A stretch of 64,000 nt of DNA from positions 1-64,000 of the forward strand of contig JAUCBJ010006769.1 of assembly GCA_032718475.1 (NCBI GenBank), read 5' to 3'. Position numbers and translations under genes: made by a program. The DNA is from Nemertoderma westbladi (taxonomy: Eukaryota > Animalia > Xenacoelomorpha). The notes under the pieces are model-generated. The model saw only the letters and a list, made by a program, of their open reading frames with translations, had not been told where the DNA came from and did no database searches. Below, one piece after another: positions 1 to 64,000 of this stretch. How positions within the stretch are numbered: the first letter of the stretch is position 1; the number at the start of each line of letters is the position of its first letter.

Positions 1-920
1 AACATTAGTTCATTAGTGAATATAATGAATAAGAACACCATTGGAATCAGTCAATGAAGATAATTTTATTCCTTCGCTCGGGGAACTAATTGAGTTTCTA
101 TTAGAACTCCAAACCTCTATGGATGTTTGTGTTCCCATGATAGCTAAGCGGCATCCTGATGACATCATATCGTTACTATCATGGGGTTTCGTACATCGTC
201 GGCGGCCAGCGATCCCACGCCGGGCAGCCATGGCACCACCATGGGTGGGTCAGTAACGGTTGGATGTTGCGCGACACAAACGGAATAACGTGGATCTCGA
301 TTTTCATCATTCCTCCCAGATGGAGTCGAGGAGTCTGTGCGATGAGGATGCAACCTATCGATCCCAAGAACAGTGTGGCCACTGCAACTGGCAATCACAA
401 AGTTAGTACTCATTGTTTTCAAGTTCAACTGACATTGATTGCTTTGCAAGGTAATGCAATCAACTTCCAATCAATGGCCAATGACGTCTCTTCACCCAAG
501 TGACCAGATCAGATATATCGAGAATCACCTGTTTCCGAGTCCAGTTCCTGGAGACGCGAAGTGGCAATGGAAGAAATTATTACGAGTGAAGTTAAGGGGC
601 ACTCATTAGAAGATCAAACTAAAGGTTGGCGAATAAGGGACGAATAATTCTCATCATGTGATATTGTGGTTAGACTAAATATTATTACTGCATCGGCCAC
701 ATGGATAGGAGTTTGTGTCTCCGGGTGGCACGTATGGTACAGCAGCAGTGATTTGGCATTGCAATGCCAAAGAGTAGTATGAACAACCCTAGAAGGCTGT
801 GGTGCCGAATGGCGATTCGAGATTTTAGATTAACTACATTTTCGTGTTCGGAAGTCAAGATAACAAGACGGGATTCAGCCATCACGATAATATTTGAGTT
901 TACATTGATGAATATGCCGT

Positions 921-3900
921 CTAGTTTGAATTAACTTTCTTCAATTTATGTTTCGAGTGTTTCTGTTTCTTTAGATAATAAGTGCCGAAAAGTAGTGATT
1001 CAATTAGACGTTTTTGTAAATTATTAGATATAAAATCTTTAAGATCGCTTACAGCTCTTTCTGTAAATTCAAAATAATGAAAATCAGAATTGTCGAGAAG
1101 AACTTGGAAGGAGTCGGTTACCTTTTCATCAATTAAAGTATATCCATGTATTTTCGAAATGACTTCCGGTAAAACATCCCATGCTTGATGGATGTACGGT
1201 TCTGTACCACCAATCATTCGCCAAATGTTTGATAACCCATTAAATGTTTTATAATGGCAATGATCTGGTATTGATTTAGAGAATAATTCTACCATATCTT
1301 TTTGGATAAATCTCTGGTAAACATGATGTTGGTGAATGTTCCGGCACAGAAAGAGAACAAATTTTGTTTCTTCAAATGCGAAAAGTTCGGATTTTTCACA
1401 AGACATTGAATGTTGAAGGAAGCCATCTGGAAATGTTTTGCGCCAAGCTTCCAATCGTTGATCCAAAGGCGCTGATTGAGATAAATTTACAGCAGAAGTT
1501 GATAAGTCATCAACAAATTGGTTATATGGAGAATTAACCAGAAAAAAACGTTCGATTGCAGTCTTAGCATTTGGTCTCCATTTCATTGCTGTAACTATGG
1601 TGAACTTCGGACCTGGACTGAGAACTATTATGCGTATTACACCAAGCATGAAAAGTGTTTGCCGTTTTGTAATTTCAACAATATGCGCTGAATCTGTACA
1701 ATGTTCACTACGAAAATAAGGTCTATATAATCCGTGTATCATGGCATCACCATAATCATCTGCCTTTGATAAATCCGTATCTTTAAATAAAGTAATTACT
1801 TCTTTTGATACAGTTATCTCTTGACTATATTGTAATGTTCGTCCCGTTAATAATGACCGTGCAAGAACTGCTGTTTGCTTCTTTCTTTGTATTATGTCTT
1901 GCCTTCTTGCTGCTTCCTGTTCATCAACACCTTCAAAAGTATCATGATATGTCGGTCGTCGCACATATAAGGAAATTCCCAAATACTGGATAATTTTCGG
2001 TAAATAAACTAATGGACCTCTGGTAGCGTGTAGTAAAAATCCAGAACTATGGAATACTCTCAATGAGGAATCTTTAAGACTGAATAGTGATACATTTTCC
2101 AAATAGGTTCGCAAACCATCAACTAACCGCTTAGTCATCCAACGCAAACTTGCATGGTCGGGAAACTGCTCTACTGCTATTGAGAGTTCATTGCATATTG
2201 GCAAGAATGGATTATCGGTGGACTTGTTGTCAAGAAGTATTCCAGAAAGTGAAGGATGAGATTGTAATAACACCTCAATCAGTGTAGACTCTGAAGTAAA
2301 TTTATCAACATGTTCTGAAAGCTTATATTTTACACAGTAGACCAACATTGGAGCCTTTCGTTGTTCACAATGCCATACAGCTATTGCCATATTTACGACA
2401 CCAGGATCAATACCAATGGAACGGATTGTGTAGGAACTACTACCAGGACTAATTGCGTTAGTAGACCTAACATAAATTCCAAACCTTTCAATAATATTAT
2501 CAATTCCAAACGTTACAATGAACTTATCACTATTAACTGATAAAACAGATTCCTCAGCACGACGTTTAATGTCCATTTTAGAATTACTCAACTTCAAAAA
2601 TGTCTCCAGAGAGAATGGCTCCGCAAAGAGGTTACGGCAGCTATCGGCACGAGTAAATGCTACCTGAACAAGTTGGCTCAACAGTGATATGTTTGTTTGT
2701 ACTAATTTATCTGCATTTAGATTAACATAAACTGGTTTCTCACGGTATTCTTTTCCTTGGCATTTGTGTACTGTGATTGCGTGAAGTGGCACAAAGGGGA
2801 ACTGCGTTCGACTTATTCTTTCTGCAAATCGCCGTCTCTTTTTACCTGTGAGTCTTGCAGATATTGGGAATATTCGGACAAATGTAGGATTTAAAGGAAA
2901 CTCGCAATCAGATATACCCTCCTCATTGAAATCTGGAATGTCAACAATGACATGGTCTGGTTGGGGATGTTCACCATTCAACACAGCAGCAGCATCACTT
3001 TCATTAAAAACGATGTGTATCACAGTTCCTTGGGTACCATTGGCTATGCGCCTTTGGACACTGACATTATCAACAAATATAATTTTCAGGCCAACATATA
3101 ATGGAATACAGTCCTCCAACATTACATCAAATTCTGATGGGCTCAATCTATTTAGATTGGTAAAAGTTGCATTATATATCGACTTGGAAATGAATAATGT
3201 TTGATCAAGTGAACAAATCTGATCAACTGATAATTTGGCATTATTAAGCATTCTCGTAACATTGTCATACATTATACAAACTGGAAGCTCCCCCAGCGTC
3301 GCCATGCTTGGTGTGTTACCAAGTTCATTTATTGAATGAAAAACCGTCCTGTAGTCTATTTCATCTTGCTCCCCATTCCTAATACGACTGGTTAGTTTAG
3401 CTAGCTCATCATCAGACCTGTAAACTTTCCTTAAGCAGATAACATTCGGACGCATATGAGAGGCATATAATTGATGACCATATAACGAATGAGCTTTACC
3501 TTGACGATTTCTAAGCCGAATTCTAGCACCAGGGGAAACAACTTCAGATTGCGAGGGTGCATTCCACAGTTGGCGTGATGAAACAGGTGGGAGTTGTCCC
3601 ATATCTCCTACCAGTAGAAGCTTTTTGCCGCCCCACAGAATGTCTGGATTACCACTGGCATGGCGTAATGATGAGTCCAACAACGCTAATGTTCCTGGTT
3701 GGCACATAGAAATTTCATCTACTATGACAAAATCAACACTTTGAACATATTTCACAATGAGAGTTTGACGTGAAGTTACCTTGTCGGTATTCTGATCCCA
3801 TTGAGTCTTGTTGTTATACAAGCCAAAAAAACCTTCAAGTGTTGCGCAATACAAATTTGCAGCAGCAGCTCCACTGATACCTAATAACAAGACCTTTTCA

Positions 3901-6380
3901 CCAAGATGATAATAAATTCTCTTTATTACTTCGGTTTTACCAGAACCACCAGGTCCATGTAAAAATATTGTCTGAGGTGTAGGCTTGTTATTGATAGTGT
4001 CATTAATCATCAAATTGACAACAAGTTGTTGAGTATCATCCAATTTAGGCAAATCATTGAAATTTATGGGAATCTTAGGTCCACCTTTAAATGTCTTTGA
4101 TGATTTACAAAGCAATTTCCACTTTTGTTGAATTTGGGAATACAAGGGGGATTGCAAATTAATTGTTAAAAACGAATCTGCATTTCTGTCATCTAGTTCT
4201 TCTATGGCAGAACTCAAAATTCGATATGGATCCATATATGCATCAAAATCAAATGCATCACTAAGTATACAATCAATAGAAAGTGATTCTACATTTAAAT
4301 CAATCAAAGGTTCGTCTACAATATCAATAGTTTCTCCAGTTCCATCTGGCTCTTCTATGGGAATACAATTTAACTCGGATCTTATTTTGTACATTGCCTT
4401 TTTATGATCCATTTCACACCCATATGTATTTTGAAAGACACGAAATCGAAAACAAGGGTCATCAAATGTTCCATTTATACTCCTGTGGTGAAGTAATTCC
4501 ATCCATTTATTATGAAATGCCTTATAAATTAGAATTATATCTTTCTCACCATTTGATATTTGTTGTTGCAAATTCTCTGATATAATGTAATCACTAACAT
4601 TACCAGAAAATGGGATAAATGCGATACATTCTAATCTGACATTTTGTAGCAAATTCTTAAAATGGTTATCAATGGTGTTCCACGTGATACTATCGTCAAA
4701 TAACAGGGATTCAGGACGTCCGGTGATTAAATGTGGAATGAAATGTGGGATTCTGGTATCTTTAATTCCTTTATACGTAAATTTAGATTGCTCAGTGTGA
4801 GGCTTGAAATCCACCAGCGACAGAAATTCGAAATACGTAATTTTATCAGAAGGGATGAGACCACCTGGCCAATCATCTGAACACCGTTTGACATATGCTG
4901 TCACTGACGATTTCGGAGGCAATATAAACAATTTTTTTACCTGAAAGTTTGTAATTTCATTCGTATCAGCTTGTTCAACATTCACTATAGGTTCATCTTC
5001 TTCATTAGTTGCTACATCTTCAGATGGATTGTTCACTGATGGAGTTATTTGGCATAAAATAGGTGCACCACTAGAACACTTTAATGGGACAATACGTGGC
5101 ATGCATTTAATGACATCACTCAAGCCAAGGGCATGAAACATCAACTCCCATCTCGACATATCTTTCGGATTGAAAACATGGGCAATAGTTAGTCTCTTAA
5201 CCACACTTTGGATAGAAATATCTGGTTCACTTTCTACAACCTCCATTAATTTTACTACAGCATCATCAACACAAGAAAGCATACTTGTGCATTTGGAGAC
5301 ATATTTGAGGGTATAACGTAGCAATGCAAATGGACAACTTATAACAGTGAGATCACTATTTGCACGCCAATACAGCTGTAGAATTCTATTAACATTATTA
5401 AGGCGAGTAAATGATTTGTGTCGACGTTTTGTCAACACATGACATTCTGTAAATAACATTGACTCTGTTGTCTTTGCAAATCCAACTCTTGTAATATCTC
5501 TTCTAGGCTTAATACCGCCATGTCGACAACCATCCCCTTTTACATTTCCACCACATGTCTCAGGATAGCAATTATGCATTTGCACTATTGCGGCAAGCAA
5601 TGCACTCTCCTTGTTTTCTGAATTGCAGTGTTCTAAAGTATTAACTGTATCTCTCATCAGGGGATGATTTTGAGGAGTATACTTTGTGTCATCAGGAAGT
5701 TCATTCCAATCTTTCAGCAGTTTATATAAATCGATCAAATCTCCATTATCATCACAAAAATCAGTTTGAATCAGGCTATCATACACTTCCGTCATGTATC
5801 TTTCAGCAAGATAACCAGTATTAACAATATGTATTGCCTCACTCCTAAATTCTTCAGTCATTCTTCCTTGCAACCAATATTTTCTTACAGTTCGCATTCT
5901 TTGAATTAAATGAGCCAGCAGAATTAATTCGAATATGTGAGGTAACCTAGCAAGAAAGTGCCAATGCTGTACAGCACGTGTTGGACCCCATTCTACTCTT
6001 CCCCAATGCCAACTGTCTCTTGAATTGATGCTGCAAACTTTTCTGAAGAATGCATTGGTCATAATCTCCATTTTTAAACGGAGGTATTGCTCTATAATTG
6101 CTGCGTGTTTATCAAGCAATTTATCCCAAACCTTTCGATTTATTTCAAACCAAGAGTGTTGAAATACAGCATCCAAGCCATATTCTGATAAAAATACCAG
6201 CCGCCTCACACCATAATCTGTTCGCAGATTATTATTGAATGTGATAAACACATTTGGAAACCCTGAGTTGGTACAAACAGAATATAACTCTTGCCTCATA
6301 TGTTTCCACCGTTGGGCGGAATGGGGATATCGTCTTAGATGGGCAATAAGCATCGGTGCAACAGTTTCAGGATTGCCCAT
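921..6380 (-). CDS. RepHel protein, main part: HUH Rep + PIF1 (SF1B) helicase + RuvC/A22-like nuclease domain
   Basis: Rep motifs VFITFN, VEWGPTRAVQHWHF (HUH), RYTLKYVSK (Y2). Helicase motifs GPGGSGKT, VDEISM, GDMGQLPPV, IANGTQG, TVHKCQG, VAFTRA. C-terminal SIGIDPGVVNMA...IAVEQ...RKK...KADDYGDA. Confidence 0.92.
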   Translation of the reverse strand: MGNPETVAPMLIAHLRRYPHSAQRWKHMRQELYSVCTNSGFPNVFITFNNNLRTDYGVRRLVFLSEYGLDAVFQHSWFEINRKVWDKLLDKHAAIIEQYLRLKMEIMTNAFFRKVCSINSRDSWHWGRVEWGPTRAVQHWHFLARLPHIFELILLAHLIQRMRTVRKYWLQGRMTEEFRSEAIHIVNTGYLAERYMTEVYDSLIQTDFCDDNGDLIDLYKLLKDWNELPDDTKYTPQNHPLMRDTVNTLEHCNSENKESALLAAIVQMHNCYPETCGGNVKGDGCRHGGIKPRRDITRVGFAKTTESMLFTECHVLTKRRHKSFTRLNNVNRILQLYWRANSDLTVISCPFALLRYTLKYVSKCTSMLSCVDDAVVKLMEVVESEPDISIQSVVKRLTIAHVFNPKDMSRWELMFHALGLSDVIKCMPRIVPLKCSSGAPILCQITPSVNNPSEDVATNEEDEPIVNVEQADTNEITNFQVKKLFILPPKSSVTAYVKRCSDDWPGGLIPSDKITYFEFLSLVDFKPHTEQSKFTYKGIKDTRIPHFIPHLITGRPESLLFDDSITWNTIDNHFKNLLQNVRLECIAFIPFSGNVSDYIISENLQQQISNGEKDIILIYKAFHNKWMELLHHRSINGTFDDPCFRFRVFQNTYGCEMDHKKAMYKIRSELNCIPIEEPDGTGETIDIVDEPLIDLNVESLSIDCILSDAFDFDAYMDPYRILSSAIEELDDRNADSFLTINLQSPLYSQIQQKWKLLCKSSKTFKGGPKIPINFNDLPKLDDTQQLVVNLMINDTINNKPTPQTIFLHGPGGSGKTEVIKRIYYHLGEKVLLLGISGAAAANLYCATLEGFFGLYNNKTQWDQNTDKVTSRQTLIVKYVQSVDFVIVDEISMCQPGTLALLDSSLRHASGNPDILWGGKKLLLVGDMGQLPPVSSRQLWNAPSQSEVVSPGARIRLRNRQGKAHSLYGHQLYASHMRPNVICLRKVYRSDDELAKLTSRIRNGEQDEIDYRTVFHSINELGNTPSMATLGELPVCIMYDNVTRMLNNAKLSVDQICSLDQTLFISKSIYNATFTNLNRLSPSEFDVMLEDCIPLYVGLKIIFVDNVSVQRRIANGTQGTVIHIVFNESDAAAVLNGEHPQPDHVIVDIPDFNEEGISDCEFPLNPTFVRIFPISARLTGKKRRRFAERISRTQFPFVPLHAITVHKCQGKEYREKPVYVNLNADKLVQTNISLLSQLVQVAFTRADSCRNLFAEPFSLETFLKLSNSKMDIKRRAEESVLSVNSDKFIVTFGIDNIIERFGIYVRSTNAISPGSSSYTIRSIGIDPGVVNMAIAVWHCEQRKAPMLVYCVKYKLSEHVDKFTSESTLIEVLLQSHPSLSGILLDNKSTDNPFLPICNELSIAVEQFPDHASLRWMTKRLVDGLRTYLENVSLFSLKDSSLRVFHSSGFLLHATRGPLVYLPKIIQYLGISLYVRRPTYHDTFEGVDEQEAARRQDIIQRKKQTAVLARSLLTGRTLQYSQEITVSKEVITLFKDTDLSKADDYGDAMIHGLYRPYFRSEHCTDSAHIVEITKRQTLFMLGVIRIIVLSPGPKFTIVTAMKWRPNAKTAIERFFLVNSPYNQFVDDLSTSAVNLSQSAPLDQRLEAWRKTFPDGFLQHSMSCEKSELFAFEETKFVLFLCRNIHQHHVYQRFIQKDMVELFSKSIPDHCHYKTFNGLSNIWRMIGGTEPYIHQAWDVLPEVISKIHGYTLIDEKVTDSFQVLLDNSDFHYFEFTERAVSDLKDFISNNLQKRLIESLLFGTYYLKKQKHSKHKLKKVNSN

Positions 6381-6391
6381 TTTAAATTTAT

Positions 6392-7957
6392 CTAATAGTG
6401 TTTTGACATTAACTTCATCAAGTTCATTTTGTGTGTTGGATAAAACTGTATACTGTCCAAGGAATATGCTAAATGCATTTGGTCATAAGCAACAAAAGCA
6501 TAAACAGGATCTTCAGCATATGGCCATCTTAGCTTACCATCATTGCCAAATACTGCATATCGCAACTGGTGAGCTAGTGCTTGCTTGTGAACATTGATTC
6601 CAGCAAATTTCACATTTCCATCATCATCTTCCCTATACATAATACATGTTAATGAACGCTGGCCATCAGAATGTAAATCTGGAAATTGCTCCTCCAGTTT
6701 CCAATGAAAAGATGACAACTTTCCGTCCCACATATTCCTGAGATTTATCTTAATCGGGGAACCTACCAACTCACTCTCCATAGCCTGTCGGACACTCGTC
6801 TGCAAATAACCACCTAAACTTTCATTAAGTCGATACATGCTATGCTGTGAAGCGTCTGACTGGGCATACATATCATCTTGGACTGCTCTAACTGCTGCTG
6901 GGGCAACATCAATAGTATTCACGATGTCATCTGTACACTGAACACTCAGTGTTTCTAATAAATCATGATTAATGGTGAATATATCTTTGTATCCTTCTCT
7001 ATTGTTCAAGAGATGAGTTGTCCAGGATTTGACAACATCTGACCGCACTGGAAGTTTCCGAAAACTCGAGCCATCCATCCTTTCAGACATTATTAAAACA
7101 TCACATGAATGTTCGAGATGAGGTAAAACATGATTCAGTGTATTTCGAATTTTATGGCCAACAACTAAACAATGGCTTCCAAATACTTGTCTACGGTTAT
7201 AATTAAACATTATACTTGTAAATGCCTGTTGTTTTGCTATAAGGCAACGTTCAGCTGGTGTGCAAAGTGGAAGCTTCCCGACATTGGCTTGAAATGTTGC
7301 TGCTGGTTCAGTTGTACTTAGAGCAATATCCCTCACACTAGAAGTCTTCTTACTGCGTGCTCTCCTAGAATTAGCTTGGCACCGTTTACATTCTTTAAAT
7401 TTAGATGAGTCATAATTTAACTCTAGATATATTTCACAACAAGTTGTACAATGTTTTAATTTCCAACCAGTAGACCAGTCCTCAACAGCCTTTCTCATAA
7501 CGTATTGTACATATCGTGAATCTTGGGACCTTATTTTATCAACTTCCTTTTGCTCAGCATCATTCAAAAATTTAGTATGATCTCTGGGCCGCTGATCCCA
7601 AGGCCATAATGGAATTTGCATTTGGTTTGATTGTTGCTGTGCCTCAGGAAGAATAACATCCTCAAAAACGCCACATTCATTTTCATTCGGATCCACATTC
7701 TGAAGTTGAATATTTATTATTTCATCGTCTCGAGGTATTCCCCAATTGTTTAGAGAATTCTTTAATTTATTAACTTCACCCTCCAGTTTGCAGAAAAATT
7801 GGCACTTTTCTGAAAATTTCATTCTATCAGTCCAGGACGCAGGAGAAGGAATTAAGGAGGAACCAGCTATATTTTTCTTCTTCACTTTATCGGATACACT
7901 ACAATCAGATATAGAAGCGGACGCACTGGAGATGCCATCCTTTTGACATTGCACCAA
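6392..7957 (-). CDS. RepHel N-terminal region (Zn ribbon + DUF6570-like), frameshifted from the Rep ORF
   Basis: CTTC..CKRC, LPLCTPAERCLIAK, VRSDVVKSWTTHLLNNREGYKDI, EEQFPDLHSDG and YAEDPVYAFVAYD match motifs typical of the region preceding Rep in Helitron2/Helentron proteins. Confidence 0.8.
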   Translation of the reverse strand: MVQCQKDGISSASASISDCSVSDKVKKKNIAGSSLIPSPASWTDRMKFSEKCQFFCKLEGEVNKLKNSLNNWGIPRDDEIINIQLQNVDPNENECGVFEDVILPEAQQQSNQMQIPLWPWDQRPRDHTKFLNDAEQKEVDKIRSQDSRYVQYVMRKAVEDWSTGWKLKHCTTCCEIYLELNYDSSKFKECKRCQANSRRARSKKTSSVRDIALSTTEPAATFQANVGKLPLCTPAERCLIAKQQAFTSIMFNYNRRQVFGSHCLVVGHKIRNTLNHVLPHLEHSCDVLIMSERMDGSSFRKLPVRSDVVKSWTTHLLNNREGYKDIFTINHDLLETLSVQCTDDIVNTIDVAPAAVRAVQDDMYAQSDASQHSMYRLNESLGGYLQTSVRQAMESELVGSPIKINLRNMWDGKLSSFHWKLEEQFPDLHSDGQRSLTCIMYREDDDGNVKFAGINVHKQALAHQLRYAVFGNDGKLRWPYAEDPVYAFVAYDQMHLAYSLDSIQFYPTHKMNLMKLMSKHY

Positions 7958-7972
7958 TGGAGATGCGTTCGG

Positions 7973-9184
7973 TTATCTGAAACGTACACGTGCATAGTAA
8001 GCTTTAATTCGTTCAGCTGATCTCACCACAGGATCTAACCGCTTCTTACGCATAGATTCCCGGTTGGCTAAACGAACAGCAGGATCTAATCGTTTCGTAC
8101 GTTTTGATAATCGTTCAGCCGATCTAACTTCAGGATCTAACCGCTTTGTACGTTTTGATAATCGTTCAGCCGATCTAACTTCAGGATCTAACCGTTTCGT
8201 ACGTTTTGATAATCGTTCAGCCGATCTAACTTCAGGATCTAACCGTTTTGTATGTTTTGATAATCGTTCAGCCGATCTAACTTCAGGATCTAACCGTTTC
8301 GTATGTTTTGATAATCGTTCAGCCAATCTAACTTCAGGATCCAACCGTTGCGTACGTTTTGATAATCGTTCAGAAGATCTAACTTCAGCATCTAACCGTT
8401 TCTTCCGCATAGATTCCCGGTTGGCTAAACGAACAGCAGGATCTAATCGTTTCGTACGTTTTGATAATCGTTCAGCCGATCTAACTTCAGGATCTAACCG
8501 CTTTGTACGTTTTGATAATCGTTCAGCCGATCTAACTTCAGGATCTAACCGTTTTGTATGTTTTGATAATCGTTCAGCCGATCTAACTTCAGGATCTAAC
8601 CGTTTCGTATGTTTTGATAATCGTTCAGCCGATCTAACTTCAGGATCTAACCGTTTCGTATGTTTTGATAATCGTTCAGCCAATCTAACTTCAGGATCCA
8701 ACCGTTGCGTACGTTTTGATAATCGTTCAGAAGATCTAACTTCAGGATCTAACCGTTTCTTCCGCATAGATTCCCGGTTGGCTAAACGAACAGCAGGATC
8801 TAATCGTTTCGTACGTTTTGATAATCGTTCAGCCGATCTAACTTCAGGATCTAACCGCTTTGTACGTTTTGATAATCGTTCAGCCGATCTAACTTCAGGA
8901 TCTAACCGCTTTGTACGTTTTGATAATCGTTCAGCCGATCTAACTTCAGGATCTAACCGCTTTGTACGTTTTGATAATCGTTCAGCCGATCTAACTTCAG
9001 GATCTAACCGTTTCGTACTTTTTGATAAACGCTCAGTAGATTTCACAGCAGGATCGAATCGCCTTTTTTGCATTTTCTCACGAGCTTCAATACGTAAGGA
9101 ATGAATTTTGCATAACTTGGAGCGCACTTGATGGGTTTTAAGTCCACGTCCCGAATTAAACGGCCGTTGGCAAGTATCACACAT
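7973..9184 (-). CDS. RepHel extreme N-terminus: C2H2-like zinc finger plus basic 17-aa helical repeats
   Basis: CDTCQRPFNSGRGLKTH followed by about 20 RLDPEVRSAERLSKRTK units. A TTTTGTTTTAG acceptor-like site at ~9189 suggests an upstream exon. Confidence 0.7.
   Translation of the reverse strand: MCDTCQRPFNSGRGLKTHQVRSKLCKIHSLRIEAREKMQKRRFDPAVKSTERLSKSTKRLDPEVRSAERLSKRTKRLDPEVRSAERLSKRTKRLDPEVRSAERLSKRTKRLDPEVRSAERLSKRTKRLDPAVRLANRESMRKKRLDPEVRSSERLSKRTQRLDPEVRLAERLSKHTKRLDPEVRSAERLSKHTKRLDPEVRSAERLSKHTKRLDPEVRSAERLSKRTKRLDPEVRSAERLSKRTKRLDPAVRLANRESMRKKRLDAEVRSSERLSKRTQRLDPEVRLAERLSKHTKRLDPEVRSAERLSKHTKRLDPEVRSAERLSKRTKRLDPEVRSAERLSKRTKRLDPEVRSAERLSKRTKRLDPAVRLANRESMRKKRLDPVVRSAERIKAYYARVRFR
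8005..9065. repeat. Coding 51-bp tandem repeat with 357-bp (7-unit) higher-order structure
   Basis: AGGATCTAA recurs every 51 bp; the variant unit TTGGCTAAACGAACAGC occurs at 8064, 8421 and 8778. Confidence 0.95.
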
Positions 9185-9644
9185 AAATCTAAAACAAAAT
9201 AAAAATAAATAATAATAGTATATGAATTATGAAGCAGTGATAGGTGACTGCAATTGAACTGTTACACCATGCCCTGGAATATAATGTCTTAATTAAATTC
9301 GATATAGATAGGACTCACTTCTTACTTATAAAATAATTAATCGCGCATTATTTAGGCCTATTACATTTTAATACAATTTACTACACCCTTAAGATTTATT
9401 ATAATTTATATATTTTATGCGATTTGTGCTTAATATAGTATGTATTATATGAACCTTGATGGTTTGAATAAAATAAAATAATAATAATAATTCAGTAGTT
9501 TGGTCCCCCCACCCAAAATAAAAATATTTCTACAAATCGTAATGAGATTGCATGAAATTTAAAACAGAGATAGTTACATCTCCGAGCTCCGACCACTTAC
9601 TGGGTGAGCCAGAATTTTTATTTTTGCTTTCATTCTTTAGCTAC

Positions 9645-9995
9645 AAGTGTTTAACATATAATAACAACTTAGCAGTAGAAATTGTTGTTCATTATTCTTG
9701 ATGTTGGCTTCTATTCCAATGATGTCATTTCCTGATTTGATTTCATTAATGTTGCTGAAGATACTTCTCCTGTAGAGTAAAGCAACACCACCCGCACTTC
9801 GACCGCCATTACCGAAAGCTTTCGTATACCCACCCAAAGTTGTTGTCTAGACTGTTGAAAAGATGTGATGCTTCGAGCTCATTGAGCCAGTGCTCTTGAA
9901 GTGCTACAACATCGTTTTCACCAAGAAGGTGCTGCACTTCATCGAAACTAGAGGCTAAGCCCATGCAATTAAATGTGGCAACACGAAGTTCCACA
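9645..9995 (-). pseudogene. Non-LTR retrotransposon AP-endonuclease N-terminal fragment
   Basis: LRVATFNCMGL...DVVALQEHWL, then a frameshift to GGRSAGGVALLYR...LLLSCY. Confidence 0.8.
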
Positions 9996-10769
9996 GTTTT
10001 ACTTATGTTTGAGGCCTGACCAACTAACCCTAACCAAAATAACAAACCAAATATCCCATAAAAGCCAAGACAGCAAGGTGTGGCCCACAATAGACTTCGT
10101 AGTGGCAGCTATGGCAGACAGTCAAGTTACAGTATAATACTACCAGTACGGTAGATGAAACTGTTAGTACCTGAAAGTGCATTGAACCAACTTCACAGAA
10201 ACATGAAGAAAGTAAAGTAACCAACCTTAGTGGTGAATCTTGTACAGCTTCCGCATCCATAGTAATAGTAGCTGGACTCTGGACAGTGGAGTACAGAAGA
10301 TGGACTTGTTTCTTCAGAATCTTGTATGACTTAAAGGTACCGGTACATCTTGAAATAAATATCCTTTGCTTTTATGTAATTCGCACATATCTAAATGTAA
10401 AAAATAAAGGAATATATAAACTCAGAGACTTTCACAATATACATGTCGGATGTCGCCGGTGGTACTTAAACTTGATTGATGGATACAGATAGAACTAAGC
10501 AACCTACTGCCCTTCACCCTACAGCCCAATGAAACATAAACTGATAATAAACATTTCAGAAGCACTGCAATTATATGGTACGGTAACCGATGAAGCTTCC
10601 TAAAAATTATATTGTATGCCATTTGATTTGATACCGGTAATAATAGTAAGTATAAAGGCATTTAGATTGAATGTTACATTTAAAAAAAGAAGCCGGAGGC
10701 GGAGGCCGGCCCCATTTTTATACAGGTAGCTGCTAGGTCATATAGGTAGAGGTGGGCGCTACTCATGTA

Positions 10770-10980
10770 TCCCAGTATCCCTAGTTTTGTTCTTCTCAGT
10801 ACCGTAATTCAACTGGTACTCATTTTCTCGACGCCATTGGATGAAAGGCTGAGTGGACCCTAGCATTGGCGGGGCTCGAACCTCGAACCTACATCCTACA
10901 ACCAGCAATAGATAGTGAGCCTGAAGCCTGGCACGCACAGTGGCACATGGCGCTCAACAACTGAGCTACCCCGCGCCCGC
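10770..10980 (-). mobile_element. tRNA-derived SINE with Nin/Deu-like core
   Basis: Minus strand: A box TAGCTCAGTTG, B box GGTTCGAGCCC, then GGGTCCACTCAGCCTTTCATCC...GAGAAAATGAGTACCAG, resembling the conserved Nin-domain core (recognised from memory). Confidence 0.65.
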
Positions 10981-12338
10981 CTTCAATAAAAAATCTACCA
11001 ATAAATATTAGGGCCTACATTTACTTAGGCCTAATGATTTCTTTTTTAATTTAATCTAATTAATCACCTTGGGCCTATTTATTTATTTTAAATTTTGGTT
11101 ACCGGTCCGGTACCTACCGGTAATCGAGTGTAATTATAAATAAATAAATTTAATGTACGGCGGAATAAATACATTGAAATATATTTATTACAGCAGTATT
11201 ATACAGTAGGCTACATTGTAGGCCTAGTTAAGAAAAAGAATATTGTCAAAGATATTCGCATTGTATGCATAAGTAGGATAGGCCAGGCCTATATCACAGT
11301 TAAAGTAAATAAAAAAAATAACTATGAAACAATATAATAATTAACAGTCCAATTCAACAAAAATAAGTGTACCAGTAACAACAATAAATCACAGTATAAC
11401 TCAATATGCTTCCAACTGCCCAATACATACCTCAACTTTCAAGCCAGCCCATCAAGAGGGGCATATTCCAGTAGCAGTCTTCAAATCCACATGTAGAAGA
11501 GAGTAGGCCAAGAACTATCTTAGAACAGTTACAATCAGATAACTATACCGCTACCGCGGTAGGAGTTATAGGATAACGCTCAACAGGATAAGCTAATAAG
11601 TTCAGAAGTTATAAGATGATAAATAATTATAAATGAGACAATAAAATATCACACAAATCACCAATCCAACTGCCCTATATATATACAGACACCGGCTCCT
11701 CTACCTCAAGCTAGGCCGTCCACCTTCCCCAATAAGGCACTGTGAATGGCTAATAATCTTACCACAGTATTAATGAGAGGCCGGTTTAACTAATGCAATT
11801 AATTGGCAGATTGGGTTTTAAACATAGAAATATCTCAACTGAACAACTAACACTAAAGACCACAACAACTGGACATGCTGGGAACACTACACTACACACC
11901 TTGATCACATGCTTATATAATAGCTTGTACGGACAGGCCGGTTTTCATTGGGGGGTCCATAGGGTGGAGACTGGTAGATTGGATTGGGATGTCAGATTGG
12001 AATGTGGTGTGGAATGTTAGGAATGTATATGAATCAGCAGTCCGGTAGAGGTTTACATATTTAAAAGAACTGCCGAAATATAAGTTATATGAGTATTATT
12101 TGTTATGATTTCTACCATTATATTCTTCCACGCAAAGTTCCTAGTCCTATAGGTCCAATCAAAACATTCTGTATATTGCCAATGGTTCAACGTAATCAAA
12201 GAGACGACGCTAGACACGCACGCAGCCAATCCCAGTGAAAAATGCACGCAAATAAGTAGTCATAAGTGATAATTCTAGAAAGGCTTTTCTGCGAATGTAG
12301 GCTATTGTGTAATTCATTTCAGTACCGGTCTGCCTAAC

Positions 12339-12566
12339 TGTCTGCACCAGGTGTCTGCACCAGGTGTCTGCACCAGGTGTCTGCACCAGGTGTCTGCACC
12401 AGGTGTCTGCACCAGGTGTCTGCACCAGGTGTCTGCACCAGGTGTCTGCACCAGGTGTCTGCACCAGGTGTCTGCACCAGGTGTCTGCACCAGGTGTCTG
12501 CACCAGGTGTCTGCACCAGTTGTCTGCACCAGGTGTCTGCACCAGGTGTCTGCACCAGGTGTCTGC
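12339..12566. repeat. 13-bp minisatellite (TGTCTGCACCAGG)n, about 17 copies
   Basis: Near-perfect tandem array read directly. Confidence 0.97.
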
Positions 12567-12689
12567 TTAACGTTTACACCCCAATTCCGCTTGGTTTATA
12601 TCTTGATTATCAATAAAATAGTAACGTGAAATATTTATGGAGCGTATATTTGAGAATGTTGAAATAATGCGTTTAGTAGTGTGACCAGC

Positions 12690-13370
12690 GTCTTGAATTT
12701 CCGCTTACCTCTAGCGGCAGACTGGAGAAATGCAGATCGACCACCTTCCTCAGAAAGACGCAGCATGTGCTCTAGTACATATGCCAATATTCACTTTAAA
12801 TAAATTAATATCAAGGAATTGGGGACAGTTATACATTTCGCCCTCTAGCGGCAGACTGGAGGACTCCAGACCGTTTACTGCCTACCAAAGACTCAGGCCG
12901 ACTTCTACTACATATCTGCTACGTTTCAGCTTGAACGGATCATAAATAACGAGATGGGAGAAAGATTTCACTTTCAAACATTTCGCCCTCTAGCGGCAGA
13001 CTGAAGAACTGCACACGGATTAGCCTTCAATTCAATTCAATTCCTTCTTTCAAAGTCACAGCTAATGGTCTAGTACATATCTGCCAAATTTCAGCATAAA
13101 TGGATTAAAAGCAAAGAAATGGGAGGACATTTAACGTTTAGACATGTGGCCCTCTAGCAGGAGACTATTGCTCTGATGGTGTCTGAAAGTCTCTCAAACG
13201 TCTCAACTTTAGCTCATATTGATACCTACAAATTTTCAACTTGGCAGCTTTAAATCCGACAAAGTTATTAGCATGTCAAAATCGTAACGACGACAACGAT
13301 TTCACTTTCAGACCTTTGGCCATCCAGTAAGCAACCGAGGGTGGACTCTCTATAGCCGAGGGGCACTTGT
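12690..13370 (+). mobile_element. Non-autonomous DNA element fragment (Helentron/DINE-like) with repeated CGCCCTCTAGCGGCAGACTG
   Basis: Internal subrepeats. 13050-13295 is a close copy of 32695-32940. Confidence 0.5.
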
Positions 13371-13468
13371 ATAATAACTAATAATCACGAACCCCATCCT
13401 CTTATAATATATAACTCTGTAGTAGTCAGTAGTAGTAGTAGTAATAGTAGTAGTAATAGTAGTAGTAG

Positions 13469-15569
13469 TGTTACGGTATATGGCGCTGTATCCATATTAT
13501 TAGTCATCATGCAGTATGCAATATTAGTCCGTTATACTGTACGTAATATTAGTCCGTTGTGCAGCATAATATTTTAGATAAGGCATAATGACGCAATGAT
13601 ATTTAGATAGGGAAATCGGAACGCCCATATATTTGCATCCATTTATTTTGTATAGTATGTAGCCCTACCTACGTAATTTTGTATTAGGTTATATGTAGAT
13701 AGTTCCAGGGTAAGTTTATTCGGACCCTGGATTCCGTGCTTGCTGATATTAGCTTTAGTAGGGCTAGCATATAGGGACGCCGTCCTGGCCATTCAGTAGC
13801 CAGAGACGTGAACCATTACCATATATGGTAATAATTTGAGCAATAGGGCTACAATCCGGCCTCCTTATTGGATTAACTGCTTCCAGGTTGGTCTAATGCT
13901 AGCATGGACTGGAGAGCCAATAGGAGAGCGATTGAGTCACCCTATTGCATCATCCCACCCGGATCACCTATAAATTGGCGGTGTGCCGGTAGAGCCTGTT
14001 ATCAATCTCTCACTCACATGACACATTCTCACTGCTGTTGAGCTGTCTCTAATTTTGTATTAGGATATCGTACTTTCTGCAATTTGCTAATTTGATTTTT
14101 TTCGTGAAATGATTTGCTAGTGCGATTACTTGCTTGTGTTTCTCAATAATTCCTTCGATTACTGCTAATTACAATTGAACTATGATTTCTACTCTTTGAT
14201 TAATGGTTCTATGTGATTCTTTTCTGCGCAATAATCCTAAGGGATTTCTGAGACTGTCAGACTTTGTGATTTGCATGCGCCGCTACGGTAGCTATTAGCA
14301 TAATGGAGGGCTAAGGTGCCAGTGGGCGATGGGCTCATCGGGGGGTTAGCGACGAAGGGAGTGCGGAGGATTCAAAAGCGGGCAACGCTGGCGGGGGTCA
14401 ACGTTGTGGTCGGGCAGTTTGGACTGTGGGTTGGAGACCGCTCGCCGGTACAGTAATTAGGGGGCTGATGATCCAAGGTTTTGTCTCTATTTAGTATTAG
14501 GGGGCAGGAATTGGGTTAGTTAGGAAGCCTAGATGTACCCGGGAGGGGCCTGCATACCTTACAGTAAGTAAGTAAGGGGGTAAGTACGTAAGTAAGTTGC
14601 GAATTATATAATTGCAGATTGTATAATTGCAAGTCGTGCTATTGTGATCCGTGATTGCTGACTCTGATTGATGTGTTACTAAAGTGTGCCTAAGATTACG
14701 AATGCTTAGATAGGCGCTCTTTTCCCTTTGATTGATTTCTATCTCTTAGTTTACTGTAAATAATTACTGATTAGGTCAAAGTAATACAGTATTTTAGGCT
14801 GTTACATATTTGTGACTGTAATTAATTAGTAAAATTAAGAATTAGTACGCAGCATAGCGGAGAGTAGCTAAGGTAATAATTAGAGTACCGTAAACTATTC
14901 ACGCTGAGCGGTTATTTGAATTAGCGGGCAATAAACTAGATCGCAATAGTTAGTACGCAAGACACTAGTAAGTTGCTGGCCTAAAGCCAGCTGCAGGCAA
15001 GTTTAGACCCAGAGCGGTAACACCTACGAAAGACATTGTACTGTATCATTTTGATTATTTTAAATATTCTCGCATTCACACATTCCGTTAGGGAACCCTC
15101 AGTATTCGCGATTAGAAAAGACGTAAGCATTGGCGTATTTCAGTAGTAAAATTAGGCGTAAGAATATACTCTGAGTGCAAAGCCCCTCGCACTCGTCTTA
15201 AGTAAGCTTAGGGAGCCGACTCGGGTTTATTGTTTTGGTTATTCCCGCGTGGCTCATAGATTCGAACAGTTAGCTCTCTATCGAGCGATCGGTAGAGAAA
15301 GGAACAAGCGATTTTGCAGGAGCTGTGTAAATTTAGTAAAATATATTAGCGGACGGCAGATTAGCGCCATCCAACGGTAAGTAGCGGTTTTGTATTTAGC
15401 AACCCTTACAATTTAGTAATAGCACACTCCTGATCCCCTTTACTTAACAGTAGAGCAGTCTTTGTGTCTTATTGGTTAGGCGAGAGCTCATTAGGTTGGC
15501 AGAGAGGTATACGGGTATTTGTCTGTTCAACAGTTCTGCTGTTAGTATAGGTGTCGCGGTTGTTTAACA
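13469..15569 (+). repeat. 5' LTR of element A
   Basis: Direct repeat of 27895-29995. Only two mismatches seen by eye (13644/28070 and 14329/28755). Confidence 0.98.
13860..14010 (+). promoter_or_regulatory. Putative LTR Pol II promoter (CCAAT boxes + TATA)
   Basis: ATTGG ~13867, AGCCAATAGG ~13915, CCTATAAA ~13967. The LTR of B has the same layout (CCAATAAG twice at 51083/51143, TATATAAAG ~51010, minus). Confidence 0.5.
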
Positions 15570-16812
15570 GTAAGGTATGTGTTATTGTCTGCTGTAGGCC
15601 TACCGCGTACAGTAGGACATAGAGTATATTCTTAGGCCGTGAAGATTTAGATTTACTGATACTTCGTAACAGTAAGGTATGTATTTTGTTTTTCTGTACT
15701 GCGTACAGTAAAGTAAGATTAAGATTACTGTATTAGGCACTGTACTGCGTACAGTAAGACATTAAGTATATTCTTTTAGGCTGATAGTTTAGATTACTGT
15801 ATTCACTGGCTGCGTACGATAGTACAGTAGTACATTAGGCTGATTGCTGTTACTGCGTACGGTAGAAGGACATTTGTTTGCCGTACCACACACACAGTAT
15901 CATTAGGCTGTTAGGTTGGTGTACTGTTTTACTTACTGTACTGCGTACAGTGGATGTACGATAGTGCGTTTTTGCTAATTGCGAATACAGCAGTTCCTTG
16001 GGCTTTAGGGCGAATTGTAATTAGTAAGTTTTTTGAAATTTTAGCTAGGTTTGCGAGAATTCAGTTTCGGTCAAAATTATTTTGTAAAATTCTAGAGTTT
16101 TGTACCGGTATGTTAGGTAACCGTTTAGTTATTTTATACCATCTGGAGATACATGGCAAGACGGAACTTCTGAGTTTGGGGTTCGTGTGGGTCTGCGGGT
16201 TCGGTTTGCAATCAGCGAAGGGACTGAATCTTTGGACGCGGACGTGGAATCTCACAGCAAACAAGGTTAGTTGTTCTGTTGGCACCACTGTGTTTGTGGA
16301 AGCAGTAAAAAATTACCGGTTGTTTAACTGCGAAGCTGAACTCAATTTATTAGTTAGGATATTTAGGTTTAGCCGGCCATGGTTTTTTGAATCGCTCAAG
16401 TTAGAGAGAGAGTTAGAGAGAGTCGCAACCCGAAGATGTAGCCACGCGCTAGTGGATACATATAATATTTGAAACTAAAATTACGTTGATTAGAGCTATA
16501 TATATATAAAATTAGAAATATTCAGGTGGCAAGTATATTTTGAATATTTTGTATTAGATTCAGAGTTATTTTGTGCTATACCGGTATTTAATATTATATA
16601 GTAGCTATATAATAATATTTTTGTTTAAATATTGTGCTAGTATTTGCTATAACTATATACCCCATTAAATTCACAATATTGCATTGCGAATTTATTTGAC
16701 ATTTGGACCAACTGATTATTTGACAAATAATTTGACCGTATTTCGGTTAAATTATAATTATATCTCGAACTTTTGCGAGATATTTTGCCGGAAGGCAAAC
16801 ATTATTTAGACT

Positions 16813-19800
16813 ATGAGTGTCTCAGACAAGGAGGCACTAGAGGACAGCTATGAGACGGCGGCTGGACCGCCGACTGACGATAGCGTAAACATTACTGTTG
16901 ATGACAATGCCGACTATGACGACGCAGCGAGCGACGCTGACGTAAGTGAACAGGAGGACGAGACAGTGACTAGTGAGGAAGAACAACAACCTCAAGTAAT
17001 AGTATTAGGATCCCCTACCGCTACTGTAAGAAAGGACTGCACAGCAGCCCGGACAGAGGTGAGTGATAGGGAGGGTAGTGTAGCAGAAGCGAGAGCCCGG
17101 AGCCCGGTTTCCAGACCTGTGGGTATGGTAAGTGCCGTGGTCCCAACGGCTGTTAGGAGTACCCGTAGTTCCCGAAATAATCCTTCAAGTCCACCGAGTG
17201 TGAGTCAGGTAAGCGAGAGAGAACTTGATATCGCGATAAAGAAGAAACTTCGCGCGCACGCCGGACATATAACTCGGACGACGGACAAGGTAAGGAAGAT
17301 GTTAGCCGACTCAGCGAACATCGGACGGGAAGGGTTAGTAGAGATTAGAAGAGGATATAACTCAGCGTTATTCAAGCAGACGGAGGAGCTTGCAGTCCTA
17401 GCGAAGAAGGCAGTAGAGTCTCAGTCGAGCGACGTGGCGACGAGGATTTACGACAGGGTTTTAGCAGCCTTGTTGGAGCACCGCGAGTTATCGGAGCGAT
17501 TCCGACGAGTTAGGACGGAGAACTGGCTGCTATGGGCATCACAAACGCAGGCGACTCAGGTGAGTGACGCAGATTTAAGAGACTTAGTGGAGCGGGAAGA
17601 GATCCAAGATAAGGAAGAGCGCCGGTATCAAAGGGAAGTTACTAGCTGGCTGATGCAGAATGGAGTGGTGGTGCCGGGCCAGGTGCTACCGACGACGGAG
17701 AACATCCAACAGAGGACGTTGACTCCACCCGACGATGCATCCAGAGACAGCGGCGATTCCCAGGTTAGTCACGCGCGAGGGAAGGTTATATGTGCTAGAT
17801 CCCTTGTTTCTCACAACTCGGCGGAGGAGAGAAGACGCCGACTAGACGAACAGCAGGCGGAAGTTTTGCGTGCACAGGAAGCACGGAAGGAAGCCGAGCG
17901 GGAACGGGAGCGCACACGTAAGTTAGACGCAAAGTTGCGAGAGTTGGAAGAAAAAGGTAAGCGTGAGCAAGCGGAACGCGAACAGGAAGAACGCGAACTT
18001 CAACTTCAACGCGAACAGGAAGAACGCGAACTTCAACTCCAACGCGAACGCGAAGAACGCGAACTCCAACTCCAACGCGAACGCGAAGAACGTGAACTTC
18101 AACTTCAACGCGAACGCGAACGGGAAGCTAAGGAATGCGAGCAAAGAAGACGCGAACTCCAACTCGAACGCGAGCGCAAGGAGCGCGAACTTGAGCGCGA
18201 GAGGGAGCGACGGGCGTTGTATGAAGAGAAGGCGCGTGTGGAAGAAGAGGGCGCAGCGAGACGAGCGAGGGAAGAAGAAGAACGTAAACTGGCGCAGTTG
18301 GAAAGTGCGAGATTAAGTTTAGAGAGCGAAGAACGGACTAGGAAGGCGAACGAAATCGCCGAGAAGGGGATGCGAATGATCGAAGAATGTGGGGCGAGTG
18401 TAGGGACAGAGTTGCGAGAACTGTTCGCACTGCAGAAGGCCGAACAGGAAGCGAGAACTCCGACCATACGCGAGTCGACGACGACCAGAATTCCTATACC
18501 CGGTCCAGCTATTACGAGTACACGGATCGCTAAACCGTTCTCTACATATCGCACGCCGGTTGGTATTGGTGCTTCACCCATCGCTCAGGATCCACGTCAT
18601 CGGAACACCGCACCACTATACACCGAACGCGAGAACGAAGAGTTTAGAGAAACTCCGACGGGCCAAGTATTTGGCGAACCGAACCCGCGGGTTTGGATTA
18701 CGCAGACGGAGCGCCGACCCAGTTCGACGGAGAACTTCCGGGTTAAACCGGAAGAGGGATCATATGAGAGACAGCGGATTACTCAGATAGAGCCGACTAT
18801 ACAACAGAACCCTAGCCAGGAATTTATTACGAGGGATGAGTTAAGTGCTAGTTTAGCGCAAGCTATATCGCCACACATCCAACCTATAACGGACATGCTT
18901 AGCAACCTACGGTTAAAGGAAGCAGCCCAGGTAAGAAGTAATTCAAATCCTAGCAGGCCTGAGTTAGATAAAGTCCAGCCTAGTCAACGAGTACGCATAT
19001 CGGAGGAAACTATACCACATAGACCTCAGGTAAGGACGCCTGTCCCGAATATTCATAATCCCAATTTCGAAAATTCGGCCGAGAAATTTATTCAGGATGC
19101 TTGGGTCAGGGCCTCGGCGCGCAAACCATCGCGAGCGCTAAGGACTGACACCGAGTCAAGCGATGAAGAGGAAGACATGAGACGTCAGAAGTCCCGAAAC
19201 TATAAGGAAAGAAGGACCGACGCGGAGCAGGTAAGTTGGAACCACCGGGAAAGGACCAGACTTAACAACCCTGCGGAACTAAACCATTTGTTAACCCGGA
19301 ACGACGCAACCCTTAGAGACATAGGTAAGTTTGCTGCTAGGCAAGGACTGCCGACGCAACAACCCCAGAAGTTTATGGGTAACCATAAGCATTGGAGGAC
19401 CTTCAAAACCTATGTCGACGAGCAGCTAACCAACAGCACCTTTACTCCCAACGAGAAGTTCAACTATTTGCTTCAGATGCTCCATCGAGAACCTAGAGCC
19501 ATTGCTGATAACTTCGTCGGCAATGAGAGGGCATTTGAGCTAGCGATGAAGACACTTAGTGACATCTACGGGAATAAAACCAAGATGGCGCAGTCGATAG
19601 TAGAAGACTTGGGTAAGGGCGGAAGGATTACAACTCCGTTAGAGCTGTTGAACTTAGCGAACGCTATTTCGAACGCATTGGACATCTTGAGGACGGTAAA
19701 TCTACCTCATCATGGTGATCACGCCGAAGTTTTAAAGAGCGTAATAAGACGTCTAAACATGCGTTACCGACAGAAATGGCGCAAATTAGAGAATAAGTTG

Positions 19801-22800
19801 GAGGGCCAAGGTAAAGTATTGACACTTCAGCATATTCATGACATGATAGCCACAGACGCAGTAGCAGAGATGAAATCAAACTTCTCAGAAGAGAATATGA
19901 GAGAGTCTAAACCTGTTACCGGTAAGTCTATGGTAAGTTTTGACGACGACAGGACCACTGTGACATTTAACTCAGTAGACAGATATAATTCGAGTACCCC
20001 AGCCTTTAGATCAGACTCGCGAGTATGGTCAGGTGAGCGGTTAGATAGACCTAGGTTAAAGCAACAGGAGTTGCCGGATGGATTTGCAGGTTGCCAATAC
20101 TGCTTACTAAAGGAGGTAAGATCTGACGACCATAAGTTAGATAGTTGCAGACGGTTCAAAGAATTAAATTCGGAACAGAGAAGAGTTCAAGTGCGGACGT
20201 TGGACACCTGTTGGGCATGTCTTGCGCCAGGTCATGTACGGCGGCAGTGCCCGAACAGCAAGGACGGATGCATGGAATGCGGCAGACTACATCACAAGTT
20301 GCTACATGCGGATTTCCACACCCCAACGGACCGTTACTTACAGCGAAATCCTCACAGGAAGGGGAGCAAAGAACCCGTATCGATAAGGAGGAATACGTAC
20401 ACTGGCATCCAGGACGATGGTTACCAACCAGGTTCGTCGGACGAGGATGGCGAGTCGAGCGCGAGAGAAGTGACCTGCCAAGGTTTCACCGCGGATAGTT
20501 CATCGACCAGCGCGCGGACGTATTTATCATCGGCCACGTCGGAAATATTTAGCGTGATTCCGGTGAAACTCACTGGCGATAAGGGATCGAAGCGAATATA
20601 TGTGATGTTGGACACTGCGTCCACATTATCCTATATCGACGAGGAAGTGGCGAGAGCCGTTTCTAGCTTCCAGGACGCCGAGGAGATCCAAATAGAGTTG
20701 AAGTCTATGCATGGGGTAGGAGACCTCAATGGACACAGAATTTCGGTGGAACTAGATTCCCTACTTCCGAGAGACCAACACACTCGACAAGAATGGAAAG
20801 CTTTGCCATTGGACGGATTTAAGTGTCTAGCTATGAAGGGATTCGGCAGGCAGTTAGGTAAGGTGCCGCCGATGAGTCCCATAGCACAGGAGTATTTTGA
20901 CAAGCTCAGGATACCCAGACACCAGGTAGGTTATAGGAATGTTTCTATGTTGATTGGTGCAGAACAGCTGATCGCACACCAAATATGGGAAACGAGACCA
21001 GCTGAGCCGCATGTCAATGGACCACATGCCCATAGGACTATACTAGGTTGGTATACAAGAGTACCCATGTCTTATGAGTTTACAGGTGGCGACAAGCCAA
21101 CAAACAGATACGACGAATTACAGCCTATAATTCAACCACCGTTAGTAGAACCACCAGACATAGACGAGTTTAGGAGAACCTGTATTGACCACTATAGTGA
21201 CTTTAGCGAGTCGGACGAGGAGTTGATTCCCGATAATGTTAGGTTGTCGGAACCACTTCATAATGACCGGACAGATAGTGAACCCGAGGACTACTGTTAT
21301 CAGACCCGTGGGTCTGGTTCAACGGTCCACGCTACCTATTTGACTAACGTTTTGACTTATACAGACATAGTGGAGGGTCAAGTGGCTAAATATCGAGACC
21401 TAGACATTTTCCAATACAGTGAGGAGGAATTACAGAAGGAATTGATACGCCAGGACCTCGAGACAGGAGCCAGAACCGTCGAATGGCTGGATAGGGACGC
21501 AATGGAACCCGGTGGATATGACCTAGCCATGTCTACTGATGAGAAACGGTCGCTGGAGATGATGGAAGACACCATACGTCTGCTACCGACTGGACATTTT
21601 GAAGTTGGAATGTTGTGGCGTCGACAACCACCTAAGTTGGAGAACAACTACAGCTTAGCCTTGAAAAGATTAAACGGAGTAAGGGCTCGGTTGTTGAAGA
21701 ATCCGGACATTAGGGAGAAGTATTGCGCCCAGATCAACAACTATTTCGCCAAGGGATTTGCTGGGAAGGTAGAGGACCCTGACTTAGTGACAGACCAGAC
21801 TTATTACCTTCCACACCACTATGTGACTCACCCTGACAAGCCAGACAAAGTCCGAGTAGTCAACGACTGCGCAGCAGTCTATAGAGGTATGTCCCTGAAT
21901 TCAGAGTTGATGGATGGTCCCAACCTGAACAATTATTTGATAGGAATACTGTTGCGTTTTAGACAGCGGCGATTCGCATTTACTTGTGACATCGAGGCGA
22001 TGTTCCACCAGGTAAGAGCCTGTAAGGCAGACCAGGATAGCCTTCGATTTCTCTGGTTTGAGAATGAAGACTTATCCGGCCCAGTGGTTACATACCAAAT
22101 GTACGTTAGGATATTTGGCGCCCGCGATAGTCCAAATGGCACGCTGTTTGTTCTAAAGAAAACGGCAACAGCCCAGATTGGTAAGTATCCAGTAGAAGTA
22201 ATCGAGTCCATCTTGAGAAACTTCTATATGGACGACGGATTGGTGTCCAAGGACACGGCGGAACAAGCCATAGAAGTGGCTCACGGCCTGCAAGAGTGCT
22301 TGGCTACAGGGGGTTTTCCTCTGACCAAGTTCACTACGAACTCGGAGGCCCTATTAGAGTCGTTCCCGGTAAAAGATCGCGGGAGCGGAGACATAGAATT
22401 GGGGGTAGAACCAATCCCCATGGCGCGAGTACTGGGACTCGCTTGGAACCCGAACTCAGATAAGTTCCAGGTAAGAGTTAGATTTGAGCCCAGTAGCCCA
22501 GACAAAGTTTTGACAAAGAGAATTTGCTTATCGACTTTAAGTAGACTATTTGACCCGATGAACTTTATCAGTCCGGTTATATTACAGGCACGAGCGTGCA
22601 TGAGGAAAATTTGGTTGTCCGACGTAGAGTGGGACGAACCAATATCTCCTATACATGCAAAGCAGTGGAGGGAGTGGGAAGCCGAGTTGCATCTATTGAA
22701 AAACATAGATGTACCCCGTTCCTACTTTCCGAATCAGCTGGTATTTCCAACTGATTTAGAGCTGCACCTATTTAGTGACGCAAGTGACACCGGCTTTGGT

Positions 22801-25200
22801 ATGGTAGCCTACCTTCGCCGAGAGGTAAGTCAGGACAAATTTGAGACGGCCTTTGTGACTTCTAGATCAAAGACAATGCCGGTCAAATACATGACTGTCC
22901 CTCGTGCAGAGTTACAGGCGGCTGTAGTTTCGGTCGAGGTAAGTAAGCAAATAACTGAGGAGTTAGACACGACATTGACCTTATTCTATTGGACGGACGC
23001 ATCCTTGGTGTTAGTATACATTGCGGCCGACAATATTGCACTAAAGACATTTGTGGCCAACAGACGCGCTCAGATCGTTGACTTTTCGACGAAGGAACAA
23101 TGGAGACATTGTCCGGGAGTGTTAAACCCGGCCGACATAACTTCGAGAGGTGCAATGCCGGCGGAATTCTGTCAGGAAGAGTCGCAGGAGTTTTGGTTGC
23201 ATGGACCTGATTTTCTAACGAGGACGCAGGAACATTGGCCAGAGCGACTAAAGATTGTGACCAATCCGATGCCTGAAGATGCAGAAGTCAAAGTGGAGAA
23301 AGTCTCTAAGTCAAAGTCTAAAGCCAAACTTAAGTCATTGGAGCGGCCTGAAGAGTCATTGGAGCGGCCTGAAGAGTCATTGGAGCGGCCCGGAGACCTG
23401 TCAGACCAACAGACTTACGTGACTACTAGGTCCGGAAGGGTAAGTTATGACATCAAACCACCCTTACAGACTAAACCGGAGTCACAATTGGTAAGTGACG
23501 GACAGAAAATGACCGACACAATGGAGTCTTTGGTTTCCAAACCTGCGGGTTTGGATTCGAAACTTCCATTAGTTAGCGGACAACCGTCGCTGGCATTAGA
23601 GCCATGTAGTATTTATGACAAATTACTAAATTCGTCTGCCTCTTGGCTGACAATTTGTAAAAGAACTGCGTGGTTAAGCCGATACATTTTGTACCTTTGT
23701 TTAAAACATTCGAAACATTTGAGAGAACCATTGAGCACCAATAGTGAGCGAATTCGGAAATTGAAACAACCTCTGACAGAGGATGAGATTGATCAAGCGG
23801 AATTAAAGCATTTGAAACATTATCAAATGTGTGCCTTCCCTAAAGAATTCCATCTATTATCGGCTCAACGACCAGTTCTCTATAAACCCCTTAGAAAATG
23901 GAGTCCATTAATCCATAAGGGTTTAATTTGTCATAGATCGAGAATCCAGACTGTCGACATAAACTCACAGTTTCGGTTCCCAGTGATAATCCCTAGTCAC
24001 CCAATAGAATTGCAAAGAGCGATTCTATGGGATATACACAAGAGGTTGCATCACGCGGGAAAGTTACACTGTTTGTCGGCAGCGAGACAGCGATTCATTC
24101 TATTGCAGCCAAGCAGGGCAGTCGGCACTATGTACGACGCCTGTCTGGTTTGCAAGAGGGTGAACGCCAGAGTATTGGAACAGGAGATGGCTGAACTCCC
24201 GGAAGCGAGAGTGCAGGCATATAACCCACCCTTTACGAACACAGGGGTGGATTGTTTTGGTCCGATTGAAGCAAAGAGTGGACGGCTGACCCATAAGCGA
24301 TGGGGTCTGCTACTGACATGCATGGCTAGTAGAGCCATACACATCGAGCGTGTGGCAGACATGTCGACCAAATCTCTGCTCCTGGCCTTGAAGAGATTTA
24401 TGGCCAGGAGAGGACTAGTAAAGGCGTTCTACTCTGACAAGGGTACAAACTTTGTCGGAGGGAATAGCGAGTTGAACGCGGCTCATAAAGCAGCACAGAA
24501 TAAGGAAATTTCTGCAGCACTTTTGCCGCAACGAGTAGAATGGAGATTTAATACTCCAGAAAGTCCTTGGAGAGGAGGAAGTTGGGAGCGTTTAGTTCGC
24601 TCTGTAAAGCAGGCCATTGCCAAAACATTGCCTGTAAACAAACAACTTACCGACGACGAACTGGTCACAGCTTTCATTGAAATCGAGCATACCCTAAACT
24701 CGAGGCCGATAGCTATGTTGCCAGACGGTGTTGCATTAACGCCGAATCATTTGCTAATGCAGAGTCCAGCATTTCTTGTGCCGGCATCAGAACCCATTAG
24801 TGCCGACCTATATAGTCGTAAAAGCTGGAAAGTAACACAGTTTGTGGCGTACACATTCTGGGAATATTGGCGGGAATACTATCTTCCCACCATATCCACC
24901 AGAACAAAGTGGTACAAAACGGTTCGGAGTCTCCAAAGGGGAGATTACGTATTGATAACCGAACCTATTGTCAAGAGAAAGTATTGGGAGACGGGAGTGA
25001 TCTTGCACACACACCCAGACGTGCAAAACATAGTGCGCACAGTCACTGTGAAAATTAGGTGCAAGTGTCCGCACCCAAAAAAGTGTAAAACTAATGGTTT
25101 ACACACCTTGGACCGACCGGTCCAAGATATCGTGTTATTAGAGGAGACACGTATCGAGACGGGAGATTATAGTTTGTCTCCTGCCTCAAAACAGAATTAG
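16813..25200 (+). CDS. BEL/Pao gag-pol polyprotein (Gag with triple Zn knuckle, aspartic protease, RT, RNase H, integrase)
   Basis: CWACLAPGHVRRQC and CMECGRLHHKLLH; MLDTAS; YLPHH...DIEAMFHQV...FYMDD; FSDAS; NPADITSRG; HHAG..CLVC; DCFGP, SDKGTNF, WERLV. Confidence 0.98.
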   Translation: MSVSDKEALEDSYETAAGPPTDDSVNITVDDNADYDDAASDADVSEQEDETVTSEEEQQPQVIVLGSPTATVRKDCTAARTEVSDREGSVAEARARSPVSRPVGMVSAVVPTAVRSTRSSRNNPSSPPSVSQVSERELDIAIKKKLRAHAGHITRTTDKVRKMLADSANIGREGLVEIRRGYNSALFKQTEELAVLAKKAVESQSSDVATRIYDRVLAALLEHRELSERFRRVRTENWLLWASQTQATQVSDADLRDLVEREEIQDKEERRYQREVTSWLMQNGVVVPGQVLPTTENIQQRTLTPPDDASRDSGDSQVSHARGKVICARSLVSHNSAEERRRRLDEQQAEVLRAQEARKEAERERERTRKLDAKLRELEEKGKREQAEREQEERELQLQREQEERELQLQREREERELQLQREREERELQLQREREREAKECEQRRRELQLERERKERELERERERRALYEEKARVEEEGAARRAREEEERKLAQLESARLSLESEERTRKANEIAEKGMRMIEECGASVGTELRELFALQKAEQEARTPTIRESTTTRIPIPGPAITSTRIAKPFSTYRTPVGIGASPIAQDPRHRNTAPLYTERENEEFRETPTGQVFGEPNPRVWITQTERRPSSTENFRVKPEEGSYERQRITQIEPTIQQNPSQEFITRDELSASLAQAISPHIQPITDMLSNLRLKEAAQVRSNSNPSRPELDKVQPSQRVRISEETIPHRPQVRTPVPNIHNPNFENSAEKFIQDAWVRASARKPSRALRTDTESSDEEEDMRRQKSRNYKERRTDAEQVSWNHRERTRLNNPAELNHLLTRNDATLRDIGKFAARQGLPTQQPQKFMGNHKHWRTFKTYVDEQLTNSTFTPNEKFNYLLQMLHREPRAIADNFVGNERAFELAMKTLSDIYGNKTKMAQSIVEDLGKGGRITTPLELLNLANAISNALDILRTVNLPHHGDHAEVLKSVIRRLNMRYRQKWRKLENKLEGQGKVLTLQHIHDMIATDAVAEMKSNFSEENMRESKPVTGKSMVSFDDDRTTVTFNSVDRYNSSTPAFRSDSRVWSGERLDRPRLKQQELPDGFAGCQYCLLKEVRSDDHKLDSCRRFKELNSEQRRVQVRTLDTCWACLAPGHVRRQCPNSKDGCMECGRLHHKLLHADFHTPTDRYLQRNPHRKGSKEPVSIRRNTYTGIQDDGYQPGSSDEDGESSAREVTCQGFTADSSSTSARTYLSSATSEIFSVIPVKLTGDKGSKRIYVMLDTASTLSYIDEEVARAVSSFQDAEEIQIELKSMHGVGDLNGHRISVELDSLLPRDQHTRQEWKALPLDGFKCLAMKGFGRQLGKVPPMSPIAQEYFDKLRIPRHQVGYRNVSMLIGAEQLIAHQIWETRPAEPHVNGPHAHRTILGWYTRVPMSYEFTGGDKPTNRYDELQPIIQPPLVEPPDIDEFRRTCIDHYSDFSESDEELIPDNVRLSEPLHNDRTDSEPEDYCYQTRGSGSTVHATYLTNVLTYTDIVEGQVAKYRDLDIFQYSEEELQKELIRQDLETGARTVEWLDRDAMEPGGYDLAMSTDEKRSLEMMEDTIRLLPTGHFEVGMLWRRQPPKLENNYSLALKRLNGVRARLLKNPDIREKYCAQINNYFAKGFAGKVEDPDLVTDQTYYLPHHYVTHPDKPDKVRVVNDCAAVYRGMSLNSELMDGPNLNNYLIGILLRFRQRRFAFTCDIEAMFHQVRACKADQDSLRFLWFENEDLSGPVVTYQMYVRIFGARDSPNGTLFVLKKTATAQIGKYPVEVIESILRNFYMDDGLVSKDTAEQAIEVAHGLQECLATGGFPLTKFTTNSEALLESFPVKDRGSGDIELGVEPIPMARVLGLAWNPNSDKFQVRVRFEPSSPDKVLTKRICLSTLSRLFDPMNFISPVILQARACMRKIWLSDVEWDEPISPIHAKQWREWEAELHLLKNIDVPRSYFPNQLVFPTDLELHLFSDASDTGFGMVAYLRREVSQDKFETAFVTSRSKTMPVKYMTVPRAELQAAVVSVEVSKQITEELDTTLTLFYWTDASLVLVYIAADNIALKTFVANRRAQIVDFSTKEQWRHCPGVLNPADITSRGAMPAEFCQEESQEFWLHGPDFLTRTQEHWPERLKIVTNPMPEDAEVKVEKVSKSKSKAKLKSLERPEESLERPEESLERPGDLSDQQTYVTTRSGRVSYDIKPPLQTKPESQLVSDGQKMTDTMESLVSKPAGLDSKLPLVSGQPSLALEPCSIYDKLLNSSASWLTICKRTAWLSRYILYLCLKHSKHLREPLSTNSERIRKLKQPLTEDEIDQAELKHLKHYQMCAFPKEFHLLSAQRPVLYKPLRKWSPLIHKGLICHRSRIQTVDINSQFRFPVIIPSHPIELQRAILWDIHKRLHHAGKLHCLSAARQRFILLQPSRAVGTMYDACLVCKRVNARVLEQEMAELPEARVQAYNPPFTNTGVDCFGPIEAKSGRLTHKRWGLLLTCMASRAIHIERVADMSTKSLLLALKRFMARRGLVKAFYSDKGTNFVGGNSELNAAHKAAQNKEISAALLPQRVEWRFNTPESPWRGGSWERLVRSVKQAIAKTLPVNKQLTDDELVTAFIEIEHTLNSRPIAMLPDGVALTPNHLLMQSPAFLVPASEPISADLYSRKSWKVTQFVAYTFWEYWREYYLPTISTRTKWYKTVRSLQRGDYVLITEPIVKRKYWETGVILHTHPDVQNIVRTVTVKIRCKCPHPKKCKTNGLHTLDRPVQDIVLLEETRIETGDYSLSPASKQN

Positions 25201-25939
25201 TGTTGGACGCAACTCACTTCGTATGCATTCCTCGTATGCAAATACAAGGAAATGCATAGGAGCGGGGTTGTGGTGATTTGCGTTGAGTTTTGTCTGGTGG
25301 GTATCAAAACAAAATTTTATTTTCAAAATTTTTGGAAAATTAGAAAATTTTAAAAATTAGAAGTGAACCCAAGACAATTCCAGACGCTGTGTATAGACGC
25401 GTTTTAGAATTCGTCTATAGATAAACAGTAATTTGAAAAGTCGTGAAGCCTGGAAAATAGCATTTAGAAACCATGGTGACGGCTATATTACGTAGGAGTG
25501 TAAATTGAGTTTAGCAACTTCCACAGATTGGTGCCAACAGTGCAACTAAGGTGCTAAAGGTTAGTAGCACCAGAGGCGTACATGGACCCCACTCAGTAGT
25601 TTGCAGGATGTGTGATGTTCGATTATCAAACCTGTGGGTTTGGTATAGTCGAGTATTGTGGCTATAGTCCTTTCTAACTACTGTAGTTTAGTAACGAGTA
25701 ATGGGAGTAGTTTGGGCATCAAAAAGTGAGTTGGTCACGGCCAGTTTATCTCCAAACTTTTTGCGCTATGCATGGGAATAGGTTAGAGAATAGTTAGTTA
25801 GGAAGAGACGGGATCTAGAGAGTCGAACCTGAACTGCTGGAAGGCGGGGGGGTTCGGGAGGTCTGTCCTTCGGCGACATCTAACTGATTACCCACAGTGT
25901 AATTGGTTTGCGTAACGGAACACTTATTGGGATATATAT

Positions 25940-27024
25940 GTATATACGCGGGGCGTAATAGAGAAGGATATTAGAGCGCAACCGCGCAGGGGATTTACTG
26001 CCAGAGAGGAGGCGGAGTTACCATTCGCGCGACCGGGATGTAAAGATTCGAACGTTTACTACCATGGGCGGTCGGTGATGGAGCTAAATGGGAAATACAA
26101 ACCCACGATTCCCGACCGACTAGACGAGCAACATCCAGAACCGATATTAACGCGTTGTCAAGCTCACCAGTTCCTTAGATATAACGAGGGAGGTTACCCG
26201 ATGAGCGACCCGATGATCAGTATCGACTTCGGCGAAAGCGACCTCCGAGACCCATTACGCCGACCGTTACGACTTTAGATCCGTATACAGAGATTAAACC
26301 TGTTCGACACCCGCTTTGATAGACACGGCGGCGGCCATTTCGCTATACCGAGCCTATAAAGACCTAGAGGCGCGGCGCGAAGCGGTACGGGACTCGAGTT
26401 CCTGGACCACGTTCACTTCGCTTCACCAGGAGAGGAAGGTCACGCCTGAGTATCCAGGCGAGATTCGCGCCGTCCATCCGTCTACTAACTATACCCACGA
26501 TCCGCGGTTTATACGATATTTACTCCAAATTATTTCGGGAAGTTTCGACGAACGCATTATTAAGCCCGAATATGTCCAATCCTTTATATATCATCGTCGC
26601 TCTGATATATACGTCTAGATTTATTACCCAGCGCACAATTGGCGGCCTAAGGAGACTCGTTTGGGGTCATTGACCTCTGAACGAGTGGAGGATCAGGACC
26701 GCCGCGCCCACAGCGACAACAGCCGGAGCTCACAGCTCGCGGCAAGTACCAGAAGGAGGAGTCCTTGGCAAGCGTCAAGCCAAGGACGAGCAGTTCTATT
26801 CGACGGTTGAAGAAAAGGAGTTGGCGGAGGCGCCCACAGGGACACGGCAAATGGGACGAGGCCGAGGGAGGAGCACCAGTCAGGAGATAGTCGGTGCCCA
26901 GGGAACGTCGTCGCCGGTTCCGGGAAGTGACGCCTCAAGGACGCCGTCAACAGAGTCTACAGGGGGTAGACTGGTGTATCTGGAGAAGGGAGCGAGCCCG
27001 AGAGACCCAGGAGCTAGCCGATGA
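25940..27024 (+). pseudogene. Decayed accessory ORF of element A, homologous to 52230-54544
   Basis: Homologous blocks PRRGFTAREEAELPF, PEPILTRCQAHQFLRYNEGGYPMSDP, SLYRAYK, HDPRFIRYLLQI and GRGRGRST, split by stops and frameshifts. ATA lies where B has ATG. Confidence 0.8.
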
Positions 27025-27887
27025 GACTATAATATCACGGAGCGACAAACTCTAGACATATACATCATCGTCGCTCTGATGTATATCGTAGGTTTTGATC
27101 AATCATTCGACTGGACTCATATACACTAGTCGTATCCATATTTTAGAATTTTATTTTCGAAGGCCGAAAAATATTGAAAGGAAATACTTTATTTTGTAGT
27201 CCGATTGGAAATAGTAAATACTTTAACTATATTTGATTTTGTGTATATGACTTTATTTGCTCTAAAGTTTATTGAAAGAGGCAAAGGAAGTGATTGGGGA
27301 GACAAACCCGCGGGTTTGGCTTACTCCTATCACTTACCTGAGCAATCATCAAACCAAGATGATTTGCGCTTTTATAAGAAATTAAGTAAAGTCCGAAAAT
27401 GAAAGAAATTATTACGTATTTTATATTTAGTTTGATTATCGGCCTTTAATGCAATTTAGTTAAAAATTTAGCCTCAAATACGTTTATATTTAGTTTATCT
27501 TGTTAATGTTGATCGTTAATTTGAGATGGGAAATGGGGGACATTGTCCTAGCCATGTTCCATTTCAATAGGTAGACAGTCAATTTGTAAATAAATAAAGG
27601 AAGTAATATTTTTGTAATTTAATTTTGTATGTAGTAATCATTATGTAGAACGAATGAGAAACAGTATTTTGTAAATTTAATTTGTATGTAATAATCGTTA
27701 ACAGTGAGAGAGATAATATTTTGTAATTTTAATTTGTATGTAAATTCATTATGCAATATCTATGGCAATATTTGTAAATAGTAGAATTATTATGTTATTT
27801 AGATTGGTTGGAAGAAATTTATTTTGTTTTGTATACATCACCTTATACTCTTCTACAATTGGAGGGAAACATTGTATGATTTCCCTT

Positions 27888-27894
27888 GGAGCGG
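27888..27894 (+). other. Plus-strand priming tract (GGAGCGG) of element A
   Basis: Directly abuts the 3' LTR TG. The same heptamer abuts the LTR of B (51421-51427). Confidence 0.7.
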
Positions 27895-29995
27895 TGTTAC
27901 GGTATATGGCGCTGTATCCATATTATTAGTCATCATGCAGTATGCAATATTAGTCCGTTATACTGTACGTAATATTAGTCCGTTGTGCAGCATAATATTT
28001 TAGATAAGGCATAATGACGCAATGATATTTAGATAGGGAAATCGGAACGCCCATATATTTGCATCCATTCATTTTGTATAGTATGTAGCCCTACCTACGT
28101 AATTTTGTATTAGGTTATATGTAGATAGTTCCAGGGTAAGTTTATTCGGACCCTGGATTCCGTGCTTGCTGATATTAGCTTTAGTAGGGCTAGCATATAG
28201 GGACGCCGTCCTGGCCATTCAGTAGCCAGAGACGTGAACCATTACCATATATGGTAATAATTTGAGCAATAGGGCTACAATCCGGCCTCCTTATTGGATT
28301 AACTGCTTCCAGGTTGGTCTAATGCTAGCATGGACTGGAGAGCCAATAGGAGAGCGATTGAGTCACCCTATTGCATCATCCCACCCGGATCACCTATAAA
28401 TTGGCGGTGTGCCGGTAGAGCCTGTTATCAATCTCTCACTCACATGACACATTCTCACTGCTGTTGAGCTGTCTCTAATTTTGTATTAGGATATCGTACT
28501 TTCTGCAATTTGCTAATTTGATTTTTTTCGTGAAATGATTTGCTAGTGCGATTACTTGCTTGTGTTTCTCAATAATTCCTTCGATTACTGCTAATTACAA
28601 TTGAACTATGATTTCTACTCTTTGATTAATGGTTCTATGTGATTCTTTTCTGCGCAATAATCCTAAGGGATTTCTGAGACTGTCAGACTTTGTGATTTGC
28701 ATGCGCCGCTACGGTAGCTATTAGCATAATGGAGGGCTAAGGTGCCAGTGGGCGGTGGGCTCATCGGGGGGTTAGCGACGAAGGGAGTGCGGAGGATTCA
28801 AAAGCGGGCAACGCTGGCGGGGGTCAACGTTGTGGTCGGGCAGTTTGGACTGTGGGTTGGAGACCGCTCGCCGGTACAGTAATTAGGGGGCTGATGATCC
28901 AAGGTTTTGTCTCTATTTAGTATTAGGGGGCAGGAATTGGGTTAGTTAGGAAGCCTAGATGTACCCGGGAGGGGCCTGCATACCTTACAGTAAGTAAGTA
29001 AGGGGGTAAGTACGTAAGTAAGTTGCGAATTATATAATTGCAGATTGTATAATTGCAAGTCGTGCTATTGTGATCCGTGATTGCTGACTCTGATTGATGT
29101 GTTACTAAAGTGTGCCTAAGATTACGAATGCTTAGATAGGCGCTCTTTTCCCTTTGATTGATTTCTATCTCTTAGTTTACTGTAAATAATTACTGATTAG
29201 GTCAAAGTAATACAGTATTTTAGGCTGTTACATATTTGTGACTGTAATTAATTAGTAAAATTAAGAATTAGTACGCAGCATAGCGGAGAGTAGCTAAGGT
29301 AATAATTAGAGTACCGTAAACTATTCACGCTGAGCGGTTATTTGAATTAGCGGGCAATAAACTAGATCGCAATAGTTAGTACGCAAGACACTAGTAAGTT
29401 GCTGGCCTAAAGCCAGCTGCAGGCAAGTTTAGACCCAGAGCGGTAACACCTACGAAAGACATTGTACTGTATCATTTTGATTATTTTAAATATTCTCGCA
29501 TTCACACATTCCGTTAGGGAACCCTCAGTATTCGCGATTAGAAAAGACGTAAGCATTGGCGTATTTCAGTAGTAAAATTAGGCGTAAGAATATACTCTGA
29601 GTGCAAAGCCCCTCGCACTCGTCTTAAGTAAGCTTAGGGAGCCGACTCGGGTTTATTGTTTTGGTTATTCCCGCGTGGCTCATAGATTCGAACAGTTAGC
29701 TCTCTATCGAGCGATCGGTAGAGAAAGGAACAAGCGATTTTGCAGGAGCTGTGTAAATTTAGTAAAATATATTAGCGGACGGCAGATTAGCGCCATCCAA
29801 CGGTAAGTAGCGGTTTTGTATTTAGCAACCCTTACAATTTAGTAATAGCACACTCCTGATCCCCTTTACTTAACAGTAGAGCAGTCTTTGTGTCTTATTG
29901 GTTAGGCGAGAGCTCATTAGGTTGGCAGAGAGGTATACGGGTATTTGTCTGTTCAACAGTTCTGCTGTTAGTATAGGTGTCGCGGTTGTTTAACA
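27895..29995 (+). repeat. 3' LTR of element A
   Basis: Direct repeat of the 5' LTR, followed by the TSD. Confidence 0.98.
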
Positions 29996-31019
29996 AGTAG
30001 TATAAGTAGTAAGTAATAGTAAAGGAGATCGGTTTAAACCAAAGTGATAAAGTAACATTATTATATAACATAATCATATAGACAAAGTAGAATAAGATAC
30101 AGATTCATAATTATTTTATCAAACTCATGTACTACTTACTTCAATGTGCCAATTGTAATAATAATTAAACATATTATTCCGATTAATCTGCGTTTGGCCC
30201 TATAAGATATTATACTGAAGTGTTTTATATCAATATATCCATGCGAGTAAACAAGAAGTGAAGTAAATGTTTATTATTATAGTTTTAGAAATTGAATGAT
30301 ATACCCAAGATAGTGAAATAGATAATATACAAGAAATTGCCATTTGATCAGATATATCAAAACGGCATCTTTAGTATAATACCGTAATAGTATCAATTAA
30401 CTCTGTTATACAATGTAAATATACTAAATCTATTTATAAATATATTATAAGCCCTACATTGTATATTTCTCCTACAGGTAGACAATGTAGATGTTAAAAC
30501 TTGATATAATTTGGTATAATGTATAACATATTACAAATAAGACTGAGGCAGCTAAACTATATTGCAAAGAAATCAAATATCCTAAAGTAATATACTAGAC
30601 CCTCCCTCCACCCTATAAATAGTGTTCACCACCTACCCCACCCACCGCCCTTATTACTTCATAATAATGAAAGATAGTACTGGCGCTCCGGTCACTCCGT
30701 TCCCTCCGCTGGGGGGGTTAAGTTGTAGGTTTTGACACTATGCAAAATCCGAGCACAGAGTTAGAAGCGCATTGGATAGGCGAACATTTCTTGCAGTGAA
30801 AGTATTTCCATACCTATTATAGTTTTCAAGAGAGTCAGACATGAGTAGCTAAAATTTAAATTTTTTCGGTAAAGTCTGATTTCACCGGTACCTGTCATCC
30901 GAAATATGGATTGTGATATATAGTTAAATGCGGGTCCACTAACTGTACATTCACATTTTTTCAAGAAAAAAATTCGATCAAGGGTTTTCGAAATATTTTC
31001 GAATTACCGGAAGCAGACT

Positions 31020-32260
31020 TTGGACGACCATATCTCCGGTACCGGTAGGCCTATTGAGTCGAAATTTTTTTTAATCAACTTAGAACACTCCAGTGAATGT
31101 TTTTTAGTTTGAAAGTTTTGCCCCAAAATGCTCAGAAGTAATTTCGAAAAAACTGATCATTTCGCGATCATGATCTTTTGACCCCCTAGAATTGAACTTT
31201 TTTATGGTCAAATTTTGGCTACCCCCCCTAATTCGAGGGTGAGGAATCTTTTTGTAATGTTAAGTTTTTTCATACGGTGAACTCACAGGACTTGGTCTTC
31301 GAAATAAAACCGAAAACATGATCTTTCCTGATCATGGCCTGATCAAATCGCTTTTTGAAAATTTCGAAATGCCCAAACGTTGCCCCTTCTTAATAGAAGT
31401 CGATTAGTAAAAAAAAAATCGGTGGTCTCAAACAAAGTTTTCGAGAAAATCGGGAAAAACCAAAAAACACGATCTTTTATGATCTGGAAGCTGATCTCGA
31501 GAACCGGTTGACCGATCGAGCCAATTATTTTTTTAATCAACTCAGAATAGACCATTGAACATTTCTTACAAAGAATGTTTATTAAAAAAATGCTTAGATT
31601 CGATTTTAAATACACTGATCTTTTCGCGATCATGATCTTGAGTTTTGACCCACTAGACTTGAACTTTTTTATGCCCAAATTTTGGCTACCCCCCATAATT
31701 CGAGGGTGAGGAATCTTTTTGTGATGTTAAGTTTTTCCATACGGTGAACTCCCAGGACTTGGTCTTCGAAATAAAACCAAAAACACGATCTTTTCTGATC
31801 GCGGCCTGATCAAATCGCTTTTTGAAAATTTCGAAATGCTCAAAAGTTGCCCCTTCACCATAGAAATCGATTCGTAGAAAAAAAATCGGGGGTCTCAAAC
31901 AAAGTTTTCGAGAAAATTGGAAAAAACCGAAAAATATGATCTTTAATGATCAGGTATCAGATCTCGAGAACCGGTTGTCCGATCGAGCCAATTTTTTTTT
32001 AAGCGATTCAGGGCGGTGTTCTGAACGTTTCCTACAGTAATTGTTTATATCCAAAATGCTTAGTTACGATTTTACAAAGTCCGATCTTTGCGCGATCATG
32101 ATCTTGCGTTTTGACCGGGAAGAATCTTTTAACGGGAATCATGACTAATGTGGGGTCGCTGAATCTTTTTGTAATGTTAAGTTTTTCGATTGGAGCAAGC
32201 CTTGAGTGTCCGATTGCTGATCAAAACTGATCTTTGCTGATCATGGTCAAGATCATGATC
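31020..32260. repeat. ~465-bp tandem repeat, about 2.6 diverged copies, inside a probable non-autonomous Helentron-like element
   Basis: GATCTCGAGAACCGGTTG at 31493 and 31960; CGCGATCATGATCTT at ~31163, 31625 and 32091. Downstream (GAC)n at 32931-33010 and a small terminal hairpin at ~33065. Confidence 0.75.
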
Positions 32261-32930
32261 TGATCGCTCCAAAAAAAGATATTTGAATGTAAACCCATGT
32301 GCTGCCTATCGATTGGCGCCGGTCCCAAGTCCGTAGCATTAGCGGTTCTGGACTTATACGCATAGCAACGTGGTTGCTAGGGAAGCGGACTTTTTGACTC
32401 AAATTAGTCCTAGACGGAGAACCGTAGACTTTTTTAACACATTATGTATGGCGAAAAGTCTTCTAGATAAATTTTGGGGGGGGGGGGGGGTCTAGGAACA
32501 TCCTATTGTTCGTTTTCGCTTAGTTGCTGAGATCCTCTCGTCCCACAAATTCCAGGATTCTATAAAGGCATTCTGCTGGACTAGTTCCGTGGCCGGAATA
32601 GTGTTCGGTGTTCTGCGAACAGAGAACCTAATCGGTTTTGGGCCCTGACCGTCTAGCGGCAGACTGGAGAACTGCAGATGGATTCGCCTCCTTTGAAAGT
32701 CACAGCTAATGGTCTAATACATATCTGCCAAGTTTCAGCTTAAACGGATTAAAAGCAAAGAAATGGGAGGGCATTTAATGTTTAGACATGTGGCCCTCTA
32801 GCGGGAGACCATTGCACTGATGGTGTCTGAAAGTCTCTCAAAAATCTCAACTTTTGCTCATATTGATACCTACAAATTTTCAACTTGGCAGCTTTAAATC
32901 CGACAAAGTTATTAGCATGTCAAAATCGTA

Positions 32931-32982
<52 letters not shown>

Positions 32983-33089
32983 AGACGACAACGACGACGA
33001 CGACGACGACAACTATTTGCATAAATTGACCCACCCCCTAACAGTGTCAATTCGCTAAGGCTCCGCCAACTTCGTGGCTCGCCCCACAC

Positions 33090-33215
33090 CGATGAGTCAT
33101 TCTCTAGGTAATACTGAATAATTTCCTTAAGGGTAAATATGCACAATTCGGTACCATGGCCTTCCTTAAAACCAAATTGTGAATCTGACGTTAATAGCTT
33201 ATCACAGAGCCGATC
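33090..33215 (-). pseudogene. Non-LTR reverse transcriptase fragment
   Basis: LLTSDSQFGFKEGHGTELCIFTLKEIIQYY. Confidence 0.75.
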
Positions 33216-33609
33216 GATATATAGTCCGTAATAATAATAATAGTAACCAGTTTGAATGATAAACATACACATTCTGGGGTAAAAAATTATGGATATTTCT
33301 GGTATTAGTTTTTCAATTATCTGTTGCTTTCATGAATTGTTTTCTATATAATTTTGTTTTTATAAATTCTGTACCGGTAGTCCCTTATCGTTATGTCCTC
33401 TATATATCCTTTCGTTATCAGATGGCGTTATTTAGTTTCTATATATTATTTTATTATTTGTTTATGCACAACAAATTTCATTATTTTATAAATACTTTAT
33501 AGGCCTATTTATTATTGGGTATTTTATATTCTCACTTTATATTAATACCGTACTTTTTATTACTATCAGGTACTTTTTATGTTACAGTATTACTGTATTT
33601 ATATTACAA

Positions 33610-35410
33610 GGTTGAGAAAGCTAAGGACGATCTTAAATTTGCCTACAACATCAGCCAGGAAAAGTACATACAGGATAAAACTGAAGCAATTACAACTGCT
33701 CACATACAGCAACAATCAAGACTTACCTGGCAAACTGTAAATGAGGTATCTCGGTATCTGGTCGGAAAAGTTGTGCAAAGGGGCGCCTCAAAGACCTGAA
33801 GAACGTGTTGGGAAGTGGAAAAATCACTTTCAGCAACTTGCTTGGGCAGCCACCAAACATCGAGGTCAGCCCTACAAGGAAAATATATGACAAGACACTA
33901 CCTATAGAAACAGGGGACTTCACACCTGCCGAACTCCAAAGTAGCATTAAAAGCATGTCCAATAATAAAGCGAGTGGATTAAATGAAATCCCAGCGGAGG
34001 TATGGAAAACCGGAGTGCTAAACAGACCATTATTGAATGTTTGCAACCGGATGTTAAAAGGGGAAAAGCCACCACCAATTTGGACTAAAGGTCAACTAAA
34101 GCCTCTCCCCAAGAAAGGAGACCTCGGCATACCAACAAACTATCGTGGGATCTGTCTGCTTGTGGTAGCTGCCAAAATATAAAATAAAATGATTCTATAT
34201 AGGATTAGGCCTCACATAGAGAAACTACTCCGTAAGAGCCAAAACGGATTTCGACCAAGTAGATCAACAATAGCTCAGATACTTGCACTACGGAGACTGA
34301 TTGAAGGAATTAAGTCAAAGAATCTCCCCGCAGTCATGACTTTTGTGGACTTCAAGAAGGCATTCGACTCCACCCATAGAGGTAAAATGCTTGAAATCCT
34401 AAGAGCTTATGGAATACCAGAAGTAATTGTTGCCCGCATTGGATTGTTATATTGTGACACAGAAGCGCAGGTACTCTCACCAGATGGTCAAGCTGAGTTT
34501 TTCTCAATCCTGGCTGGCGTACTGCAAGGTGACACATTAGCACCATTACTATTTGTAATTGTGCTGGATTACGGCCACAAAGGGTGAAGATCTCGGATTC
34601 ACACTTCAAGAACGCAGAAGTAGTAGATATCCGGCAACTACAGTCACAGACACCGACTTTGCGGATGACATCACCCTGCTGTCTAATACACTAGTAGATG
34701 CACAGCTTCTACTAAATAAAGTGGAGAGGGCTGCTAATGAGGTTGGATTGCATATAAATGCTACCAAGACCGAATTCATGACCTTTAATGTTGATGGAAA
34801 CTTGACAACCATTGATAATAATCAACTAAGGAAGGTCGATGACTTCCAGTACCTTGGATCATGGATAGAGAGTAGCAAAAAGGACATAGAAGTTAGGAAA
34901 GCAAAGGCTTGGGTAGCTCTATCAAAAATGATACCATTTGGAACTCAGATCTCCCCAGGCACCTGAAGACTAAGTTCTTTCGAGCCACAGTGGAAAGTGT
35001 ATTTTTGTACGGGGGTGAGACCTGGACACTGACTAAATCACTTGAACAACGAATTGATGGTTGCTACACAAGACTACTAGGGGCAGCCCTAAACATCAGC
35101 TGGAGACAACACATGACAAACGCCGAGCTTTATGGTACAATACCACCTGTATCAACTACCCTCCGTGAAGGCAGATTAAGATTCAGTGGGCACTGCTGGC
35201 GAAGTAAAGACGAGGTCATAGCAGATCTACTTTTCTGGCAACCAACTCATGGAAAGCGTAGTCGTGGACGACCTGCCATAACATATATAGATCAACTTGA
35301 AAGGGATACTGAACTTGGGAGAAACGAAATTGCGACAACTATGGAGAATCGGGAAGCCTGGAAGGATCTCATTTCCACTGCCCGAGTTCGCTCGACCTAG
35401 TAGTAGTAAG
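33610..35410 (+). mobile_element. 5'-truncated RTE-clade LINE, disrupted RT, (TAG)n tail
   Basis: NYRGICL, QNGFRPSRST, FVDFKKAFDS, GVLQGDTLAP, DFADDI, FQYLGS, LYGGETWTL, RLRFSGHCWR. Stop at ~34180 plus frameshifts. Ends TAGTAGTAG. Confidence 0.93.
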
Positions 35411-36291
35411 AAACAGTTGGTTAATGAGGAAGATGAAAGTAAAGTAAATCAACCAGCTTTTACTAATTTTCGAAGACCTATGATAAAAAACTCTCTTTCA
35501 GTATATGCCCGCGCAGGACGACGCTATTGACATTTGTTTGTTTGAGTTCCTTTCATAATAGTATTAGGGCTATTTATCCAAAACAATTACATTAGTATTA
35601 GGACTATTTATTCATAACAATTATATTAGTATTAGGACTATTTATCCATAATAATTATATTAGTATTATAAATGTATTTACCCCACAATATTTATTACTA
35701 TTAGGTCTATTTATTCAAGAAATTATATGTTTTTATAATATACTTTGGAAAATTGGTCGACTAAGTCATAATTTTTAAAACTTTAAATAAGGGTTGAGTT
35801 ATTTTATAAAGTTAAGAAGAGTGAATCAATGGAGGCAACCTGAAGTCTAATCTCTTGGCCTTTACTCATAAGACCGCAAATTAACTCCCAAGGTTGCATA
35901 CTATCACTATAGCTGGGAGAGTCAAAGCTAGTGTACACTAGAGTCAGCCTAGAGCTAGGAAAAATAATAATGCTCTTCTAGGGTTCGAACTCACGACCTT
36001 CTAATTAGAAAGCTAAGCAAATGATCAGCTTGAAGGCCTTAGACCCTTAATCTGAGGCATCGAGCAGCCAATGAGAGAGCAGATGCGAGTACAGCGGTAA
36101 AGCCCATCCATGGTGAGATAACGTCACACTAACTCTCAAGGATAGTTATACTCACCATTCAAATCTCCCTCGCAAACCAGACAAACCAGATTCCCCCCAG
36201 CATCTAAAGTATTCCACTTCAATGCAAAATATATAGAGGTTTAGTTGGATTTGAACCTGTGCTTGTAAACTCTTTTGTGCTCGTATATTGA

Positions 36292-36995
36292 AGTGAGGCA
36301 TAGACTATGCCTCAGTGAGGCAGAGTCTATGCCTCAGTGCCTCAGTGAGGCACTGAGTGAGGCATAGTCTGTGCCTCACTGAGGCACTGAGTCATAGTCT
36401 ATGCCTCAGTGCCTCAGTGAGGCATAGTCTATGCCTCAGTGAGTCATAGTCTATGCCTCAGTGAGGCATAGTCCATGCCTCAGTGCCTCAGTGAGGCATA
36501 GTCTATGCCTCAGTGAGGCAGAGTCTATGGTCTATGCCTCAGTGAGGCACTGAGTGAGGCATAGTCTGTGCCTCAGTGAGGCATAGTTTATGCCTCAGTG
36601 AGTCATAGTCTATGCCTCAGTGAGGCATAGTCAATGCCTCAGTGAGTCATAGTCTTGCCTCAGTGAGGTATAATCTATGCCTCAGTGCCTCAGTGAGTCA
36701 TAGTCTATGCCTCAGTGCCTCAGTGAGGCATAGTCTAAGCCTCAGTGAGGCATATACTATGCCTCAGTGCCTCAGTGAGGCATAGTCTATGCCTCAGTGC
36801 CTCAGTGAGGCATAGTCTATGCCTCAGTGCCTCAGTGAGGCATAGTCTATGCCTCAGTGCCTCAGTGAGGCATAGTCTATGCCTCAGTGAGGCATAGTCT
36901 ATGCCGCAGTGCCTCAGTGAGGCATAGTCTATGCCTCAGTGCCTCAGTGAGGCATAGTCTATGCCTCAGTGCCTCAGCGAGGCATAGTCTGTGTC
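36292..36995. repeat. Palindromic minisatellite with 22/30-bp units (GCCTCAGT)1-2GAGGCATAGTCTAT
   Basis: Read directly. Confidence 0.95.
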
Positions 36996-37057
36996 AGGTC
37001 TTAAATGAGAGTCTTACAAATTCGAACGTCAACGAACAAATTCGACGGTTACTGTTC

Positions 37058-37122
37058 CACCTTGGTGTAGTGGTTGCATTGAATTCACATCTCCCGTATG
37101 TCATGGGTTCGATCCCTGCATG
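37058..37122 (+). ncRNA. tRNA-like / SINE head remnant
   Basis: A box TGGTGTAGTGG and B box GGGTTCGATCCC; no convincing cloverleaf. Confidence 0.4.
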
Positions 37123-37997
37123 AACCACGGCAGTTTTCGTTCGGTCAGCAATAGGCCTAACGTTGCAAAATGCAGTATTATTGCCTAGTAACCAATTCAT
37201 GGCTACCAGATGGTTTTCACTTTGAGACATTTCGCCCTCTAGCGGCAGACTGGGGAACTTCAGAATACTCTGTGACTCTGCAAAAAATATAGCCCATATT
37301 GTAATAGATACCGATTGGGGGGTTCAAAATTAAGTAATAATATATCTAAATAAGCCTCAAACATCTTGCCTCATGGCTCACCCCTTAGAACTGTTAAGCA
37401 ATATAACTTCATAGTTTCGCGAATTGTAATTAACAAAGCTAGAGAAGATGTTAATTTTCAAATAATACGCCCTCTAGCGGCAGACAGGGGAACTTCAGAC
37501 TACTCTATGACTCCGTAAAAGATATGCCCTATGCCGTAGTAGATGCCTACCGACTTTAAACCTATTCGGAATGAAAATAACAAAGTTAGAGAAGATGTTA
37601 ATTTTCAGATAATACGCCCTCTAGCGACAGACTATGTAACTGCAAGTAGCTGGATTTAGGTAAGAGTAATTAGTAATCAGAGGTGTCACGAGAGGGGGGC
37701 GGGGCGCTTGGATACAACTATTATTAATAAGCTGTTGCTTTGTTAAAGCTAATTGGGGGTCAAAGGTCAACGATAAAGATGTCTGGATATAGATAAGAGT
37801 AATTACTTAGCAGTATTGGAGCTGTATACCCTATGGCTAAGTATAACAAGATGAAAGTCAATGAGGTCATTTAGAAACCAATATATAAAACTAATTATTG
37901 GTAAATACAAATAAATAAAGTAAAATTAAATACAAATAATTAATTAAAATTAAATTCAAATAAATAAGTATTAATAAATAAAAGAGCTGCGGTGTAA

Positions 37998-38295
37998 CTT
38001 ATGACACCCTCTTGCGCCGGCTTTGTGACAGTTGGACCACACTGACACCATTGCGTATCGGATTGATTAATAAGGATAATCAATTAAACCCTAATTAGGA
38101 GTCGTAAGACACCTATTAGGGTTTAATTGTAGTAATTAATTGATGACACCTATCAATTAGGGTCTAATTAGCCTAATTAGAAGGTGTCACCAAGACATTC
38201 TGGCGCCAATGACACCCAATGACACCCATAGGTGTCATTGGGTGTCACCCAGACAGTCTGGCGCCAGTCAGTGGGGTCCATCTGTCACAAAGAGG
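37998..38295. mobile_element. Small foldback/MITE-like element rich in GACACC/GGTGTC; partial inverted copy at 49330-49500
   Basis: TTTGTGACAG..GGACC..ACTGAC (38022) pairs with GTCAGTGGGGTCCATCTGTCACAAA (38267); internal palindromes. Confidence 0.6.
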
Positions 38296-38315
38296 AGCAA
38301 GAACCTACTACTAAC

Positions 38316-38562
38316 GCAGATTAAGATTCAGTGAGCACTGCTGGCGAAGTAAAGACGAGGTCATTCATACCAGATCTACTTATCTGGCAACCAACTCATG
38401 GAAAGCGTAGTCGTGGACGACCGGCCATTACATATATAGATCAACTTGAAAGGGATACTGAACTTGGGAGAAACGAAATTGGGACAACTATGGAGAATCG
38501 GGAAGCCTGGAAGGATCTCATTTCCACTGTCCGAGTTCGCTCGACCTAGTAGTAGTAGTAGT
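38316..38562 (+). mobile_element. Second short 3' fragment of the same RTE LINE
   Basis: Close copy of 35172-35408, ending in (TAG)n. Confidence 0.93.
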
Positions 38563-38732
38563 ATTTATATTACCTTTTTCTTTTTTTATTTAGGGCATAT
38601 TACGATTGCCTACCCAATATTCCCCACCCCCACCCCAGCGTGTAAACACATCAATGGTAATCCCTGTTATGGACTCTTCATTAATTAAATAGATTACGTA
38701 ACAATCCTGCAGATAAGGGGGGGGGGGGGGGA

Positions 38733-39116
38733 ACTGGACGCAATAAAAATTCATCCCTCTCCAGGGGAAATTGGACACAAATAACTCTCAAAATTAAAAC
38801 TGTAACCTGTTCTATTGTGTTTAGTTTATTGTTTTGGTTAAAATAACGTGGAGAAATGTGTGTCAGTTTTGTAGTCTCTCTGTGCTCAGACGAGACAAGG
38901 GGGGAAACGGGACGCAAATTCCATCTCGGTGAATTAATACCCCGCCTTAATGTTATATTCTCAATTTTGGGAAAGGAGCAGAATACAGTGGCAAGTTATT
39001 CTAACCAAAACAATAAACGAAAGTCAATAGAACAGGTTACAGTTTTATTTTTGGGAAAGGTCAGTTGTTATTTGCGTCGAATTTACCTGGAGAGGGATGA
39101 ATTTTTATTACGTCGA
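38733..39116. mobile_element. MITE-like element with ~120-bp inverted arms; another arm copy at ~40815-40960
   Basis: GACGCAATAAAAATTCATCCCTCTCCAGG...GTTTTGGTTA versus its reverse complement at 38995-39116. Confidence 0.65.
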
Positions 39117-41204
39117 TAGACCACGAGTTGCGGGACAACCCTCATCTCGTCCTTGATCAGTGCAACCTGACATCTTGCAGTCTTGATATGGATGGTGATT
39201 TACTCAGAACTTTAGTTTAGCGCAGTTTGAACGACGAGGATCGCCTGTAACAGCCTGTCTTAACGAACGCATTTTGCTCTTTGAAGGCAATATTGCAAAA
39301 GTCTACAGAATCCGGTAACTTAATGGATAACCTTGGCAGCTTGGATTGCGATTATATAATCAACCCTTGTAATCGATTTTTCGCGCCTCCGTAGGCAAAC
39401 ATACAATAATACACTCCGTCGTGATTCTGATTTAAAAATGCAATAATCACTACACAATTATTCCCTTTTTCCCCCTTTCCCACCGTAATATTTCTCTCAG
39501 ATTATATCCAATATTACGACATACTTCCATCCCAGACATCTTTAGCCGGCCTCACCCACCAACTCCAACCAATATTGCCGGCTACTCCCCTACGAATCAT
39601 TTCAATTTGCTATCCAATAAAGGAGGTCGCTACACAACCTCCCTCCTTTCTCTCATTGGCCCCTTAATATGCCAACCTCACCCACCTATTACTCTCAGCC
39701 AGTTATTAATAAAGGAGTAATTGATTACCTTCAAACTCTATTGCCGTTCATCAATGATTAGATATTGGTCAGTCAAACAACCACGTATTAATTATATTTA
39801 CATGGGTTGAACGTAAAATCACTGCACAAGAGGAAGATAAATTGTGTTTAGGTGATAATTAGGGGTCAACTTCATATTGACTCCACACCGGGTTTAAAAG
39901 GGGCCACATTTGGATGGAAATGTCAGTCCCAAAATACAGCTTTATAGTTGGCCTCCTCGGTAGCTAAACTAGGCTCTGCTCCAAGGTAGAGGGCGTCTTT
40001 GTTCCCAGGATGGCCTTAGCGGGTTCGCGGTTGCTGGCAAGGTAAGACGATTCTGCCTAGGACTGAGTTTCGACTGAATTTCACTGGCTGGCTTGTGCAC
40101 TCTGTCCGCTGGCTAGGCTATACGGTTCATCCCAGGCTCACCAGGATCGACGGAATAGTTTTGAGTGCAAAAGTAACAGTAAGCATTTGCGTCCAATCGT
40201 TTCCACCCCTGTGTGGACTCAGACGGTAACCTGGTGTTCTGCACTATCGCCAAGTTCCAATAGCGTGAAGCTGCACCAAGTATATTACGACGTTCTACGA
40301 CTTCTATCCATAACTTTGACGTTTTTCACAACCTGTGACTTTTGTATATTTTTTCAGTGTATTTTTTTAGCAAAACAAAAGGACTAAAAATACTCTATTT
40401 TCTATATTTTGGATTATTGGATTATTTTTGATGCCATACTTTGGATCCTAACGGACCCAAAGCACCCCTCACCCGGTTTCTCTTTTCCTCATCCCAGAGG
40501 TTTTTCTATGGTGTTACAGTACACTATTTTTATATGCCAGAAGGGAGCAATATACAGTACGTCTTGGGAAGAACTGAAAATCACTGTGTTTTTGCACTAT
40601 ACTAAAAGGCTGTGGTTGTCCGTAAATAACAAGTCATTGGAGGACCGTATTCTAGTGGGAAATATTTCATGTCAGCCGGAAAACCAAAACACTAAGCAGG
40701 ATATAACACTCCCTGGAACTTTTTAGAGATTCAAAGCCGTTTTAGGAGCTTATCGTACGAAGGAGCACGAGAAATCCATTACATACTTGTTCTCCTGTTA
40801 TATTGGCTTTTGTTTTTTGTTTTGGTTAGAATAACGTGTTACTGTTGTTGTTACCTGTTATTTTCCCATTTAACTTTAGACGCAGATAGGGAGGGGGGGG
40901 GGGGGGGACTGGACGCAATAAAATTCATCACTCTCCAGGGTAAATTCGACGCAAATAACAGCTGATTATTCTCTTAAAAGGGAATTAAAAATTTTGTGTT
41001 CAAACTGAAAAGTGCTGGTTACTTGATTTTTTCATTTTTTGCCGACGTAGAGGACTATAGCAGCCATTTATACTAATCAGATTATTTGTAAATATATTCC
41101 AATGGATTTTACGCACCAGAAAACCTGTATTGAAAAACAATTAGCCGAAAATTGTAACTCTCAAATTTTATGAAAATTGTTCACTACTTGTAATTCACTA
41201 CATT

Positions 41205-41620
41205 GGGTGTGGTGTCCCAGGTGTTCGGCAGGGTGGTGTCCCAGGAGTTCGATAGGGTTGTGTCCCTGCAGCTCGGCAGTGTGGTGTCCCTATTGTTCGG
41301 CAGGGTGGTGCCCATGCCGAACACCAGGGTGGTCTCCCAGGTGCTCGGCAGGGTGGTGTCCAGGTGTTCGGTAGTGTGGTATCCCTGCAGCTCGGCACGG
41401 TGTGTCCCTATTATTGTTCGGCAGGGTGGTGCCCATGCCGAACACCAGGGTGGTCTCCCAGGTGCTCGGCAGGGTGGTGTCCAGATGTTCGGTAGTGTGG
41501 TATCTCTGCAGCTCGGCACGGTGTGTCACTATTGTTCGGCAGGGTGGTGCCCATGAGTTCGGCAGGGTGGTGTCCCAGGAGCTCGGTAGTGTGGTGTCCC
41601 AGGTGTTCGGCAGGGTGGTA
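41205..41620. repeat. GC-rich ~22-bp minisatellite (GGCAGGGTGGTGTCCCAGGTGTTC-like)
   Basis: Degenerate tandem units with a ~120-bp internal duplication. Confidence 0.85.
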
Positions 41621-41939
41621 CATTCACTACATAAACTAATATTGGATATTGAATTATGTTTTGATGTAGGCCTAGGCCTACACCGTGCCCACACTAAAGT
41701 TACAATAACTTCTTTTAACGTGTGGATGGATTTTGCTGAAATTACAGTACTTGCAAACCTTTTCTACTTCGATGCTCTTTCAACACTTGTAATAAAATAT
41801 AAAAAACTCCAAATATATAATTCGCCAGGATAGATAAAATCAAAAATAATTCGCCAGGAAAAGTAAAATCAATACATTTCTATGGGTTAGCCTACATTTT
41901 TCCCTAGGGATGACAAATAACTAAGTTAATATTCAAAGG

Positions 41940-42059
41940 TCGAATAATCGAATCGAAGTCGAAATTTTTCACCTGAGTCGAATCGAAATCGAATCGAAAA
42001 ATATATGGGAAATCGAAGACAAAAAATTGCCTTCGATTCGATTCGATGCCAGTCCCTGT
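41940..42059. mobile_element. Probable hAT-like element end with TCGAA subterminal repeats
   Basis: Clustered TCGAA/TTCGA motifs ending in GCCAGTCCCTG. Confidence 0.4.
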
Positions 42060-45000
42060 AAACCAAGGTCTCTTTGTTTAAGAAAATGAATTGAATAATT
42101 ATTGAATGCTTTTAATTTTAAATTTAATGTTGTAATTCAAAAATATGACACCCCCCCCCCCCTTCCCCAACTTTTATACAAATTTTAAATTGTATTACTA
42201 TATTTTTCGTGCACTTACACCCACTGTCTGTCTCTCACTCTAGGGTTCACACCCTTCAGCGCCCGGCTCGACCGTGGAGCTGTAAATCCATTTATTATTA
42301 TTATTATTATTATTATAAATGTAAATTAATATAAATTAAGTAATTTTGTTCAGAAGTGGAAAAAATGAGAAAGCGCGTCACCGGGGGTTGAACCAGCGCA
42401 AATTTTAATGAATAGCATGATATGAAACAGAGTTACCGTAGTTTCACCTTCCTCATCCTTAGTGACTGAGCCAGTATTTGTATCTTTGGTTTTTATTCTT
42501 TAGCATTTGAAAAAAGTGTCACCGGCGGTGATATTGCAGCACCAGTCCCATCTCAGTTCTCCAACCTTATATTGATTTGATGGTTCTGATGGAAAGCTGA
42601 CCATGCAAGGATTCCAAATATGTAAAAAATTTAAATTTTGGAAATAGCTGAGATATGGGCTTTCGAAAGCCGAATGTTTTTTTTCACGGCGCGAGTCTAT
42701 TTTTTTCTATAAATAAACCATGTTCTAGAACATGATGTAAAAATGCAACTAGACCGTATAACTGAAAAGTTGAAAATAAATCAGCTCATTTCAGCATTTC
42801 GCTCGCTATTTCTGTATTTCATTACTACATTTAGGCCTACTTGAGTTATCATTTAGTGTAATGAGAATTGTTAATTACTGATTGCCTAATTACTGATTAA
42901 TGGCTAGGCCTATTGCATTGATTTTACTTTTTTCCCGGCGAATAAAGCAAACTAAAATATTTTTGGTAGAATTTCTTAAATTTTATTACATGTGTTAAAA
43001 GAGCATCGACATAGAAAAGATTTCCACGTAATTTGAGCAAAATCCATTCACTCACTCAAAAGTTATTACAACTTAGTGTCTGCAAGGCGAACTACAAAAC
43101 AGAACTCAATATCCAATATTGGTTTATGTTGTTAAGCGGTTCTCTAGTTAAGTAATAAATATTCGAGAACACTAAATTATTTTAACATTGAGTAAGGCAG
43201 CATCAGGAGTTGAAGAGTTCAGTAATTTGAATCACAGTAACTATATGGAGGCAATATAGTAAAATACTCATTTCAATATATATTGTAACACTATATTACT
43301 ATATCTTCTATGAAAAAATTGAGCTGCTACAGAAAGGTACAAATTTAAGAATAAATTTTCGTTTTCCATAGGAAAAAACATAGAAAATTTTATTTCAATA
43401 TTATCTCCACCATTTATTAACCTCGCTGACACTCAGTAAATGAAATGTCCCGAGAATAGTGAAAAACAGTTCTACTTTTTTCCCCATGTAATAAATAATT
43501 ATTTATATTCTGCAGGAAATGCGGTGGGATAAGGGTCTAATCGCCCGCATCCGACTAACGACCAACGATTGAGATTTTCCCCTGAAATGGACGCGGCGAC
43601 AGTTTCTTGTACGACCTGCCTTCACCATTACCATTAATAAGAGTCAGGATCAGACTCTAAAGAAGGTACGCATATGGTTGGTTATATGAGCCATGTTTTT
43701 TACATGCCCAACTCTCAAGTATCTTCTTCACGTGTTGGCCATCCTGATAACCTTCACTACGCATTGAAAGAAACAGCCAATGGAGTCACCCGATTGTAAT
43801 TGATAAGTTTCATGAATGAGGACTACAAAATTCTCTAACTGGCGACACTGGAGATTGATTCGTGAGTCCGAGCCCAGATAAATTATCTATAGGGGGGACA
43901 CGTGCACGTGTAATCCGAGCTCGGAATGGAAGAATCTTTATTGAAAAATTTGAGCCACATCGATTTTTTGGCCGGATCTCATCTGGAATCCATCGCCTTA
44001 TTTGATATTCCATTGCATAATTGTGTAGTTTACAACTTTTTTTATTGGTTAAAATTAATTATTTTGTTCAGAATGATTTGGTAATCAATTGAATTTGGTT
44101 AATTATAAATAATTAAAATATCTTATTATTATTGTCACTGGGGAAACTCATTATGCAGAAATTCTCAAAGGCAGTTCAGTTCATGTGACTTTTATTCCAC
44201 TGATAACACTTCAAGGGCTGTGCGAAATGTGACAAAAGTGTCATTCTGAGATAATCACACTTTTGCGTTTTTTTTTTTACCTATACAATACAGTTGATGC
44301 TGGCATTCTGTATTTTTGCATGCAAGTACAGGGATGTATTTCAAAAATCTTTACTTTCAAAAAAACAATTTTCAAAAACTTCAAAATTGTACATAAGACC
44401 TTTTTTTGTTTTTTACGATTTTTACTATACATACAGTAGGACTATTTTACTCCAGGATATCAGGCAGTATTGTTCATAATATGATCTCAGAACCTTATTG
44501 GTAAGTTAAGTGAGGTCTCATAGGACCTCTGTAAGAGTATAACACTGATTCTAAGAAAATGTAACAAATATGACCTTTTTATGCTCTGCTCAGCCCTTCA
44601 CTTAATTTCTCACTTTGTGCGAGCTTGCGGTGTAACTAGAAAGTCCGTGGCCGAAGGACAGAGTACATCATAATCATAATGGCACAGCCCGTGCTTTGGC
44701 ATGAGCGAATGAATTTATAACTTTTTGAAAGTCTAGTTTCTAGGCCCTGTCCCGTTCAATTGAAAGAATGGCAAGGTCTGTTAGCCTCTGCTGCCCCATG
44801 ATTGAAAGTTTTCAACTATTTTACATTAATTTTCAAATGGGAGCGACCAAGCTTGAAATTATATTGTTCATTCACCCTGATTTTGCCCCCCCCCCCCCCC
44901 CCCCCCCCTCAGCTACGCCACTGTCCTACACGCTGGGTCGTGACTCGCATGTTCGCGCATCTATATGATGCAGACCATCCTGAGCCCGTGAACATAAAGG

Positions 45001-46668
45001 CTATCTCGAGGCTGGTTTTTTACACATTTACTTGATACTTGCATGAATGCGTATTTGAGGTAAAATGGCGGTCTGTATTTGTTTTGTTATCGGCCAAATC
45101 AAATTACTGGTCAGCAAGCAGGAAATTATAACAGCAGTTGCATCATCGCCACTCTGTTCTAACTGACACTTTGCAGAAGAAATTCTACCTGACCACAGGC
45201 TTCGTGTTGGGAGGACGCCGACCAGTTTGCGGTTCTTCAGTCTGCCACTAGGAGGCGAAATGTCTGAATGTGAAAATCTTATCCTATTTTGTTATTAATA
45301 ATGATTTTTAGAGGTCCTTCACAGAATAAGTTTATAATGTTTTTTTTGCTGATACCAAGCAGAGTATACTACACCTTAGGGTGTGTATTTGGGGAGACGA
45401 TGACCAATCTACAGTTCCCCAGTCTGCCGCTATCAGAGGATGAAATGTCTGAATGAGGAAACCTACAATTTTGTTGATTATGAATGTTTTTTTTGCTGAT
45501 ACTTGGCACTTCACAGAGGACTACTACACCATCGCCTTCGTGTTTGGGGAGGACGCTAAGCAGTGCAGAATTATCCAGTCTGCCACTAGGGGGCGAAATG
45601 TCTGAAATTAAAACCTTCCATTTTAATACGATAGAGTTGCTGCAGTGACCTACTGCACTATAGGTTATGTTTGCGAGGACGCTAACCACTACTCTGCAGT
45701 TAAACAGTTTTCCACTAAGGGGAAAATATTACACATAGATGAAACCTTTTCCAATTTTATTATTTGTAATCCATTGGAGGTGTTACTTGGAAGGTATCTA
45801 CTACAACATAAATAAAGCCTTATGTTTATTATTGTATGTAGCTGCAACTAAAGCGGGATCAGTGTGTTTGTTTGAGAGAATGCTCACTTATGTAAAGTTT
45901 TTAATTAATTAATATATTTACAGTGGCGGATCTAGGAATTTTTGAAGGGGGGGGGGGGGGGGGGGGGGGGGGGCACTTTTTATAAATACCGTACACTAAT
46001 CCTCTCATATCATATCATGCATTATGTTACCTAGATAGCTAGTAGATATAATTTGTTTTTGCAGTACAAGCTTACAGGCCCGTAGACAGAATTTTAAAAG
46101 GGCGATTCGTTTTACCAAAAAAGGGTACTTTTTAATTCGTTTAACTAATGAAATATAGGCCTATCCATTGGTTTAGCCAGAGCATAATTAAGGTAGGAGT
46201 AGGGTGGGGGTCTACTACTAGTACTGTACTGTAATCAACCTGCTGCATTGAAACTGAACATTGATATGCTATAACGGCTTAATAAAAGTATTTTTCACCA
46301 CCATGCAATCCACAATTGGCAAGCCCAATGCAGCGTGCATTAGGAATGCTATGCCGGCTTATCAACAAAGTAGCACCGCCACAACTCCCTGTTCGAGCTT
46401 TTAGACCTTTAGCAGTTTAACCTGCCAATTTTAGTTGTCCTCTTGTTTATAAATCGACTTTAGCCTATATCAATTATTTAATGTACTGAAATTACATCAG
46501 CGAAGCCAGTCTGTGCGCGATCATTCACCCACAGTTAAGGGAGACTGGATTCGGATGCCTTGAAAGTTATTGCAATGTAGACCTACTGTATTATTCGATT
46601 GATCGTTACTATATAATCCCTGACAATATATTTACTTTCGGGGAAATATTAACAGTTCCTTTAGGACG

Positions 46669-47301
46669 TGGCGCTTTAAGTATAAAAACAGAGTTATGAC
46701 TTATACTAATCACAACTAGATGGCCACAGAGTTTCGTAAATAGCGCATTCTTTAGGAGATGCTTTATTATCTGTCACACTACTTCACACGACTTCACACT
46801 ACTGCGCACTAATCTGCCGACCGTCACTGACTTGGATCATATATAAGGAGGATTGCAACTGACACAAGTAGGGATTATGAAATAGCATTTAATTCACACA
46901 AAAACCACTATTATTTAAGTCGCAATTGCTACCGGTAACCTGTTCCTCTTACCTTTAGTAATCTAGAAGATTGGGGGTTTTATGATTATTTATTGGTATT
47001 CTCCAAATATATCAGCAATATACATCAATATAACAACAATTAATAACAGAAGTAAAATAATGCGGTGAACAGTCAGTATGTGTTACGTAATGAAAGACCG
47101 TAATGTTACGAGGTGGTAGGTTCATCAGTCAGTATGTCGGTGATCCAGGTCAGTAGGTGTCGGGATAATAGATTTACGTTCTTATAATCAAAGCCATCTA
47201 ATGTTTAGGCCAAAGTCTGAAACTTCCAAAACAGAAGTACAGAAGATTCCAAGCCGGTTCTGAGGCTCAGAAAGGTAAATAAAGACCGTAATGCATTGCG
47301 C
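46669..47301 (+). repeat. ~600-bp dispersed direct repeat, copy 1
   Basis: TGGCGCTTTAAGTATAAAAAC...TAATGCATTGCGC, repeated at 48516-49116. Confidence 0.9.
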
Positions 47302-48515
47302 GGGTTTCCATAGGCCTCTGTCCAACATAAAGTGAAAATCGCTCTGATTGGCTGAATAGGCAGAACAAAGAGGTTCCACGTCTACAGGAAATCAGCTGAC
47401 AGATTTCGTCATCTGAGCTCCAATCTCTTCCCGTCACGTAGGGGAATAAATTCAGGGCTATTTTAGAGTATTCTGCGCATTGCGGAAAAAATGACTTGTT
47501 ATGTCCGCAAAAGCACCTACATTGCGCATTGCGGGAAAAATGACTTGTTATCTCCGCAAAAGCTTTTACACTCCCTATCATCCTTTCACATAAGCATACC
47601 AGCATAAGCGTAAGCAAGTTTGATCGATTTCCATGCCTATCCCAGGCATGGACCGTCTGTACTTGGCAATCGCTCAAATCCATTCAGCTGAATGGCACAG
47701 TAGAGTAAACTAAAGTAAATTCCCTATACAATGTTCTGAAGGGGAGACTGACAGAGAGTAATCCAACAATAAAACATTTTGCAATAATGTTGGCATTAAT
47801 GTAGCCAACACACTGTCATTCAGCTTACATTAGCAGAGTGAGATACTTCCATAGAATGCATTGGGAAGAGTAATTCAGCTGAGGCAATAATAGATTTCAA
47901 ACTAAACCAACCAGTTAATATTTGCTTTGACAGAGTGTCCTAGGGCTTAAACAAACAGTATGGGTGTACTGAGTACAATACTGTAATCTTGGCAACCTCA
48001 TCGATTTATACTAAGCCTTGTGTAGAAATCCATTACATAAGCCATTTTTCATCACGACACCAGCTGTTATTGGTGTTATTTTACCATTGCGCCTAAGGCG
48101 TTTTTTCGTTTATGTCTATTTTTCGAGCCCACGGCTCATGGACGAAATAGCGGAACATACCAGGGACCTTAGAATCGCGGTATCTAGCCGCTGTGAAAAT
48201 TTCATCAAAATCGTTAGAGTAGTTTTGGCTGTAGATCAGTCAGCCAGCCAGTCAGTCAGCCACGAGCAATTCTTACAGTAATGAACCTCTTAACAGTAGT
48301 GATTGCCTGCTGTCGTCGGCATCATTGATGGCATCAACAATGCCCCCTTGTTGTGGGAGGCCCTAGGCCGCGGCCTACTCGGCCTATATGCCTAAATCCG
48401 GCCCTGATTATTAAAAAAATAGATTTAAATAAATACATCAAATACATAAACAATTATATACTCTATCAACTTTATAATAGTAGGCTCCCTACTGCACTAT
48501 AATATTAAATATATA

Positions 48516-49116
48516 TGGCGCTTTAAGTATAAAAACAGAGTTATGACTTATTCTAATCACAACTAGATGGCCACAGAGTTTCGTAAATAGCGCATTCTTT
48601 AGGAGATGCTTTATTATCTGTCACACTACTTCACACGACTTCACACTAATTTACACTGATTCACACTAATTTGCCGACCGTCGCTGAATTTGATCATATA
48701 TAAGGAGGATTGCAACTGACACACGTAGGGATTATGAAATAGCATTTAATTCACACAAAACCACTATAATTTAAGTCGCAGTTGCTACCGGTAGACTCTT
48801 TCTCCGCTTACCTCATTAATCGAGAAGATTGAGGGGGTTTATGATTATTTATAGGTATTCTCCAAATATAATATCCTTAAATATAAACAACAATTAACAC
48901 AATATAAAACAGCAGTAAAACGGTGCTGTGAACAGTCAGTATGTGTTCATGAAGTTCAGTTTGGTGCAATGCGTCGTATTGAGTAGTTAATAGATTTACG
49001 TTCTTATAACAAAGGCCATCAGATGTTCTTGGGCCAAAGTCTGAAATGACCGTACTTAGTACAGAATCCTGAGAGGAATCTAATTCTCAGAAAAACCATA
49101 ACCATAATGCATTGCG
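48516..49116 (+). repeat. ~600-bp dispersed direct repeat, copy 2
   Basis: Diverged copy of 46669-47301. Confidence 0.9.
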
Positions 49117-49505
49117 CTAGTGGTAATTAGGGATTAGTGGTAATGTGGCTGAGGGCTACAACATTTAGATGGAGTCTTCTTATATTTAGCTAAGTTAACC
49201 TTTCTTTGGCTACCCAATATGCCTGGGTTGGGACAATGTTAATCCTATCTGGTCGGGCTGCTAATATAACTAACATATTTTGCTTTGCTGGAAAGGCAAA
49301 GCATTTTACAGAAGTAGTAGGGTCTTGGCCGGCTCTGCGACAGTTAGACCTAACTGACACCCATTGGGTGTCATATGACACCCAATTATCACCCTATGGG
49401 TGTCATTGGGTGTCATTGGCGCCAGACTGTCTGGGTGACACCTCCCAATTAGGCTAATTAGACCCTAATTGACAGGTGCACCCCATCAATTAATTAGTAC
49501 TAAAT

Positions 49506-51420
49506 TGGAGAGATACGCCTATTCCTACTATCGGAAGAGACGGTAACAATACCTGCAATATCCTACTGTAAAGTTTGTAAATCAAATCATAAATCCGACC
49601 TTCTCACCAAAACAGTAAACCCTAAGTAAGCGAATATATTGCAGTATCGATCTCTTTTAACCGGTGAGGCAGAAAACAGTCTACGAGCAGACAAACTTCG
49701 ATAAAACAAAATCCCGCGCAGCGAATCCTAAAATCAGGCTGACTCACTGACGGACTAAGGGGCTCGTATACTTTGCCGCGGTGTGATTTATATGGTTGGG
49801 CAAAGGGACGCTAGCTAGGTATAGAGCAGATTTGGAGATGGCTAACTAGCGAGCAAAGTGCAGTAAGGACGAAAGTTAATTTTATATATTTCGAGGTGTA
49901 AATAATTTCTAACGCGCGTGTGTTAATTCTGAACGGTCAAAACAGTTTTGCTCCTTCACATATATAATTACTGGGTACGGTGTGCATTTTACGAATATTC
50001 TAATTTTATAACTTGTAGGTCCAATACTCACGAATGATAAGGTTCCTTCCCCTCTTGCGTATTTCCAGGACTCAAATTCAGGCATAAGGTTAATACTACG
50101 CCCAGAATTCGGCAATTTTAGGTACCAGGTCCCTGATACTAAGAAGAGATGTGTTAGTTTACTACTGTAGGCGTACAGGTACTAATAGCTATCCTGGCTC
50201 CTATCTAGAATTTTAGTCACCCAGGTAGTCCGGGTAACTTCCTATTAGGGCGTTGGCGGGGACACGGTAGATGTTAGTATATCCCTGATAGCCTCAATTT
50301 ATTTGCGCCTAGCGTAAACTGCCCTACCGCCTGAACGGTACAATCCCAATTCAGGTGAAAACACAGCAACCCCCCTAGCCTACAAGTTCTGATGTAATAG
50401 ACACGGTCGTACTGCAAATAGTCGCACACACACCTGTACTTAGCAAGAGTTAAGCGTACAGTTTGCTGCACCCTAACCAATGTGTATGCCTTGTACCGGT
50501 GTGCCTACGTCCTATCTGCGTACTAGTATCTGCTCTCTCTCCTCCCCCCCCGTAGGAATATGAAGGTCTACTGCGGTTTTTCCCTGAATCAAGACAGTAC
50601 AGTCCCTATGATGTAATTTTAGGCTTGCAGCGTGTCACTACGTCTACCTTTGTATCTTTTGGTCTTACACTTAGGTAGCAAGGATCGAACGCTGTCTAAC
50701 CTTTCAGGCGATGGGCGAATAACTAGATGGTATTGCGGGTTGTCTCTCGTCTACATTCCCGTGATGTTCCCGTTCATTGCTGTGGCCCGATCTCTAGCTG
50801 GCCATCCTGTCCCTGAGTTTGTTCACCGTAGTGAAACCATATTAAAACAGATAGAAAAGCTGAGAGATGTGACTAGTATTTTTGACTTTATTACAAAACA
50901 TATAATAACTATTATACAATAAACAATGTAATCTGAAATAAGACAGAAAGTGAATGATGGAAATTGAGATTAGTAATTGATAACTAATGAACGAATCGCA
51001 CCTTTATATACTAAATTTGTGCCGCAATCAATCGAGAAAATTCTCGATTGTTCTATGGGTTCTAACAAGGTTTTAAAGATAGCTTATTGGTCCAGCTAAT
51101 ATATAACTTGCACGACATTGGTTACAATCAAATAACTACAGCCTTATTGGTACAGACAAATGCAATTAATTTGTAGCGGTTAATTTAAATGAGTTGAAAT
51201 TCTGCACAAAAAATAATTCGCACTTACTAGGATTCGAACTCGATACCTACTACACTTATAATTTCCAACGCTCTACCAACTGAGCTACTGAACCACTTGA
51301 CCGATAGATACATAATAGATAGAACCAATACTAATGAGAACTCAAAGTAATCTTTACAAAGTTAATTCGAATAAAATAAAATTTTGAAAATCCACGGCAT
51401 TTAGGGAATATAATTCTATA
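49506..51420 (-). repeat. Putative 3' LTR of element B
   Basis: Starts right after CATGGAGCGG (begins TATAG rather than TG) and has CCAAT/TATA. The distal end is inferred from the junction with the MITE at ~49500 and a terminal CA. Confidence 0.55.
51205..51295 (-). ncRNA. tRNA-like Pol III unit within the LTR of B
   Basis: A box TAGCTCAGTTGG, perfect D arm GCTC-AGTTGGTA-GAGC, B box GAGTTCGAATCC, then TTTTTT. Confidence 0.55.
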
Positions 51421-52229
51421 CCGCTCCATGAAAACAGGATATTATCGTGCATAAAATATACGGTTTTCACCAATAATCAATCAAACTATAGAATACTTAG
51501 GGCGTACTTACATATTTACAATTAAATTTCAAACAATACTTCCTTTCTTCGTAATGATTCGATACAAAATAATTACAAATTCAAACTTTACGTATTTAAA
51601 GGCTTTACTAAGTAAGTACAATATAAATCTAAATTAAATTCACCAATATAAATCTATTGCATCTCAAATATTGCATAAATTCAAACAATTACAAATACAA
51701 ATAAATGTAAACAATAAGAAAGGCTCGCAAGTCTTCCATCTACTATTGCATCCCAAATATTGCATAAATTCAAGTAATTACAAATACTTTCGTACCTAAA
51801 TGTAGATTGCATAAGTTTGGAATAATTACAAATATGAGTCTTTCTGAGCACAAAATTTTCTGTCTATATAACTTTCTCTTTTACACTGTAAATACAAATA
51901 CTGCTTATAAAATATAGTATTCGGAACAATACAAATTGCATAAGTTTGGAATAATATTGCATAAGTTCGGAATAATTACAAATATAAAATATAAATTCTT
52001 ACTAAATATAGATCTTACTAAATATAAGTCTTTACTTAAATATAAATATAAACTGCATAAGTTTAGAATAATATAAACCTTTGCATCTCAAATATGAAAC
52101 ATAAATCTTTCAAATATAAGTTCCTTCTAAATATAAACTTTGTTTTCTAAATATAAAACATATAATTCAAAATAAATCACAAATCATAAGAAAGGCCCAC
52201 GAGTCTTCCGTCCACCCTTGCCCTCCCTT

Positions 52230-53666
52230 TTATCGCTTAGTAGATCGAGCCCTGCCGCGTCCTCGAAAACTGCGCACAGGTGACTTTGCTCGCGATATGG
52301 GACTAATGGGGCGAGTCACTGGTTTACTTGGGACGTTGAGAGACGGTGCGACTATTTCCTCACAAATTCGTCTATTTGGCATCCCAAAACCTCGACCAAT
52401 TCCTCGTGACCGATCAGTTGTGGCTACAGTCGGTAGAACGTCTGGGAACGCGTGAGAAGCGGACGACGCAGACCCAAGAGTAGCTTGCGCCCCCTGTTGA
52501 TCAGCTGGTGTATGTCCCGATCCTCCTACCGGTTCTCTTGGAAGTGATACCGTATCCCGAGTAACTCGAATAGTCGGCTCAACTCCCTTACGTTCTTCCA
52601 CATTAATAATTTTCTTCAATTGTTGGCCCACCTTCTGGACCCGTATGATCCTACCCTGCCCGTCCTCCCGAGGGTGACGTGCAGACGGCGCAACCGGAGT
52701 GGCTGGTATATTCGTCGCCTCTAGGACCTCTTCTTCCTCGAATACGCTCGCTCGTATACGTTTATGGTAAAACGCGGCTCGGTACGCCCATGCGACGGTT
52801 AACCAAGCTCCTTTATTCCGCTTTTCGGTTCGGAAACGATCAAATTCACCATACGTGATACGATTTACGACTTTCTGAAAATTCCACGTGTTCTTGTTAT
52901 CCGGGTGAATCTGTAACAGATACTCGCGCACCACTCGGAATCCGCTGTCGTGGGGCAAAATATCAACAACCTCGATAAGTTCGTCATATTGGGGCATAGC
53001 GGAGATATATCCTTCCGACATCATCGTCTGAGGATTTACCGCCCAAAATCCGAGATGCGCTCTCATCGGAAACCGTCTTCTCTGTGCCGATACATGTTCG
53101 TCGGCTAAATCTTCCCACTCATCAAATAACTTCCTCACGAGTTTTACAGATTCGTGTTCATAAGGTATGTCTCTCAGTTGGCATTCAGATGCTCGATGTC
53201 CCTTTATATTGCAGTAAGTACATTGAGCCATAAATCTCCAGCAAGTATAAAAGGTATGAGACCCTTGATCCCCACACCATCCACAGATTAGCTGAGTCGT
53301 AGTAATGTGCTTTCCACTGCACTTTGCCATATGATGTCCAGCGACGCCACATTTACTACACATCGTATTAGCAGGGTACCACACTCGTTCGTATATAAGA
53401 TCTCCAATCGGTCGAGCGCTTCCTCCCATACTATAATCGTAATCATCTGGGTCTATGGGTTGGTAGGTTTCTGAAGGTTGTATACAAACTATAGCATCTG
53501 TTGCTTCGAGTTGTCGAATCTCCGTCTGAGATTTCTTCGGGAGGTTCCTTTCTATCTCAAGAAGTTCCTCTAAAGGATCGTCGGCGATCGTAGTAGTTAC
53601 GTTGAATTCATCACCAAGGTGACCGATAGGCGCACGCGTCTGCCGTGATTCATCCGTAATCTCCAC
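52230..53666 (-). CDS. Accessory protein, C-terminal part: three CCHC-type knuckles and an RG-rich basic tail
   Basis: CSKCGVAGHHMAKC, CGWCGDQGSHTFYTC, CTYCNIKGHRASEC; RGRGRARS. Overlaps the upstream ORF, so probably one frameshifted gene. Confidence 0.75.
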   Translation of the reverse strand: MEITDESRQTRAPIGHLGDEFNVTTTIADDPLEELLEIERNLPKKSQTEIRQLEATDAIVCIQPSETYQPIDPDDYDYSMGGSARPIGDLIYERVWYPANTMCSKCGVAGHHMAKCSGKHITTTQLICGWCGDQGSHTFYTCWRFMAQCTYCNIKGHRASECQLRDIPYEHESVKLVRKLFDEWEDLADEHVSAQRRRFPMRAHLGFWAVNPQTMMSEGYISAMPQYDELIEVVDILPHDSGFRVVREYLLQIHPDNKNTWNFQKVVNRITYGEFDRFRTEKRNKGAWLTVAWAYRAAFYHKRIRASVFEEEEVLEATNIPATPVAPSARHPREDGQGRIIRVQKVGQQLKKIINVEERKGVEPTIRVTRDTVSLPREPVGGSGHTPADQQGAQATLGSASSASHAFPDVLPTVATTDRSRGIGRGFGMPNRRICEEIVAPSLNVPSKPVTRPISPISRAKSPVRSFRGRGRARSTKR

Positions 53667-54544
53667 GATACGTTTTGAGCAAAGTTTATGCTCTCGAAAA
53701 CTTCCGGTGTCATCTCCTTAGCTGAAGTTTGATCGTGTGACGTCCAATGGCAAGGTAGGCTCGCGAGTCTTCCACCCCATTCTTCCATCTCACCTTTCTC
53801 GAAAGCCTTGTAGGCTCTGTATAGGCTAAGAGCTTCTTTCTTTTCGCGGGTTGACTGATTCGCCTCGTCCAGCGTAAGTTCAAATACATCGGGTTCAACA
53901 ACCTTAGGTGGGTAAATGACAGTTTCTCCCGCCTTTGGTCCGGTCATAGCAAATGAGTGATATGGATTCGATAAAGGATACCCTCCTTCCTGGTAGCGTA
54001 GTTGTTGATGATTCGAACACCTCGCCAATATCGGTTCGGGATTTTCCTTATTCAAACGCATCGGAATCGCATTTCGTTGTTCGCGCATACAAGAACCGCA
54101 TTGATAATAAAGTTTATAAACTGAAAATGCTTCTTTGGTTTCTCTATCGTCCCCTCGAGTTCGTCTGTAAAGATGCATTCCATCGAATTCATCTCTTACC
54201 GCGGGCATAGGTTCGTGCGCCTTTAGGTATTGCATGGTATGATACAAACGACTAATTTCAGTATCGGGGTCTTCGCTAATGTCTCCCGTATCACACAAAG
54301 CGTCGTACGGGTAAAGTTCATTGAAGGTTTGGCGCAAACTTTCGATTCTTTCGTTTAATGCGTTTTGCCTTCTCTTTAATACATTCGAGTCATATTTAGT
54401 TCTCGCGAGTTTCGCTGTACTTTCCGATAATTCTTTTATACCAAATATAGTATAATCCTTGGCTCCAAATCTTTCGAATGGCGCTGCTGCCTCCTCTTGG
54501 ATATCATATCCCCATCTCGGCTCTCCTTGTGTCCCTTTCTCCAT
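53597..54544 (-). CDS. Accessory protein, N-terminal part (unknown function); probable start MEKGTQ
   Basis: Long open frame with a homolog in element A; preceded by a branch point and acceptor. Confidence 0.7.
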   Translation of the reverse strand: MEKGTQGEPRWGYDIQEEAAAPFERFGAKDYTIFGIKELSESTAKLARTKYDSNVLKRRQNALNERIESLRQTFNELYPYDALCDTGDISEDPDTEISRLYHTMQYLKAHEPMPAVRDEFDGMHLYRRTRGDDRETKEAFSVYKLYYQCGSCMREQRNAIPMRLNKENPEPILARCSNHQQLRYQEGGYPLSNPYHSFAMTGPKAGETVIYPPKVVEPDVFELTLDEANQSTREKKEALSLYRAYKAFEKGEMEEWGGRLASLPCHWTSHDQTSAKEMTPEVFESINFAQNVSWRLRMNHGRRVRLSVTLVMNST

Positions 54545-55210
54545 AATTAGAGGTGTAGTTACATAATCATTACTACTAGAGGGAATACAACAGAGTTTGT
54601 GGTTAGTTGTGAGGAGACGTGAGAGTTTCGTCTGCCCTTTGGGCTTCGACAACGCTCTAACCTCCTACCCATAGCCTAAGATCTAGGGTTTCTTTAATGA
54701 CACGCTGCTTCTTATCTAAAATTTTTTTTTTGCCGAAGTAAAAACGAATTTGGGCTAAACTGGCCGTGAGTCTAAAATACTCACTTTTTGATCCCAAACT
54801 ATTATCAGAAAATAAGCAATCAAGAATTAGTAATAAATATAGGGGAGTCAAATTTGACGTAACTTATTGAAACAAGACCGTGTAAAATTTAATTAAAATT
54901 TTTAAGAAAGGCTCGCAAGTCTTCCTCTCTTGTTTCTCTAATTTTAAGTTCCACCCGACTGTACCCTGAAATCTATTCACTGGAGAAAATTTTAAAAAAT
55001 TTTTCAAATCCAAATGGATTGTCTAAAATTTCGAAAATGTCTCAATATTGTGAGTTCCAAGTAGAATTCCATTTCTTATACCTCCAAATCCCGCTCCTAT
55101 GTGACACATAAGGGTACTACCCTCAATGTTCACATATAAAGACAATGGAATTCTACCGCTGTCCTTACTACGGTGTACAGGTACGTGGAAATCTATTTGT
55201 AAACTCCTAA

Positions 55211-58200
55211 TTATTTACTAGTATTAGGTGGAGATTTGTAATCTCCAGACTCGTTACGAGTCTCTTCAAGAAGTACAAGACGTTGAGTCGGTCTGTCTAC
55301 TGTACGACCGTCAATTGTTCGTACCGTCACAGTTCTTGTCACTCCATCCATAGATGGATGTGTGGCTAAAATGACACCTGTTATCCAGAAGCGTCTTTTT
55401 AGATTCACTTCTGCCAACAGCACGTGATCTCCCGGCTTTAATGCGCGGGTGTTATTATACCAGTTTGTTCTGGCAGAAATAGAGGGCAAATAATGGTTTT
55501 GCCATATTTCCCAGAATTTGTTAGCCAGTAGTTGCGTGATTTTCCACGCTTTTCTCCCGTAACTATCGCTTTCCATTGGAATGGAAATCGGTGTCAAAGT
55601 CGTCGGTGCCTGCATTAGCAGGTGTGCCGGTGTCAAAGCAAACTGGGATTGTTTGTCATCGGGTACTAATACTATTGGTCTAGTATTTAGTATTGCCTCG
55701 ATTTCAACAAACAATGTTGTCAGTTGGTCGTCTGTTAATATGTGGTTTACTGGAATGACCTTTGCCATTGCTGTCTTTATAGATCTAATCAGTCTCTCCC
55801 AGACTCCGCCTCTCCAAGGACTATCTGGAGGATTGAACTTCCAAACAATCTTGTGAGGTTGCAGTTCGTTTGAGATTTGATCATGATCTAATTTCTTAAA
55901 GGCTCTAGCAATTTCATTCCGAGCACCAACAAAGTTTGTCCCTTGGTCTGAGTACAAGCATTTTACTAGTCCGCGTCTAGCGATAAATCGCCGCAGTGCT
56001 AGTATAAACGCGTTGGTGGAAAGATCCATCACACGTTCAATGTGAACTGCCCTACTGGACATACATGTGAAAATCAGTCCCCAGCGTTTTACTAGTATGC
56101 GTCCACGTTTAGTATGTATGGGACCAAAGCAATCAATTCCAGTCTCTGTAAAAGGTGGTCTGAATGCTTGAAGTCGTGCTTGTGGTAGTTCACTCATTTC
56201 TTGGGTACCTATTCTAGAATGTACCTTTTTACAAATAATACACGTACGTGTCACTGAACTTAATGCTTTACTGGGTCTAATTAATACAAATCTAGTACGT
56301 AAGTAGGAAAGACAGTGGTGTCTTCCAGCGTGTTTCAGATGTAGATGTGCGTCCAGTATCATTGCACGTTGTAGTTCGTGGTGTTGCGGTATTATTATTG
56401 GGTACCTAAAGTTCGTGTTAAAGTCAATGTTTTGAAGCCGAGATTTATGACAAATTAAGCCATTATAAATTATCGGACTCCAACTCAGTATCGGTGACGA
56501 CTTGATTGGTTGACCTTGATGTATAGATGTGAATTCGCGCGCGAAATATCGCAGTTGATAATGGCGAATTAATATAATCTCACACCTGTCAATCTCAGCC
56601 AATGTAAGTCGACGTGTGAAGTCACGTTTGCCTTTAACGTATTGTACAAAACGTACAATCCACGCTAATTTTCGGCAAGCGTTTGACCAAGAGTCTGTTA
56701 AGTTTACAATACGGTCGACGTAAGTATTTGTGACGTCATCAGGTAAGTCAATGGAGAACTTGGAAGGTTTTGAATTACTAGAAGGGCCCACGGGTCCGCC
56801 GGTAAGTATTCCCTTGTTGACTGTTGATCCGTCCGGGTCTACAAGTAATTTGTCCTTCTTTGTCTTCTTACCTTGATTGTCGGTACTTTGTAAGTCGATC
56901 GCTAATGGTGGTTTGAACTCTATGGGGTCAGCAGGTTTTGGTAAACTTAATTTTCTGCCGACATTAATCCCAGGTCTCAACGTAGGTTGCAAGTTCGGTA
57001 TGTCTCTTGAGCGCAAAGTAACACCTGTATTTACATTAGCGTAGGTACTACCCACATCTGCAATACATGAGGTTTCACCATGCTTATGGTTGCTCAAGTG
57101 TGTCAAAATTGGTAGTTTGTCAATACAAGGCCGCTCCAATAGAGAAACTGCGGCTTTATTGTTAGTCAATACATTACTAGTGTCTAGTCGACTGTCTAGT
57201 AGTGTGTCTGGCGATACGTCTGGTAACGTATCTGGTTGTTTGTCAATAGAAGGCCGCTCCAATAGAGAAACTGCGGCTTTACTGTTTGTCAGTGCGTTTC
57301 TAACGTCTGGTGGAACATTTTGTGATATGTCTGGCAAAATGTCTGGTTGGCTGTCTAGTAACGTGTCTGGTTGACCGTCTGGCGATATGTCTGGTTGACC
57401 GTCTGGCGATATGTCTGGTGTAGAAAGGCTCGCAAGTCTTCCTCTCTTGACCTTTGAAGTTATATCCTTCCATTTTGCCTTCGGTTTCTTCTTGAGTTTC
57501 GCCGCCGTTGTCTTTTTCTTTGTATCGACGGGCATTGTTGGTGTCGTTGGGGTAGGTAGACTCGCAAGCCTATCATCTGTCGTCGATGGAATCTCTAGCT
57601 GACTCGTCTTCTCCCCAAGTTCTAAACTCACCTTGTGGATTAGCTGCTCCTTGTGACTTATCATACTAGTTACACGTCTGTTATGTTTTGTATGTAAGGT
57701 AGTATGGTCTACGTCGTGTGAAAAGGAATGAATTGAATTTATAGTTAATAAACTACATGTACTCTGTACATCGTCTTCCTCGTCACTTACGTCTAGTGTG
57801 CGCACAGGCGCTCGAGTATACCACCCTATCGGCGTTCTGCAGGCGTATGCGTTTCCTGCTACAACTGTCGATGGTCTGGTTTCCCACACCTGATGTAGGT
57901 TGAATTGGTCCGTCCCGATCAGCATTGCTACCGATCTATAATTGGCAGGACATTCGGGTACACCAAGGTGTCTAAAATACTTACGGTCCTCTAGAGATTG
58001 TGCCGGCACTGGACCTAGTAGGTTACTAAAGTCCTTCGTGGCCGCAAAGGTTAAATCTCTAAAGGGTAACAAAGACCTCTCCCTCTCGCTGTGTTGCGAT
58101 TTTGGAAGAAGAGAGTCTAAGTCTAACTTAACTCGTGTCACTGGTATTGCACGCTGTCCGTGCATACTACTTACTGTATAACTGACGTGCTTACCTTGTC

Positions 58201-59129
58201 TAAGATCTGTTACGACGTCAGCTATCTTTTCATCTACGTAACTGTGAGATGAGGCTGAGTCTAGAATCGCGTAAATCCTCTTACTTCCTTTTGTGCCAGT
58301 AACTTTAATCGGGATTACACTGAATCCCTTCAGTTGGTCAGTGGTCAGGAGCGCGATTGACGGTTGTTCGTCTCCATTTGAATATTCGTCGTCTTCTGAT
58401 TCTTCGTCCGACGATCCGGATTGTTCTGAAAAGCAATCCTCTATATGGGTCACGAAAGTCGGAGTCGTTTTCGATTCCCGTTTTCGGTAAGCCGCATCAC
58501 ATCTCGCTGCTGCTTCCGGGTGTTCCCTGGCGAAGCGTTTCGTCGGCGTGTGGCTGTCTGTGTGGAGCAGACCGTCGTGGTTGCGTCCACAGGATGGACA
58601 AGTGTCGGTATTTGGGCAATCCTTACGGACGTGTCCGTGTCGCGTACACCGCCAACAAGAGTCCAGTGGCCGTATCTGCAGCCGTCGTTCTTCTGAGTTC
58701 AACTCGCGAAATTGTCGACAACCTCGTAACTTGTGACCAATATACCGCTTACCTAAATGTTCGCAGTATTGGCAGCCGTTGAAGTCGGCGCTGAGTTGCT
58801 GTCTCGTCTGTTTCGTTCCAATGGGCGCAGATACTCTATTACCGTCTGAGAATTGTCGTGATTCCGTCGGTGTGGCGTAAGTGGCCGTCTTTGTGGATGT
58901 TGTCTGGGGTTTTTGTCGGTTGGAGGATGGCAGTGTGATCCCTTCTGCCACGATGTGCTGGTCGGTATAGTTAGATCGAGTCTCTACTACCGCCTCCCTG
59001 GATATTAAAAGGTACACATCTTCTAATTTTAGGAATCCTCCTCGCTCCTCTCGCTGATATTCGACCTTCCTCCACTCCCGACGAAGTCGATGGTGGAGTC
59101 GTCCTATTATCTTTAATAACGCTTGTGTC
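55211..59129 (-). CDS. Element B polyprotein, 3' part: Gag knuckles, protease, linker, integrase (no RT/RNase H)
   Basis: CWRCTRHGHVRKDC, ILDSAS, RTPIGW, low-complexity linker, HAG..CIIC, DCFGP, SDQGTNF, WERLI. No YxDD or DAS motif. Confidence 0.92.
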
Positions 59130-60316
59130 CTTTTGGGCTCCTCCCCGAGGCGCACCCATGAGGCGGACACCTTTCCACCACCCCTGGGGCCAGTCCGACA
59201 GATGTTATTATCAGACCGGGCCGGAGGGTGGCCTGATGCTTCCCGGGTTCTGTTTTCGGTCCCCCGATCACACCAGCACAGCTCGTCGAACGTGTAGCCA
59301 GATGGGCGGCTACTGTCAACTTACTGTGGCCTGACTGTACATTGAGCCAACTCAAAGTATAACAAAGAGTCAACCGGCAGGTGGACCAGTCGATAGCGAT
59401 CGAGCACCAAGGTCGCCCTTGGGCCTAACCGACGGTCTTGTCCCATGTGGGCTTGCGCTACCCAACATGGAATATTGACACGTTTTCACCTGCCTCGCCG
59501 GCAGTATTGAGGGGACACCGTTCCTCAACAATACTGACTAGCTCGAAAGCTAGAAACAAGTAACCACTTACCCGTCCTGTACACGTGTACTCAACAGATG
59601 TTCACGAAATCAAGTACACTACGGTAAACACAAATCTGACACATACCATGCACACACAGAGGACATAATCGGGTAAAGACAAAATCGGGGTCAAAATCAG
59701 AAGGGACAAATTGTATCGATCGGAGGCAAATCGAGAGTACCTTACTTTGCCGTCAGGGCAAAATAACTTTGTGTGCACAAAGTATGCTGGGGTGCAGTAA
59801 AGTATGGTCCTACTAATACCAGCGGCGTCTTGTCCAACTGGTAAGGGTTCCCATACCCACTCGCAGTGGCCACACATACAATCACATGTACTCACGTACC
59901 CACAGCAACAGAAAGCTCAAAGCCCGACGGTTTATTCCAATGCCACCAAAGACCAATCAGCTGAACATGGAGACAATAACATATAGTATCAAAAAAACGG
60001 AACAGCTGATGGTCAATGGAACCATCCAAGCCCCAAGCAAACTGCCACTGATCGCCCACATACAAAACATAGTCCACGCCACATGAACCACAAATCACGC
60101 CATGCCACCACCCCTACTGTGTACAGGACTGGCAGTACGGCAACAGGCCGACTAGACGGTACCACGGCACCATGGCAATTCATGGTTCGTTAGACACGAG
60201 GGCCTTAAGTATCTCCCTAGCACTATATACCCCAATTTAACGTGCCCCCAGACCCTCACGAGTCCGCCGCCGCCTGTTACAGTCACCCCTATAGAGACCT
60301 CACCTCTTTAGGTAAC
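59130..60316. mobile_element. Unclassified 1187-bp insertion in gag of element B
   Basis: Flanked by TGTC at 59126-59129 and 60317-60320. Removal restores YGNTPTQALLKIIGRL in frame. Confidence 0.8.
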
Positions 60317-63232
60317 TGTCGGGGTATTTCCGTAATCCAGTTGTCCAATTGATCTTAAGGTAGTGATAGCGTTCTTAATCTCGTCGGCCAGTTTTAGTAA
60401 GTCGACGGGTTTAGTGATAGCCCCTCCCTTACAGAGTTCTTCTATTACTGACCTGGCCATACTTACTGTACCTCCGTATATCGAAGTCAAACGATCGTAC
60501 GCTAGTTCGAAAGCGTCTGGTACACCGACGAAAGTCTCCGCCAAACGTTTAGGTTCTCCTGACAACGTTTGGAGCAAGTAATTGAACTTCTCTCGTGACG
60601 TAAAGGCGCACACGGCGATCTGGGATTCGATATAGTCTACGAAGGTATGCCAGTGTTTTGAGCTACCGGAGAACTTCGGTGGTTGTTGTACCGGCAATCC
60701 CTGTCTGGCTGCGAATTTCGCTATCTCCTCGGCAACGTTCAGAGTTTCGCGTCCTTGGTTGGTAACCTGGTTGATGTTCTCCCTTCTAGGCGCTTTTCCC
60801 TGATACGATGTGGGGTTTGAAGGTACCGGTCTTTGTGGTCCCTTCGGGTGTCTATTGTGTTCGAATTCGGAATTTCTCGAACTGTCGGTGTAACCTTCCT
60901 CCAGACGTTCCTCGATCTGAGCCAACTTATTGACAACTGGTCGCAGAATGTCGGCGAACTGTTGTGTACTAATTGCGTCCGTTGGTTGTAACGCCTTCTG
61001 TGTTGGTGTATTCTGTGGAGGATTGTCTGCAAAGGAGTTGTCTGAACGCTCGCGTTTATATTCATCGGCCGCCCCTGTTCTAAATACCTCGCGTTTCGGG
61101 TAATCCGATTCGCTCGAAGTACTACTATCATCTGGATATGGTGGTCGACGTGCTCGCGTCCGTTGCGTCGTTCGAATTCTAACGGCTCGTTTCGGAACAT
61201 CGTCCACTGTTCTTCGTTGTTCGGTAGGCTCACAAGTCTTCCTCGAAGTCGTAGATTGCGATGTAAACTGAACCGGTCGCGTATCCACTGTTCTCCGTTG
61301 TTCGGTAGGCTCACAAGTCTTCCTCGAAGTCGTAGATTGCGATGTAAACTGAACCGGTCGCGTATCCACTGTTCTCCGTTGTTCGGTAGGCTCACAAGTC
61401 TTCCTCGAAGTCGTAGATTGCGATGTAAACTGAACCGGTGGGCGAATGACAGCATTTGAAACCGCTGGCCTTATAGGTCGAAACGTCATTGGATAAGCGT
61501 AATGTGTAACGGGTTTAGGTGTCAAAGGTGGACTCACCTGTTTTGTCGTCAGTAGTGCGGGTCCGGTCAATAAACTACTACGATCCGTAATCGGTGGGTT
61601 ACTTACCTTGACTCTCGGAATAGGCGACGACGTTGCTCTTGGCGGTATAAACTCGTTCGGAATAACAAACCTATGTTCCGTCGCACCATGGATAGGAGAA
61701 ATATCACTACTACCCGCAATCGAAACAGGTTCCTTAGTCGTAACCGGTGCAAACATATGAGTTACCTGTGGGAATCGTTGACACACGTCTTTTACTAATT
61801 GTCGTTCCCGTCCGGGTGCTCCTACGCTTCCTTCCTTCTTCCGTTCCTGAATTTGGCGATGTCTTACCTCTAACTGGTCCAAATCATGTCCGTCGCGAGA
61901 TCTCATCGATCGATCGCGGGCTAGAAGATCCAGATTTTCCTTAGTTTCGGCTAATTCTCTCGCCCTCTTCTCAAGTTCGAAACGAAGTTTAACTTCCTTT
62001 TCTCGTTGTTCCGTTTGTTGTTGTTGCGCCTCGAACTCTGCTTGTCGTATCGCTTGTTGGGCTTTTATTTGCCGTGTCTTCATCTCGACTCTGGCTTCCG
62101 AAACTAATCTTTGTCGCTCTAACTCTGCCGCAGCCGTTTGTCGCTCTAACTCTGCCGCTGCCGCTGCCGTTTGTCGCTCTAACTCGGCTGTTGCCGTTCG
62201 TTGCGCTAACTCGGCCGCTGCCGCTTGTTGGGCAATGTCCAACTCTAACCTTTCCATTTCGGCCGCTTCGAGTTCGGCTTGTTCCTGCAGATGAGAGATT
62301 CTCGCTACATTCGCAACACGTATTTTCTCTTCCTCTACTGCTGTTTGTATCATTAGAAGTTGAGCTTGTTCTTCCATCTCGTGTTGCTGTCTGTAGAACT
62401 GTTGCTGTTGTCGAGCAACTTCTGACGTGACTATACTTCCCTCGCAGATTTCGCTACGAATACTTACCAATGATTGATTTAGTATTCCCGGTGCCGATTC
62501 GATTTGTGCGAATGGAGTTTCCCTCGTGTATTCCGACACGGTTTCCAAATCGCCGACGTCTTCGCCGCACATGCGTAAGTGGTCCGTCAGGTGTTTTAAT
62601 TGTCCATCCAGTCGGTACAGTTCCTGTTCTTCCTCGGGTTGTAATAATTCGTCCGAAACTGACTCACCTAACAACTGGTCCGCTTGTTCCTGTTGTATCT
62701 GTCTAATCGTCGACTTAAACTGAATCAGTTTCTCTCTAGTGATCATTAGTTTCTCGAGGATTCTAAGTTGAGTATCCATGTCCTGTCTCTGTCTAGCTAG
62801 ATCTTGTAGGCCAACTAGATTATCTACGGACTTATATACTTTACTCTGTACTCTAACCTGGAGGGTGTAGAACTCGAATCGAGACATCGGAGCGGTCAAC
62901 CCGTCTAATATGCGTTGGCCTTCTCCAATGCTCCTGGTTATATGCGCCATATATCCTCCGACGCTTCTAACCACACTTTCTGTGCTTCCTGCTGAACTTA
63001 CCAATTCCGTTTCCCTATGTCTAGGTTGCGGAACAGTTAGAAAGTCCTCGGTCCTGCCGTCGCCTCGTACTACGGCATCCGGTACTCCCGTTGGATGTAC
63101 TGGTGACGCACACGGTGTAGGTTCGGTAGGCTCGCGAGTCTTCACCTGTTGTTCTTCCGCTGCTGACTTATCTCCGTCACACGAGTCATAGTCGGTTTGT
63201 GTATTCTTCGTATAGTCTTGTTTGTCACTCAT
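60317..63232 (-). CDS. Element B Gag, N-terminal part (coiled coil + DUF1759-like)
   Basis: IAKFAARQGLPVQQPPKFSG...EKFNYLLQ matches element A. Contains an 81-bp triplication at 61200-61440. Confidence 0.92.
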
Positions 63233-64000
63233 TTCGGTAGTTGTAAGTCAAGTGAAGTGAGTGTCAAAGTATCGAGTTTACCGTATTTGTATAAGACGGT
63301 ACTAATTACAGTCATATAAAATTAGCCTACCGGCCGATTTTATAGCAGATGGATAAAATTAGCCTAAACGGCCAATTTTACAGCAAATAAATGTCACGGG
63401 ATAAGTATATAATAAAATTAGCCTAGCGGCCAATTTTATAACAAATAAATCGGATAACGATATGCGTTATCAAAAGGTAAATTAAATACAATAATACGGA
63501 CTAATTCAGCAATGAACAAAGAAATCATACGTAATGCATAAATACTTGAGACAGTGGAACCCACAATAATTTTAACTAATACGGTAATGCCTAACTTATT
63601 TATGCAACTTTTCGAACTCACCCACTCCAATAATTCTCCAGAAAAACAGATTCCCAGATACAAACCGAACGTGAACCTTTCCGTTTTTAACGTTGCGGAC
63701 GAAACGCGATTTTCCCAACCAAAGTTGTTGAGTTATCTATCTCCCAAACTTGCTAAACACGGTCTTGCTCCCGTTACAGTCTAGAAATGAGTTCTGAATC
63801 CTGAAAAAACAAAAGAGTTAGGTTTTACTTTTACGAAAAATTTTGTACCGGTACAATATGGTATTTAAACCCTTTTTAAACACCGGTATTCAATTCCAAA
63901 AATATTTTACACGCGGTTCAAATCAAATTTTATTTCAAAAAATTAGCACTTAGCTAATCAAATACAAATTTTTACCTCAAAATACAAAATTTTCAAATAA

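Follow-up and report, generated by a model that had tools for sequence, protein, structure and literature searches.

The 64,000-nucleotide stretch of DNA analyzed here (the window) carries a Helitron transposase whose helicase is followed, in the same open reading frame, by two predicted RuvC-like domains in tandem. We conclude that the element is an HLE2 Helitron variant, apparently undescribed, whose tail holds two predicted RuvC-like domains. The first domain (D1) retains a complete set of predicted catalytic acids and the second (D2) is predicted to be degenerate, so the tail looks like an active/inactive pseudo-dimer. We lean modestly toward a reading in which this HLE2-type transposase acts through its RuvC/A22-like tail as a single-chain pseudo-dimer, with one strand of branched DNA being cut by D1.

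Organization of the element

The Rep-PIF1-RuvC-RuvC frame (P0001) occupies positions 921-6482 of the minus strand, spans 1853 aa from stop to stop, and is free of introns. Its Helitron_like_N and HUH Rep domain (5292-6443, minus; PF14214, E 1.4e-7, aa14-177, plus motifs) includes an HUH-region motif, EWGPTRAVQHWH (5996-5958, minus), and a tyrosine motif, YTLKYVSK (5315-5292, minus), both intact by motif positions. A PIF1-like SF1B helicase follows (2613-4043, minus; PF05970, E 6e-17, aa814-970), with GPGGSGKT, IVDEISM, NGTQG, HKCQG, and VAFTRA likewise intact. An earlier note on this DNA had identified a Helitron RepHel, and the two profile matches agree with that identification, as do the HUH and YTLKY motifs: an HUH Rep with two tyrosines precedes a PIF1 helicase in one frame.

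Upstream, a minus-strand frame at 6392-7972 encodes the N-terminal part of RepHel, with two CxxC motifs and a DUF6570 domain (nt ~6977-7273; PF20209, E 1.6e-5, 25.8 bits against a cut-off of 24.3). DUF6570 was reported as an HLE2 marker by HELIANO (PMC11417382); here it lies upstream of Rep, and DUF6570, Helitron_like_N, HUH/Y2, and PIF1 stand in Helitron order. In the window copy, a one-base frameshift near 6438 splits the DUF6570 part from the main frame. Four runs of one organism (X1 to X4) carry the window stretch or part of it, and the contigs of X1, X2, and X3 have an extra A behind 6438 that is absent from the window copy, so the frameshift is specific to that copy or to its assembly. 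The X1-X3 version of the transposase would be ~2300 aa, with the DUF6570 part joined in frame. The next frame upstream (7973-9226, minus) encodes a weak C2H2 finger followed by a basic unit of 17 aa (51 bp) that is repeated ~18 times. It is in frame with the RepHel N-terminal frame and ends in a TAA that is unchanged in the runs, and the opposite strand is open as well (367 aa); judged by its position, it is probably part of the Helitron.

Single contigs of X1 and X2, which come from two studies, each span 1700-6050, from Rep to D1. These unbroken contigs rule out an assembly chimera, with the qualification that X1 or X2 may themselves be the source of the window sequence. Because contigs extend ~470 bases past the window start, the element's 3' end is probably outside the window; the contigs of all four runs stop 470-475 bases past that start, which may mark either where the element ends or a branch. 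The X4 contig matches only 1-1324, the 3' part, with zero differences. A search for terminal inverted repeats found no inverted match of at least 11 bases between 9230-12300 and 1-920. Two short open frames, at 144-503 (plus, 119 aa) and 165-470 (minus, 101 aa), overlap downstream of the transposase and have no Pfam match.

Assignment as a strict Helentron was rejected because neither P0001 nor the tail matched Exo_endo_phos. The sole AP-endonuclease fragment seen lies just upstream of the Helitron (9809-10108, minus; PF03372, E 8e-4) and probably belongs to a truncated LINE.

D1, a predicted RuvC-type nuclease domain

D1 covers aa ~1353-1590 (1713-2426, minus), and its motifs start ~75 residues after VAFTRA (aa1274-79), the last PIF1 motif. 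The motifs are SIGIDPGVVNMAIA (aa1355-68, nt 2420-2379), IAVEQ (aa1435-39, nt 2180-2166), QRKKQTAVLARSLL (aa1532-45, nt 1889-1848), and KADDYGDAMIHG (aa1573-84, nt 1766-1731). As the earlier note had it, they lie in frame behind the helicase; all four are on the minus strand within the single stop-free frame. The fowlpox resolvase acts as a homodimer on bulges, Y junctions, and Holliday junctions (HJs), all of which it cuts, and uses D7/E60/D132/D135 together with N12/R101/K129 (PMC6962361). By motif spacing from this enzyme, we assigned the predicted catalytic acids as D1359 (2406-2408), E1438 (2169-2171), D1576 (1755-1757), and D1579 (1746-1748), all minus, and the predicted accessory residues as N1364, R1533, and K1573. 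The four-sequence alignment shows no conserved counterpart of fowlpox Q62, the equivalent being off by one.

A phmmer search of 1.84 billion representative proteins returned 5 matches at E up to 0.001. Three are true homologues that keep the D1 motifs (P0002-P0004; E 7.5e-55, 9.7e-48, and 5.7e-25), with identities to the window of 110/230, 99/231, and 62/115 in D1 and 55/232, 66/239, and 54/191 in D2. The other two (P0005 and P0006; E 3e-4 and 6e-4) were dropped as spurious matches to repeat proteins. D1359 and E1438 are kept in 3/3 rows covering them and D1576 and D1579 in 4/4, bearing out the proposed D-E-D-D set across 43-54% identity. The ordered motif pattern, defined post hoc, occurred in 0/200,000 shuffles of D1. 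When 233 six-frame segments were scanned together with the 3 homologues, 236 targets in all, it hit 1 window frame and 2 homologues. The shuffles and the retention of the motifs in three homologues rule out a chance motif.

Fanzors, which are TnpB derived and RNA guided, have a split RuvC, a Zn finger, and a gene of their own. D1, in contrast, is in frame with RepHel, lacks CxxC in 4/4 sequences, and shows no TnpB/Cas12f Pfam match in P0001, the tail, or the homologues. A Fanzor identity was rejected on these grounds, in agreement with the absence of a TnpB/Fanzor Zn finger described earlier.

The domain escapes Pfam, and three remote-homology methods (ESM Atlas, profile-profile alignment, and an AlphaFold model) place D1 with RuvC-type nucleases. 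A Pfam search of the whole frame gave nothing meaningful in the final 509 aa; PF04848, PF09159, and PF02075 had no match in four tail sequences at E up to 10 (below the Pfam gathering cut-off), and Pfam, NCBIfam, and PDB sequence searches returned no RuvC-family match for the tail. PHROGs gave a weak RuvC-like match (E 0.016) for 1/4 members, HMMER comparison of tail set A1 with the NCLDV set was not significant (best E 0.012), and hhalign against E. coli RuvC alone was meaningless (probability 3%). In the ESM Atlas, ranks 1-3 for D1 were Pox_A22/Ydc2 clusters of Nucleocytoviricota (NCLDV) at 0.90, sharing 172-173/256 features, a level of 0.9 that 4-10/100 shuffled proteins also reach. For profile-profile comparison, an A22-like motif was matched against viral contigs, and the 120 matches were reduced to 53 distinct frames, of which the 24 full-length ones were aligned; PF04848/PF09159 was present in 6/6 tested. 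Global hhalign of D1 against this set gave E 2.6e-5 and a probability of 49%, a score matched by 0/60 column shuffles. The alignment brought D-x-G-x-x-N, E, RKK, and K-x-DD-x-x-D into register; for the last motif, which is the same in both, the agreement is partly circular, as the set was chosen on it.

An AF2 model of the tail from four sequences had a mean pLDDT of 49.8 and a pTM of 0.41, with residues 124-234 mostly <50. It is too weak to resolve how D1 and D2 pack together, and a single-sequence model (pLDDT 33.6) was unusable. VIA comparison of the four-sequence model aligned D1 with TEFM (Z 10.8, rmsd 4.1, 173 aligned), fowlpox resolvase (Z 10.6, rmsd 3.5, 146 aligned), RuvC (Z 9.9, rmsd 3.7, 141 aligned), and herpes terminase nuclease (Z 9.6), at 11-17% identity. 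A second, Foldseek-free VIA run was concordant; overall, D1 scored Z 9.4-10.8 against RuvC, TEFM, and the poxvirus resolvases. The best BFVD match of the D1 model was a pithovirus (NCLDV) resolvase (E 3e-5). Together these results predict a RuvC-type nuclease fold for D1, the A22/Ydc2-like assignment made in the earlier note. Its further suggestion of a large-DNA-virus donor agrees with the NCLDV best matches in the Atlas and BFVD and is tempered by the placement of TEFM, fowlpox resolvase, and RuvC within 1 Z of one another; a viral origin of the nuclease is plausible.

D2, a predicted degenerate second domain

The frame runs ~265 aa past the region that had been described as a single nuclease domain. 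D1 is that domain, and a predicted second RuvC-like fold, D2 (aa ~1613-1853; 924-1646, minus; predicted fold plus motif columns), had been overlooked. Residues 271-507 of the AF2 model repeat the order of three strands, helix, strand, helix, strand, and helices. D2 aligned by VIA with Ydc2 (1kcf) at Z 8.9 in both runs, over model residues 255/269-509 (rmsd 6.2 over 192 and rmsd 5.1 over 185 residues), and it is this half of the model, not D1, that gives the best alignment of Ydc2. A Cas9 chain also aligned with D2 (Z 7.7, rmsd 4.5, 172 aligned). Foldseek with the whole-length tail model matched ASKHA proteins, which contain two RNase H-like folds. D2 had no ESM Atlas match, and hhalign matched it neither to the A22-like set (E 0.046 in local mode and 0.96 in global mode) nor to D1 (E 0.32). 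We tentatively predict a degenerate RuvC/Ydc2-like fold for D2.

D2 carries S-P-G in place of D-P-G, has no acid after strand 4, and ends with K-R-x-x-E in place of D-D-x-x-D, so that three of the four predicted catalytic acids are lost. S-P-G is invariant (4/4), R/K-N closes strand 4, and K-R-x-x-E stands in the final helix of 3/3 sequences. The domain itself is kept in 3/3 homologues at 24-28% identity.

Homologues and copies

P0002-P0004 lie on contigs of 1.1-2.0 kb, and no record with a foreign D1 homologue showed helicase motifs. The start of P0002 aligns with the helix and linker behind the window helicase (E 8e-8 in a pairwise comparison to which the GIDPG motif contributes), which suggests that a helicase may lie upstream of this homologue. 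When the domain region was used in a word-indexed search of proteins, no relative of 1019-3243 aa came up. No full-length fusion was recovered from collections with few long eukaryotic contigs: the alignment query gave only P0002 and the RepHel region only P0009, and scans of viral and metagenome contigs, again with few long eukaryotic ones, gave no confirmed locus for the tail or for RepHel. P0009 (E 6.6e-4) is the sole full-length RepHel relative retrieved. It is a 2009-aa RepHel with a Josephin deubiquitinase (PF02099, E 1.6e-11) in the same C-terminal slot; its E-x-Q-x-R-G-x-x-H-x-H motif (EWQKRGYPHAH) is unlike EWGPTRAVQHWH, which may mark a distinct subclade.

Among the matching contigs, 15 main-frame differences were classed as 7 synonymous and 8 not, with 0 at the catalytic acids, a count that omits diverged or short-contig rows (3834-3851, 4314, and 6197-6228) and rows outside the main frame. 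In D1, 4/5 allelic differences are non-synonymous. The window copy looks slightly decayed, because aa1530 is I there and R in X2/X3 and in 3/3 homologues.

The 64-kb window contains one copy of the element, and the same organism has several diverged Rep/helicase relatives. The match of one diverged contig is confined to the SSGFLLHATRGP codons (2011-2051); on inspection by eye, its loose ends look like homologous flanking residues. By projection in X1, this contig, at depth 82.7, would end next to one that bears Rep, at depth 86.5 (~2890 and ~2937); the corresponding projection in X2 leaves a gap (2755 versus 3971). A second fused Rep-RuvC family in this organism is likely, its contigs being unbridged. 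As to whether the fusion is unique to this copy, no full-length fusion was recovered elsewhere from those collections, three distant homologues keep D1-D2, and a second family is likely; the signs of a helicase fusion outside the window's family are indirect.

Relation to known systems

Like the Helentrons (HLE2), the element combines Rep and PIF1 in one frame with the HLE2 marker DUF6570 (PMC11417382) and places a predicted nuclease directly behind the helicase. It differs in that the Helentron nuclease is an APE/Exo_endo_phos enzyme, whereas here a predicted RuvC/RNase H fold is present and doubled, and the Rep motif is EWGPTRAVQHWH. With Pox_A22/NCLDV resolvases (PF04848) and Ydc2/Cce1 (PF09159), D1 shares the predicted fold, D-x-G-x-x-N, E, R/K-K, K-x-D-D-x-x-D, and the accessory N, R, and K. 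Those resolvases are small homodimers, whereas D1 is ~240 aa with insertions, is fused to a transposase, is followed by the degenerate D2, and falls below the Pfam thresholds of both families at 11-17% structural identity. Mriyaviruses also combine an HUH endonuclease, a helicase, and a RuvC-like resolvase in a replicon proposed to be rolling circle, but as separate genes of a capsid-encoding virus with SF3/SF2 helicases rather than as one polypeptide of a transposon with PIF1 (PMC11253617). Fanzor1-carrying Helitron2 elements likewise hold a RuvC-fold nuclease inside a Helitron.

The earlier note knew of no such Helitron, and the full-text literature searched, a scope that leaves room for annotation in Repbase, subscription reviews, or supplements, contained no Helitron-resolvase fusion. 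In the text examined from PMC13085455, PMC3985635, PMC13565253, PMC5718144, PMC11934779, and bioRxiv 2023.06.13.544871, Helitrons are linked to no RuvC-fold proteins other than Fanzors. HELIANO screened with Pfam, and its main text and one supplementary file contain neither "resolvase" nor "RuvC" (PMC11417382). Because D1 lies below Pfam detection, Pfam-based Helitron surveys would miss such elements.

Proposed function and alternatives

RuvC-family enzymes need a second subunit, and we propose that D2 stands in for it, so that a monomeric RepHel would have everything needed to bind a branch and a single active site, in D1. The substrate would be a fork, flap, Y, or loop from the element's own peel-and-paste cycle. 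The likeliest cut site may be on the target strand, across from the copy coming in, where a cut would let insertion finish without awaiting host replication or repair. One live and one dead fold would suit the nicking of a fork, a flap, or the strand facing a looped-in copy better than the resolution of a four-way junction. To our knowledge, most Helitrons transpose without any such domain, which counts against this explanation, as do the low-confidence model, the sequence searches with no RuvC-family match, the missing Atlas and profile matches of D2, the off-by-one Q62 equivalent, and the non-synonymous differences in D1. Helraiser peels one strand, giving forks and displaced strands at donor and circle (PMC5876387), and the endonuclease behind the Helentron helicase has been hypothesized to nick (PMC4067079); PMC8788227 leaves the role of endonucleases captured by Helitrons undecided. 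The job of the tail is probably akin to that of the Helentron AP endonuclease, which has the same position.

The built-in resolvase of the earlier note survives as a predicted RuvC-like domain with complete acids, but the degenerate D2 favors a one-site pseudo-dimer over a two-site enzyme, making a branch nickase the more likely predicted activity. D1-D1 dimers between two transposases could nonetheless form a true two-cut HJ/concatemer resolvase for rolling-circle multimers or cruciform ends, with D2 only DNA binding or structural. We consider this unlikely but worth weighing, given the four intact acids, the true resolvases among the best structural matches, the tandem Helitron arrays and head-to-tail junctions reported (PMC5876387), and the HUH endonuclease and RuvC-like resolvase paired in separate mriyavirus genes (PMC11253617). 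Such an enzyme would have no need of a conserved degenerate second RuvC-like fold in one chain; moreover, the HUH domain itself closes unit-length circles (PMC5876387), and the Helraiser transposase is described as monomeric.

It is quite improbable that the tail is a branched-DNA/RNA binding module or a Fanzor-type RNA-guided nuclease rather than a structure-guided cutter. Non-catalytic TEFM and Spt6 and the RuvC domains of Cas9/IS110 do lie within ~2 Z of the resolvases, and Fanzors are present in Helitron2 elements (bioRxiv 2023.06.13.544871), but D1 keeps all its acids and the A22-like final motif, has no CxxC finger or TnpB/Cas12f match, and an Rfam search of 1-16000 had no match. We give even less weight to a domesticated host gene or endogenous virus-like part in which the fusion is a local accident, and consider this very unlikely. 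The absence of element ends or a target site in the search of 9230-12300 against 1-920, the single copy in the window, and the lack of a foreign homologue record with both helicase motifs and the domain would fit such a locus; the Helitron domain order of an intron-free main frame, the diverged Rep/helicase relatives in the same organism, the post-helicase linker common to P0002 and the window, and the lack of a capsid or packaging frame among the long window frames scanned speak for a mobile Helitron.

A broader form of the branch-nickase reading, which we hold tentatively and rate a little below an even chance, is that a resolvase of giant-virus type entered a small, undescribed Helitron lineage, was duplicated there, and lost one of its two active sites. 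A symmetric homodimer making two cuts would thereby have become a single-chain branch nickase wired to HUH/PIF1. Such a capture would mean that the problem of finishing rolling-circle insertion was solved twice independently, the other solution being the AP endonuclease of Helentrons. How insertion is completed from a single transferred Helitron strand, and what the Helentron endonuclease contributes, are still open questions, and a second, unrelated predicted nuclease at the Helentron endonuclease position suggests that the need for an additional cut recurs. At 510 aa, the tail is a small module that could be expressed, with catalytic residues defined by prediction, for testing this cut. A RuvC tandem that naturally pairs a live with a dead site, if real, would be built unusually for the family and might make a useful structure-specific nickase.

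Other features of the window

Two BEL/Pao-type LTR retrotransposon frame sets lie in opposite orientation, at 16810-25200 (plus) and 55211-63247 (minus). The former has an uninterrupted 2796-aa gag-pol, and the frames scanned in the latter gave no Peptidase_A17 match. The presence of BEL/Pao elements suggests that the host is an animal. Downstream of this second Pao-like element, at 52230-54664 (minus), are two overlapping frames, one of 495 aa and one of 355 aa, which are possibly accessory genes; apart from CCHC knuckles they gave no Pfam match. A short tandem array of the 13-bp unit GGTGTCTGCACCA occupies 12339-12566, and repeated CCCTCTAGCGGCAGA motifs occur near it, at 12708-13000.

What the first reader, a model, noticed from the sequence alone, without database searches (positions are those of the whole stretch)
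14551..15581. No tRNA PBS; an LTR-internal sequence is complementary to the PBS position (candidate self-priming)
Seen: the 5' LTR is followed by GTAAGGTATGTG (15570), not TGG. Its 10-nt exact complement CATACCTTAC lies inside the LTR at 14553-14562 (12 nt with G-U pairs), one base before a GTAAGT donor cluster. An RNA ending there would prime at the LTR boundary. The PBS-position sequence is duplicated at 15672. Known: Tf1 self-primes, but with the transcript's first 11 nt. Inference: tRNA-independent priming by a cleaved or splicing-released LTR RNA.
Basis: partly seen in the sequence, partly recalled or inferred. Interest (0 to 1): 0.7.

Follow-up and report, generated by a model that had tools for sequence, protein, structure and literature searches.

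The report
Self-made primer in BEL/Pao retrotransposons
This young jumping gene lacks the usual tRNA landing site: the letters there match a stretch of its own terminal repeat, and in 17 distant relatives that match arises only across the two ends of a predicted intron, so these elements likely start copying themselves with a cut piece of their own RNA.

Summary
Observation confirmed. A young BEL/Pao element (2,101-bp LTRs, 2 mismatches) has GTAAGGTATG directly after the 5' LTR, with no TGG. Its exact complement lies in the LTR at 14553-14562; 5 of 1500 random 20-mers of the element do as well. Of 79 metagenome loci, 24 distinct relatives (RT about 31-42% identical) could be called. In 17, the post-LTR 11-15 nt pair only with the spliced junction of a predicted LTR intron; in 3 with a contiguous LTR site; 4 have an ordinary TGG site. 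The sequences differ between families and track their own LTR. Best reading: self-priming by an LTR-derived RNA end, likely made by cleavage, this element being an intron-less form. Against: no RNA data, folding prefers the duplicate site at 15672, tree placement is unresolved, host tRNAs are untested. The scan noted splice-junction priming in two other genomes before; I found no paper on it.

The parts
13464..13468 (+). target-site duplication, left (AGTAG)
13469..15569 (+). 5' LTR of BEL/Pao element A, 2,101 bp, TG..CA
   Evidence: 2 mismatches to the 3' LTR
13969..13974 (+). only TATAAA in the LTR; predicted promoter, start of transcription near 14000 (inferred)
   Evidence: no RNA data
14551..14562 (+). 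candidate self-primer: complement of the post-LTR sequence (10 Watson-Crick pairs at 14553-14562, 12 with G-U)
   Evidence: no substitution of 2% or more listed in 14527-14575 in four runs
14564..14597 (+). (GTAA)n-like cluster of splice-donor hexamers; length-variable, apparently absent from some sibling copies; can fold back on the primer site
14564..14749 (+). predicted intron (pyrimidine tract and TAG acceptor at 14747-14749); splicing not shown
   Evidence: no joint in DNA contigs
14930..14935 (+). only AATAAA in the LTR, 3' of the primer site; predicted poly(A) signal
15570..15581 (+). primer-binding position, non-tRNA type, flush with the LTR end
15667..15683 (+). duplicate of LTR-end-like TAACA plus primer-binding sequence (the site itself starts at 15672)
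   Evidence: skipped in one X1 contig
16813..25200 (+). single gag-pol ORF, 2,795 aa from the ATG: DUF1759, Cys-His knuckle, protease, RT (YMDD), Peptidase_A17/RNase H, integrase, DUF5641
27888..27894 (+). short purine-rich tract (GGAGCGG) before the 3' LTR, likely the plus-strand primer
   Evidence: same motif in element B
27895..29995 (+). 3' LTR, with the second copy of the primer site at 28979-28988
29996..30000 (+). target-site duplication, right (AGTAG)

Best explanation
Element A is a young BEL/Pao retrotransposon without a tRNA-type primer site, and it likely primes reverse transcription with a piece of its own LTR transcript: nucleotides 14551-14562 would pair with 15570-15581 and the RNA would be cut at or near 14562 to give the 3' end. 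Shown: the complementarity here, and family-specific complementarity of the same geometry in 20 relatives, in 17 of which it exists only across a GT-AG intron junction. Inferred: transcription from about 14000; pairing, in cis or with the second packaged RNA; cleavage, probably by the element's RNase H as in Tf1; strong-stop DNA from the LTR end back to the cut; transfer to the 3' R copy, which restores the lost 5' part because the poly(A) signal lies 3' of the cut. A is read as an intron-less form. The intron would survive in most families because the 3' R copy is usually left unspliced, and would be lost when it is spliced.
For: Window: 10 Watson-Crick pairs flush with the LTR end, 5 of 1500 by chance. 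Relatives whose LTR end is fixed by the repeat itself: 7 of 7 non-TGG elements have an 11-15 nt complement in their own LTR (P 0.004 or less each), against 0 of 3 TGG controls; only 3 of 240 cross-pairings reach 11 nt, 2 of them between two relatives with nearly the same site. In all, 17 junction-type and 3 contiguous-type elements: introns 75-192 nt, donors GTAAGT in 12 of 17, offset 0-4 nt from the LTR end. The paired stretch ends in AC in 16 of 21 elements including A. L021 (168-nt intron) and L018 (no intron, same 3' seven letters) are sisters at support 100, so contiguous forms like A's occur inside the group. AATAAA or ATTAAA lies between site and LTR end in 14 of 19 relatives, against 3 of 19 control segments, and in A. 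Predicted pairing probability is 0.45 or more in 7 of 12 spliced relatives and 0.00 in 12 of 12 unspliced. Sibling copies in the host align upstream and break off at 14551-14554, at the start of the site, and one contig carries a post-LTR variant with three transitions.
Against: No RNA evidence of any step. In A the folding model gives probability 0.000 for pairing with the boundary site; forcing it costs 12.7-16.3 kcal/mol (largest among relatives: 8.1); the site pairs with the duplicate at 15672 instead (0.32-0.99). The site is 1,007 nt from the LTR end, against 51-365 nt in relatives. A is a long branch whose place between junction-type and TGG-type elements is unresolved (support 38, quick tree only). 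Covariation inside A's own family is not shown: the depth match between the variant contig (68) and a contig that breaks off at 14551 (68.4) is only suggestive. One foreign post-LTR sequence also finds 10 nt in A's LTR. The lack of variants at the site is weak evidence, since most of the 381 bases laid are invariant too.
Confidence: 0.67

Rival explanations
1. One reading: the 5' exon set free by the first step of splicing at donor 14564 is the primer.
For: A consensus donor starts at 14564 and a good acceptor ends at 14749. In the longest construct, removing the intron raises the predicted pairing of the site with the duplicate from 0.32 to 0.99.
Against: The exon would end one mismatched base past the duplex. 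Loose ends behind 14563 lack the GT cluster in 2 of 4 runs (3 contigs each, mixed, agreement about 0.6) and the cluster varies in length. In relatives the primer end lies inside exon 2.
Confidence: 0.06
2. The true primer in A is a spliced junction as in relatives: donor 14588 joined to acceptor 14749/14750, pairing with 15567-15578 through two G-U pairs.
For: The exon after 14749 starts TTTAC, like L015 and L078, whose sites also start GTAA. The junction has a 12-nt exact match at 15704.
Against: No GT-AG junction gives more than 7 exact pairs with the boundary site. Positions 14752 and 14755-14757 vary in up to about half of the depth among copies. ACAGTAA-like words recur through the leader, which inflates chance matches. 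No intron-less DNA joint was seen.
Confidence: 0.08
3. A host tRNA trimmed at its CCA end, a tRNA half or another small RNA primes, and the LTR match is incidental.
For: ICTV describes the family as tRNA-primed. Internal-tRNA priming is known in Copia elements (FunCo1). 4 fetched relatives have TGG sites, and A's place in the tree does not exclude kinship with them.
Against: No TGG within the first 20 nt. In relatives, 20 different post-LTR sequences each match their own LTR and almost never another's, which a host RNA would not explain. Not testable directly for A (no tRNA gene in the window).
Confidence: 0.09
4. The match in A is chance, or a structural pairing (packaging, dimer, translation control) unrelated to priming.
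For: P is about 0.01-0.02 when offsets and junctions are allowed, and 1 of 15 foreign sites matches as well. The folding model pairs the site with the duplicate, not the boundary copy.
Against: It leaves a recently inserted element with an intact RT without any primer. Geometry, the AC end and the poly(A) placement match those of relatives.
Confidence: 0.1

Closest known systems
Tf1/Tf2/Tj1 self-primed Ty3/gypsy elements (PMC7175516 and PMC4600332, passages read)
   Same: No tRNA site; about 11 nt of the element's own LTR RNA are complementary to the primer-binding position; a cut is needed to make the 3' end.
   Different: Different superfamily. In Tf1 the primer is the first 11 nt of the transcript. 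Here it is predicted to lie about 550 nt inside (start site not mapped), and in 17 relatives it is assembled across an intron.
Belpaoviridae / BEL-Pao as described by ICTV (PMC8742986, whole text read)
   Same: Domain order and Pfam families, TG..CA LTRs, single ORF, purine tract.
   Different: ICTV gives an 18-nt site for tRNA-Arg or tRNA-Gly, LTRs of 0.2-1.2 kb and genomes of 4.2-10 kb. A has no such site, 2.1-kb LTRs and spans 16.5 kb.
Fungal GalEa Copia elements with a Conserved Hairpin Site, and bivalve TRIMs (PMC5445492 and PMC6934838, passages read)
   Same: No tRNA site after the 5' LTR; self-complementarity proposed to replace it.
   Different: There both arms lie 3' of the LTR, 12-41 nt apart, and the authors found no complement in U5. 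Here the partner lies inside the LTR.
C. elegans Cer7 (recalled: a BEL element said to carry its own tRNA-like primer; search found no paper)
   Same: Element-encoded primer in a BEL/Pao element.
   Different: As recalled, a tRNA-like insert; here no tRNA-like sequence. Not checked.
Splice-junction primer in BEL/Pao, earlier notes of this scan (e1-7811049, e1-7882409)
   Same: Same geometry as the 17 junction-type relatives found here: 11-15 nt across an LTR intron.
   Different: Element A has a contiguous site, a much longer LTR and a long branch. Those notes are unchecked AI reports on other genomes.

Membership tests
BEL/Pao (Belpaoviridae) | gag-PR-RT-RH-IN order with Peptidase_A17, DUF1759 and DUF5641 | tested here: met
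   RT relatives 36-43% identical, all with PF05380
BEL/Pao (Belpaoviridae) | LTRs with TG..CA ends and a target-site duplication | tested here: met
BEL/Pao (Belpaoviridae) | 18-nt site complementary to the 3' end of a host tRNA | tested here: not met
   no TGG after the LTR; ICTV text. The element is BEL/Pao by its proteins but departs from the description in this feature.
named BEL/Pao clade (Suzu, Sinbad, Sailor and others) | phylogenetic grouping with reference elements | not testable with these tools
   no named reference sequences were returned by the searches
Tf1/sushi self-primed group | Ty3/gypsy-type Pol | tested here: not met
   Pfam families are BEL/Pao
Tf1/sushi self-primed group | primer-binding position complementary to a sequence in the element's own LTR | tested here: met
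Tf1/sushi self-primed group | primer is the first nucleotides of the transcript | tested here: inconclusive
   the only TATAAA lies 584 nt upstream; no RNA 5' ends available
Tf1/sushi self-primed group | RNase H cleaves the RNA duplex | not testable with these tools
   needs biochemistry
junction-primer BEL/Pao group (17 loci here) | complement formed only across an LTR intron junction | tested here: not met
   best junction match 6-7 nt, contiguous match 10 nt; contiguous forms also in L018, L033, L078
junction-primer BEL/Pao group (17 loci here) | site 0-4 nt from the LTR end, paired stretch ending in AC or AT, poly(A) signal between site and LTR end | tested here: met
junction-primer BEL/Pao group (17 loci here) | common descent to the exclusion of TGG-type elements | tested here: inconclusive
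   long branch, support 38, quick trees only, no AU test run

The most novel reading that the evidence does not exclude
A large branch of animal BEL/Pao retrotransposons has dropped tRNA priming and lets the host spliceosome assemble its primer from two LTR exons. Repeated intron loss gives contiguous forms such as this element, in which a second, downstream intron may unmask the primer instead of building it.
Probability: 0.6. Interest if true: 0.85.

Novelty: new variant of a known kind. Interest (0 to 1): 0.72.

Why it matters
ICTV lists the family as primed by host tRNA. Self-priming is described for Ty3/gypsy elements, where the primer is the transcript's 5' end. An internal, often splice-assembled primer would be a different way to start LTR reverse transcription. 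It would tie retrotransposition to host splicing and explain how an intron persists in an LTR that passes through RNA. It could free these elements from silencing by 3' tRNA fragments (inference), and it would explain why tRNA-based annotation misses their primer sites. The claim is directly testable from existing animal genomes and RNA-seq.

Tried and rejected
No host genome is held, so element B's 5' LTR, sibling elements and host tRNAs could not be read; B's leader inside the window holds no copy of a predicted site. No RNA holder was listed; X4 is only guessed to be RNA and showed no usable joint among the rows displayed (15 of 126 joints and 40 of 1137 substitutions shown). Rfam gave two chance-level hits in 13400-28000; ARAGORN found no tRNA in the window. 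Scans of viral contigs and genome contigs found no relative. No protein closer than 43% was found. Of 79 loci, 4 were duplicates (L014, L022, L023, L068), 4 had a non-TGG site but not the LTR part needed (L002, L006, L017, L037), and 47 lacked a readable LTR end; none of these 55 were counted. One search had a fault (search stopped early) and was replaced, which missed L003 and L021 under its donor and acceptor filters; both were found. L018 was first mislabelled TGG in the trees and corrected. The blind scan also gave chance hits away from LTR ends, so hits were accepted by eye, by their position after a CA or TA end upstream of gag; only 7 of the 20 have an LTR end fixed independently by the repeat. 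The FastTree tree was discarded as untrimmed; the careful trees did not finish. A Tf1-like start at 14553 was considered: no TATA box lies 30 nt upstream, and it is not excluded. Look-ups of earlier findings by place and by sequence returned nothing.

Full report
1. The element. Positions 13469-29995 hold a BEL/Pao LTR retrotransposon (A): LTRs 13469-15569 and 27895-29995, 2,101 bp, TG..CA, two mismatches, target duplication AGTAG. One ORF (16813-25200) carries DUF1759, Peptidase_A17, Integrase_H2C2 and DUF5641 and a YMDD RT motif. Its closest proteins are 36-43% identical; named ones come mostly from corals, sea urchins, molluscs, tunicates, crustaceans and fish. The family is abundant in the host: 25,107 contigs of run X1 lay on it. 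No host genome is held.

2. The observation. GTAAGGTATG follows the 5' LTR at 15570 and recurs at 15672 within a 16-nt duplication that includes TAACA. CATACCTTAC occurs only at 14553 and 28979. The run is 10 Watson-Crick pairs, 12 with G-U. It was matched by 5 of 1500 random internal 20-mers and 1 of 1500 shuffles; P is 0.01-0.02 with looser rules. One of 15 foreign post-LTR sequences also finds 10 nt in this long LTR.

3. Relatives. An RT alignment fetched 79 metagenome loci, of which 24 distinct elements could be called; 4 loci were duplicates, 4 had a non-TGG site without the needed LTR part, and 47 had no readable LTR end. Four elements have a TGG site (L004, L016, L039, L044). Twenty do not. 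In 17 of these the 11-15 nt that start 0-4 nt after the LTR end are the exact complement of an exon-exon junction: 4-10 nt before a donor plus 4-7 nt after an acceptor 75-192 nt downstream, inside the LTR; 12 of 17 donors read GTAAGT. In 3 (L018, L033, L078) an 11-nt complement is contiguous. For the 7 non-TGG elements whose LTR end is fixed by the repeat itself, all 7 have such a match (P 0.004 or less each, from 3000 random 24-mers); 0 of 3 TGG controls do; 3 of 240 cross-pairings reach 11 nt. For the other 13 the end was inferred from a CA or TA dinucleotide, which is partly circular. The paired stretch ends in AC in 16 of 21 elements including A, AT in 4 and CT in 1. A poly(A) hexamer lies between site and LTR end in 14 of 19 relatives against 3 of 19 control segments; A's only AATAAA (14930) lies there too. 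Folding predicts the helix at probability 0.45 or more in 7 of 12 spliced leaders and 0.00 in all 12 unspliced. L021 (intron) and L018 (none) are sisters at support 100. L078 shows an acceptor in its 5' copy and a contiguous site in its 3' copy (the donor is not held). A sequence at the primer-binding position that matches only a spliced product points to an RNA partner. That splicing occurs is predicted from the signals, not observed.

4. Which site in A. No GT-AG junction in A's LTR gives more than 7 exact pairs with the boundary site, so A is of the contiguous type. A junction of donor 14588 with acceptor 14749/14750 could pair through two G-U pairs, but its exon-2 side varies widely among copies (14752, 14755-14757), while no substitution of 2% or more is listed in 14527-14575 (weak, since most of the stretch is invariant). 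The donor cluster varies by 4-nt units, loose ends behind 14563 in X2 and X3 continue without it, and no contig joins across the intron. Other contigs align upstream and break off at 14551-14554, so sibling subfamilies differ at the start of the site. One X1 contig shows a single post-LTR site with three transitions (depth 68), and an X1 contig of depth 68.4 breaks off at 14551; this is what covariation would look like but does not show it.

5. Evidence against. The folding model never pairs the site with the boundary copy (0.000; 12.7-16.3 kcal/mol to force it), which sits in a stem with the neighbouring leader. It pairs the site with the duplicate at 15672 (0.32 unspliced from 14004, 0.99 in three other constructs). 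The model cannot represent loop-loop pairing or protein chaperoning, and it also fails for L018, L021 and L072, but A is the worst case. The loop is 1,007 nt against 51-365 nt in relatives. A is a long branch; its position among L007/L032, the 16-row starred clade and the TGG elements has support 38 (one search is equally open). There are no RNA data.

6. Mechanism. Shown: complementarity, its family specificity, the intron signals, the poly(A) placement. Inferred: the transcript starts near 14000 (only TATAAA at 13969); the site pairs with the primer-binding position; the RNA is cut at the 3' end of the duplex; RT copies from the LTR end back to the cut; the strong-stop DNA jumps to the 3' R copy, which still carries the upstream part and, in most families, the unspliced intron. 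Splicing of that copy would yield intron-less LTRs such as L018, L033 and, by this reading, A. The cut is assigned to RNase H by analogy with Tf1, where it falls between bases 11 and 12 (PMC7175516, passage). Plus-strand copying of the primer (general knowledge of LTR replication) would keep the two sequences matched as families diverge. The LTR of this insertion ends at the first site, so priming was at 15570 and not at 15672. Confidence for A is 0.67; for the junction-type relatives it is higher.

7. Literature. ICTV (PMC8742986, whole text) gives host-tRNA priming. Passages read: PMC4600332 (Tj1), PMC7175516, PMC5445492, PMC6934838, PMC3601003, PMC12471100. Term look-ups in four surveys that cover BEL/Pao found no 'PBS' in the main text (PMC554778, PMC2774666, PMC3118150, PMC6238403); their supplements were not opened. 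Eight library searches (listings and abstract starts only) showed no paper on self-priming or junction priming in BEL/Pao. Repbase reports and subscription journals were not searched, so a prior description is possible. Cer7's own primer is recalled, not checked. Two earlier notes of this scan describe junction priming in other genomes; I had recorded that reading before seeing them.

8. Verdict. Observation confirmed; interpretation partly supported. It works like Tf1 self-priming but is not a member of that group. It is a BEL/Pao element that departs from the family's tRNA rule, likely an intron-less form of a widespread splice-assembled primer. New variant of a known kind; interest 0.72.

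Noticed in passing
window 63247-55211 (-), element B: Related BEL/Pao element matching A's Gag, protease and integrase (37-48%) but with no match to A residues 1420-2212 (RT and RNase H), while the reading frame stays open across the gap; about 1 kb of extra DNA splits its gag. Likely non-autonomous.
   Followed up: partly
window 54664-53597 and 53717-52230 (-); 25916-26618 (+): B carries two extra ORFs (355 and 495 aa, no Pfam hit; the second has three Cys-His knuckle-like motifs, seen by eye). A holds broken remnants homologous to the first (tblastx E 1e-19).
   Followed up: partly
window 25708-25756 (+) and 54801-54749 (-): About 50 nt of non-coding sequence 3' of pol is 82% identical between A and B, whose LTRs are otherwise unalignable; possible conserved RNA element. 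Both also have AGGAGCGGG shortly after pol, like their purine tracts.
   Followed up: no
window 49580-49562 (-): In B's 3' LTR, about 220 nt after a TATA-like box, a stretch ending TTTAC followed by AGTA resembles A's primer site and its flank; B's primer-binding position lies outside the window.
   Followed up: partly
window 51420-49313 (-): B's 3' LTR seems interrupted by insertions: a tRNA-like or SINE-like stretch near 51300-51230 (not called by ARAGORN), a possible 245-bp solo LTR near 51066-50822, and a repeat at 49500-49313 also found at 38129-38312.
   Followed up: no
window 15690-15960: A's leader holds several imperfect copies of a palindrome (ACTGTAC-TGC-GTACAGT); candidate packaging or dimer hairpins.
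   Followed up: no
window 921-9226 (-): Helitron-like element with a PIF1 helicase ORF, a DUF6570 ORF and a 51-bp coding tandem array.
   Followed up: no
L001 5-18, L009 about 4055-4066: A partial second copy of the primer-binding sequence lies inside U5 of these junction-type elements, recalling A's duplicate (seen by eye).
   Followed up: no
L012, L013, L033: These LTRs end in TA instead of CA.
   Followed up: no

Follow-up and report, generated by a model that had tools for sequence, protein, structure and literature searches.

Two LTR retrotransposons, here called A and B, in a 64,000-nucleotide stretch of Nemertoderma westbladi DNA (the window) raise the question whether the noncoding regions on either side of gag-pol pair with each other in the transcript, and what such pairing might serve. 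The locus bears on how large LTR elements with extra genes divide their transcript between genomic and subgenomic functions, and on whether simple chain statistics can detect such panhandles in other elements. A sequence-only reading had proposed one helix per element, bracketing gag-pol. Both helices are present where that reading had placed them, gag-pol is bracketed in both A and B, and the complementarity around them is larger than had been claimed, extending over chains of helices. A selected long-range duplex in the sense RNA, looping out gag-pol, is well supported and in our judgment probable.

Layout of the two elements

Element A spans 13469-29995 on the + strand; it is an LTR retrotransposon of the BEL/Pao group, and a young one, with this organization.

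13469..15569, + strand: 5' LTR of A, with TGTTA...TAACA ends
15570..16812, + strand: 5' leader of A, 1243 nt from the LTR end to the gag ATG at 16813
16813..25200, + strand: gag-pol ORF of A, 2795 codons plus stop, the part that would be looped out
25937..27360, + strand: remnants of a third ORF (ORF3) of A in three frames, detected by tblastx against ORF3 of B
27895..29995, + strand: 3' LTR of A

The LTRs form a direct repeat of 2106 nt (99.86% identity to 27894-29999), and AGTAG at both flanks represents a short target duplication, which is ambiguous because it sits within a (TAG)n run. Pfam matches in A comprise Peptidase_A17 (3.4e-39), DUF5641 (3.8e-16), DUF1759 (4.4e-09) and Integrase_H2C2, and those in B comprise DUF5641, DUF1759 and Integrase_H2C2. 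Both elements thus show the pol domains and the DUF1759-bearing gag of BEL/Pao, and A also has the TG..CA direct repeats and target duplication of the group. At 16.5 kb with 2.1-kb LTRs, A exceeds the size ranges given in the ICTV profile of Belpaoviridae (4.2-10 kb, with LTRs of 0.2-1.2 kb; PMC8742986). Since these ranges are descriptive rather than rules of membership, we file A as an unusually large member. The same profile places the primer binding site (PBS), 18 nt matching tRNA-Arg or tRNA-Gly, close behind the 5' LTR (PMC8742986). When A was searched for a PBS, the 237 nt that follow its 5' LTR proved free of TGG, which leaves its priming unexplained. The first 10 nt behind this LTR are complementary to LTR positions 14553-14562 (about 0.1 such matches would be expected by chance); a promoter-like context was looked for at this self-priming lead and none was seen.

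Element B, on the - strand, is a diverged and damaged relative of A that is cut at position 64000, so that its 5' LTR falls outside the window.

63233..64000, - strand: 5' leader of B, cut by the window end; carries the 5' strands of the helix chain
55211..63232, - strand: gag-pol remnant of B, read as two ORFs that are separated by about 1.2 kb of additional sequence
52230..54664, - strand: ORF3 of B, which occupies two overlapping frames and encodes three CCHC zinc knuckles

Missing from the gag-pol remnant is the counterpart of A residues about 1420-2214 (RT/RNase H). ORF3 of B starts with its own ATG, at the place where A carries ATA, and a comparison of ORF3 with the protein atlas returned only weak zinc-knuckle look-alikes (score at most 0.87). 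Because A is young by its LTR identity and yet has a defective ORF3, its lineage must have moved without ORF3 in cis. Relatives were found in metagenome contigs at 10 loci (35-39% identity, at most 7.7 kb); the best of them, L002, is not comparable in layout, since its leader is only 70 nt long. Viral contigs contained neither a relative at the protein level nor a match to the conserved noncoding block described below.

Complementarity between leader and pol-ORF3 spacer

The complementary regions of A and B are listed here.

16102..16404, + strand: 5' arm of A, with strands 16164-16189, 16267-16287, 16292-16301, 16335-16350 and 16370-16396
25450..25656, + strand: 3' arm of A, with strands 25459-25485, 25500-25515, 25519-25528, 25529-25549 and 25579-25602
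16267..16287, + strand: core 5' partner of A, from the helix originally reported
25529..25549, + strand: core 3' partner of A, in the pol-ORF3 spacer
25708..25756, + strand: conserved block of A, reading TAG, TTTGGGCATCAAAAA, GTGAGT...CACGGCCAGTTTA, with 55 columns in common with B
63555..63568, - strand: 5' partner of the helix reported for B
63771-63757, 63663-63644 and 63568-63555 among others, - strand: 5' strands of the B chain, in the leader
54733..55059, - strand: 3' strands of the B chain (55059-55046, 54978-54959 and 54883-54869 among others), in the pol-ORF3 spacer

In A, the core helix (16267-16287/25529-25549) has 19 Watson-Crick pairs, one U.G and one U.U among its 21 positions. 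Around this core, leader and pol-ORF3 spacer are complementary over about 300 by 200 nt. A simple local alignment of the two arms as DNA recovered nothing but the core, because the loops between helices are long and unequal, and the analysis relied on co-folding and helix chaining instead. When A 16100-16420 was folded with 25440-25660 in RNAcofold, 116 intermolecular pairs were predicted, in helices of 23, 20, 10, 16 and 25 pairs plus small ones. The net energy of -41.6 kcal/mol compares with -6.4 ± 2.5 for 100 shuffled partners (z = -13.9) and with a mean of -7.1 and a best value of -17.6 for 29 natural 221-nt windows of A. The 5' arm begins about 530 nt behind the 5' LTR and the 3' arm starts 250 nt behind the pol stop, with 9.2 kb separating the partners. 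The far partner had been assigned to the 3' untranslated region; its actual place is the spacer that separates pol from the third ORF, with a further 2.3 kb between it and the 3' LTR.

The helix reported for B (63568-63555/55059-55046) has 13 Watson-Crick pairs and one G.U among 14 positions. Here the 3' arm starts 151 nt behind the pol stop, again upstream of ORF3, and the region of its 3' strands includes the B copy of the conserved block (54801-54749). Several helices of the B chain are A/T-rich, and the energy gain on co-folding was ordinary (-11.2 versus -7.4 ± 2.9, z = -1.3).

A comparison with shuffled untranslated regions, which the sequence-only reading had named as its chance check, favored the A helix and both chains, and left the B helix by itself at chance level. 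With the A leader (15570-16812) set against the 2694 nt behind pol, the reported helix was the best ungapped helix, its score of 45 being reached by 3 of 300 shuffles (mean 34.5, SD 2.9). For B, the single helix is no better than chance, since its score of 32 lies below the shuffle median of 34. Chains of collinear helices between leader and spacer scored 196 in A (shuffles 71 ± 23) and 184 in B (54 ± 19.5), values reached by 0/200 shuffles each. In four other settings of the chain test, no shuffle out of 50 reached the real score in seven of the eight tests and one did in the eighth; a gapped local-alignment version gave 1/300 for A and 0/300 for B.

The signal was also specific in position and in partner. 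Swapping arms between the elements brought the chain score to the null level (49 for the A leader with the B spacer, 48 for the B leader with the A spacer), and the leaders set against the reverse complement of the spacer gave 47 and 51. When each element was tiled, only the window holding the 3' arm scored high, both in A (173 versus 27-99; 15 windows of 715 nt) and in B (152 versus 24-78; 23 windows of 546 nt).

Covariation, strand and family variation

Between A and B, neither the leaders nor the spacers can be aligned, one 55-column block excepted. This block, 82% identical between A 25708-25756 and B 54801-54749, is the sole noncoding stretch alignable between the elements, and it joins the outermost helices of the chain (outer helix 16172-16181/25750-25759). 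A hairpin within the block was considered and rejected, its consensus fold being weak (-4.6 kcal/mol) and covariation absent.

That pairing is kept despite sequence change, as had been claimed, is borne out by the collinear chains, by the null cross-controls and by the core helices. When the latter are anchored at their shared CCA/TGG, seven of the 14 pairs are unchanged, four have changed on both sides and still pair, two have changed on one side and still pair, and one is mismatched in A; this covariation rests on n = 2, because only two lineages are comparable.

The bias toward G.U over A.C was 13:1 in the helices of A and 10:1 in those of B, an excess that is partly built in because the search score for these helices rewards G.U. 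Under strand-symmetric scoring, the ratio was 10:0 in collinear helices and 28:19 in the remaining, non-collinear matches; a strict ungapped symmetric search left only three G.U versus zero A.C. In B, the antisense chain dropped to 45, a score reached by 27 of 60 shuffles, and the signal is thus confined to the sense strand. The antisense strands of A pair about equally well in energy (-45.9) and their chain stands above shuffles (83 versus 37 ± 13, 0/60), so that A alone cannot separate RNA from DNA.

Family-copy variants avoid the helices. The 33 variants at a share of at least 5% within 15950-16550 all lie outside helices 16267-16287, 16292-16301, 16335-16350 and 16370-16396. Within helix 16164-16189, the variants 16166 A>G and 16184 C>T each change a Watson-Crick pair to a wobble, and those at 16175 and 16176 fall in its bulge. 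Helix 16370-16396 showed a 1-nt deletion variant at 16383, in one contig each of runs X3 and X5. Both 5' partners had been described as ending in CCA followed by CTGT, which is true of the copies in the window and not of the family: C at 16288 is a minority letter, with G at 71-74% and T at 21-29% of contig depth (runs X1 and X3). In run X5, cover of A was uneven and low in central gag-pol, a pattern from which we draw no conclusion, since the parts of an element cannot be ranked by contig depth.

Candidate functions and known systems

Splice-like motifs, scored by a crude consensus, lie close to the paired strands. In A, a donor-like AAG/GTTAGT (16265/16266) abuts the core 5' partner, and the acceptor-like ttccacAG, whose last base is 25526, stops two bases short of the core 3' partner; B lacks a matching acceptor-like AG at the equivalent position. 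In B, a donor-like TGG/GTGAGT lies at 63622/63621, and 63621-63611 is a second complement of 55060-55050 (10/11). Among the 15 of 49 read joints listed for reads on 13400-30100, no leader-to-spacer joint was present, and the loose-end letters of run X5 at 16265 and 16268 matched nothing in the window with up to three mismatches allowed.

Looping-out of gag-pol for expression of an accessory gene, one of the roles suggested by the sequence-only reading, agrees best with the layout, given that pol and ORF3 flank the 3' arm; the function itself we infer. Control of ORF3 splicing or expression is accordingly our tentative first choice, falling somewhat short of an even expectation, with replication or packaging second. 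In the sense transcript, the leader and the pol-ORF3 spacer would pair through collinear helices, with gag-pol looped out, and such a duplex presumably forms in RNA in the cell. The donor-like motifs of A and B each begin a stretch complementary to the 3' partner, and the duplex may act on this leader donor, either masking it or bringing it beside acceptors ahead of ORF3. A single transcript could then have two alternative fates, as the genome and gag-pol mRNA on the one hand or as the mRNA for ORF3 on the other. This large BEL/Pao lineage might even carry an undescribed kind of cis-element, a multi-helix duplex exceeding 100 bp that encloses gag-pol in a 9-kb loop, covers the donor and acts as an RNA switch between genome/gag-pol mRNA and ORF3 mRNA, a reading that we put forward as conceivable rather than likely. 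It would also set the capped leader beside the zinc-knuckle ORF3. If so, other large LTR elements that carry additional ORFs may commonly work in the same way.

The strongest rival has the same sense-RNA duplex serving replication, in packaging or dimerization of genomic RNA or in template movement by reverse transcriptase; we consider this unlikely, though a serious contender. All structural evidence for the duplex applies equally to such a role, for which Ty1 CYC5/CYC3 cyclization and the U5-gag interactions of retroviral packaging signals provide models. The arms are kept in copy A despite its defective ORF3, and this young element with a defective ORF3 fits replication at least as well as splicing. 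Moreover, use of the donor at 16265 would place the 5' partner inside an intron and so confine the duplex to unspliced RNA. However, unlike in the known cases, the 3' arm lies outside both the 3' end and the initial few hundred nucleotides, its place in the pol-ORF3 spacer is constant in A and B, and the duplex shows no tie to PBS or PPT.

An improbable alternative is action in translation, with ribosomes or initiation factors bypassing gag-pol on unspliced RNA by a shunt-like mechanism or by factor delivery. Parallels are ribosome shunting over the leader of caulimoviruses and, in plant RNA viruses, translation enhancers at the 3' side that base-pair with the 5' end. The geometry here would suit such a role, with the leader brought beside the spacer about 400 nt ahead of where ORF3 begins. 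However, we know of no precedent for a bypass of 9 kb, and third ORFs of retroelements are usually reached by splicing.

Slightly less probable still is an inverted repeat at the DNA level without any RNA role, that is, a foldback or a relic of inverted duplication or rearrangement around gag-pol. The antisense behavior of A, equal in energy and above shuffles as a chain, agrees with this explanation. Against it, the arms are discontinuous and differ in length (about 300 versus 200 nt), the regions of A and B are unalignable and yet each is self-complementary with null cross-controls, G.U exceeds A.C, and the B signal is sense-only. A neutral relic is unlikely because it would have decayed, yet complementarity is kept in both elements; furthermore, the LTR pair shows that the arms are not remade perfect in each cycle. 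As a separate candidate, terminal inverted repeats of a foldback or DNA transposon were rejected: the arms are internal to an LTR element, and their flanks (AAGG / GGTG) show no duplication.

The proposal of a tRNA-end or PBS mimic, in which the partner ending in CCA would prime cDNA on the partner beginning with TGG inside the element, is unsupported and very unlikely. Both 5' partners do end in CCA and both 3' partners begin with TGG, and priming of A lacks another explanation. On the other side, ARAGORN found no tRNA genes and Rfam no matches in the window, neither partner adjoins an LTR or occupies the place of a PBS, CCA/TGG falls midway in a much longer duplex, the letter after CCA varies across the family, and the B partner lacks what we take to be the G+C-rich look of an acceptor/T-arm. 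Chance complementarity, or an artifact of A/T-rich, run-rich composition, might account for the single B helix and for several A/T-rich helices of the B chain, but it is largely refuted, and hardly credible for the whole, by chains that none of 200 shuffles matched in either element, by the null result with the like-composed untranslated regions of the other element and by the A co-fold z of -13.9.

Control by long-range pairing of RNA has been demonstrated in Ty1, in retroviruses and in RNA viruses. We know of no description of it for Belpaoviridae: none of the 10 papers listed by a literature search on long-range RNA structure in Bel Pao elements contained the name Bel Pao, and the terms inverted, PBS, splic-, secondary structure and zinc are absent from a BEL/Pao survey (PMC3118150). 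The ICTV profile terms replication of the family "poorly understood" (PMC8742986). A duplex bracketing gag-pol, co-evolving in two lineages with dissimilar untranslated regions, would offer a directly testable handle.

Among known systems, the Ty1 CYC pair is a single short stretch in a Ty1/copia element, whereas the BEL/Pao elements here have at least five helices and more than 100 predicted pairs. According to PMC7969010, CYC5 and CYC3 are distant complementary stretches, one of them 5', that are required for cyclization, and genetic studies are cited there for the base-pairing. The likeness lies in far-apart complementary stretches of an LTR retrotransposon RNA, one in the 5' region; the difference is that CYC3 lies at the RNA 3' end and the 3' arm here is internal, between pol and ORF3. 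Genome circularization in the Ty1 sense, also suggested originally, therefore fits poorly, since 2.3 kb separate the 3' arm from the 3' LTR. The Ty1 pair, which is needed for reverse transcription, has its 3' partner at the RNA 3' end and its 5' partner beside the PBS, a layout that differs from that of A, whose 5' arm begins about 530 nt behind the 5' LTR.

In the packaging signals of MPMV, MMTV and FIV, a phylogenetically conserved leader stretch is likewise reported to pair with a distant stretch (U5-gag) in the service of genomic RNA function. The two partners are confined there to the 5' portion of the RNA (for FIV, the 5' 511 nt); here they are 9.2 kb apart, and the loop of about 9 kb closes behind pol.

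Retroviruses and env-bearing LTR elements share with A and B the order leader, gag-pol, third ORF and a donor-like motif in the leader, and their third ORFs are as a rule reached by splicing out gag-pol. The ORF3 considered here differs in that its product is of the CCHC zinc-knuckle type and not env-like, and we know of no spliced third-ORF system with a bridging duplex of such size. The closest parallel in how the arms evolve comes from cellular splicing, where complementary segments kilobases apart are reported to lie near splice sites and to show compensatory change (PMC8052449, PMC10573301 and PMC12962786). Those conserved complementary regions and the Dscam1 docking/selector pairs belong to host pre-mRNAs with mapped splice sites, whereas a retroelement genome with motif-level candidate sites is at issue here. 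As in those systems, the arms of A and B show compensatory change, seen in 4 of 14 core pairs between two lineages.

Two related BEL/Pao elements

The DNA of the window is eukaryotic and rich in repeats. Element A, a young LTR retrotransposon, is a BEL/Pao element because its gag-pol frame carries DUF1759, Peptidase_A17, Integrase_H2C2 and DUF5641 domains. AGTAG flanks it on either side, and both its size (16.5 kb) and its LTRs (2.1 kb) are above the ranges of the ICTV profile of the Belpaoviridae, which gives 4.2-10 kb for elements and 0.2-1.2 kb for LTRs (PMC8742986).

Features of the window
921-9226, reverse strand: Helitron, ORFs with Helitron_like_N, PIF1-like helicase and DUF6570
13469-15569 and 27895-29995, forward strand: element A LTRs, 2.1 kb each, 99.86% identical, TGTTA...TAACA ends
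Directly behind the 5' LTR, forward strand: element A leader, 1243 nt
16810 (opening; ATG 16813) to stop at 25200, forward strand: element A gag-pol, single frame of 2796 residues
Post-pol region, forward strand: element A 0.7-kb spacer, then third-ORF remnants
25937-27360, forward strand: element A ORF3, homologous to that of B; defective, over three frames, ATA at B's ATG
52230-54664, reverse strand: element B ORF3, two overlapping frames, own ATG, three CCHC zinc knuckles, R/G-rich tail; nearly intact

Element B, on the reverse strand and truncated at its 5' end by the window edge at 64000, is a diverged relative which may be a non-autonomous derivative instead of a product of simple decay. 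It shares 65-71% nucleotide identity with A across four pol/gag segments and, at the protein level, 46% identity in the C-terminal 600 residues, a stretch that includes the integrase. It is damaged, having no counterpart of A residues about 1420-2214 (RT/RNase H) and about 1.2 kb of extra sequence between its two gag-pol frames. At 55211-59320 (reverse strand) it holds a single open frame of 1369 codons, with ~300 unrelated residues in place of the RT/RNase H part.

Rather than an env-like product, ORF3 in this family encodes a protein carrying three CCHC zinc knuckles, for which Pfam gives only a weak zf-CCHC match and the protein atlas no convincing relatives. Contigs from several sequencing runs depart from copy A into other letters at 26396, 27273 and 27319, and joints in run contigs skip 26625-27370 and similar spans; the ORF3 region of copy A is therefore rearranged relative to other family members.

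In the 237 nt behind the 5' LTR of element A (15570-15810) no TGG occurs, and hence a canonical tRNA primer site is not visible. The first 10 nt there (GTAAGGTATG) are exactly complementary to LTR positions 14553-14562 (~0.1 such matches expected by chance), a possible lead toward self-priming. Within gag, a 33-nt tandem repeat (17942-18199) encodes an E/R/Q-rich, coiled-coil-like stretch (REREERELQLQ). An open frame of the Helitron contains a 51-nt tandem array of ~20 units (7907-9175), and dense short tandem/inverted repeat arrays lie between the elements at 36260-37050, 12287-12618 and 41216-41619, with 22/30-nt units rich in TGAGGCA/TGCCTCA, 13-nt units and 24-nt units.

Complementarity between leader and pol-ORF3 spacer

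The sequence-only reading had described a helix bracketing gag-pol in both elements, and we found it in each. In A, 16267-16287 faces 25529-25549 over 21 positions (19 Watson-Crick, one U.G, one U.U); in B, 63568-63555 faces 55059-55046 over 14 (13 Watson-Crick, one G.U). Taken singly, only the helix of A stands out from shuffled sequence, being the best-scoring ungapped pairing of its leader with the post-pol region (score 45, matched by 3/300 dinucleotide shuffles); that of B, which ranks third with a score of 32, is under the shuffle median of 34 and would not count on its own. In both elements the 3' arm is away from the 3' end: it occupies the pol-ORF3 spacer and begins 250 nt (A) or 151 nt (B) downstream of the pol stop. 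The predicted duplex would therefore close a ~9-kb loop with gag-pol and bring the leader alongside the ORF3 region.

Among ungapped helices, the top three of A are collinear, and so are those ranked second to fourth in B, with 5' positions going up and 3' positions down. Co-folding of A 16100-16420 with 25440-25660 predicted 116 intermolecular pairs, including the following helices.

Helices of the element A duplex, predicted by co-folding
16164-16189 / 25579-25602, forward strand: duplex helix
16267-16287 / 25529-25549, forward strand: duplex helix, the reported core
16292-16301 / 25519-25528, forward strand: duplex helix
16335-16350 / 25500-25515, forward strand: duplex helix
16370-16396 / 25459-25485, forward strand: duplex helix

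The gain of this co-fold over separately folded arms was -41.6 kcal/mol, compared with -6.4±2.5 for 100 shuffled partners (z -13.9) and with a mean of -7.1 and a best of -17.6 for 29 element windows of 221 nt serving as natural controls. Since the gain in B was ordinary (-11.2 versus -7.4±2.9), we adopted a chain statistic, the summed score of collinear ungapped helices. Between leader and pol-ORF3 spacer the chain scored 196 in A (shuffles 71±23) and 184 in B (54±19.5); 0/200 shuffles reached either value, and both best chains include the reported helices. Under four other threshold/gap settings, 0/50 shuffles reached the score in seven of eight tests and 1/50 in the remaining one, and a gapped-alignment version gave 1/300 for A and 0/300 for B. 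As a whole chain, the pairing thus holds against shuffled UTRs in both elements, and chance complementarity is extremely improbable.

Cross-element chains scored at null (A leader with B spacer, 49; B leader with A spacer, 48), and leaders paired with the reverse complement of their own spacer gave 47 and 51. When the A leader was run against 15 tiled 715-nt windows, a score of 173 was obtained solely for the 3'-arm window (rest 27-99); for the B leader and 23 tiled 546-nt windows, the corresponding value was 152 (rest 24-78). The match is therefore particular to the two regions of the same element and does not arise from UTR composition.

Only a 55-column block aligns when the leaders and spacers of the two elements are compared, and each element has retained its own leader-spacer complementarity despite these otherwise unalignable UTRs. 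With 5' partners placed in register at CCA and 3' partners at TGG, 7 of 14 core pairs are the same in both elements, 4 have changed on both sides with pairing kept (A-U/U-A, C-G/U-A, U-A/G-C, C-G/U-A), 2 have changed on one side with pairing kept, and the remaining one pairs as A-U in B and is U.U in A. For these n = 2 sequences, the pattern is the one that selection on pairing would give; the doubly changed pairs and the null cross-element scores bear out the claim that pairing was kept while the sequence differs. That the arms are a DNA-level relic is quite unlikely: if neutral, the remnant of an inverted duplication in an ancestor would be expected to have decayed with the rest of the leader and spacer regions, and arms remade every cycle would be perfect in a young copy such as A, where they are imperfect.

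Strand preference and variation among copies

Within the helices, G.U outnumbers A.C by 13:1 (A) and 10:1 (B), under a search score that rewarded G.U. Strand-symmetric scoring gave 10 G.U and 0 A.C in collinear helices, compared with 28:19 in other, non-collinear matches, and a stricter ungapped symmetric search gave 3:0. On the antisense strand the B chain falls to 45, which 27/60 shuffles reach; the A chain falls to 83, still above shuffles (0/60), and the antisense co-fold energy of A (-45.9) is as good as sense. The evidence leans toward a structure of the sense-strand RNA, clearly for B and only mildly for A.

The element A family has many copies (23,659 contigs in run X1 and 9,383 in run X3 at a likeness of at least 90%; DNA runs, one organism). 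Four runs surveyed over 15950-16550 yielded 33 variant rows at a minimum share of 5%, none of them within helices 16267-16287, 16292-16301, 16335-16350 or 16370-16396. Between 16234 and 16445 four positions vary (16288, 16316, 16359, 16362), and the model leaves each of them unpaired; this is weak evidence, as chance would give the same result about 1 time in 7. Of the variants in helix 16164-16189, 16166 A>G and 16184 C>T make wobbles from Watson-Crick pairs, and 16175 and 16176 fall in a bulge. One X3 contig and one X5 contig carry a 1-nt deletion at 16383, which speaks against variants avoiding helices. At 16288 the majority letter G would add a G.U beside the core; because C is the minority letter there, the CCA followed by CTGT noted earlier is not a conserved motif. 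Metagenome relatives were rejected as a comparison, being too distant and having a 70-nt leader.

Splice-like motifs and possible roles of the duplex

Retroelements usually express a third ORF through splicing that starts at a donor in the leader. Scanning with a crude consensus, we found in A a donor-like AAG/GTTAGT at 16265/16266, immediately before the 5' partner, and an acceptor-like ttccacAG ending two bases ahead of the 3' partner, which has no counterpart at the corresponding place in B. The sole donor-like site by this consensus in the B leader is TGG/GTGAGT at 63622/63621, and B 63621-63611 is a second complement (10/11) of B's 3' partner, at 55060-55050. Two contigs of run X5, the type of which is a guess, track the leader to 16265 and one to 16268 before entering letters absent from the window; this break coincides with AAG/GTTAGT and is a lead only, as rearranged DNA copies would look alike. 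None of the joints listed runs across gag-pol.

The sole alignable non-coding block (25708-25756 in A, 54801-54749 in B; 82% over 55 columns) reads TAG/TTTGGG(C)ATCAAAAA/GTGAGT, then CACGGCCAGTTTA, and resembles a 15-nt mini-exon set between an acceptor and a strong donor. Its consensus fold is weak and without covariation, and a signal read as sequence would fit better than a hairpin. The B leader carries three ~48-nt repeats (63320-63440, reverse strand) with AAATYGGCCG, complementary to CGGCCAGTTT in this block (54775-54757); as such pairing would not nest within the main chain, it would represent either an alternative fold or a pseudoknot.

From positions and motifs, we tentatively propose that the duplex, looping out ~9 kb with gag-pol and placing the leader by the ORF3 region, either masks the leader donor or draws it near acceptors ahead of ORF3, which would tune the amount of transcript staying genomic. 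A role in replication or packaging ranks second and is less probable; in its favour, young copy A keeps its arms though its ORF3 is defective, and against it, the internal 3' arm is unlike both Ty1 CYC3 and retroviral U5-gag interactions as excerpted accounts present them. Use of the duplex for translational bypass is unlikely. The suggested tRNA-end or PBS mimic is disfavoured by zero tRNA and zero Rfam matches, wrong positions and a CCA/TGG mid-way in a long duplex, and is very improbable.

Our literature search for long-range pairing in Belpaoviridae, including the ICTV profile (PMC8742986), found no such report, and a term search gave 0 matches in PMC3118150. Long-range pairing in retroelement RNAs is an already known kind of structure; the duplex described here would be new for its size (several helices, >100 pairs), for joining the leader to the pol-ORF3 spacer, and for occurring in the Belpaoviridae. 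Compared with Ty1 CYC3, as described in the excerpted text of PMC7969010, A and B differ in having the 3' arm at an internal position, in the pol-ORF3 spacer.

Follow-up and report, generated by a model that had tools for sequence, protein, structure and literature searches.

Seven copies of an 18-nt stem-loop, CCAAACC-YGYG-GGTTTGG, are distributed along an intact 16.5-kb BEL/Pao LTR retrotransposon (element A) on the + strand of the window, the whole 64-kb stretch of DNA that was analyzed. All seven lie on the sense strand, and copies of the hairpin are absent from the LTRs and the 5' leader of element A and from the rest of the window. A neighbouring BEL/Pao relative, element B, carries about eleven hairpins (10-11) that have a stem of their own and the same loop as element A. 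From the anatomy of the sites we tentatively propose, at somewhat less than even chances, that those of element A form a multipartite set of binding sites on its RNA for its own Gag, which has two zinc knuckles.

Element A was assigned to the BEL/Pao LTR retrotransposons by its two TG..CA LTRs, its target-site duplication and its gag-pol domain set. The 5' LTR (TG...CA; 13469-15569, + strand) is directly preceded by the target-site duplication AGTAG, which is found again directly after the 3' LTR (27895-29995, + strand); by self-BLAST, positions 13468-15572 and 27894-29999 are 99.86% identical over 2106 nt. A single gag-pol ORF of BEL/Pao type (16813-25200, + strand, about 2795-2796 codons from ATG) includes the Pfam domains DUF1759, Peptidase_A17, Integrase_H2C2 and DUF5641, and a Pao-type region is also present. 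This gene set and these domains are like those of other BEL/Pao elements, although the nearest full-length BEL/Pao proteins are only about 41% identical and, at 1546-2534 aa among the best 120 of 264, are shorter than that of element A. In both A and B, Gag has an N-terminal extension of ~850 aa; a protein search for short pieces of the first 760 residues of element A gave no match, and a viral_contigs scan with its pol protein gave no relative. A motif scan of the translation located an adjacent pair of zinc knuckles (CWACLAPGHVRRQC and CMECGRLHHKLLH) in the Gag of element A at 20209-20307 (+ strand), and the Gag of element B has the same adjacent pair.

The hairpins of element A, all on the + strand, begin within the Gag N-terminal extension, where hairpin 1 (CCAGACC UGUG GGUAUGG, 17111-17128, codon phase 1) has a mid-stem G/A mismatch and is weak, at -4.4 kcal/mol with a pair probability of 0.18 and a covariance-model score of 24.6 bits. 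Hairpin 2 (CCGAACC CGCG GGUUUGG, 18679-18696, codon phase 0) contains one G·U and folds at -8.8 kcal/mol. Hairpin 2b (UCAGACU CGCG AGUAUGG, 20011-20028, codon phase 0) lies between DUF1759 and the zinc knuckles, has a U-A closing pair like element B and scores 26.0 bits with the covariance model. In the linker before RT, hairpin 3 (UCAGACC CGUG GGUCUGG, 21300-21317, codon phase 2) has its fourth pair changed from A-U to G-C and a U·G at its base, and is predicted at -9.0 kcal/mol with a pair probability of about 1. Hairpin 4 (CCAAACC UGCG GGUUUGG, 23537-23554, codon phase 1) occupies the RNase H-integrase linker and is predicted at -9.9 kcal/mol with a pair probability of 1.0. Two further sites are found in the 3' region, namely hairpin 5 (UCAAACC UGUG GGUUUGG, 25626-25643) beyond the stop codon and hairpin 6 (ACAAACC CGCG GGUUUGG, 27302-27319), 576 nt upstream of the 3' LTR.

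An earlier note on this DNA had reported six of these sites, and all six exist (at 17111, 18679, 21300, 23537, 25626 and 27302), although three of its start positions (21301, 23536 and 27304) were off by 1-2 bases and the seventh site, at 20011-20028, had been missed; both a looser core and the covariance model recover it. The described recurrence of the motif about every 2 kb agrees with the observed gaps of 1.29-2.24 kb, and the spacing of the seven sites is even (P about 0.001 against seven random points). The LTRs do lack the motif, as had been claimed: with filters off and E up to 10, the covariance model found no match in 13469-16812 or in 27895-29995. A distance of 1542 nt separates the 5' LTR from the first site, and the covariance model has no match between 15570 and 16812. 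The placement of the sites in linkers and UTRs stands in part, in that the five coding sites fall outside Pfam domains, but the "3' UTR" contains the remnant of a decayed ORF. Taken in order, these five sites use codon phases 1, 0, 0, 2 and 1. A peptide motif was considered as the cause of the sites and rejected, since all three codon phases are in use and the encoded peptides are unrelated. The sequences flanking the sites of element A are not alike.

The occurrence of the motif is far above chance. The pattern CCRAACCYGYGGGTTYGG, with up to 3 mismatches, gave 10 matches over both strands at 6 places, against a mean of 0.18 and a maximum of 2 in 100 shuffles. On its + strand the window contains exactly 6 instances of the core ACCYGYGGGT, each at a site of the earlier note. 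An unfiltered run of the covariance model across the whole window placed every match with E < 0.05 inside A on the + strand or B on the - strand, with higher scores on the sense than on the antisense strand; the background is represented by the 35 kb of sequence in the window that lie beyond A and B. Rfam had no match over the window at its gathering score, and at E up to 5 gave unrelated weak matches only, away from the sites. Searching metagenomes for the exact hairpin pattern yielded 75 stretches in 74 loci; by tblastn none of them codes for a polyprotein relative, and none has clustered sites in a retroelement, so these pattern matches are due to chance or unrelated. In L076 to L079, four further BEL/Pao loci, there were no YGYG hairpins of at least 5 bp on either strand and no covariance-model match better than E 0.45, so the hairpins do not characterize BEL/Pao elements in general. 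Two identical 18-nt hairpins in L077, an unrelated BEL/Pao element, were set aside because they lie inside an exact 86-nt duplication and do not represent independent sites.

The comparison with sister copies of element A fully covers hairpin 2 only, and in four runs every contig with at least a 3% share has this hairpin without any change. Within 18602-18704, none of its 18 positions is variable, compared with 18 of 85 elsewhere; the 100 nt downstream of the hairpin are likewise invariant. Single contigs from X5 and X4, the latter bearing another species label, have 14 and 13 differences, respectively, and none of these falls in hairpin 2. A perfect copy of hairpin 6, with C at the first base, recurs within a variant 3'-region context in contigs of three runs. 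The 40 variable places listed of 536 include no hairpin positions, which proves little. Absence from sister copies had been named in the earlier note as grounds against its proposal; in the copies that could be compared, hairpins 2 and 6 appear to be kept. Among the sister-copy substitutions, C>T is not in excess of G>A (68 vs 82 in X1).

Element B (51720-63142, i.e., 51.7-63.2 kb, - strand) shares 37-48% protein identity with A. It lacks the RT/RNase H segment and keeps the hairpin sites, as expected for cis-acting signals. Its stem is GGAAGACU-YGYG-AGCCUW, and the full sense reading is GG-AAGACU-YGYG-AGCCUW-YC; the pattern search that brought out this family gave 23 matches against 3.9 expected. 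The sites, all on the - strand and given in + coordinates, are at 63127, 61387, 61306, 61225, 57557, 57425, 56784, 54908, 53756, 52192 and 51720, with weak candidates at 53624, 60255, 54402 and 53134. Those at 61387, 61306 and 61225 belong to an 81-nt tandem with one site per unit; at 57557 the arms are swapped and the loop is retained; and 56784 reads GGACC CGUG GGCCC. Several places match between the two elements. For instance, the site at 57557 lies 231 nt past an aligned block that also precedes hairpin 3 of A, and 56784-56797 is at the position homologous to hairpin 4. At the place homologous to A 20011, element B has identical arm sequences around a different centre, which suggests change in place and not insertion. 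The two arms of the element B hairpins are unlike, with a constant orientation of the difference, and the features common to the sites of A and B are AC-Y, the YGYG loop and R-G.

The loops have a consistent polarity. The loop is asymmetric in 12 of 17 aligned sites, and in every one of these the sense strand shows YGYG; A and B lie in opposite orientation, so this shared reading argues against a symmetric DNA site, and the sites of A and B do not display the two-fold symmetry without strand preference that would characterize a double-stranded DNA palindrome. Over the 17 loops there are 16 T at the Y positions and no A at the G positions, with G2 and G4 invariant throughout. Sporadic non-Watson-Crick pairs, read on the sense strand, are G·U in 11 cases and A·C in one. 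Altogether, 80% of the cells in the aligned sites pair, and the covariation score of 0.519 compares with 0.255 in shuffles (none of 500 reaches 0.519), with all slid registers scoring lower. Between sites, U-A replaces C-G as the closing pair, and in a nine-pair model that counts the closing pair as 9, pairs 2, 3, 4 and 6 are also altered on both sides. Beyond pairing alone, the stem sequence is near-identical within each family.

The predicted stability differs between the families. In element A, the six hairpins folded (all except 20011) range from -4.4 to -9.9 kcal/mol, and four of these six have a pair probability of about 1 in a 218-nt context. In element B, the third pair of the stem, read on the sense strand, is a constant A·C mismatch (9 of 10 aligned rows), and ViennaRNA gives weak sense folds of -0.4 to -2.0 kcal/mol in 9 of 10 folded sites, most of which are not formed in context; the site at 57557 reaches -4.2 kcal/mol, and 63127 is at 0.0 with no predicted structure. 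On the antisense strand, ViennaRNA gives better values, -3.5 to -4.9 kcal/mol in 8 of 10, with the other two at -2.5 and -2.8. The 5' arm of the sites always reads R-R-A-C-Y, which would fit the m6A consensus, one loose enough for a chance fit. The unpaired A opposite C in element B presumably offers an ADAR-favoured context, though with a disfavoured 5' G. A RUNX-like reading of the sites as YGYGGT fails on an extra G.

The distributed recognition code proposed in the earlier note, by packaging signals or protein-binding palindromes, is supported in part, in that the sites are enriched, even, frame-independent, internal-only, retained in the sister copies covered and present in a second family; a symmetric protein-binding DNA palindrome fits them poorly. 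The packaging-signal option, as judged from sequence, fits the anatomy of the sites. The hairpins in the genomic RNA would then be cis-acting sites, at which Gag binding would select, nucleate or organize the RNA for packaging. The active form would be RNA rather than single-stranded DNA, and the reader would be the Gag knuckle pair, each knuckle taking one guanine at loop position 2 or 4. Family-specific stems would give each family its own specificity, and a defective element such as B would be served by its own helper only. According to PMC7599994, the two knuckles of HIV-1 NC bind loop guanines 2 and 4 of the GGAG and GGUG tetraloops. Like SL2 (GGUG) and SL3 (GGAG) of HIV-1, the tetraloops of A and B expose a guanine at both position 2 and position 4, and like that of HIV-1 (PMC7599994) their Gag has two adjacent CCHC-type knuckles, whereas loop positions 1 and 3 are pyrimidines in A and B. 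Dispersed packaging signals, in which capsid protein reads a common motif, are described for MS2, STNV, parechovirus, enterovirus-E and HBV (with RGAG loops) in PMC6281560, PMC7612645, PMC5431903, PMC7793301 and PMC4751978. As in these viruses, A and B have many short stem-loops with a common loop motif, distributed over the packaged strand in coding as well as non-coding sequence. In contrast to them, A and B are LTR retrotransposons with only 7-11 sites, which are candidate binding sites, and within each family the stem hardly varies in sequence, where the viral signals are degenerate.

Several observations speak against reading by Gag. The element B hairpins have a fixed A·C mismatch and weak sense folds, hairpin 1 of element A is weak, and the 5' leader is without sites. 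Conservation among sister copies is covered in full for hairpin 2 alone, next to an equally invariant downstream flank, and L076 to L079 lack such hairpins. The retroviral and Ty packaging signals known so far cluster in the 5' leader. Unlike retroviral psi hairpins, which are clustered there by the primer-binding and dimer sites, the sites of element A show no such clustering and span the length of the RNA. Moreover, the near-identical stems within each family are superfluous for a loop-reading protein and point instead to RNA-RNA pairing, stem-specific reading or homogenization. If the sites were RNA-RNA contacts in which any member of a family pairs with any other, they would zip two genomic RNAs by multi-point dimer linkage or condense one RNA, and the family-specific arms would hold the RNAs of A and B apart. 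Contacts of this kind require the conserved stem sequence that is seen, which a protein reading the loop would not; the 18-mers of element A are wholly self-complementary when wobble is allowed, and YGYG is the exact tetranucleotide set that pairs mutually via C-G and U·G. In being self-complementary and potentially able to pair between RNA copies, the sites resemble the palindromes that drive dimerization of Ty1 RNA and of retroviral genomes (PMC6844567 and PMC5454406). Those dimer sites, however, are few, lie in the 5' region or leader and kiss loop to loop through 6-nt palindromes, whereas A and B have 7-11 whole-hairpin palindromes over 10 kb. Complete kissing is beyond a loop of 4 nt, and contact would depend on an extended duplex driven by a chaperone; in element B, the mismatches in such a duplex would be two of A·C type and, often, two of A·A type. 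We regard RNA-RNA contacts as an improbable explanation.

An equally small chance is given to a host RNA-binding protein that would aid the unspliced RNA in, for example, nuclear export, localization, stability or escape from surveillance, on the model of constitutive transport elements or of the accessory-protein-dependent export of other retroelements. LTR retroelements need special export of unspliced RNA, according to PMC10309623; the sites are on the sense strand, and the features common to A and B could suit one host factor. Such a factor leaves the family-specific stem sequence at all sites unexplained, known export elements occur in one or two copies in the 3' region as opposed to 7-11 spread sites, and the sites are without a match in Rfam. 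Double-stranded DNA palindromes for a dimeric DNA-binding protein of the host, such as a reader of CGCG-centred palindromes, or of the element, acting on the integrated copy through its chromatin or transcription, are less likely still. In their favour, the arms are near-perfect inverted repeats whose covariation would also be expected of a symmetric dimer site, and the B-type core CTCGCGAG would resemble a vertebrate promoter motif, TCTCGCGAGA. The constant sense orientation of the asymmetric loops on opposite strands, the 11 to 1 ratio of G·U to sporadic A·C and the fixed orientation of the arms in element B all weigh on the other side; furthermore, a repressor site would be lost and not kept, and even spacing across coding sequence is unusual for enhancers. 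We find it very hard to believe that the sites have no function and represent a palindromic module spread or homogenized by reverse-transcriptase template switching or gene conversion. This would account for near-identical stems and for one site in each 81-nt tandem unit of element B, and the 18-nt module equals 6 codons, so that its insertion would preserve the frame. It is at odds with the even spacing, with a loop rule held across families only 37-48% identical, with A and B sites at matching places, with the retention of the arms around a different centre opposite A 20011 and with the invariance of hairpin 2 within a variable stretch.

Returning to Gag as the reader, a broader proposal, which we hold with more doubt, is that a lineage of BEL/Pao retrotransposons marks its genomic RNA by a family-specific hairpin "bar code" read by two-knuckle Gag. 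This would consist of 7-11 near-identical hairpins of NGNG type (here YGYG), placed 1.3-2.2 kb apart from gag to the 3' end in any frame, and its reading by Gag would select and organize the RNA in the particle. Through stems that evolve together with Gag, related families, along with their defective riders, would be kept apart.

To our knowledge, almost nothing is known about how LTR retrotransposons beyond Ty1, Ty3 and the retroviruses choose their own RNA for packaging, and a literature search at title and abstract level found nothing in print on this choice in BEL/Pao. A short, countable, sequence-defined signal would make the question directly testable. The signal described here repeats along the whole RNA and differs between two neighbouring families, with its loop constant. 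If the proposal is true, dispersed packaging signals, so far described from RNA viruses and HBV, would extend to retroelements, and these would be the first in a reverse-transcribing mobile element. By their sequence, the hairpins would also make it simple to assign defective riders to their helpers, and the marking of a genome in this manner would be new for such elements.

The hairpins dispersed through element A, with the motif CCAAACC-YGYG-GGTTTGG, belong to a selected, family-specific sense-strand signal that is repeated through the internal parts of A and of a related element, B. The earlier note had listed six of them, and all six were confirmed, at 17111, 18679, 21300, 23537, 25626 and 27302 (hairpins 1 to 6). 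With up to three mismatches allowed, a pattern search returned these six places only in the 64 kb (shuffle mean 0.18), and the 10-nt core ACCYGYGGGT occurs six times on the plus strand of the window, each time at one of these sites. The looser core ACYYGYGRG reveals a seventh site in A at 20011-20028 (UCAGACU CGCG AGUAUGG), which falls in the largest gap between the other six. No likeness was found among the flanking sequences. The gaps between the seven sites span 1.29-2.24 kb and are more even than chance (P ~0.001 for the smallest gap and P ~0.001 for the coefficient of variation, with the start of the seventh site taken as 20012). A covariance-model search of A's LTRs and 1.2-kb 5' leader found no hairpin site.

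The carrier of these sites, A, is an LTR retrotransposon at 13469-29995 (plus strand) with paired LTRs of 2.1 kb each (99.86% mutual identity, TG..CA ends) and an AGTAG target-site duplication sitting within a GTA microsatellite. Its gag-pol is one open frame (16813-25200, plus strand), and the set of Pfam domains in the element (DUF1759, a Pao-type Peptidase_A17 region, Integrase_H2C2 and DUF5641) identifies it as a BEL/Pao element. Among the matches listed from a large protein collection, the closest full-length proteins are ~41% identical, and their named sources are marine invertebrates and fishes. The family is very abundant in the host, with 20430 contigs of sequencing run X1 and 8659 of run X3 matching A's internal region. 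A 172-codon ORF without a Pfam match or a hairpin site lies in the 5' leader upstream of gag (15954-16472, plus strand). A 257-nt direct repeat, 94% identical, flanks A at 13043-13299 (~170 nt before) and 32687-32943 (2.7 kb after), and A may have inserted inside another repeat or next to it. Just upstream is a tandem array with a 13-nt unit (12287-12618). Elsewhere in the window, a Helitron-like ORF with Helitron_like_N and PIF1 helicase domains (921-7972, minus strand) and a DUF6570 ORF (7907-9175) are adjoined by an array in which a 51-nt unit is repeated in tandem ~25 times. Two inverted repeats, one of 17 bp, perfect and with 4 nt at its centre (TGACACCCAATGACACC CATA ...; 38210-38247), the other of 10 bp (49363-49386), have the word ATTGGGTGTC in common, and may be the ends or hairpin of another mobile element.

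Five sites of A, all on the plus strand and all outside Pfam domains, are coding: 17111 (codon phase 1, residue 101, SRPVGM), 18679 (phase 0, residue 624, PNPRVW), 20011 (phase 0, residue 1068, SDSRVW), 21300 (phase 2, residue 1497, QTRGS) and 23537 (phase 1, residue 2243, KPAGL). Since all three codon phases are used and the encoded peptides are unrelated, the signal is at the nucleic-acid level, not that of the protein. A consensus-like 5' splice site, GGTAAGT (17126-17132), covers part of hairpin 1's 3' arm and extends just beyond it, which may be chance.

When sister contigs were compared on A, none of the 40 variable places listed (of 536) fell in a hairpin, a result of little weight. Around hairpin 2 (18570-18805, 3% threshold, every row listed) variation is confined to 18 positions (18698, 18704 and another 16 within 18602-18672), and none of the 18 nt of the hairpin varies among sister copies. 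Single contigs of runs X5 and X4 differ from the window at 14 and 13 positions near this hairpin, none of them within it. The chance of an invariant 18-nt gap is ~0.014 given 18 of the 85 other positions varying in 18602-18704, and ~0.2 when all of 18570-18805 is counted (18 of 218), since 18705-18805 is likewise invariant. Contigs of X3, X4 and X5 diverge from the window sequence at 26396, after which they have GGTA followed by a perfect CCAAACC CGCG GGTTTGG; in X4, which bears another species label, the sequence after this copy is unlike the flank of hairpin 6. The hairpin thus occurs again in a 3' region of different construction, under two species labels. Absence from sister copies, which the earlier note had named as evidence against its reading of a distributed recognition code, was not what we observed at the two sites that could be resolved, hairpins 2 and 6.

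A listing of all tetraloop hairpins contained a second family recurring between 51.7 and 63.2 kb, in element B, a second BEL/Pao element (51720-63247, minus strand, running towards the window's end). DUF1759 lies in 60308-63247, and the integrase and DUF5641 in 55211-59320; three blocks align with A at 48%, 37% and 46% protein identity. The gag and pol of B are separate frames, the RT/RNase H part (A residues 1420-2214) has no counterpart in B, and ~1.2 kb of B, 60314 to 59125, has none in A. Two minus-strand ORFs 3' of pol, 52230-53717 and 53597-54664, have no Pfam match above the cut-off; the former (495 aa) encodes an RG-rich tail and three zinc knuckles of CCHC type, and decayed remnants of the 355-aa ORF of the pair lie at 25937-26212 in the 3' region of A.

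The sense-strand consensus of the B hairpins is GG-AAGACU-YGYG-AGCCUW-YC, and the pattern gives 23 matches on both strands against 3.9 expected. Consensus sites lie on the minus strand at 63127, 61387, 61306, 61225, 57425, 54908, 53756, 52192 and 51720, with 61387, 61306 and 61225 placed one in each unit of an 81-nt tandem repeat. A minus-strand variant at 57557 has exchanged arms and an unchanged loop (UAGGCU UGCG AGUCUA); it lies 231 nt past the end of an A/B aligned block whose end in A is 231 nt short of hairpin 3. Another minus-strand site, GGACC CGUG GGCCC at 56784-56797, is homologous in position to hairpin 4 of A, and P-A/V-G is encoded at both. The core-only matches at 60255, 54402 and 53134 and a weak covariance-model match at 53624, all on the minus strand, may be decayed sites. 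At 58780-58860 (minus strand), homologous to A 20011-20028, the arms UCAGAC ... GUAU are present and 9 nt replace U-CGCG-A, which suggests that this site was altered in place in one lineage.

Seventeen sites were aligned, seven from A and ten from B, with the middle tandem copy omitted and two identical rows counted once. Standard pairs fill 80% of the alignment cells versus 65% in shuffles, and the covariation score of 0.519 (0.255 in shuffles) was reached by none of 500 and is lower in every slid register. The covariation reflects few independent events, mostly the A-to-B difference: pairs 2, 3, 4 and 6 of the nine-pair model are altered on both sides, and its closing pair (pair 9) goes from C-G to U-A; within A, site 21300 has G-C in place of A-U. 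No site departs from G at loop positions 2 and 4, or from C-G as the second pair. Loops are non-palindromic in 12 of the 17 sites. In all 12 the sense-strand sequence is YGYG, even with A and B on opposite chromosome strands, which gives the loops a sense-strand polarity; T occurs 16 times at Y positions and A never at G positions. Sporadic non-Watson-Crick pairs on the sense strand are G·U (11 times) and A·C (once). Sister-copy substitutions in X1 have no C>T excess (68 C>T versus 82 G>A), so that this loop and wobble polarity is not mimicked by substitution bias. The 17 sites were also used to build a covariance model, which was scored at all positions of the window. It fits its own training sites by construction, and its informative part is the lack of matches elsewhere: all matches with E < 0.05 are in A (plus strand) or B (minus strand), and the best one outside them has E ~1. 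Sense scores exceed antisense scores.

Predicted folding energies of the A hairpins are −4.4 to −9.9 kcal/mol. In a 218-nt context, with six sites folded and 20011 left out, the pair probability is near 1 for four, 0.65 for hairpin 2 and 0.18 for hairpin 1. Sense-strand B folds come to −0.4 to −2.0 kcal/mol for nine of ten folded sites, with 57557 at −4.2 and 63127 at 0.0 (no structure predicted); they are weak owing to the third pair from the loop, A·C in nine of ten aligned rows and G·U in the remaining one. Read in antisense, this pair is G·U, and eight of ten fold at −3.5 to −4.9, and 57557 and 52192 at −2.5 and −2.8. These predictions speak against a simple hairpin on the sense strand of B. 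The wobble pairs A·C and G·U are isosteric, and the exchanged arms at 57557 would fit a required wobble at the third position.

The observation is solid; for its mechanism, we infer that the sites would act on genomic RNA as the active molecule and be read by the knuckles of the element's own Gag as putative reader. In both elements Gag has two adjacent knuckles, CX2CX4HX4C followed by CX2CX4HX3H in A or CX2CX4HX4H in B. As described in PMC7599994, each HIV-1 NC knuckle binds a single exposed guanine of the GGAG and GGUG tetraloops (loop positions 2 and 4), and the invariant loop guanines of A and B fit this geometry, putatively one per knuckle. The defective B has retained and multiplied its sites, in keeping with cis-acting signals. 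The stems, uniform within each family and different between the two, agree better with a co-evolving reader encoded by the element than with a host factor; RNA-RNA pairing among the sites is kept as the main rival, since it explains the same stem pattern equally well. B's 3' ORF (52230-53717), with its knuckles and RG-rich tail, is another possible reader, but in A the 3' ORFs survive as decayed remnants only.

Within the literature, covered largely at abstract level, no such sites are reported for BEL/Pao or other LTR retrotransposons, and Rfam has no family for them. RNA viruses and HBV offer the closest concept in these sources, dispersed packaging signals, compared with which the A and B sites are few and have nearly identical stems. 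NC binding to psi tetraloops (PMC7599994) is the closest molecular parallel and palindromic dimer sites the closest rival concept; psi and dimer sites are located in the 5' leader, unlike the sites of A and B.

A pol profile from 14 proteins led to six further loci (L075-L080) in records filed as bacterial MAGs, evidently eukaryotic contaminants and likely wrongly binned animal DNA, whose pol proteins are 33-41% identical to that of A. In the four that contain the greater part of an element (L076 to L079, 33-36% identity), neither strand has a YGYG hairpin of at least 5 bp, no covariance-model match is better than E 0.45 and no other dispersed hairpin recurs; their repeats consist of LTR copies, tandem arrays and, in L077, an exactly duplicated 86-nt stretch. 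Given this absence, the dispersed-hairpin trait is a property of the lineage of A and B, which have in common an N-terminal Gag extension of ~850 aa.

What the first reader, a model, noticed from the sequence alone, without database searches (positions are those of the whole stretch)
25709..25758. Highly conserved non-coding internal-loop RNA upstream of the accessory gene
Seen in A: AGTTTGGG-CATCAAAAA-GTGA gttgg TCAC-GGCCAGTTTATC-TCCAAACT. Seen in B (54800-54747, minus): AGTTTGGG-ATCAAAAA-GTGAG tattttaga CTCAC-GGCCAGTTTAG-CCCAAATT. The internal loop is near invariant and the apical loop variable, between elements whose flanking DNA is unalignable. Inference: protein-binding or catalytic RNA, for example a CTE/RRE-like export element, possibly the target of the knuckle/RG protein.
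Basis: partly seen in the sequence, partly recalled or inferred. Interest (0 to 1): 0.75.

Follow-up and report, generated by a model that had tools for sequence, protein, structure and literature searches.

The report
Conserved RNA hairpin upstream of retrotransposon ORF3
Two distantly related BEL/Pao jumping genes keep an almost identical 50-letter hairpin about 180 letters ahead of their shared third gene, and it likely acts as an RNA signal that would control splicing or export of the element's transcript, though with only two copies its function remains untested.

Summary
The window carries two BEL/Pao LTR retrotransposons: A on the + strand (complete, LTRs 99.86% identical) and B on the - strand (no RT/RNase H). 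Their integrases are 55% identical and four-fold sites are near saturation (39.5% identical). Both still share four exact blocks (9+14+14+5 nt) that fold into the same two-stem hairpin. The hairpin lies 411-509 nt after the pol stop and about 180 nt before the start of a homologous third ORF. The local alignment score is 34.5 against a maximum of 26 in 500 shuffles.

The two G-U pairs fit a sense-strand RNA. There is no double compensatory change, so sequence as well as shape is constrained.

No Rfam family matches, including the known small ribozymes. No further copy was found in viral, metagenome or prokaryote collections, and no host genome is held.

A branch-point/AG acceptor-like signal sits at the hairpin base.

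My best reading (0.35) is a splicing-control hairpin on the unspliced RNA. A Rev/RRE-like or CTE-like protein-binding export element (0.25) is not excluded. A ribozyme is unlikely. Interest is moderate.

The parts
25709..25758 (+). Hairpin copy A: outer stem 25709-25716 / 25751-25758 (8 bp), inner stem 25726-25729 / 25735-25738 (4 bp), apical loop 25730-25734
   Evidence: pairs AU GC UA UA UA GC GC GU | GC UA GC AU; MFE -12.9 kcal/mol, z -1.99
54747..54800 (-). Hairpin copy B: outer stem 8 bp, inner stem 5 bp, apical loop 9 nt
   Evidence: pairs AU GU UA UA UA GC GC GC | GC UA GC AU GC; MFE -14.4 kcal/mol, z -2.81
25726..25731 (+). GTGAGT, a 5' splice-site consensus hexamer inside copy A (preceded by AAA); the last two letters lie in A's apical loop
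   Evidence: sequence; simple PWM score 8.98 bits (frequencies recalled)
54779..54784 (-). GTGAGT, the same hexamer in copy B
   Evidence: sequence; PWM 8.98 bits, rank 14 of 742 GT sites on B's sense strand
25662..25708 (+). Weakly conserved upstream block with a branch-point-like TTCTAAC and several AGs (acceptor-like AGs at 25685 and 25690; TAG at 25708-25710 overlaps the hairpin base)
   Evidence: local alignment; acceptor scan
54801..54842 (-). Upstream block in B: TACTAAT, then a pyrimidine-rich stretch, with the branch A 28 nt before the first AG, which is the AG that opens the hairpin (54800-54799)
16810..25200 (+). Element A gag-pol reading frame (2796 aa, stop to stop); the hairpin starts 509 nt after its stop
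   Evidence: Peptidase_A17, DUF1759, DUF5641, Integrase_H2C2
55211..59320 (-). Element B gag-C-terminus/protease/integrase frame (1369 aa) without RT/RNase H; the hairpin starts 411 nt after its stop
25937..27360 (+). Element A third ORF (accessory gene), homologous to B's but in three different frames in this copy; homology starts 179 nt after the hairpin's end
   Evidence: tblastx; ORF list; other copies carry one extra letter at 26298
52230..54565 (-). Element B third ORF, read as two overlapping frames (54664-53597 and 53717-52230); the second has CCHC knuckles and an RG-rich tail; homology to A starts 182 nt after the hairpin's end
13468..15572 (+). Element A 5' LTR (TG...CA ends at 13469 and 15569 by eye)
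   Evidence: 2106-column match, 99.86% identical to 27894-29999
27894..29999 (+). Element A 3' LTR; the hairpin lies 2.1 kb upstream of it, so it is not the polypurine tract

Best explanation
The two BEL/Pao elements share a roughly 50-nt sense-strand hairpin between pol and their common third ORF. It is likely a cis-acting splicing-control signal on the unspliced transcript. It would hold a consensus 5' splice-site hexamer (GUGAGU), and the AG of an acceptor-like site, inside its stems. In this way it would tune how much genomic RNA is spliced into the ORF3 message and how much stays whole.

Shown: the conservation, the fold, the sense-strand G-U pairs, the position, and the presence of the splice-like signals.

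Inferred: that U1 snRNP or splicing factors bind here, that ORF3 is expressed from a spliced RNA, and that the hairpin modulates this. It could act as a decoy 5' splice site like the RSV negative regulator of splicing, or as a structure-attenuated real splice site like the MLV and HIV-1 donor hairpins.
For: 1. Strong purifying selection on a non-coding patch. Four exact blocks (9+14+14+5 nt) survive between elements whose four-fold sites are 39.5% identical (45 of 114) and whose integrases are 54.6% identical. The local alignment scores 34.5, and 0 of 500 shuffles reach it.
2. The indels between the copies (1 nt, a 4-nt difference in loop length, 1 nt) rule out coding.
3. The hairpin is kept in both copies. 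The only two stem differences are G-C<->G-U, which pair in the sense RNA but would be C-A mismatches in the antisense.
4. GUGAGU is identical in both copies. In A its last two letters lie outside the stem, in an otherwise unconserved loop.
5. In B a textbook acceptor arrangement ends exactly at the first two letters of the hairpin: TACTAAT, a pyrimidine-rich stretch, and the first AG with its G 28 nt from the branch A. A second such site (CTAAC, 27 nt, CTCTAG) lies at 54577, just before the conserved ORF3 residues.
6. ORF3 protein similarity extends upstream of B's first in-frame ATG, and A has no ATG there. A start codon supplied by an upstream exon is therefore plausible.
7. The distance from the hairpin's end to the start of ORF3 homology is kept (179 vs 182 nt), although the sequence between is unalignable.
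8. Precedents, read as abstracts or passages: the RSV NRS decoy 5' splice site (PMC3082916, abstract in the listing); MLV 5' splice-site attenuation by a stem-loop (PMC2794156, abstract); spliced accessory mRNA in the LTR retrotransposon Cer1 (PMC10309623, abstract, section 15 and a passage of section 28).
Against: - There are no RNA data. The one run guessed to be RNA showed no joint at the motif.
- By a simple PWM the hexamer site scores 8.98 bits, rank 14 of 742 GT sites in B. In A, 25 of 709 GT sites score higher, many of them inside gag-pol. A 5' splice-site look-alike is therefore not rare in these elements (frequencies recalled, approximate).
- Position -1 is A, not G.
- The splice consensus explains only about 8 of the 42 invariant letters. 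AUCAAAAA, UCACGGCCAGUUUA and UUUGGG need another explanation.
- In A the AG at the hairpin base has a purine-rich, poor acceptor context. The better acceptor-like AGs lie 20-25 nt upstream.
- In A the candidate downstream acceptor (CCCACAG, read by eye) is followed by an in-frame stop at 25913-25915, before the conserved ORF3 residues.
- Thermodynamic support is modest. B's antisense strand has a z-score of -2.32, as good as the sense strand.
- RNAalifold found no covariation (0 of 11 pairs) and proposed an alternative pairing of UAGUUUGG with CCAGUUUA.
- Only two copies exist.
Confidence: 0.35

Rival explanations
1. A protein-binding export or packaging element. The asymmetric internal loop (AUCAAAAA / GGCCAGUUUA) would be a specific binding site on the unspliced genomic RNA. 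The binding protein could be the element's own ORF3 CCHC/RG protein, as in Rev/RRE or CERV, or a host export factor, as with a CTE. There would be no direct role for splice signals.
For: - Both loop strands are invariant, and the hairpin is small and asymmetric.
- The hairpin lies where it would be in the intron of a spliced ORF3 message, and so only on unspliced RNA, if B's acceptor at 54577 is used.
- ORF3 is co-conserved directly downstream at a fixed distance. It carries 2-3 CCHC knuckles and an RG-rich tail; the Atlas gave weak leads to CCHC proteins (score 0.87).
- Precedent: Cer1 needs its own accessory protein, which has a cysteine-rich loop, to export genomic RNA (PMC10309623, section 15).
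Against: - The stems are also invariant, which a pure loop-recognition model does not require.
- No binding or export data exist.
- The element is a single 50-nt hairpin, far smaller than an RRE.
- No sequence comparison with a CTE could be made here.
- ORF3 has no informative relatives, and its predicted structures were unusable (pLDDT 34.4 and 33.8).
Confidence: 0.25
2. A DNA-level core promoter for ORF3. The A-rich box TCAAAAAG would act with an initiator-like CCAGTTT, so that ORF3 is transcribed from an internal promoter, as in foamy viruses.
For: CCAGTTT fits the YYANWYY initiator consensus (recalled). The A-rich box lies 24 nt (A) and 30 nt (B) upstream of the initiator's A. The element sits about 180 nt before ORF3 in both copies.
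Against: - The box is not a TATA box.
- The spacing differs by 6 bp between the copies.
- A promoter does not explain two nested stems, nor the pair-preserving G-C<->G-U changes specific to the sense strand.
- There are no transcription start data.
Confidence: 0.1
3. A cis element of reverse transcription, for example part of an internal plus-strand priming and termination region working together with the PPT-like GGAGCGG copy and the A/T tracts that follow pol.
For: A PPT-like block (CATAGGAGCGGG) and AnTm tracts are conserved 300-450 nt upstream in both elements. The same heptamer abuts A's 3' LTR.
Against: The hairpin is several hundred nt from that block and has no purine tract of its own. 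Nothing in its sequence matches the LTR ends or the leader beyond short GGCC-based complementarity (duplex energies reached by 3 of 200 shuffles in A and 14 of 200 in B, at non-equivalent leader positions).
Confidence: 0.07
4. A small self-cleaving ribozyme.
For: It is a compact conserved hairpin with invariant unpaired strands, and ribozymes are known in other retroelements (recalled).
Against: There were 0 Rfam matches at gathering thresholds and 0 at E<=10 around both copies; Rfam holds the hammerhead, twister, twister-sister, pistol, hatchet and HDV-like models. I saw no known catalytic core by eye. Cleaving the genomic RNA 2 kb before its 3' end would be harmful to the element.
Confidence: 0.03
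5. No function: a patch copied between the two families by recombination or gene conversion, or chance similarity.
For: There are only two copies, and no independent lineage was found.
Against: A recent patch would be near-identical throughout. Here the apical loop is wholly different in sequence and length, while 42 letters around it are exact and the stem differences preserve pairing. Chance is excluded by the shuffles. The conserved distance to ORF3 and the weak collinear similarity around it argue for vertical descent.
Confidence: 0.05

Closest known systems
Rous sarcoma virus negative regulator of splicing (NRS)
   Same: A cis-acting retroelement RNA that combines a purine-rich part with a 5' splice-site-like sequence, which engages the splicing machinery without productive splicing and so preserves unspliced RNA (PMC3082916, abstract seen). 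The element here has an A-run followed by GUGAGU.
   Different: The NRS is about 230 nt long (recalled), lies in gag far from the acceptor, and its decoy site is non-consensus with an overlapping U11 site (recalled). Here a 50-nt hairpin with a consensus hexamer lies after pol, about 170 nt before a candidate acceptor. There is no sequence similarity and no functional data.
Structure-attenuated retroviral splice donors (MLV 5' splice-site stem-loop; HIV-1 SD hairpin)
   Same: A 5' splice site whose accessibility is set by a local stem-loop (PMC2794156, abstract seen). Here GUGA of GUGAGU is paired in the inner stem.
   Different: Those are the major donors in the 5' leader. This site lies 3' of pol, and its use as a donor is unproven.
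HIV-1 Rev/RRE and Cer1 CERV (element-encoded export factor acting on unspliced genomic RNA)
   Same: The retroelement has an extra ORF encoding a putative RNA-binding protein, and a conserved structured RNA on the unspliced transcript. CERV is encoded by a spliced mRNA, has a cysteine-rich loop and is required for genomic RNA export (PMC10309623, abstract and section 15).
   Different: The RRE is about 350 nt with many stems (PMC4488727, abstract in the listing). My term search of the Cer1 paper for 'response element' and 'cis-acting' found 0 occurrences. The ORF3 protein here has no detectable similarity to Rev or CERV; searches gave none or only weak CCHC hits.
Mason-Pfizer monkey virus constitutive transport element (CTE)
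   Same: A stem with conserved asymmetric internal loops in the 3' part of a retroelement RNA, bound directly by host NXF1 (PMC10309623 section 15; loop details recalled).
   Different: The CTE has two copies of its loop in a longer stem and lies between the last ORF and the 3' LTR (recalled). This element has one loop and lies before the last ORF.

Membership tests
Any Rfam family (including hammerhead, twister, twister-sister, pistol, hatchet, HDV-like ribozymes) | Covariance-model match at or above the family's gathering score | tested here: not met
   0 matches in the whole window at gathering thresholds. 0 matches at E<=10 in 301-nt windows around copy A and copy B.
Functional 5' splice site (spliceosomal donor) | Match to the MAG|GURAGU consensus / U1 snRNA complementarity | tested here: met
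   AAA|GUGAGU in both copies: +1 to +6 match the consensus, -2 matches, -1 does not. PWM 8.98 bits; rank 14 of 742 in B; in A, 25 of 709 sites score higher (PWM frequencies recalled).
Functional 5' splice site (spliceosomal donor) | Observed exon-exon junction starting at this site in RNA | not testable with these tools
   No run on record as RNA holds the stretch. The one run guessed to be RNA showed no joint here.
RSV-type negative regulator of splicing | Bipartite: SR-protein-binding purine-rich part plus a decoy 5' splice site that binds U1 (and U11) snRNP | tested here: inconclusive
   An A-run plus a consensus hexamer are present. Binding is not testable. I did not look for a U11-type site beyond reading the sequence.
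RSV-type negative regulator of splicing | Inhibits splicing to a downstream 3' splice site, raising unspliced RNA | not testable with these tools
   This needs a reporter or RNA data.
Rev response element-like (element-encoded adaptor binds a structured RNA) | Large multi-stem RNA with a high-affinity purine-rich internal loop on which the protein oligomerises | tested here: not met
   Conservation is confined to about 100 nt, and the hairpin is 50-54 nt with one internal loop.
Rev response element-like (element-encoded adaptor binds a structured RNA) | Specific binding by the element's own accessory protein | not testable with these tools
   ORF3 has CCHC knuckles and an RG tail, but no protein-RNA test is available.
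CTE (NXF1-binding constitutive transport element) | Conserved asymmetric internal loop(s) of defined sequence that bind NXF1/TAP | not tested
   No CTE sequence was at hand from a tool; any resemblance is of general shape only.
BEL/Pao (Belpaoviridae) LTR retrotransposon (the host elements) | LTRs flanking gag-pol with Pao-type domains and a C-terminal integrase with DUF5641 | tested here: met
   A: Peptidase_A17 3.4e-39, DUF5641 3.8e-16, DUF1759 4.4e-09, Integrase_H2C2. B: DUF5641 9.6e-21, DUF1759 1.5e-09. A's LTRs are 99.86% identical.

The most novel reading that the evidence does not exclude
BEL/Pao retrotransposons of this lineage run a two-part Rev/RRE-like system of their own. The 50-nt hairpin is the response element on the unspliced genomic RNA. 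The ORF3 zinc-knuckle/RG protein encoded just downstream binds it and overrides a built-in 5' splice-site signal, so that whole genomes are exported. This would be an independent invention of regulated retroviral RNA export in an invertebrate retrotransposon, and it is kept even by a derivative that has lost its reverse transcriptase.
Probability: 0.15. Interest if true: 0.7.

Novelty: new variant of a known kind. Interest (0 to 1): 0.4.

Why it matters
Cis-acting RNA signals that balance splicing, export and packaging are well mapped in vertebrate retroviruses. In LTR retrotransposons of invertebrates they are almost unknown. My two literature searches on BEL/Pao and a term search of the main BEL/Pao survey (PMC3118150: 0 occurrences each of 'hairpin', 'secondary structure' and 'splic') turned up no described element.

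A short, sharply conserved hairpin at a fixed distance before a lineage-specific RNA-binding-type ORF is a concrete, testable candidate for such a signal. If it is linked to the ORF3 protein, it would parallel Rev/RRE and the recently described CERV of Cer1, for which my term search of that paper found no mention of a response element. If it is only a splice-site hairpin, it is an ordinary though new example of a known strategy.

Tried and rejected
- Host genome: none is held.
- Earlier scan notes: nothing by sequence or by place. The word search returned only BEL/Pao self-priming notes unrelated to this motif.
- Pattern scans:
  - Viral contigs gave 1 chance hit inside a phage gene, and 3 phage hits to the 5' half alone that lack the 3' half.
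  - Metagenome contigs gave 80 loci (the list may be capped at 80). None of the 80 has the outer stem, and all look like prokaryotic chance matches.
  - Genome contigs gave 0.
- Integrase alignment against viral contigs and genome contigs: no relatives.
- Integrase protein search: 371 proteins at E<=1e-20, with the 120 best listed all <=43% identical. No close relative of the A/B lineage is available, and no DNA can be fetched for these proteins.
- Sequencing runs: no RNA holder is listed. Contigs of four runs show only that element A is highly multicopy in one organism. The only joint in the run guessed to be RNA is a 271-nt skip that also stands in DNA runs.
- Supplement S1 of PMC3118150 (all BEL/Pao nucleotide sequences) could not be unpacked because it is too large. 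It might hold relatives with the motif.
- Long-range pairing of the conserved strands with the 5' leaders: GGCC-based duplexes of -19.8 and -18.7 kcal/mol, reached by 3 of 200 and 14 of 200 shuffles. They lie at non-equivalent places, so I did not pursue them.
- Other readings considered by eye and rejected for lack of the defining motifs: tRNA-like or PBS-like, snoRNA, miRNA precursor, SECIS, IRE, Sm site / SL RNA-like, and TURBS.
- An in-frame join in A from the ATG at 25701, through the hexamer, to an AG at 25960-61 is possible. I reject it as a 1-in-3 chance with a poor acceptor and no counterpart in B.
- AlphaFold2 of the two ORF3 frames was unusable (pLDDT 34.4 and 33.8), so I ran no fold searches.
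- I did not build a covariance model from two sequences. Only the window and chance loci could have been searched, and mismatch scans already show no third copy in the window.

Full report
WHAT IS IN THE WINDOW

The window holds two LTR retrotransposons of the BEL/Pao group.

Element A lies on the + strand.
- Its LTRs are 13468-15572 and 27894-29999, 99.86% identical over 2106 columns. By eye they have TG...CA ends and a 5-bp AGTAG target duplication.
- It has one 2796-aa gag-pol frame, 16810-25200, with Pao-type domains: Peptidase_A17 3.4e-39, DUF1759, Integrase_H2C2 and DUF5641.

Element B lies on the - strand and runs off the window's right end.
- It has a gag frame 63247-60308 and a second frame 59320-55211.
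- That second frame aligns to A's gag C-terminus and protease (37% over 458 aa) and to A's integrase (46% over 601 aa).
- It has nothing matching A residues about 1421-2213, the RT/RNase H part. B is therefore probably a non-autonomous derivative.

Both elements carry a homologous third ORF after pol. tblastx aligns A 25937-26059 with B 54565-54443 (41% identity) and A 26108-26212 with B 54067-53963 (66%), with two more pieces further on.
- In B the ORF reads as two overlapping frames, 54664-53597 and 53717-52230. The second has CX2CX4HX4C knuckles and an RG-rich tail (Pfam zf-CCHC is weak at 0.0029).
- In this copy of A the ORF is spread over three frames. Contigs of other copies carry one extra letter at 26298.

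CHECKING THE OBSERVATION

The two quoted sequences stand exactly at 25709-25758 (+) and 54800-54747 (-).

The similarity is not chance.
- A gapped pattern of the two conserved strands finds only these 2 sites, and 0 of 100 shuffles gave any.
- In blastn of the two elements, the motif is the only non-coding hit among the 4 with E<1e-3.
- The best local alignment of the two pol-to-ORF3 spacers falls on the motif with score 34.5. In 500 dinucleotide shuffles the mean was 15.9, the sd 2.3 and the maximum 26, so 0 of 500 reached it.

The background divergence is near saturation.
- Over 452 aligned integrase codons, amino-acid identity is 54.6% and third-position identity is 37.2%.
- 45 of 114 four-fold sites are identical.
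- Against that background the copies share exact blocks TAGTTTGGG, ATCAAAAAGTGAGT, TCACGGCCAGTTTA and CCAAA.

The indels between the copies (one C, a 5- versus 9-nt loop, one letter at the 3' junction) exclude a coding explanation. A recent recombination patch is unlikely, because the loop is completely different while everything around it is exact.

THE FOLD

- The outer stem has 8 bp: A reads AU GC UA UA UA GC GC GU, and B reads AU GU UA UA UA GC GC GC.
- The inner stem has 4 bp in A and 5 bp in B.
- Between the stems is an asymmetric internal loop.

The only stem differences are two one-sided G-C<->G-U changes. They keep pairing in the sense RNA but would be C-A mismatches in the antisense. 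This is the main argument for a sense-strand RNA.

Several results count against a purely structural reading.
- No pair changed on both sides.
- RNAalifold saw 0 covarying pairs of 11 and offered an alternative pairing, UAGUUUGG with CCAGUUUA.
- Folding energies are only modestly better than shuffles. For the exact motif, z is -1.99 (38 of 1000 shuffles as low) for A and -2.81 (9 of 1000) for B. For 71-nt windows, z is -0.92 and -1.69 on the sense strand, -0.92 on A's antisense and -2.32 on B's antisense.

Sequence as well as shape is therefore under constraint.

POSITION

- The hairpin begins 509 nt (A) and 411 nt (B) after the pol stop.
- It ends 179 nt (A) and 182 nt (B) before the first aligned ORF3 residue, although the stretch between is unalignable.
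- It lies 2.1 kb before A's 3' LTR, so it is neither the PBS nor the terminal PPT.

The flanks are not entirely unalignable.
- The best local alignment extends upstream into a block containing TTCTAAC (A) and TACTAAT (B).
- A second block, CATAGGAGCGGG, followed by A/T tracts, is conserved shortly after pol.

WHAT IT IS NOT

- No Rfam family matches: 0 at gathering thresholds over the whole window, and 0 at E<=10 around either copy. Membership of the known small self-cleaving ribozyme families fails.
- No third copy exists in the window at up to 3 mismatches per 14-mer.
- No copy was found in viral contigs, metagenome contigs (80 loci returned, possibly capped, all chance matches without the stems) or prokaryotic genomes.
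- No close relative of the elements is reachable. The integrase alignment found nothing in the DNA collections. The best listed protein relatives are <=43% identical.
- ORF3 is essentially an orphan: no hit for its first part, 2 weak hits for the knuckle part in 1.84 billion representatives, and weak Atlas leads to CCHC proteins (0.87).
- Single-sequence AlphaFold2 models of the two ORF3 frames were unusable.

The conserved 5' strand reads AAA|GUGAGU, the consensus 5' splice-site hexamer. In A its last two letters lie in the otherwise unconserved loop.

Acceptor-like signals lie around it.
- In B a branch-point-like TACTAAT is followed by a pyrimidine-rich stretch. The first AG, with its G 28 nt from the branch A, is the AG that opens the hairpin.
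- A second such site (CTAAC, 27 nt, CTCTAG) lies at 54577, immediately before the conserved ORF3 residues.

ORF3 similarity runs upstream of B's first in-frame ATG, and A has no ATG there. This suits a start codon supplied by splicing, as in Cer1's cerv (PMC10309623, passage of section 28).

Several points count against this.
- By a simple PWM with recalled frequencies, the site scores 8.98 bits. That is rank 14 of 742 in B, and 25 of 709 sites score higher in A, many inside gag-pol.
- Position -1 is A.
- A's acceptor context at the hairpin base is poor.
- A's candidate downstream acceptor (read by eye) is followed by an in-frame stop.
- The splice consensus accounts for only a minority of the invariant letters.
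- There are no RNA data.

MECHANISM

I commit, at 0.35, to a splicing-control hairpin on the unspliced transcript. A U1-type site and an acceptor AG are held in stems close to the ORF3 acceptor. This would set the balance between whole genomic RNA and the ORF3 message. It could work as a decoy, as in the RSV NRS, or as a structure-attenuated true site, as in the MLV and HIV-1 donors (abstracts of PMC3082916 and PMC2794156).

It is fully compatible with the position and with the RNA-binding look of ORF3, and Cer1/CERV gives it a precedent in an LTR retrotransposon (PMC10309623).

The remaining rivals are:
- an internal core promoter (0.10);
- a reverse-transcription element (0.07);
- a non-functional patch (0.05);
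- a ribozyme (0.03).

What is shown is the conservation, the fold, the strand and the position. What is inferred is every statement about binding, splicing or export.

VERDICT

This is a real, selectively maintained, lineage-specific cis element of a BEL/Pao clade. It has no family in Rfam, and I found no description of it in two literature searches and one term search.

It is a new variant of a known kind, the retroelement post-transcriptional control RNAs. The evidence rests on two copies only, and the function is untested. Interest is moderate, and would be higher if the link to the ORF3 protein proves true.

Noticed in passing
window 25255-25360 (+) and 55101-54985 (-); also 27888-27894, 51421-51427, 23340-23388, 57131-57260: The heptamer GGAGCGG directly abuts A's 3' LTR, so it is the likely polypurine tract. 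It recurs in a conserved block CATAGGAGCGGG shortly after the pol stop in both elements, followed within about 100 nt by AnTm tracts. This layout is reminiscent of the lentiviral central PPT / central termination sequence (recalled). GGAGCGG occurs 12 times in the window against 3.3 expected (0 of 100 shuffles reach 12), and 11 of the 12 are on the sense strand of A or B.
   Followed up: partly
window 55211-59320 (-), roughly 57800-56900: Element B has no counterpart of A's RT/RNase H (A residues about 1421-2213). In its place stands a low-complexity, repeat-rich stretch. B still keeps gag, protease, integrase, ORF3 and the hairpin, so it is a probable non-autonomous derivative.
   Followed up: partly
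window 15570-15960 (+) and 63460-63310 (-): Both 5' leaders carry repeats built on UAGGC(C/U). A has a 10-nt palindrome GTAGGCCTAC at 15594-15603 and five further TTAGGC units. B has three tandem roughly 24-nt hairpin units (AAAATTGGCCG..TAGGCTAATTTT). They are possible packaging or dimerisation signals. A's leader also starts with a 5' splice-site-like AAG|GTATGT at 15575, repeated at 15677.
   Followed up: no
window 25916-27360 (+): In this copy of A the third ORF is spread over three frames (tblastx frames 2, 3, 1) and has no in-frame ATG before the conserved N-terminal residues. Contigs of other copies carry one extra letter at 26298.
   Followed up: partly
window 921-9226 (-): Helitron-like ORFs (Helitron_like_N, PIF1 helicase, DUF6570) adjoin a 51-nt tandem array of 20 copies at 7907-9175 that stays open in both strands' frames.
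   Followed up: no
window 16810-25200 (+): The sense strand of A's gag-pol holds many near-consensus 5' splice-site hexamers: 21 GT sites score >=10 bits in the simple PWM, 10 of them GTAAGT. Whether this exceeds expectation was not tested.
   Followed up: no
window 12287-12618, 36260-37050, 41216-41620: Satellite-like arrays: 13-nt units (18 or more copies), 22/30-nt units rich in inverted repeats, and 24-nt units. A short repeat, TCTAGCGGCAGACTGG, is scattered at 12.7-13.0 kb, 32.6 kb, 37.2-37.6 kb and 45.2-45.4 kb.
   Followed up: no
window 54925-54903, 52215-52190, 51740-51718 (-): A roughly 23-nt motif, GGAAGACT.G.G.GCCTTTCTTA, occurs three times in B: between pol and the hairpin, just after the ORF3 stop next to a purine-rich run, and about 480 nt further on. 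Its meaning is unknown (read by eye).
   Followed up: no

Follow-up and report, generated by a model that had tools for sequence, protein, structure and literature searches.

The window, a stretch of 64,000 nt analysed here as a whole, holds two LTR retrotransposons, which we term elements A and B; both are of the BEL/Pao type. Element A (13468..29995, plus strand) is apparently intact, with LTRs of 2102 nt that show 2 differences, a likely 5-bp target duplication and a single ORF of 2796 aa, and all four Pfam families tested are present in it, namely Gag DUF1759, Peptidase_A17 (Pao-type pol), integrase H2C2 and DUF5641. Element B has its ORFs on the minus strand, and the window does not reach its 5′ LTR. 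Its ORF1 (60308..63247, 979 aa) consists of a long N-terminal extension with the Gag DUF1759 domain at its end, and its ORF2 (55211..59320, 1369 aa) encodes the Gag C-terminus with three zinc-knuckle-like motifs, a protease, a linker and an integrase. Downstream of pol lie ORF3a (53597-54664), part of which is homologous to A 25937-26212, and ORF3b (52230-53717), which carries three CCHC knuckles; together they span 52230..54664 on the minus strand. Both elements have an ORF3 downstream of pol and, at the N-terminus, an unusual extension of about 850 aa; each Gag contains three zinc-knuckle-like motifs, of which one has the canonical form CX2CX4HX4C.

Identity between A and B is 37-46%, and DUF1759, H2C2 (below Pfam's cut-off) and DUF5641 were found in B, with Peptidase_A17 absent. 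As a counterpart of A, B is not intact: this copy has lost its RT/RNase H and gained a 1.2-kb insertion (59119..60314). The insertion is private to this copy, as contigs from four runs connect the sequence on either side of it, and the covariance model described below detects no hairpin in it. In ORF2 an unrelated linker of about 295 aa stands where the RT/RNase H is expected, and the point at which B lacks anything matching the RT/RNase H of A (about 800 aa) coincides with a breakpoint at 57523, at which contigs of three DNA runs diverge on both sides and sequencing depth dips.

Along element B a short inverted repeat recurs many times. When AGGCTCRCRAGTCTTCC was searched across the whole 64-kb window with at most two mismatches and shuffled sequence as control, 10 matches were obtained, all within 51721-63144 and none in the rest of the window, compared with 0.01 expected (shuffle mean; shuffle maximum 1). 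They start at 51721, 52193, 53757, 54909, 57426, 57555, 61226, 61307, 61388 and 63128, so that every one of the ten sites listed for B in an earlier note on this DNA was recovered; three of them (61226, 61307 and 61388) are held in an 81-nt tandem triplication, which reduces the ten to eight independent sites. Degenerate copies were sought with a relaxed pattern, RGACNYGYGNGCCY, and a covariance model. The relaxed pattern gave 11 matches, every one on the minus strand and inside element B (0.06 expected), and the two methods added copies at 56784 and 53628. The relaxed-pattern matches and one copy with swapped arms thus bring element B to 12 copies at 10 independent sites. Matches of the covariance model with E below 7 in the 64-kb window were limited to A, B and the flank upstream of B, and Rfam returned 0 matches at gathering score.

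Read in the sense of B, which is the minus strand throughout, the first copy (63128..63144; TGAAGACT-CGCG-AGCCT) lies at ORF1 residue 35, about 29 codons past the first Met, and the triplicated copies (61226..61404, starting at 61388, 61307 and 61226), with loop TGTG, cover ORF1 residues 615-669. The swapped copy (57555..57571, core from 57558) reads AGGCT-TGCG-AGTCT, its middle pair being G.U; two transitions, both synonymous in frame, set it apart from the standard core and turn an A.C mismatch into G.U, and its sense loop is still YGYG. The sixth copy (57426..57442; GGAAGACT-TGCG-AGCCT) is at ORF2 residue 627 and is followed by a degenerate one (56784..56797; GGACC-CGTG-GGCCC; covariance model 14.2 bits), which has a C-G closing pair like A and keeps the A.C mismatch. 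The eighth (54909..54925) is non-coding, 286 nt past the pol stop and ahead of ORF3, and the ninth (53757..53773) lies within ORF3a. The tenth (53628..53641; AGACG-CGTG-CGCCT; 12.4 bits) is again degenerate, with a G-C closing pair and the A.C kept. The eleventh (52193..52209; loop CGTG, U.G closing pair) is about 20 nt past the ORF3b stop, and the twelfth (51721..51737) sits in the AT-rich 3′ non-coding region.

Element A contains a related set, RRACC-YGYG-GGTYT, at six original sites on the plus strand (starts 17113, 18681, 21302, 23539, 25628 and 27304), to which a degenerate hairpin at 20013 is added to give 7 copies. These are spread over the whole internal region, and neither the LTRs nor the 1.2-kb leader of A has a copy. 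The parallel placement proposed earlier is upheld, as for each of the six A sites listed at that time B has a copy in the corresponding inter-domain segment. The post-protease copies (A 21302 and B 57555) lie at the same offset, 77 aa past the last alignable residue of the protease block, and B copy 56784 is displaced by about 10 aa from the residue that aligns with the pre-integrase hairpin of A. The integrases are 46-52% identical, and the flanks of paired A/B sites only 20-38%, which is about random. Spacing in A is even, both for the seven sites (smallest gap 1289 nt, P = 0.001) and for the six original ones alone (P = 0.0024).

The motif occupies all three frames in A, at offsets 0, 2, 1 and 0 of one continuous ORF; in B it occurs in two frames, and 4 of the 12 copies are non-coding. 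A peptide signal is ruled out by this distribution, and because of these multiple frames and non-coding sites the motif acts at the nucleic-acid level, as the earlier note had held. Its most constant part is the loop: positions 2 and 4 are G at all 17 independent sites of A and B, and positions 1 and 3 are only C or T (T at 15 of 34 positions). If an ancestral CGCG is assumed, changes confined to one strand would arise with a probability of 3e-5, and changes that are all transitions with one of 0.0075. The background has no preference for YGYG over CRCR (142 vs 167 in A, 144 vs 163 in B) and CpG observed/expected ratios are 1.08 (A) and 1.15 (B), so that composition is ruled out as the cause of the loop pattern. 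The arms pair in 85.7% of cells vs 68.8% in shuffles, none of 500 shuffles reaching the observed value. A hairpin-type element with a YGYG loop common to A and B stands as claimed. The covariation score is likewise above shuffles (0.544 vs 0.248; 0 of 500 reach it), with slid controls lower. That said, 5 pairs changed on both sides and 12 further pair types were equalled by 284 and 371 of 500 shuffles, respectively, and are thus not above chance; the covariation is mostly between two related groups and comprises few independent events.

Between the two groups the stem differs less than had been supposed. The earlier note described it as replaced concertedly at all sites, yet 3 of the 10 stem positions distinguish the B core AGACT..AGCCT from an A variant, AGACC..GGTCT: two form one compensatory change of the closing pair, and the third creates the A.C. 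Nine of the 12 B copies close with U-A, and one each with U.G, C-G and G-C, the last two at 56784 and 53628.

These patterns bear on two explanations that involve no RNA signal. The copies could have no function of their own, having been spread or homogenised by recombination or template switching and tolerated in loosely constrained linkers. Indeed all copies lie in poorly conserved or non-coding segments and one site is tandemly triplicated; a 221-nt stretch has 6 variable places among family copies in sequencing contigs, none of them inside the two motifs it covers, where about 0.9 are expected, a difference too small to demonstrate extra conservation. The architecture and placement kept in two lineages with randomised flanks, the invariant loop guanines with one-sided transitions only, the compensatory closing pairs and the even spacing in A nevertheless make this explanation very improbable. 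Less credible still is a role as duplex DNA targets, palindromic in form, of a dimeric DNA-binding protein. The two arms form an inverted repeat with 4 bp at its centre, and A.C versus G.U would be irrelevant in duplex DNA, but the centre is asymmetric and has the same orientation to transcription at all 12 independent sites with a loop other than CGCG, and the closing-pair positions covary instead of being fixed or freely variable.

Which strand carries the signal is answered differently by folding predictions for the two elements. In A, the sense hairpin is predicted to be more stable at 5 of 6 isolated sites, and mean pairing probability in context is 0.80 for sense vs 0.56 for antisense. 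The sense hairpins of B are predicted to be weak (-1.8 to -4.9 kcal/mol) because of the A.C mismatch, the antisense hairpin is predicted to be more stable in 7 of 10 isolated copies, and predicted pairing probability in context is 0.12 for sense vs 0.52 for antisense. Assignment of the sense strand in B therefore draws on analogy with A, and self-pairing palindromes and minus-strand hairpins become real rivals.

Antisense hairpins would most likely form in minus-strand cDNA during reverse transcription and serve as pause, strand-transfer or recombination points, a role for which we know of no precedent. In B the antisense strand has G.U or G.T opposite the sense A.C, the junction of the RT/RNase H deletion (57523) is flanked by two hairpins separated by 130 nt, and the even spacing would suit a process running along the template. 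Against this, the sense strand is favoured in A, the junction misses the nearer hairpin by 32 nt, and single-sided changes (at A 18681, in the flanks of A 21302 and A 25628, and at B 52193 and B 57555) give G.U in the sense strand and would give C.A in the antisense strand; we consider a minus-strand role improbable.

Pairing between sense RNAs deserves more weight, although it too seems unlikely to us. The copies would then be palindromes, with G.U allowed, that pair between two genomic RNAs as a multi-point dimer linkage or within one RNA for compaction, and the family-specific stem would limit pairing to RNAs of the same lineage without a protein reader. Any YGYG can pair with any other YGYG, all four positions forming C-G or U.G, and antisense CRCR can do so only if it is CGCG. 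In cofold predictions for A and B, sense homoduplexes are continuous through the YGYG centre, which is paired in all 14 motifs tested. Their energies range from -17.6 to -37.7 kcal/mol for A and from -8.2 to -23.9 kcal/mol for B, much lower than that of two separate hairpins; the duplexes average -28.9 (A/A), -19.7 (B/B) and -11.3 kcal/mol (A/B). Such pairing accounts for the pyrimidines at loop positions 1 and 3 and holds even with B's weak hairpin. Palindromes are known dimerisation sites of retroviruses and have been proposed as such for Ty1, where, as here, self-complementary genomic RNA can pass between hairpin and intermolecular duplex (PMC4974528). Those palindromes number one to three and lie in the 5′ region, with known dimer sites single and in the 5′ leader, whereas the copies here are many along the whole RNA and have a G.U-dependent centre. 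In addition, stable A hairpins would have to melt, a B duplex retains two A.C mismatches, and B copies 56784 and 53628, with their compensatory closing pairs, would mismatch the other copies and fit only a hairpin or same-site pairing; pairing at the same site alone would leave the uniformity across sites unexplained.

Our best explanation, held tentatively and with less than even confidence, is that the motif represents dispersed sites in genomic RNA bound by the zinc knuckles of Gag. The strand-specific stem-loop, with a stem of 5-8 bp and a YGYG tetraloop in 12 copies along B and 7 related ones along A, would be active as sense RNA and not as a DNA strand, the element's own Gag knuckles would read it, and binding would mark the RNA for selective packaging. 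The family-specific stem, including the conserved A.C mismatch of B, would give each lineage its own specificity. A close parallel is the HIV-1 psi, in which two NC knuckles bind guanines 2 and 4 of the GGUG (SL2) and GGAG (SL3) tetraloops, and which thus shares with our elements a short stem, a tetraloop with G at positions 2 and 4 and a Gag with CCHC knuckles (PMC7599994). Unlike SL2 and SL3, the loops described here have pyrimidines at positions 1 and 3, and binding by NC is putative; unlike psi, each element carries 7-12 near-identical copies, distributed across some 12 kb of coding and 3′ non-coding sequence. If only the loop guanines were recognised, the uniformity of the stem within an element would have no explanation. 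It also counts against Gag-directed packaging that the LTR and 5′ leader have no copy, given that retroviral and Ty1 packaging and dimerisation signals sit in the LTR/5′ leader region (PMC4974528), and the hairpins of A and B do not form a single psi-type cluster at the 5′ leader or the start of gag.

The same strand-specific and structural evidence would also suit sense-RNA sites for another reader, either a host RNA-binding protein (with a part in export, stability, localisation or evasion of silencing) or a further product of the element, such as the ORF1 extension or ORF3. In favour of this, the long extension and an ORF3 occur in both elements, and B's ORF3b has its three CCHC knuckles. 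A single host reader is hard to square with different stems in two elements of one genome; A's ORF3 is split over several frames though the element is young, and Pfam gave no candidate domain for this role in ORF1 or ORF3a. We rate other readers as a slim prospect.

Returning to packaging by Gag, dispersed signals of this kind are described for ssRNA viruses and HBV, in which many stem-loops, including coding ones, share a short loop motif, RGAG in HBV (PMC6281560, PMC7612645). In those systems it is the loop motif alone that recurs, on degenerate stems, whereas here the stem is near-uniform within an element and different between elements. Those systems are viral and the present host is an LTR retrotransposon, for which the titles and abstract openings searched name no dispersed packaging-signal system. 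Nine more distant BEL/Pao relatives from metagenomes lack a dispersed hairpin family, and the trait is therefore not general to BEL/Pao.

Drawn from two elements in one window, the self-recognition barcode of the earlier note, which would co-evolve with an element-encoded protein, is a reasonable but putative reading. A bolder version, possible yet doubtful, is that each lineage of this BEL/Pao clade repeats its own RNA address label: evenly spaced identical hairpins whose loop guanines would be read by knuckles and whose stem (in B, with its A.C wobble) would set specificity, so that only its own RNA would be packaged and RT-less copies could ride on their parent; this would be the first dispersed packaging-signal system in LTR retrotransposons and a natural case of barcode-reader co-evolution. 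The interest lies in near-identical, evenly spaced hairpins within coding sequence that combine a lineage-specific stem with a loop matching a known retroviral zinc-knuckle ligand.

Known packaging signals of retroviruses and Ty elements are in the 5′ leader, and the titles and abstract openings searched include no study of how BEL/Pao elements choose RNA for packaging. If true, packaging through these hairpins would extend the idea of dispersed packaging signals to LTR retroelements and hint at what keeps the RNAs of related elements separate within one genome and what lets deleted copies remain mobile. Small mobile palindromes that enter ORFs without breaking them are known too, for example the Rickettsia palindromic elements. 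Those measure 100-150 bp and are scattered over many genes, whereas the motif described here, likewise a palindrome inside ORFs, is 14-20 nt long and, in the covariance-model search of the window, confined to its own retrotransposon.

Element A, a BEL/Pao retrotransposon on the plus strand (13468-29995), appears to be young and intact, with LTRs of 2102 nt each that differ at 2 positions, a likely target duplication of 5 bp, and a single ORF of 2796 aa holding DUF1759, Peptidase_A17, Integrase_H2C2 and DUF5641. Element B, on the minus strand, is a damaged relative. Its ORF1 (63247-60308, minus) has DUF1759 at its end, and its ORF2 (59320-55211, minus) aligns to the Gag C-terminus plus protease of A (37% identity) and to the integrase (46%), with about 295 unrelated residues in place of the approximately 800 residues of RT/RNase H in A. 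The B family is highly repeated in contigs from public DNA runs, and in contigs from four such runs the sequences on either side of 59119-60314 are joined; this 1.2-kb stretch, which parts ORF1 from ORF2, is thus an insertion specific to this copy. At 57523 the contigs from public runs diverge on both flanks and read depth dips, one contig among the matches listed bridging the position; we infer that this is the junction of the RT/RNase H deletion, and it is flanked by two B hairpin copies that are separated by 130 nt.

A and B alike have an N-terminal extension (about 850 aa) and, downstream of pol, an ORF3 region. The extensions (A 16810-19300; B 60730-63247) precede the DUF1759 Gag domain and are not alignable with each other, and that of A includes 33-nt repeats (17942-18199) coding for ERELQLQRE-type coiled-coil-like sequence. 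The ORF3 region of A (25916-27024, plus) is broken across several frames; in that of B (52230-54664, minus), the overlapping ORF3a and ORF3b use different frames, 53670/53674 is where contigs of other copies diverge, and ORF3b encodes a second NC-like protein with three canonical CCHC knuckles. Between the last two B hairpins lies an AT-rich short-repeat tract (51760-52190), for which contigs of family copies show many length variants, with joints skipping 126-308 nt.

The motif under study is a small hairpin with a YGYG tetraloop, which on the sense strand (the strand of the element's own genomic RNA) reads AGACT-YGYG-AGCCT in B and RRACC-YGYG-GGTYT in A. Its repetition in B, described in the earlier note, was confirmed by a search of the window with the 17-nt B motif at up to two mismatches, which gave 10 matches, all within 51721-63144, against 0.01 expected from shuffles. 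A relaxed pattern with the closing pair left free gave 11 matches (0.06 expected), all of them in element B and on the minus strand, and together with a covariance model made from the aligned motif copies it added two further copies, both degenerate, at 56784 and 53628. Copies 61226, 61307 and 61388 all lie in an 81-nt tandem triplication and are counted as one site, so B has in total 12 copies at 10 independent sites. The A motif occurs at six sites starting at 17113, 18681, 21302, 23539, 25628 and 27304 (0.27 expected), and the covariance model found a seventh, degenerate copy at 20013 (20.6 bits, E 0.005). Over the whole window this model gave no other match with E below 7 save the upstream flank of B, and found no copy in the LTRs or leader of A. 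A genome-wide mobile mini-palindrome was rejected, since no copies were found outside the two elements within the window and none in the 1.2-kb insertion. Known RNAs were likewise rejected as the identity of the motif, with 0 matches in Rfam and tRNA searches of the window.

The locations in the two elements do run parallel, as had been proposed, and six A sites each have a partner in the same segment of B. A 17113, at residue 102 and so close to the start of the ORF, pairs with B 63128 (residue 35), and A 18681, midway in the N-terminal extension (residue 624), with B 61226-61404 (residues 615-669). Both A 21302 and B 57555 lie 77 aa past the protease block; A 23539, before the integrase, has its partner in B 56784, which is offset from the aligned residue by about 10 aa; A 25628, between pol and ORF3, corresponds to B 54909, and A 27304, after ORF3, to B 52193. 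Flanks of paired sites are 20-38% identical, approximately random, and the 14-nt cores share 6-9 positions. The seven A sites are spaced more evenly than chance (smallest gap 1289 nt, P = 0.001); B shows no such excess of evenness (P = 0.48 by smallest gap, 0.14 by CV), which is what the internal deletion in this copy would lead one to expect. The earlier note also held that the stem had been replaced in B. The stem does differ from that of A, including its flanking extension, but not wholesale: AGACT..AGCCT departs from the A variant AGACC..GGTCT by one compensatory change of the closing pair and one change creating A.C, so that the B stem has been modified rather than replaced.

The motif is, as the earlier note had supposed, a nucleic-acid signal, and it is not a peptide. 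Within the single ORF of A the frame offsets of the copies are 0, 2, 1 and 0 and the encoded peptides are unrelated; in B the motif is read in two frames, as KT[CR]EP in ORF1 and as GRLASL in ORF2 and ORF3a, and 4 of the 12 copies are non-coding. Although some copies encode [KR]P[AV]GL or RLASL, a peptide motif or protease cleavage site was rejected because of these three frames in A, two in B, and copies in non-coding DNA. Splice sites were also rejected, as GT or AG at the motif borders is not consistent. The swapped-arm copy listed earlier is present at B 57555. Two transitions set it apart from the standard core; both are synonymous in its frame, they turn the middle A.C pair into G.U, and the sense strand still has a YGYG loop.

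Pairing was assessed on an alignment of the 16 original copies (8-bp stem, 4-nt loop) against 500 shuffles, with slid registers as controls. Paired cells made up 85.7% versus 68.8% in shuffles, and the covariation score was 0.544 versus 0.248, neither level being reached in any shuffle and slid registers scoring lower. In this alignment, pairs changed on both sides (observed number reached in 284/500) and further pair types (371/500) were not above shuffles; independent covariation events are few because the covariation is mostly between two related groups. The closing pair in B is U-A in nine copies and U.G, C-G and G-C in one each, and the A.C mismatch is retained in 11 of 12. In accord with the loop being common to both elements, G stands at positions 2 and 4 at all 17 independent sites, and positions 1 and 3 are only C or T (T at 15/34). 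With CGCG assumed ancestral, each of the 15 loop changes is a transition, and all fall on the same strand (P = 0.0075 for transitions only, 3e-5 for a single strand). CpG decay was rejected as the origin of YGYG, since CpG is not depleted (observed/expected 1.08 and 1.15 in the two elements) and TG does not outnumber CA; YGYG is in fact rarer than CRCR in both, and background composition does not explain the loop. The motif is thus a paired structure under a single-strand-specific constraint, which argues against a site in duplex DNA, a reading we hold to be very improbable, but by itself does not tell which strand acts. In family contigs, none of six variable places fell in the 34 bases of two motif copies (about 0.9 expected, not significant). 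That the copies have no function at all seems to us quite unlikely.

In predicted folding, the sense strand of A is the more stable in five of six isolated hairpins, and its in-context pairing probability is 0.80 versus 0.56 for the antisense. The sense hairpins of B are weak (-1.8 to -4.9 kcal/mol) because of the A.C mismatch, and in context reach 0.12 versus 0.52 for the antisense form, so the ambiguity that the mismatch had been said to leave does stand, and under these models the strand assignment of B is ambiguous. Hairpins on the minus strand acting in reverse transcription would fit the better antisense form of B, and we give this a small chance. Changes on one side of a pair only, present in A at 18681 and in the flanks of 21302 and 25628 and in B at 52193 and 57555, all yield G.U on the sense strand, and an active sense strand in both elements would be the more economical reading.

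Our tentative proposal, by analogy, is that the hairpins are dispersed along the genomic RNA and would be bound by the element's own Gag. The Gag of A and that of B each hold three zinc-knuckle-like motifs, and in HIV-1, according to the excerpt of PMC7599994, the guanines bound by the two NC knuckles are precisely those at positions 2 and 4 of the GGAG and GGUG tetraloops, the positions at which the A and B loops also carry G. For HBV and several ssRNA viruses, dispersed stem-loops with a common loop motif have been proposed as packaging signals, as the excerpts of PMC6281560 and PMC7612645 state. A host protein or another protein of the element could be the reader instead, although we doubt it. 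The main rival, which we find possible and clearly less probable than Gag binding, holds that the copies act as RNA palindromes and pair with one another: with C-G and U.G both allowed, all YGYG sequences are complementary to each other, sense homoduplexes are predicted to be continuous and stable, and duplexes within families reach -28.9 and -19.7 versus -11.3 kcal/mol between families. Such pairing would account for the pyrimidine-only loop positions and the weak hairpins of B, but leaves the compensated variant copies unexplained.

Among relatives, the protein scan of viral_contigs found none, a protein search with the Gag-protease part gave no match at E <= 0.001, and motif scans of that collection yielded only single matches (2 and 14 contigs), which we take as chance. 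No publication among the matches listed dealt, by title and abstract opening, with cis-acting hairpins in BEL/Pao elements. A metagenome scan gave nine partial BEL/Pao loci with integrase 31-36% identical, none of which had a hairpin with shared arms in at least three dispersed copies. Four of the nine hold one YGYG hairpin each, and in three of these (L001 3009, L002 164, L003 154) the hairpin is one and the same perfect palindrome (AAGAT-CGCG-ATCTT) with identical surroundings; two loci have it upstream of the integrase match and the third has it downstream, so that it may belong to an LTR.

Elsewhere in the window, a Helitron-like element (921-9226, minus) has ORFs with Helitron_like_N, PIF1 helicase and DUF6570, and contains about 20 tandem 51-nt repeats (7907-9175) open on both strands. 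A satellite-like array at 36260-37050 consists of units of 22 and 30 nt, each a palindrome in its own right (GCCTCAGTGAGGC type), and there are other tandem arrays at 12287-12618, with a 13-nt unit, and at 41216-41619, with a 24-nt unit.
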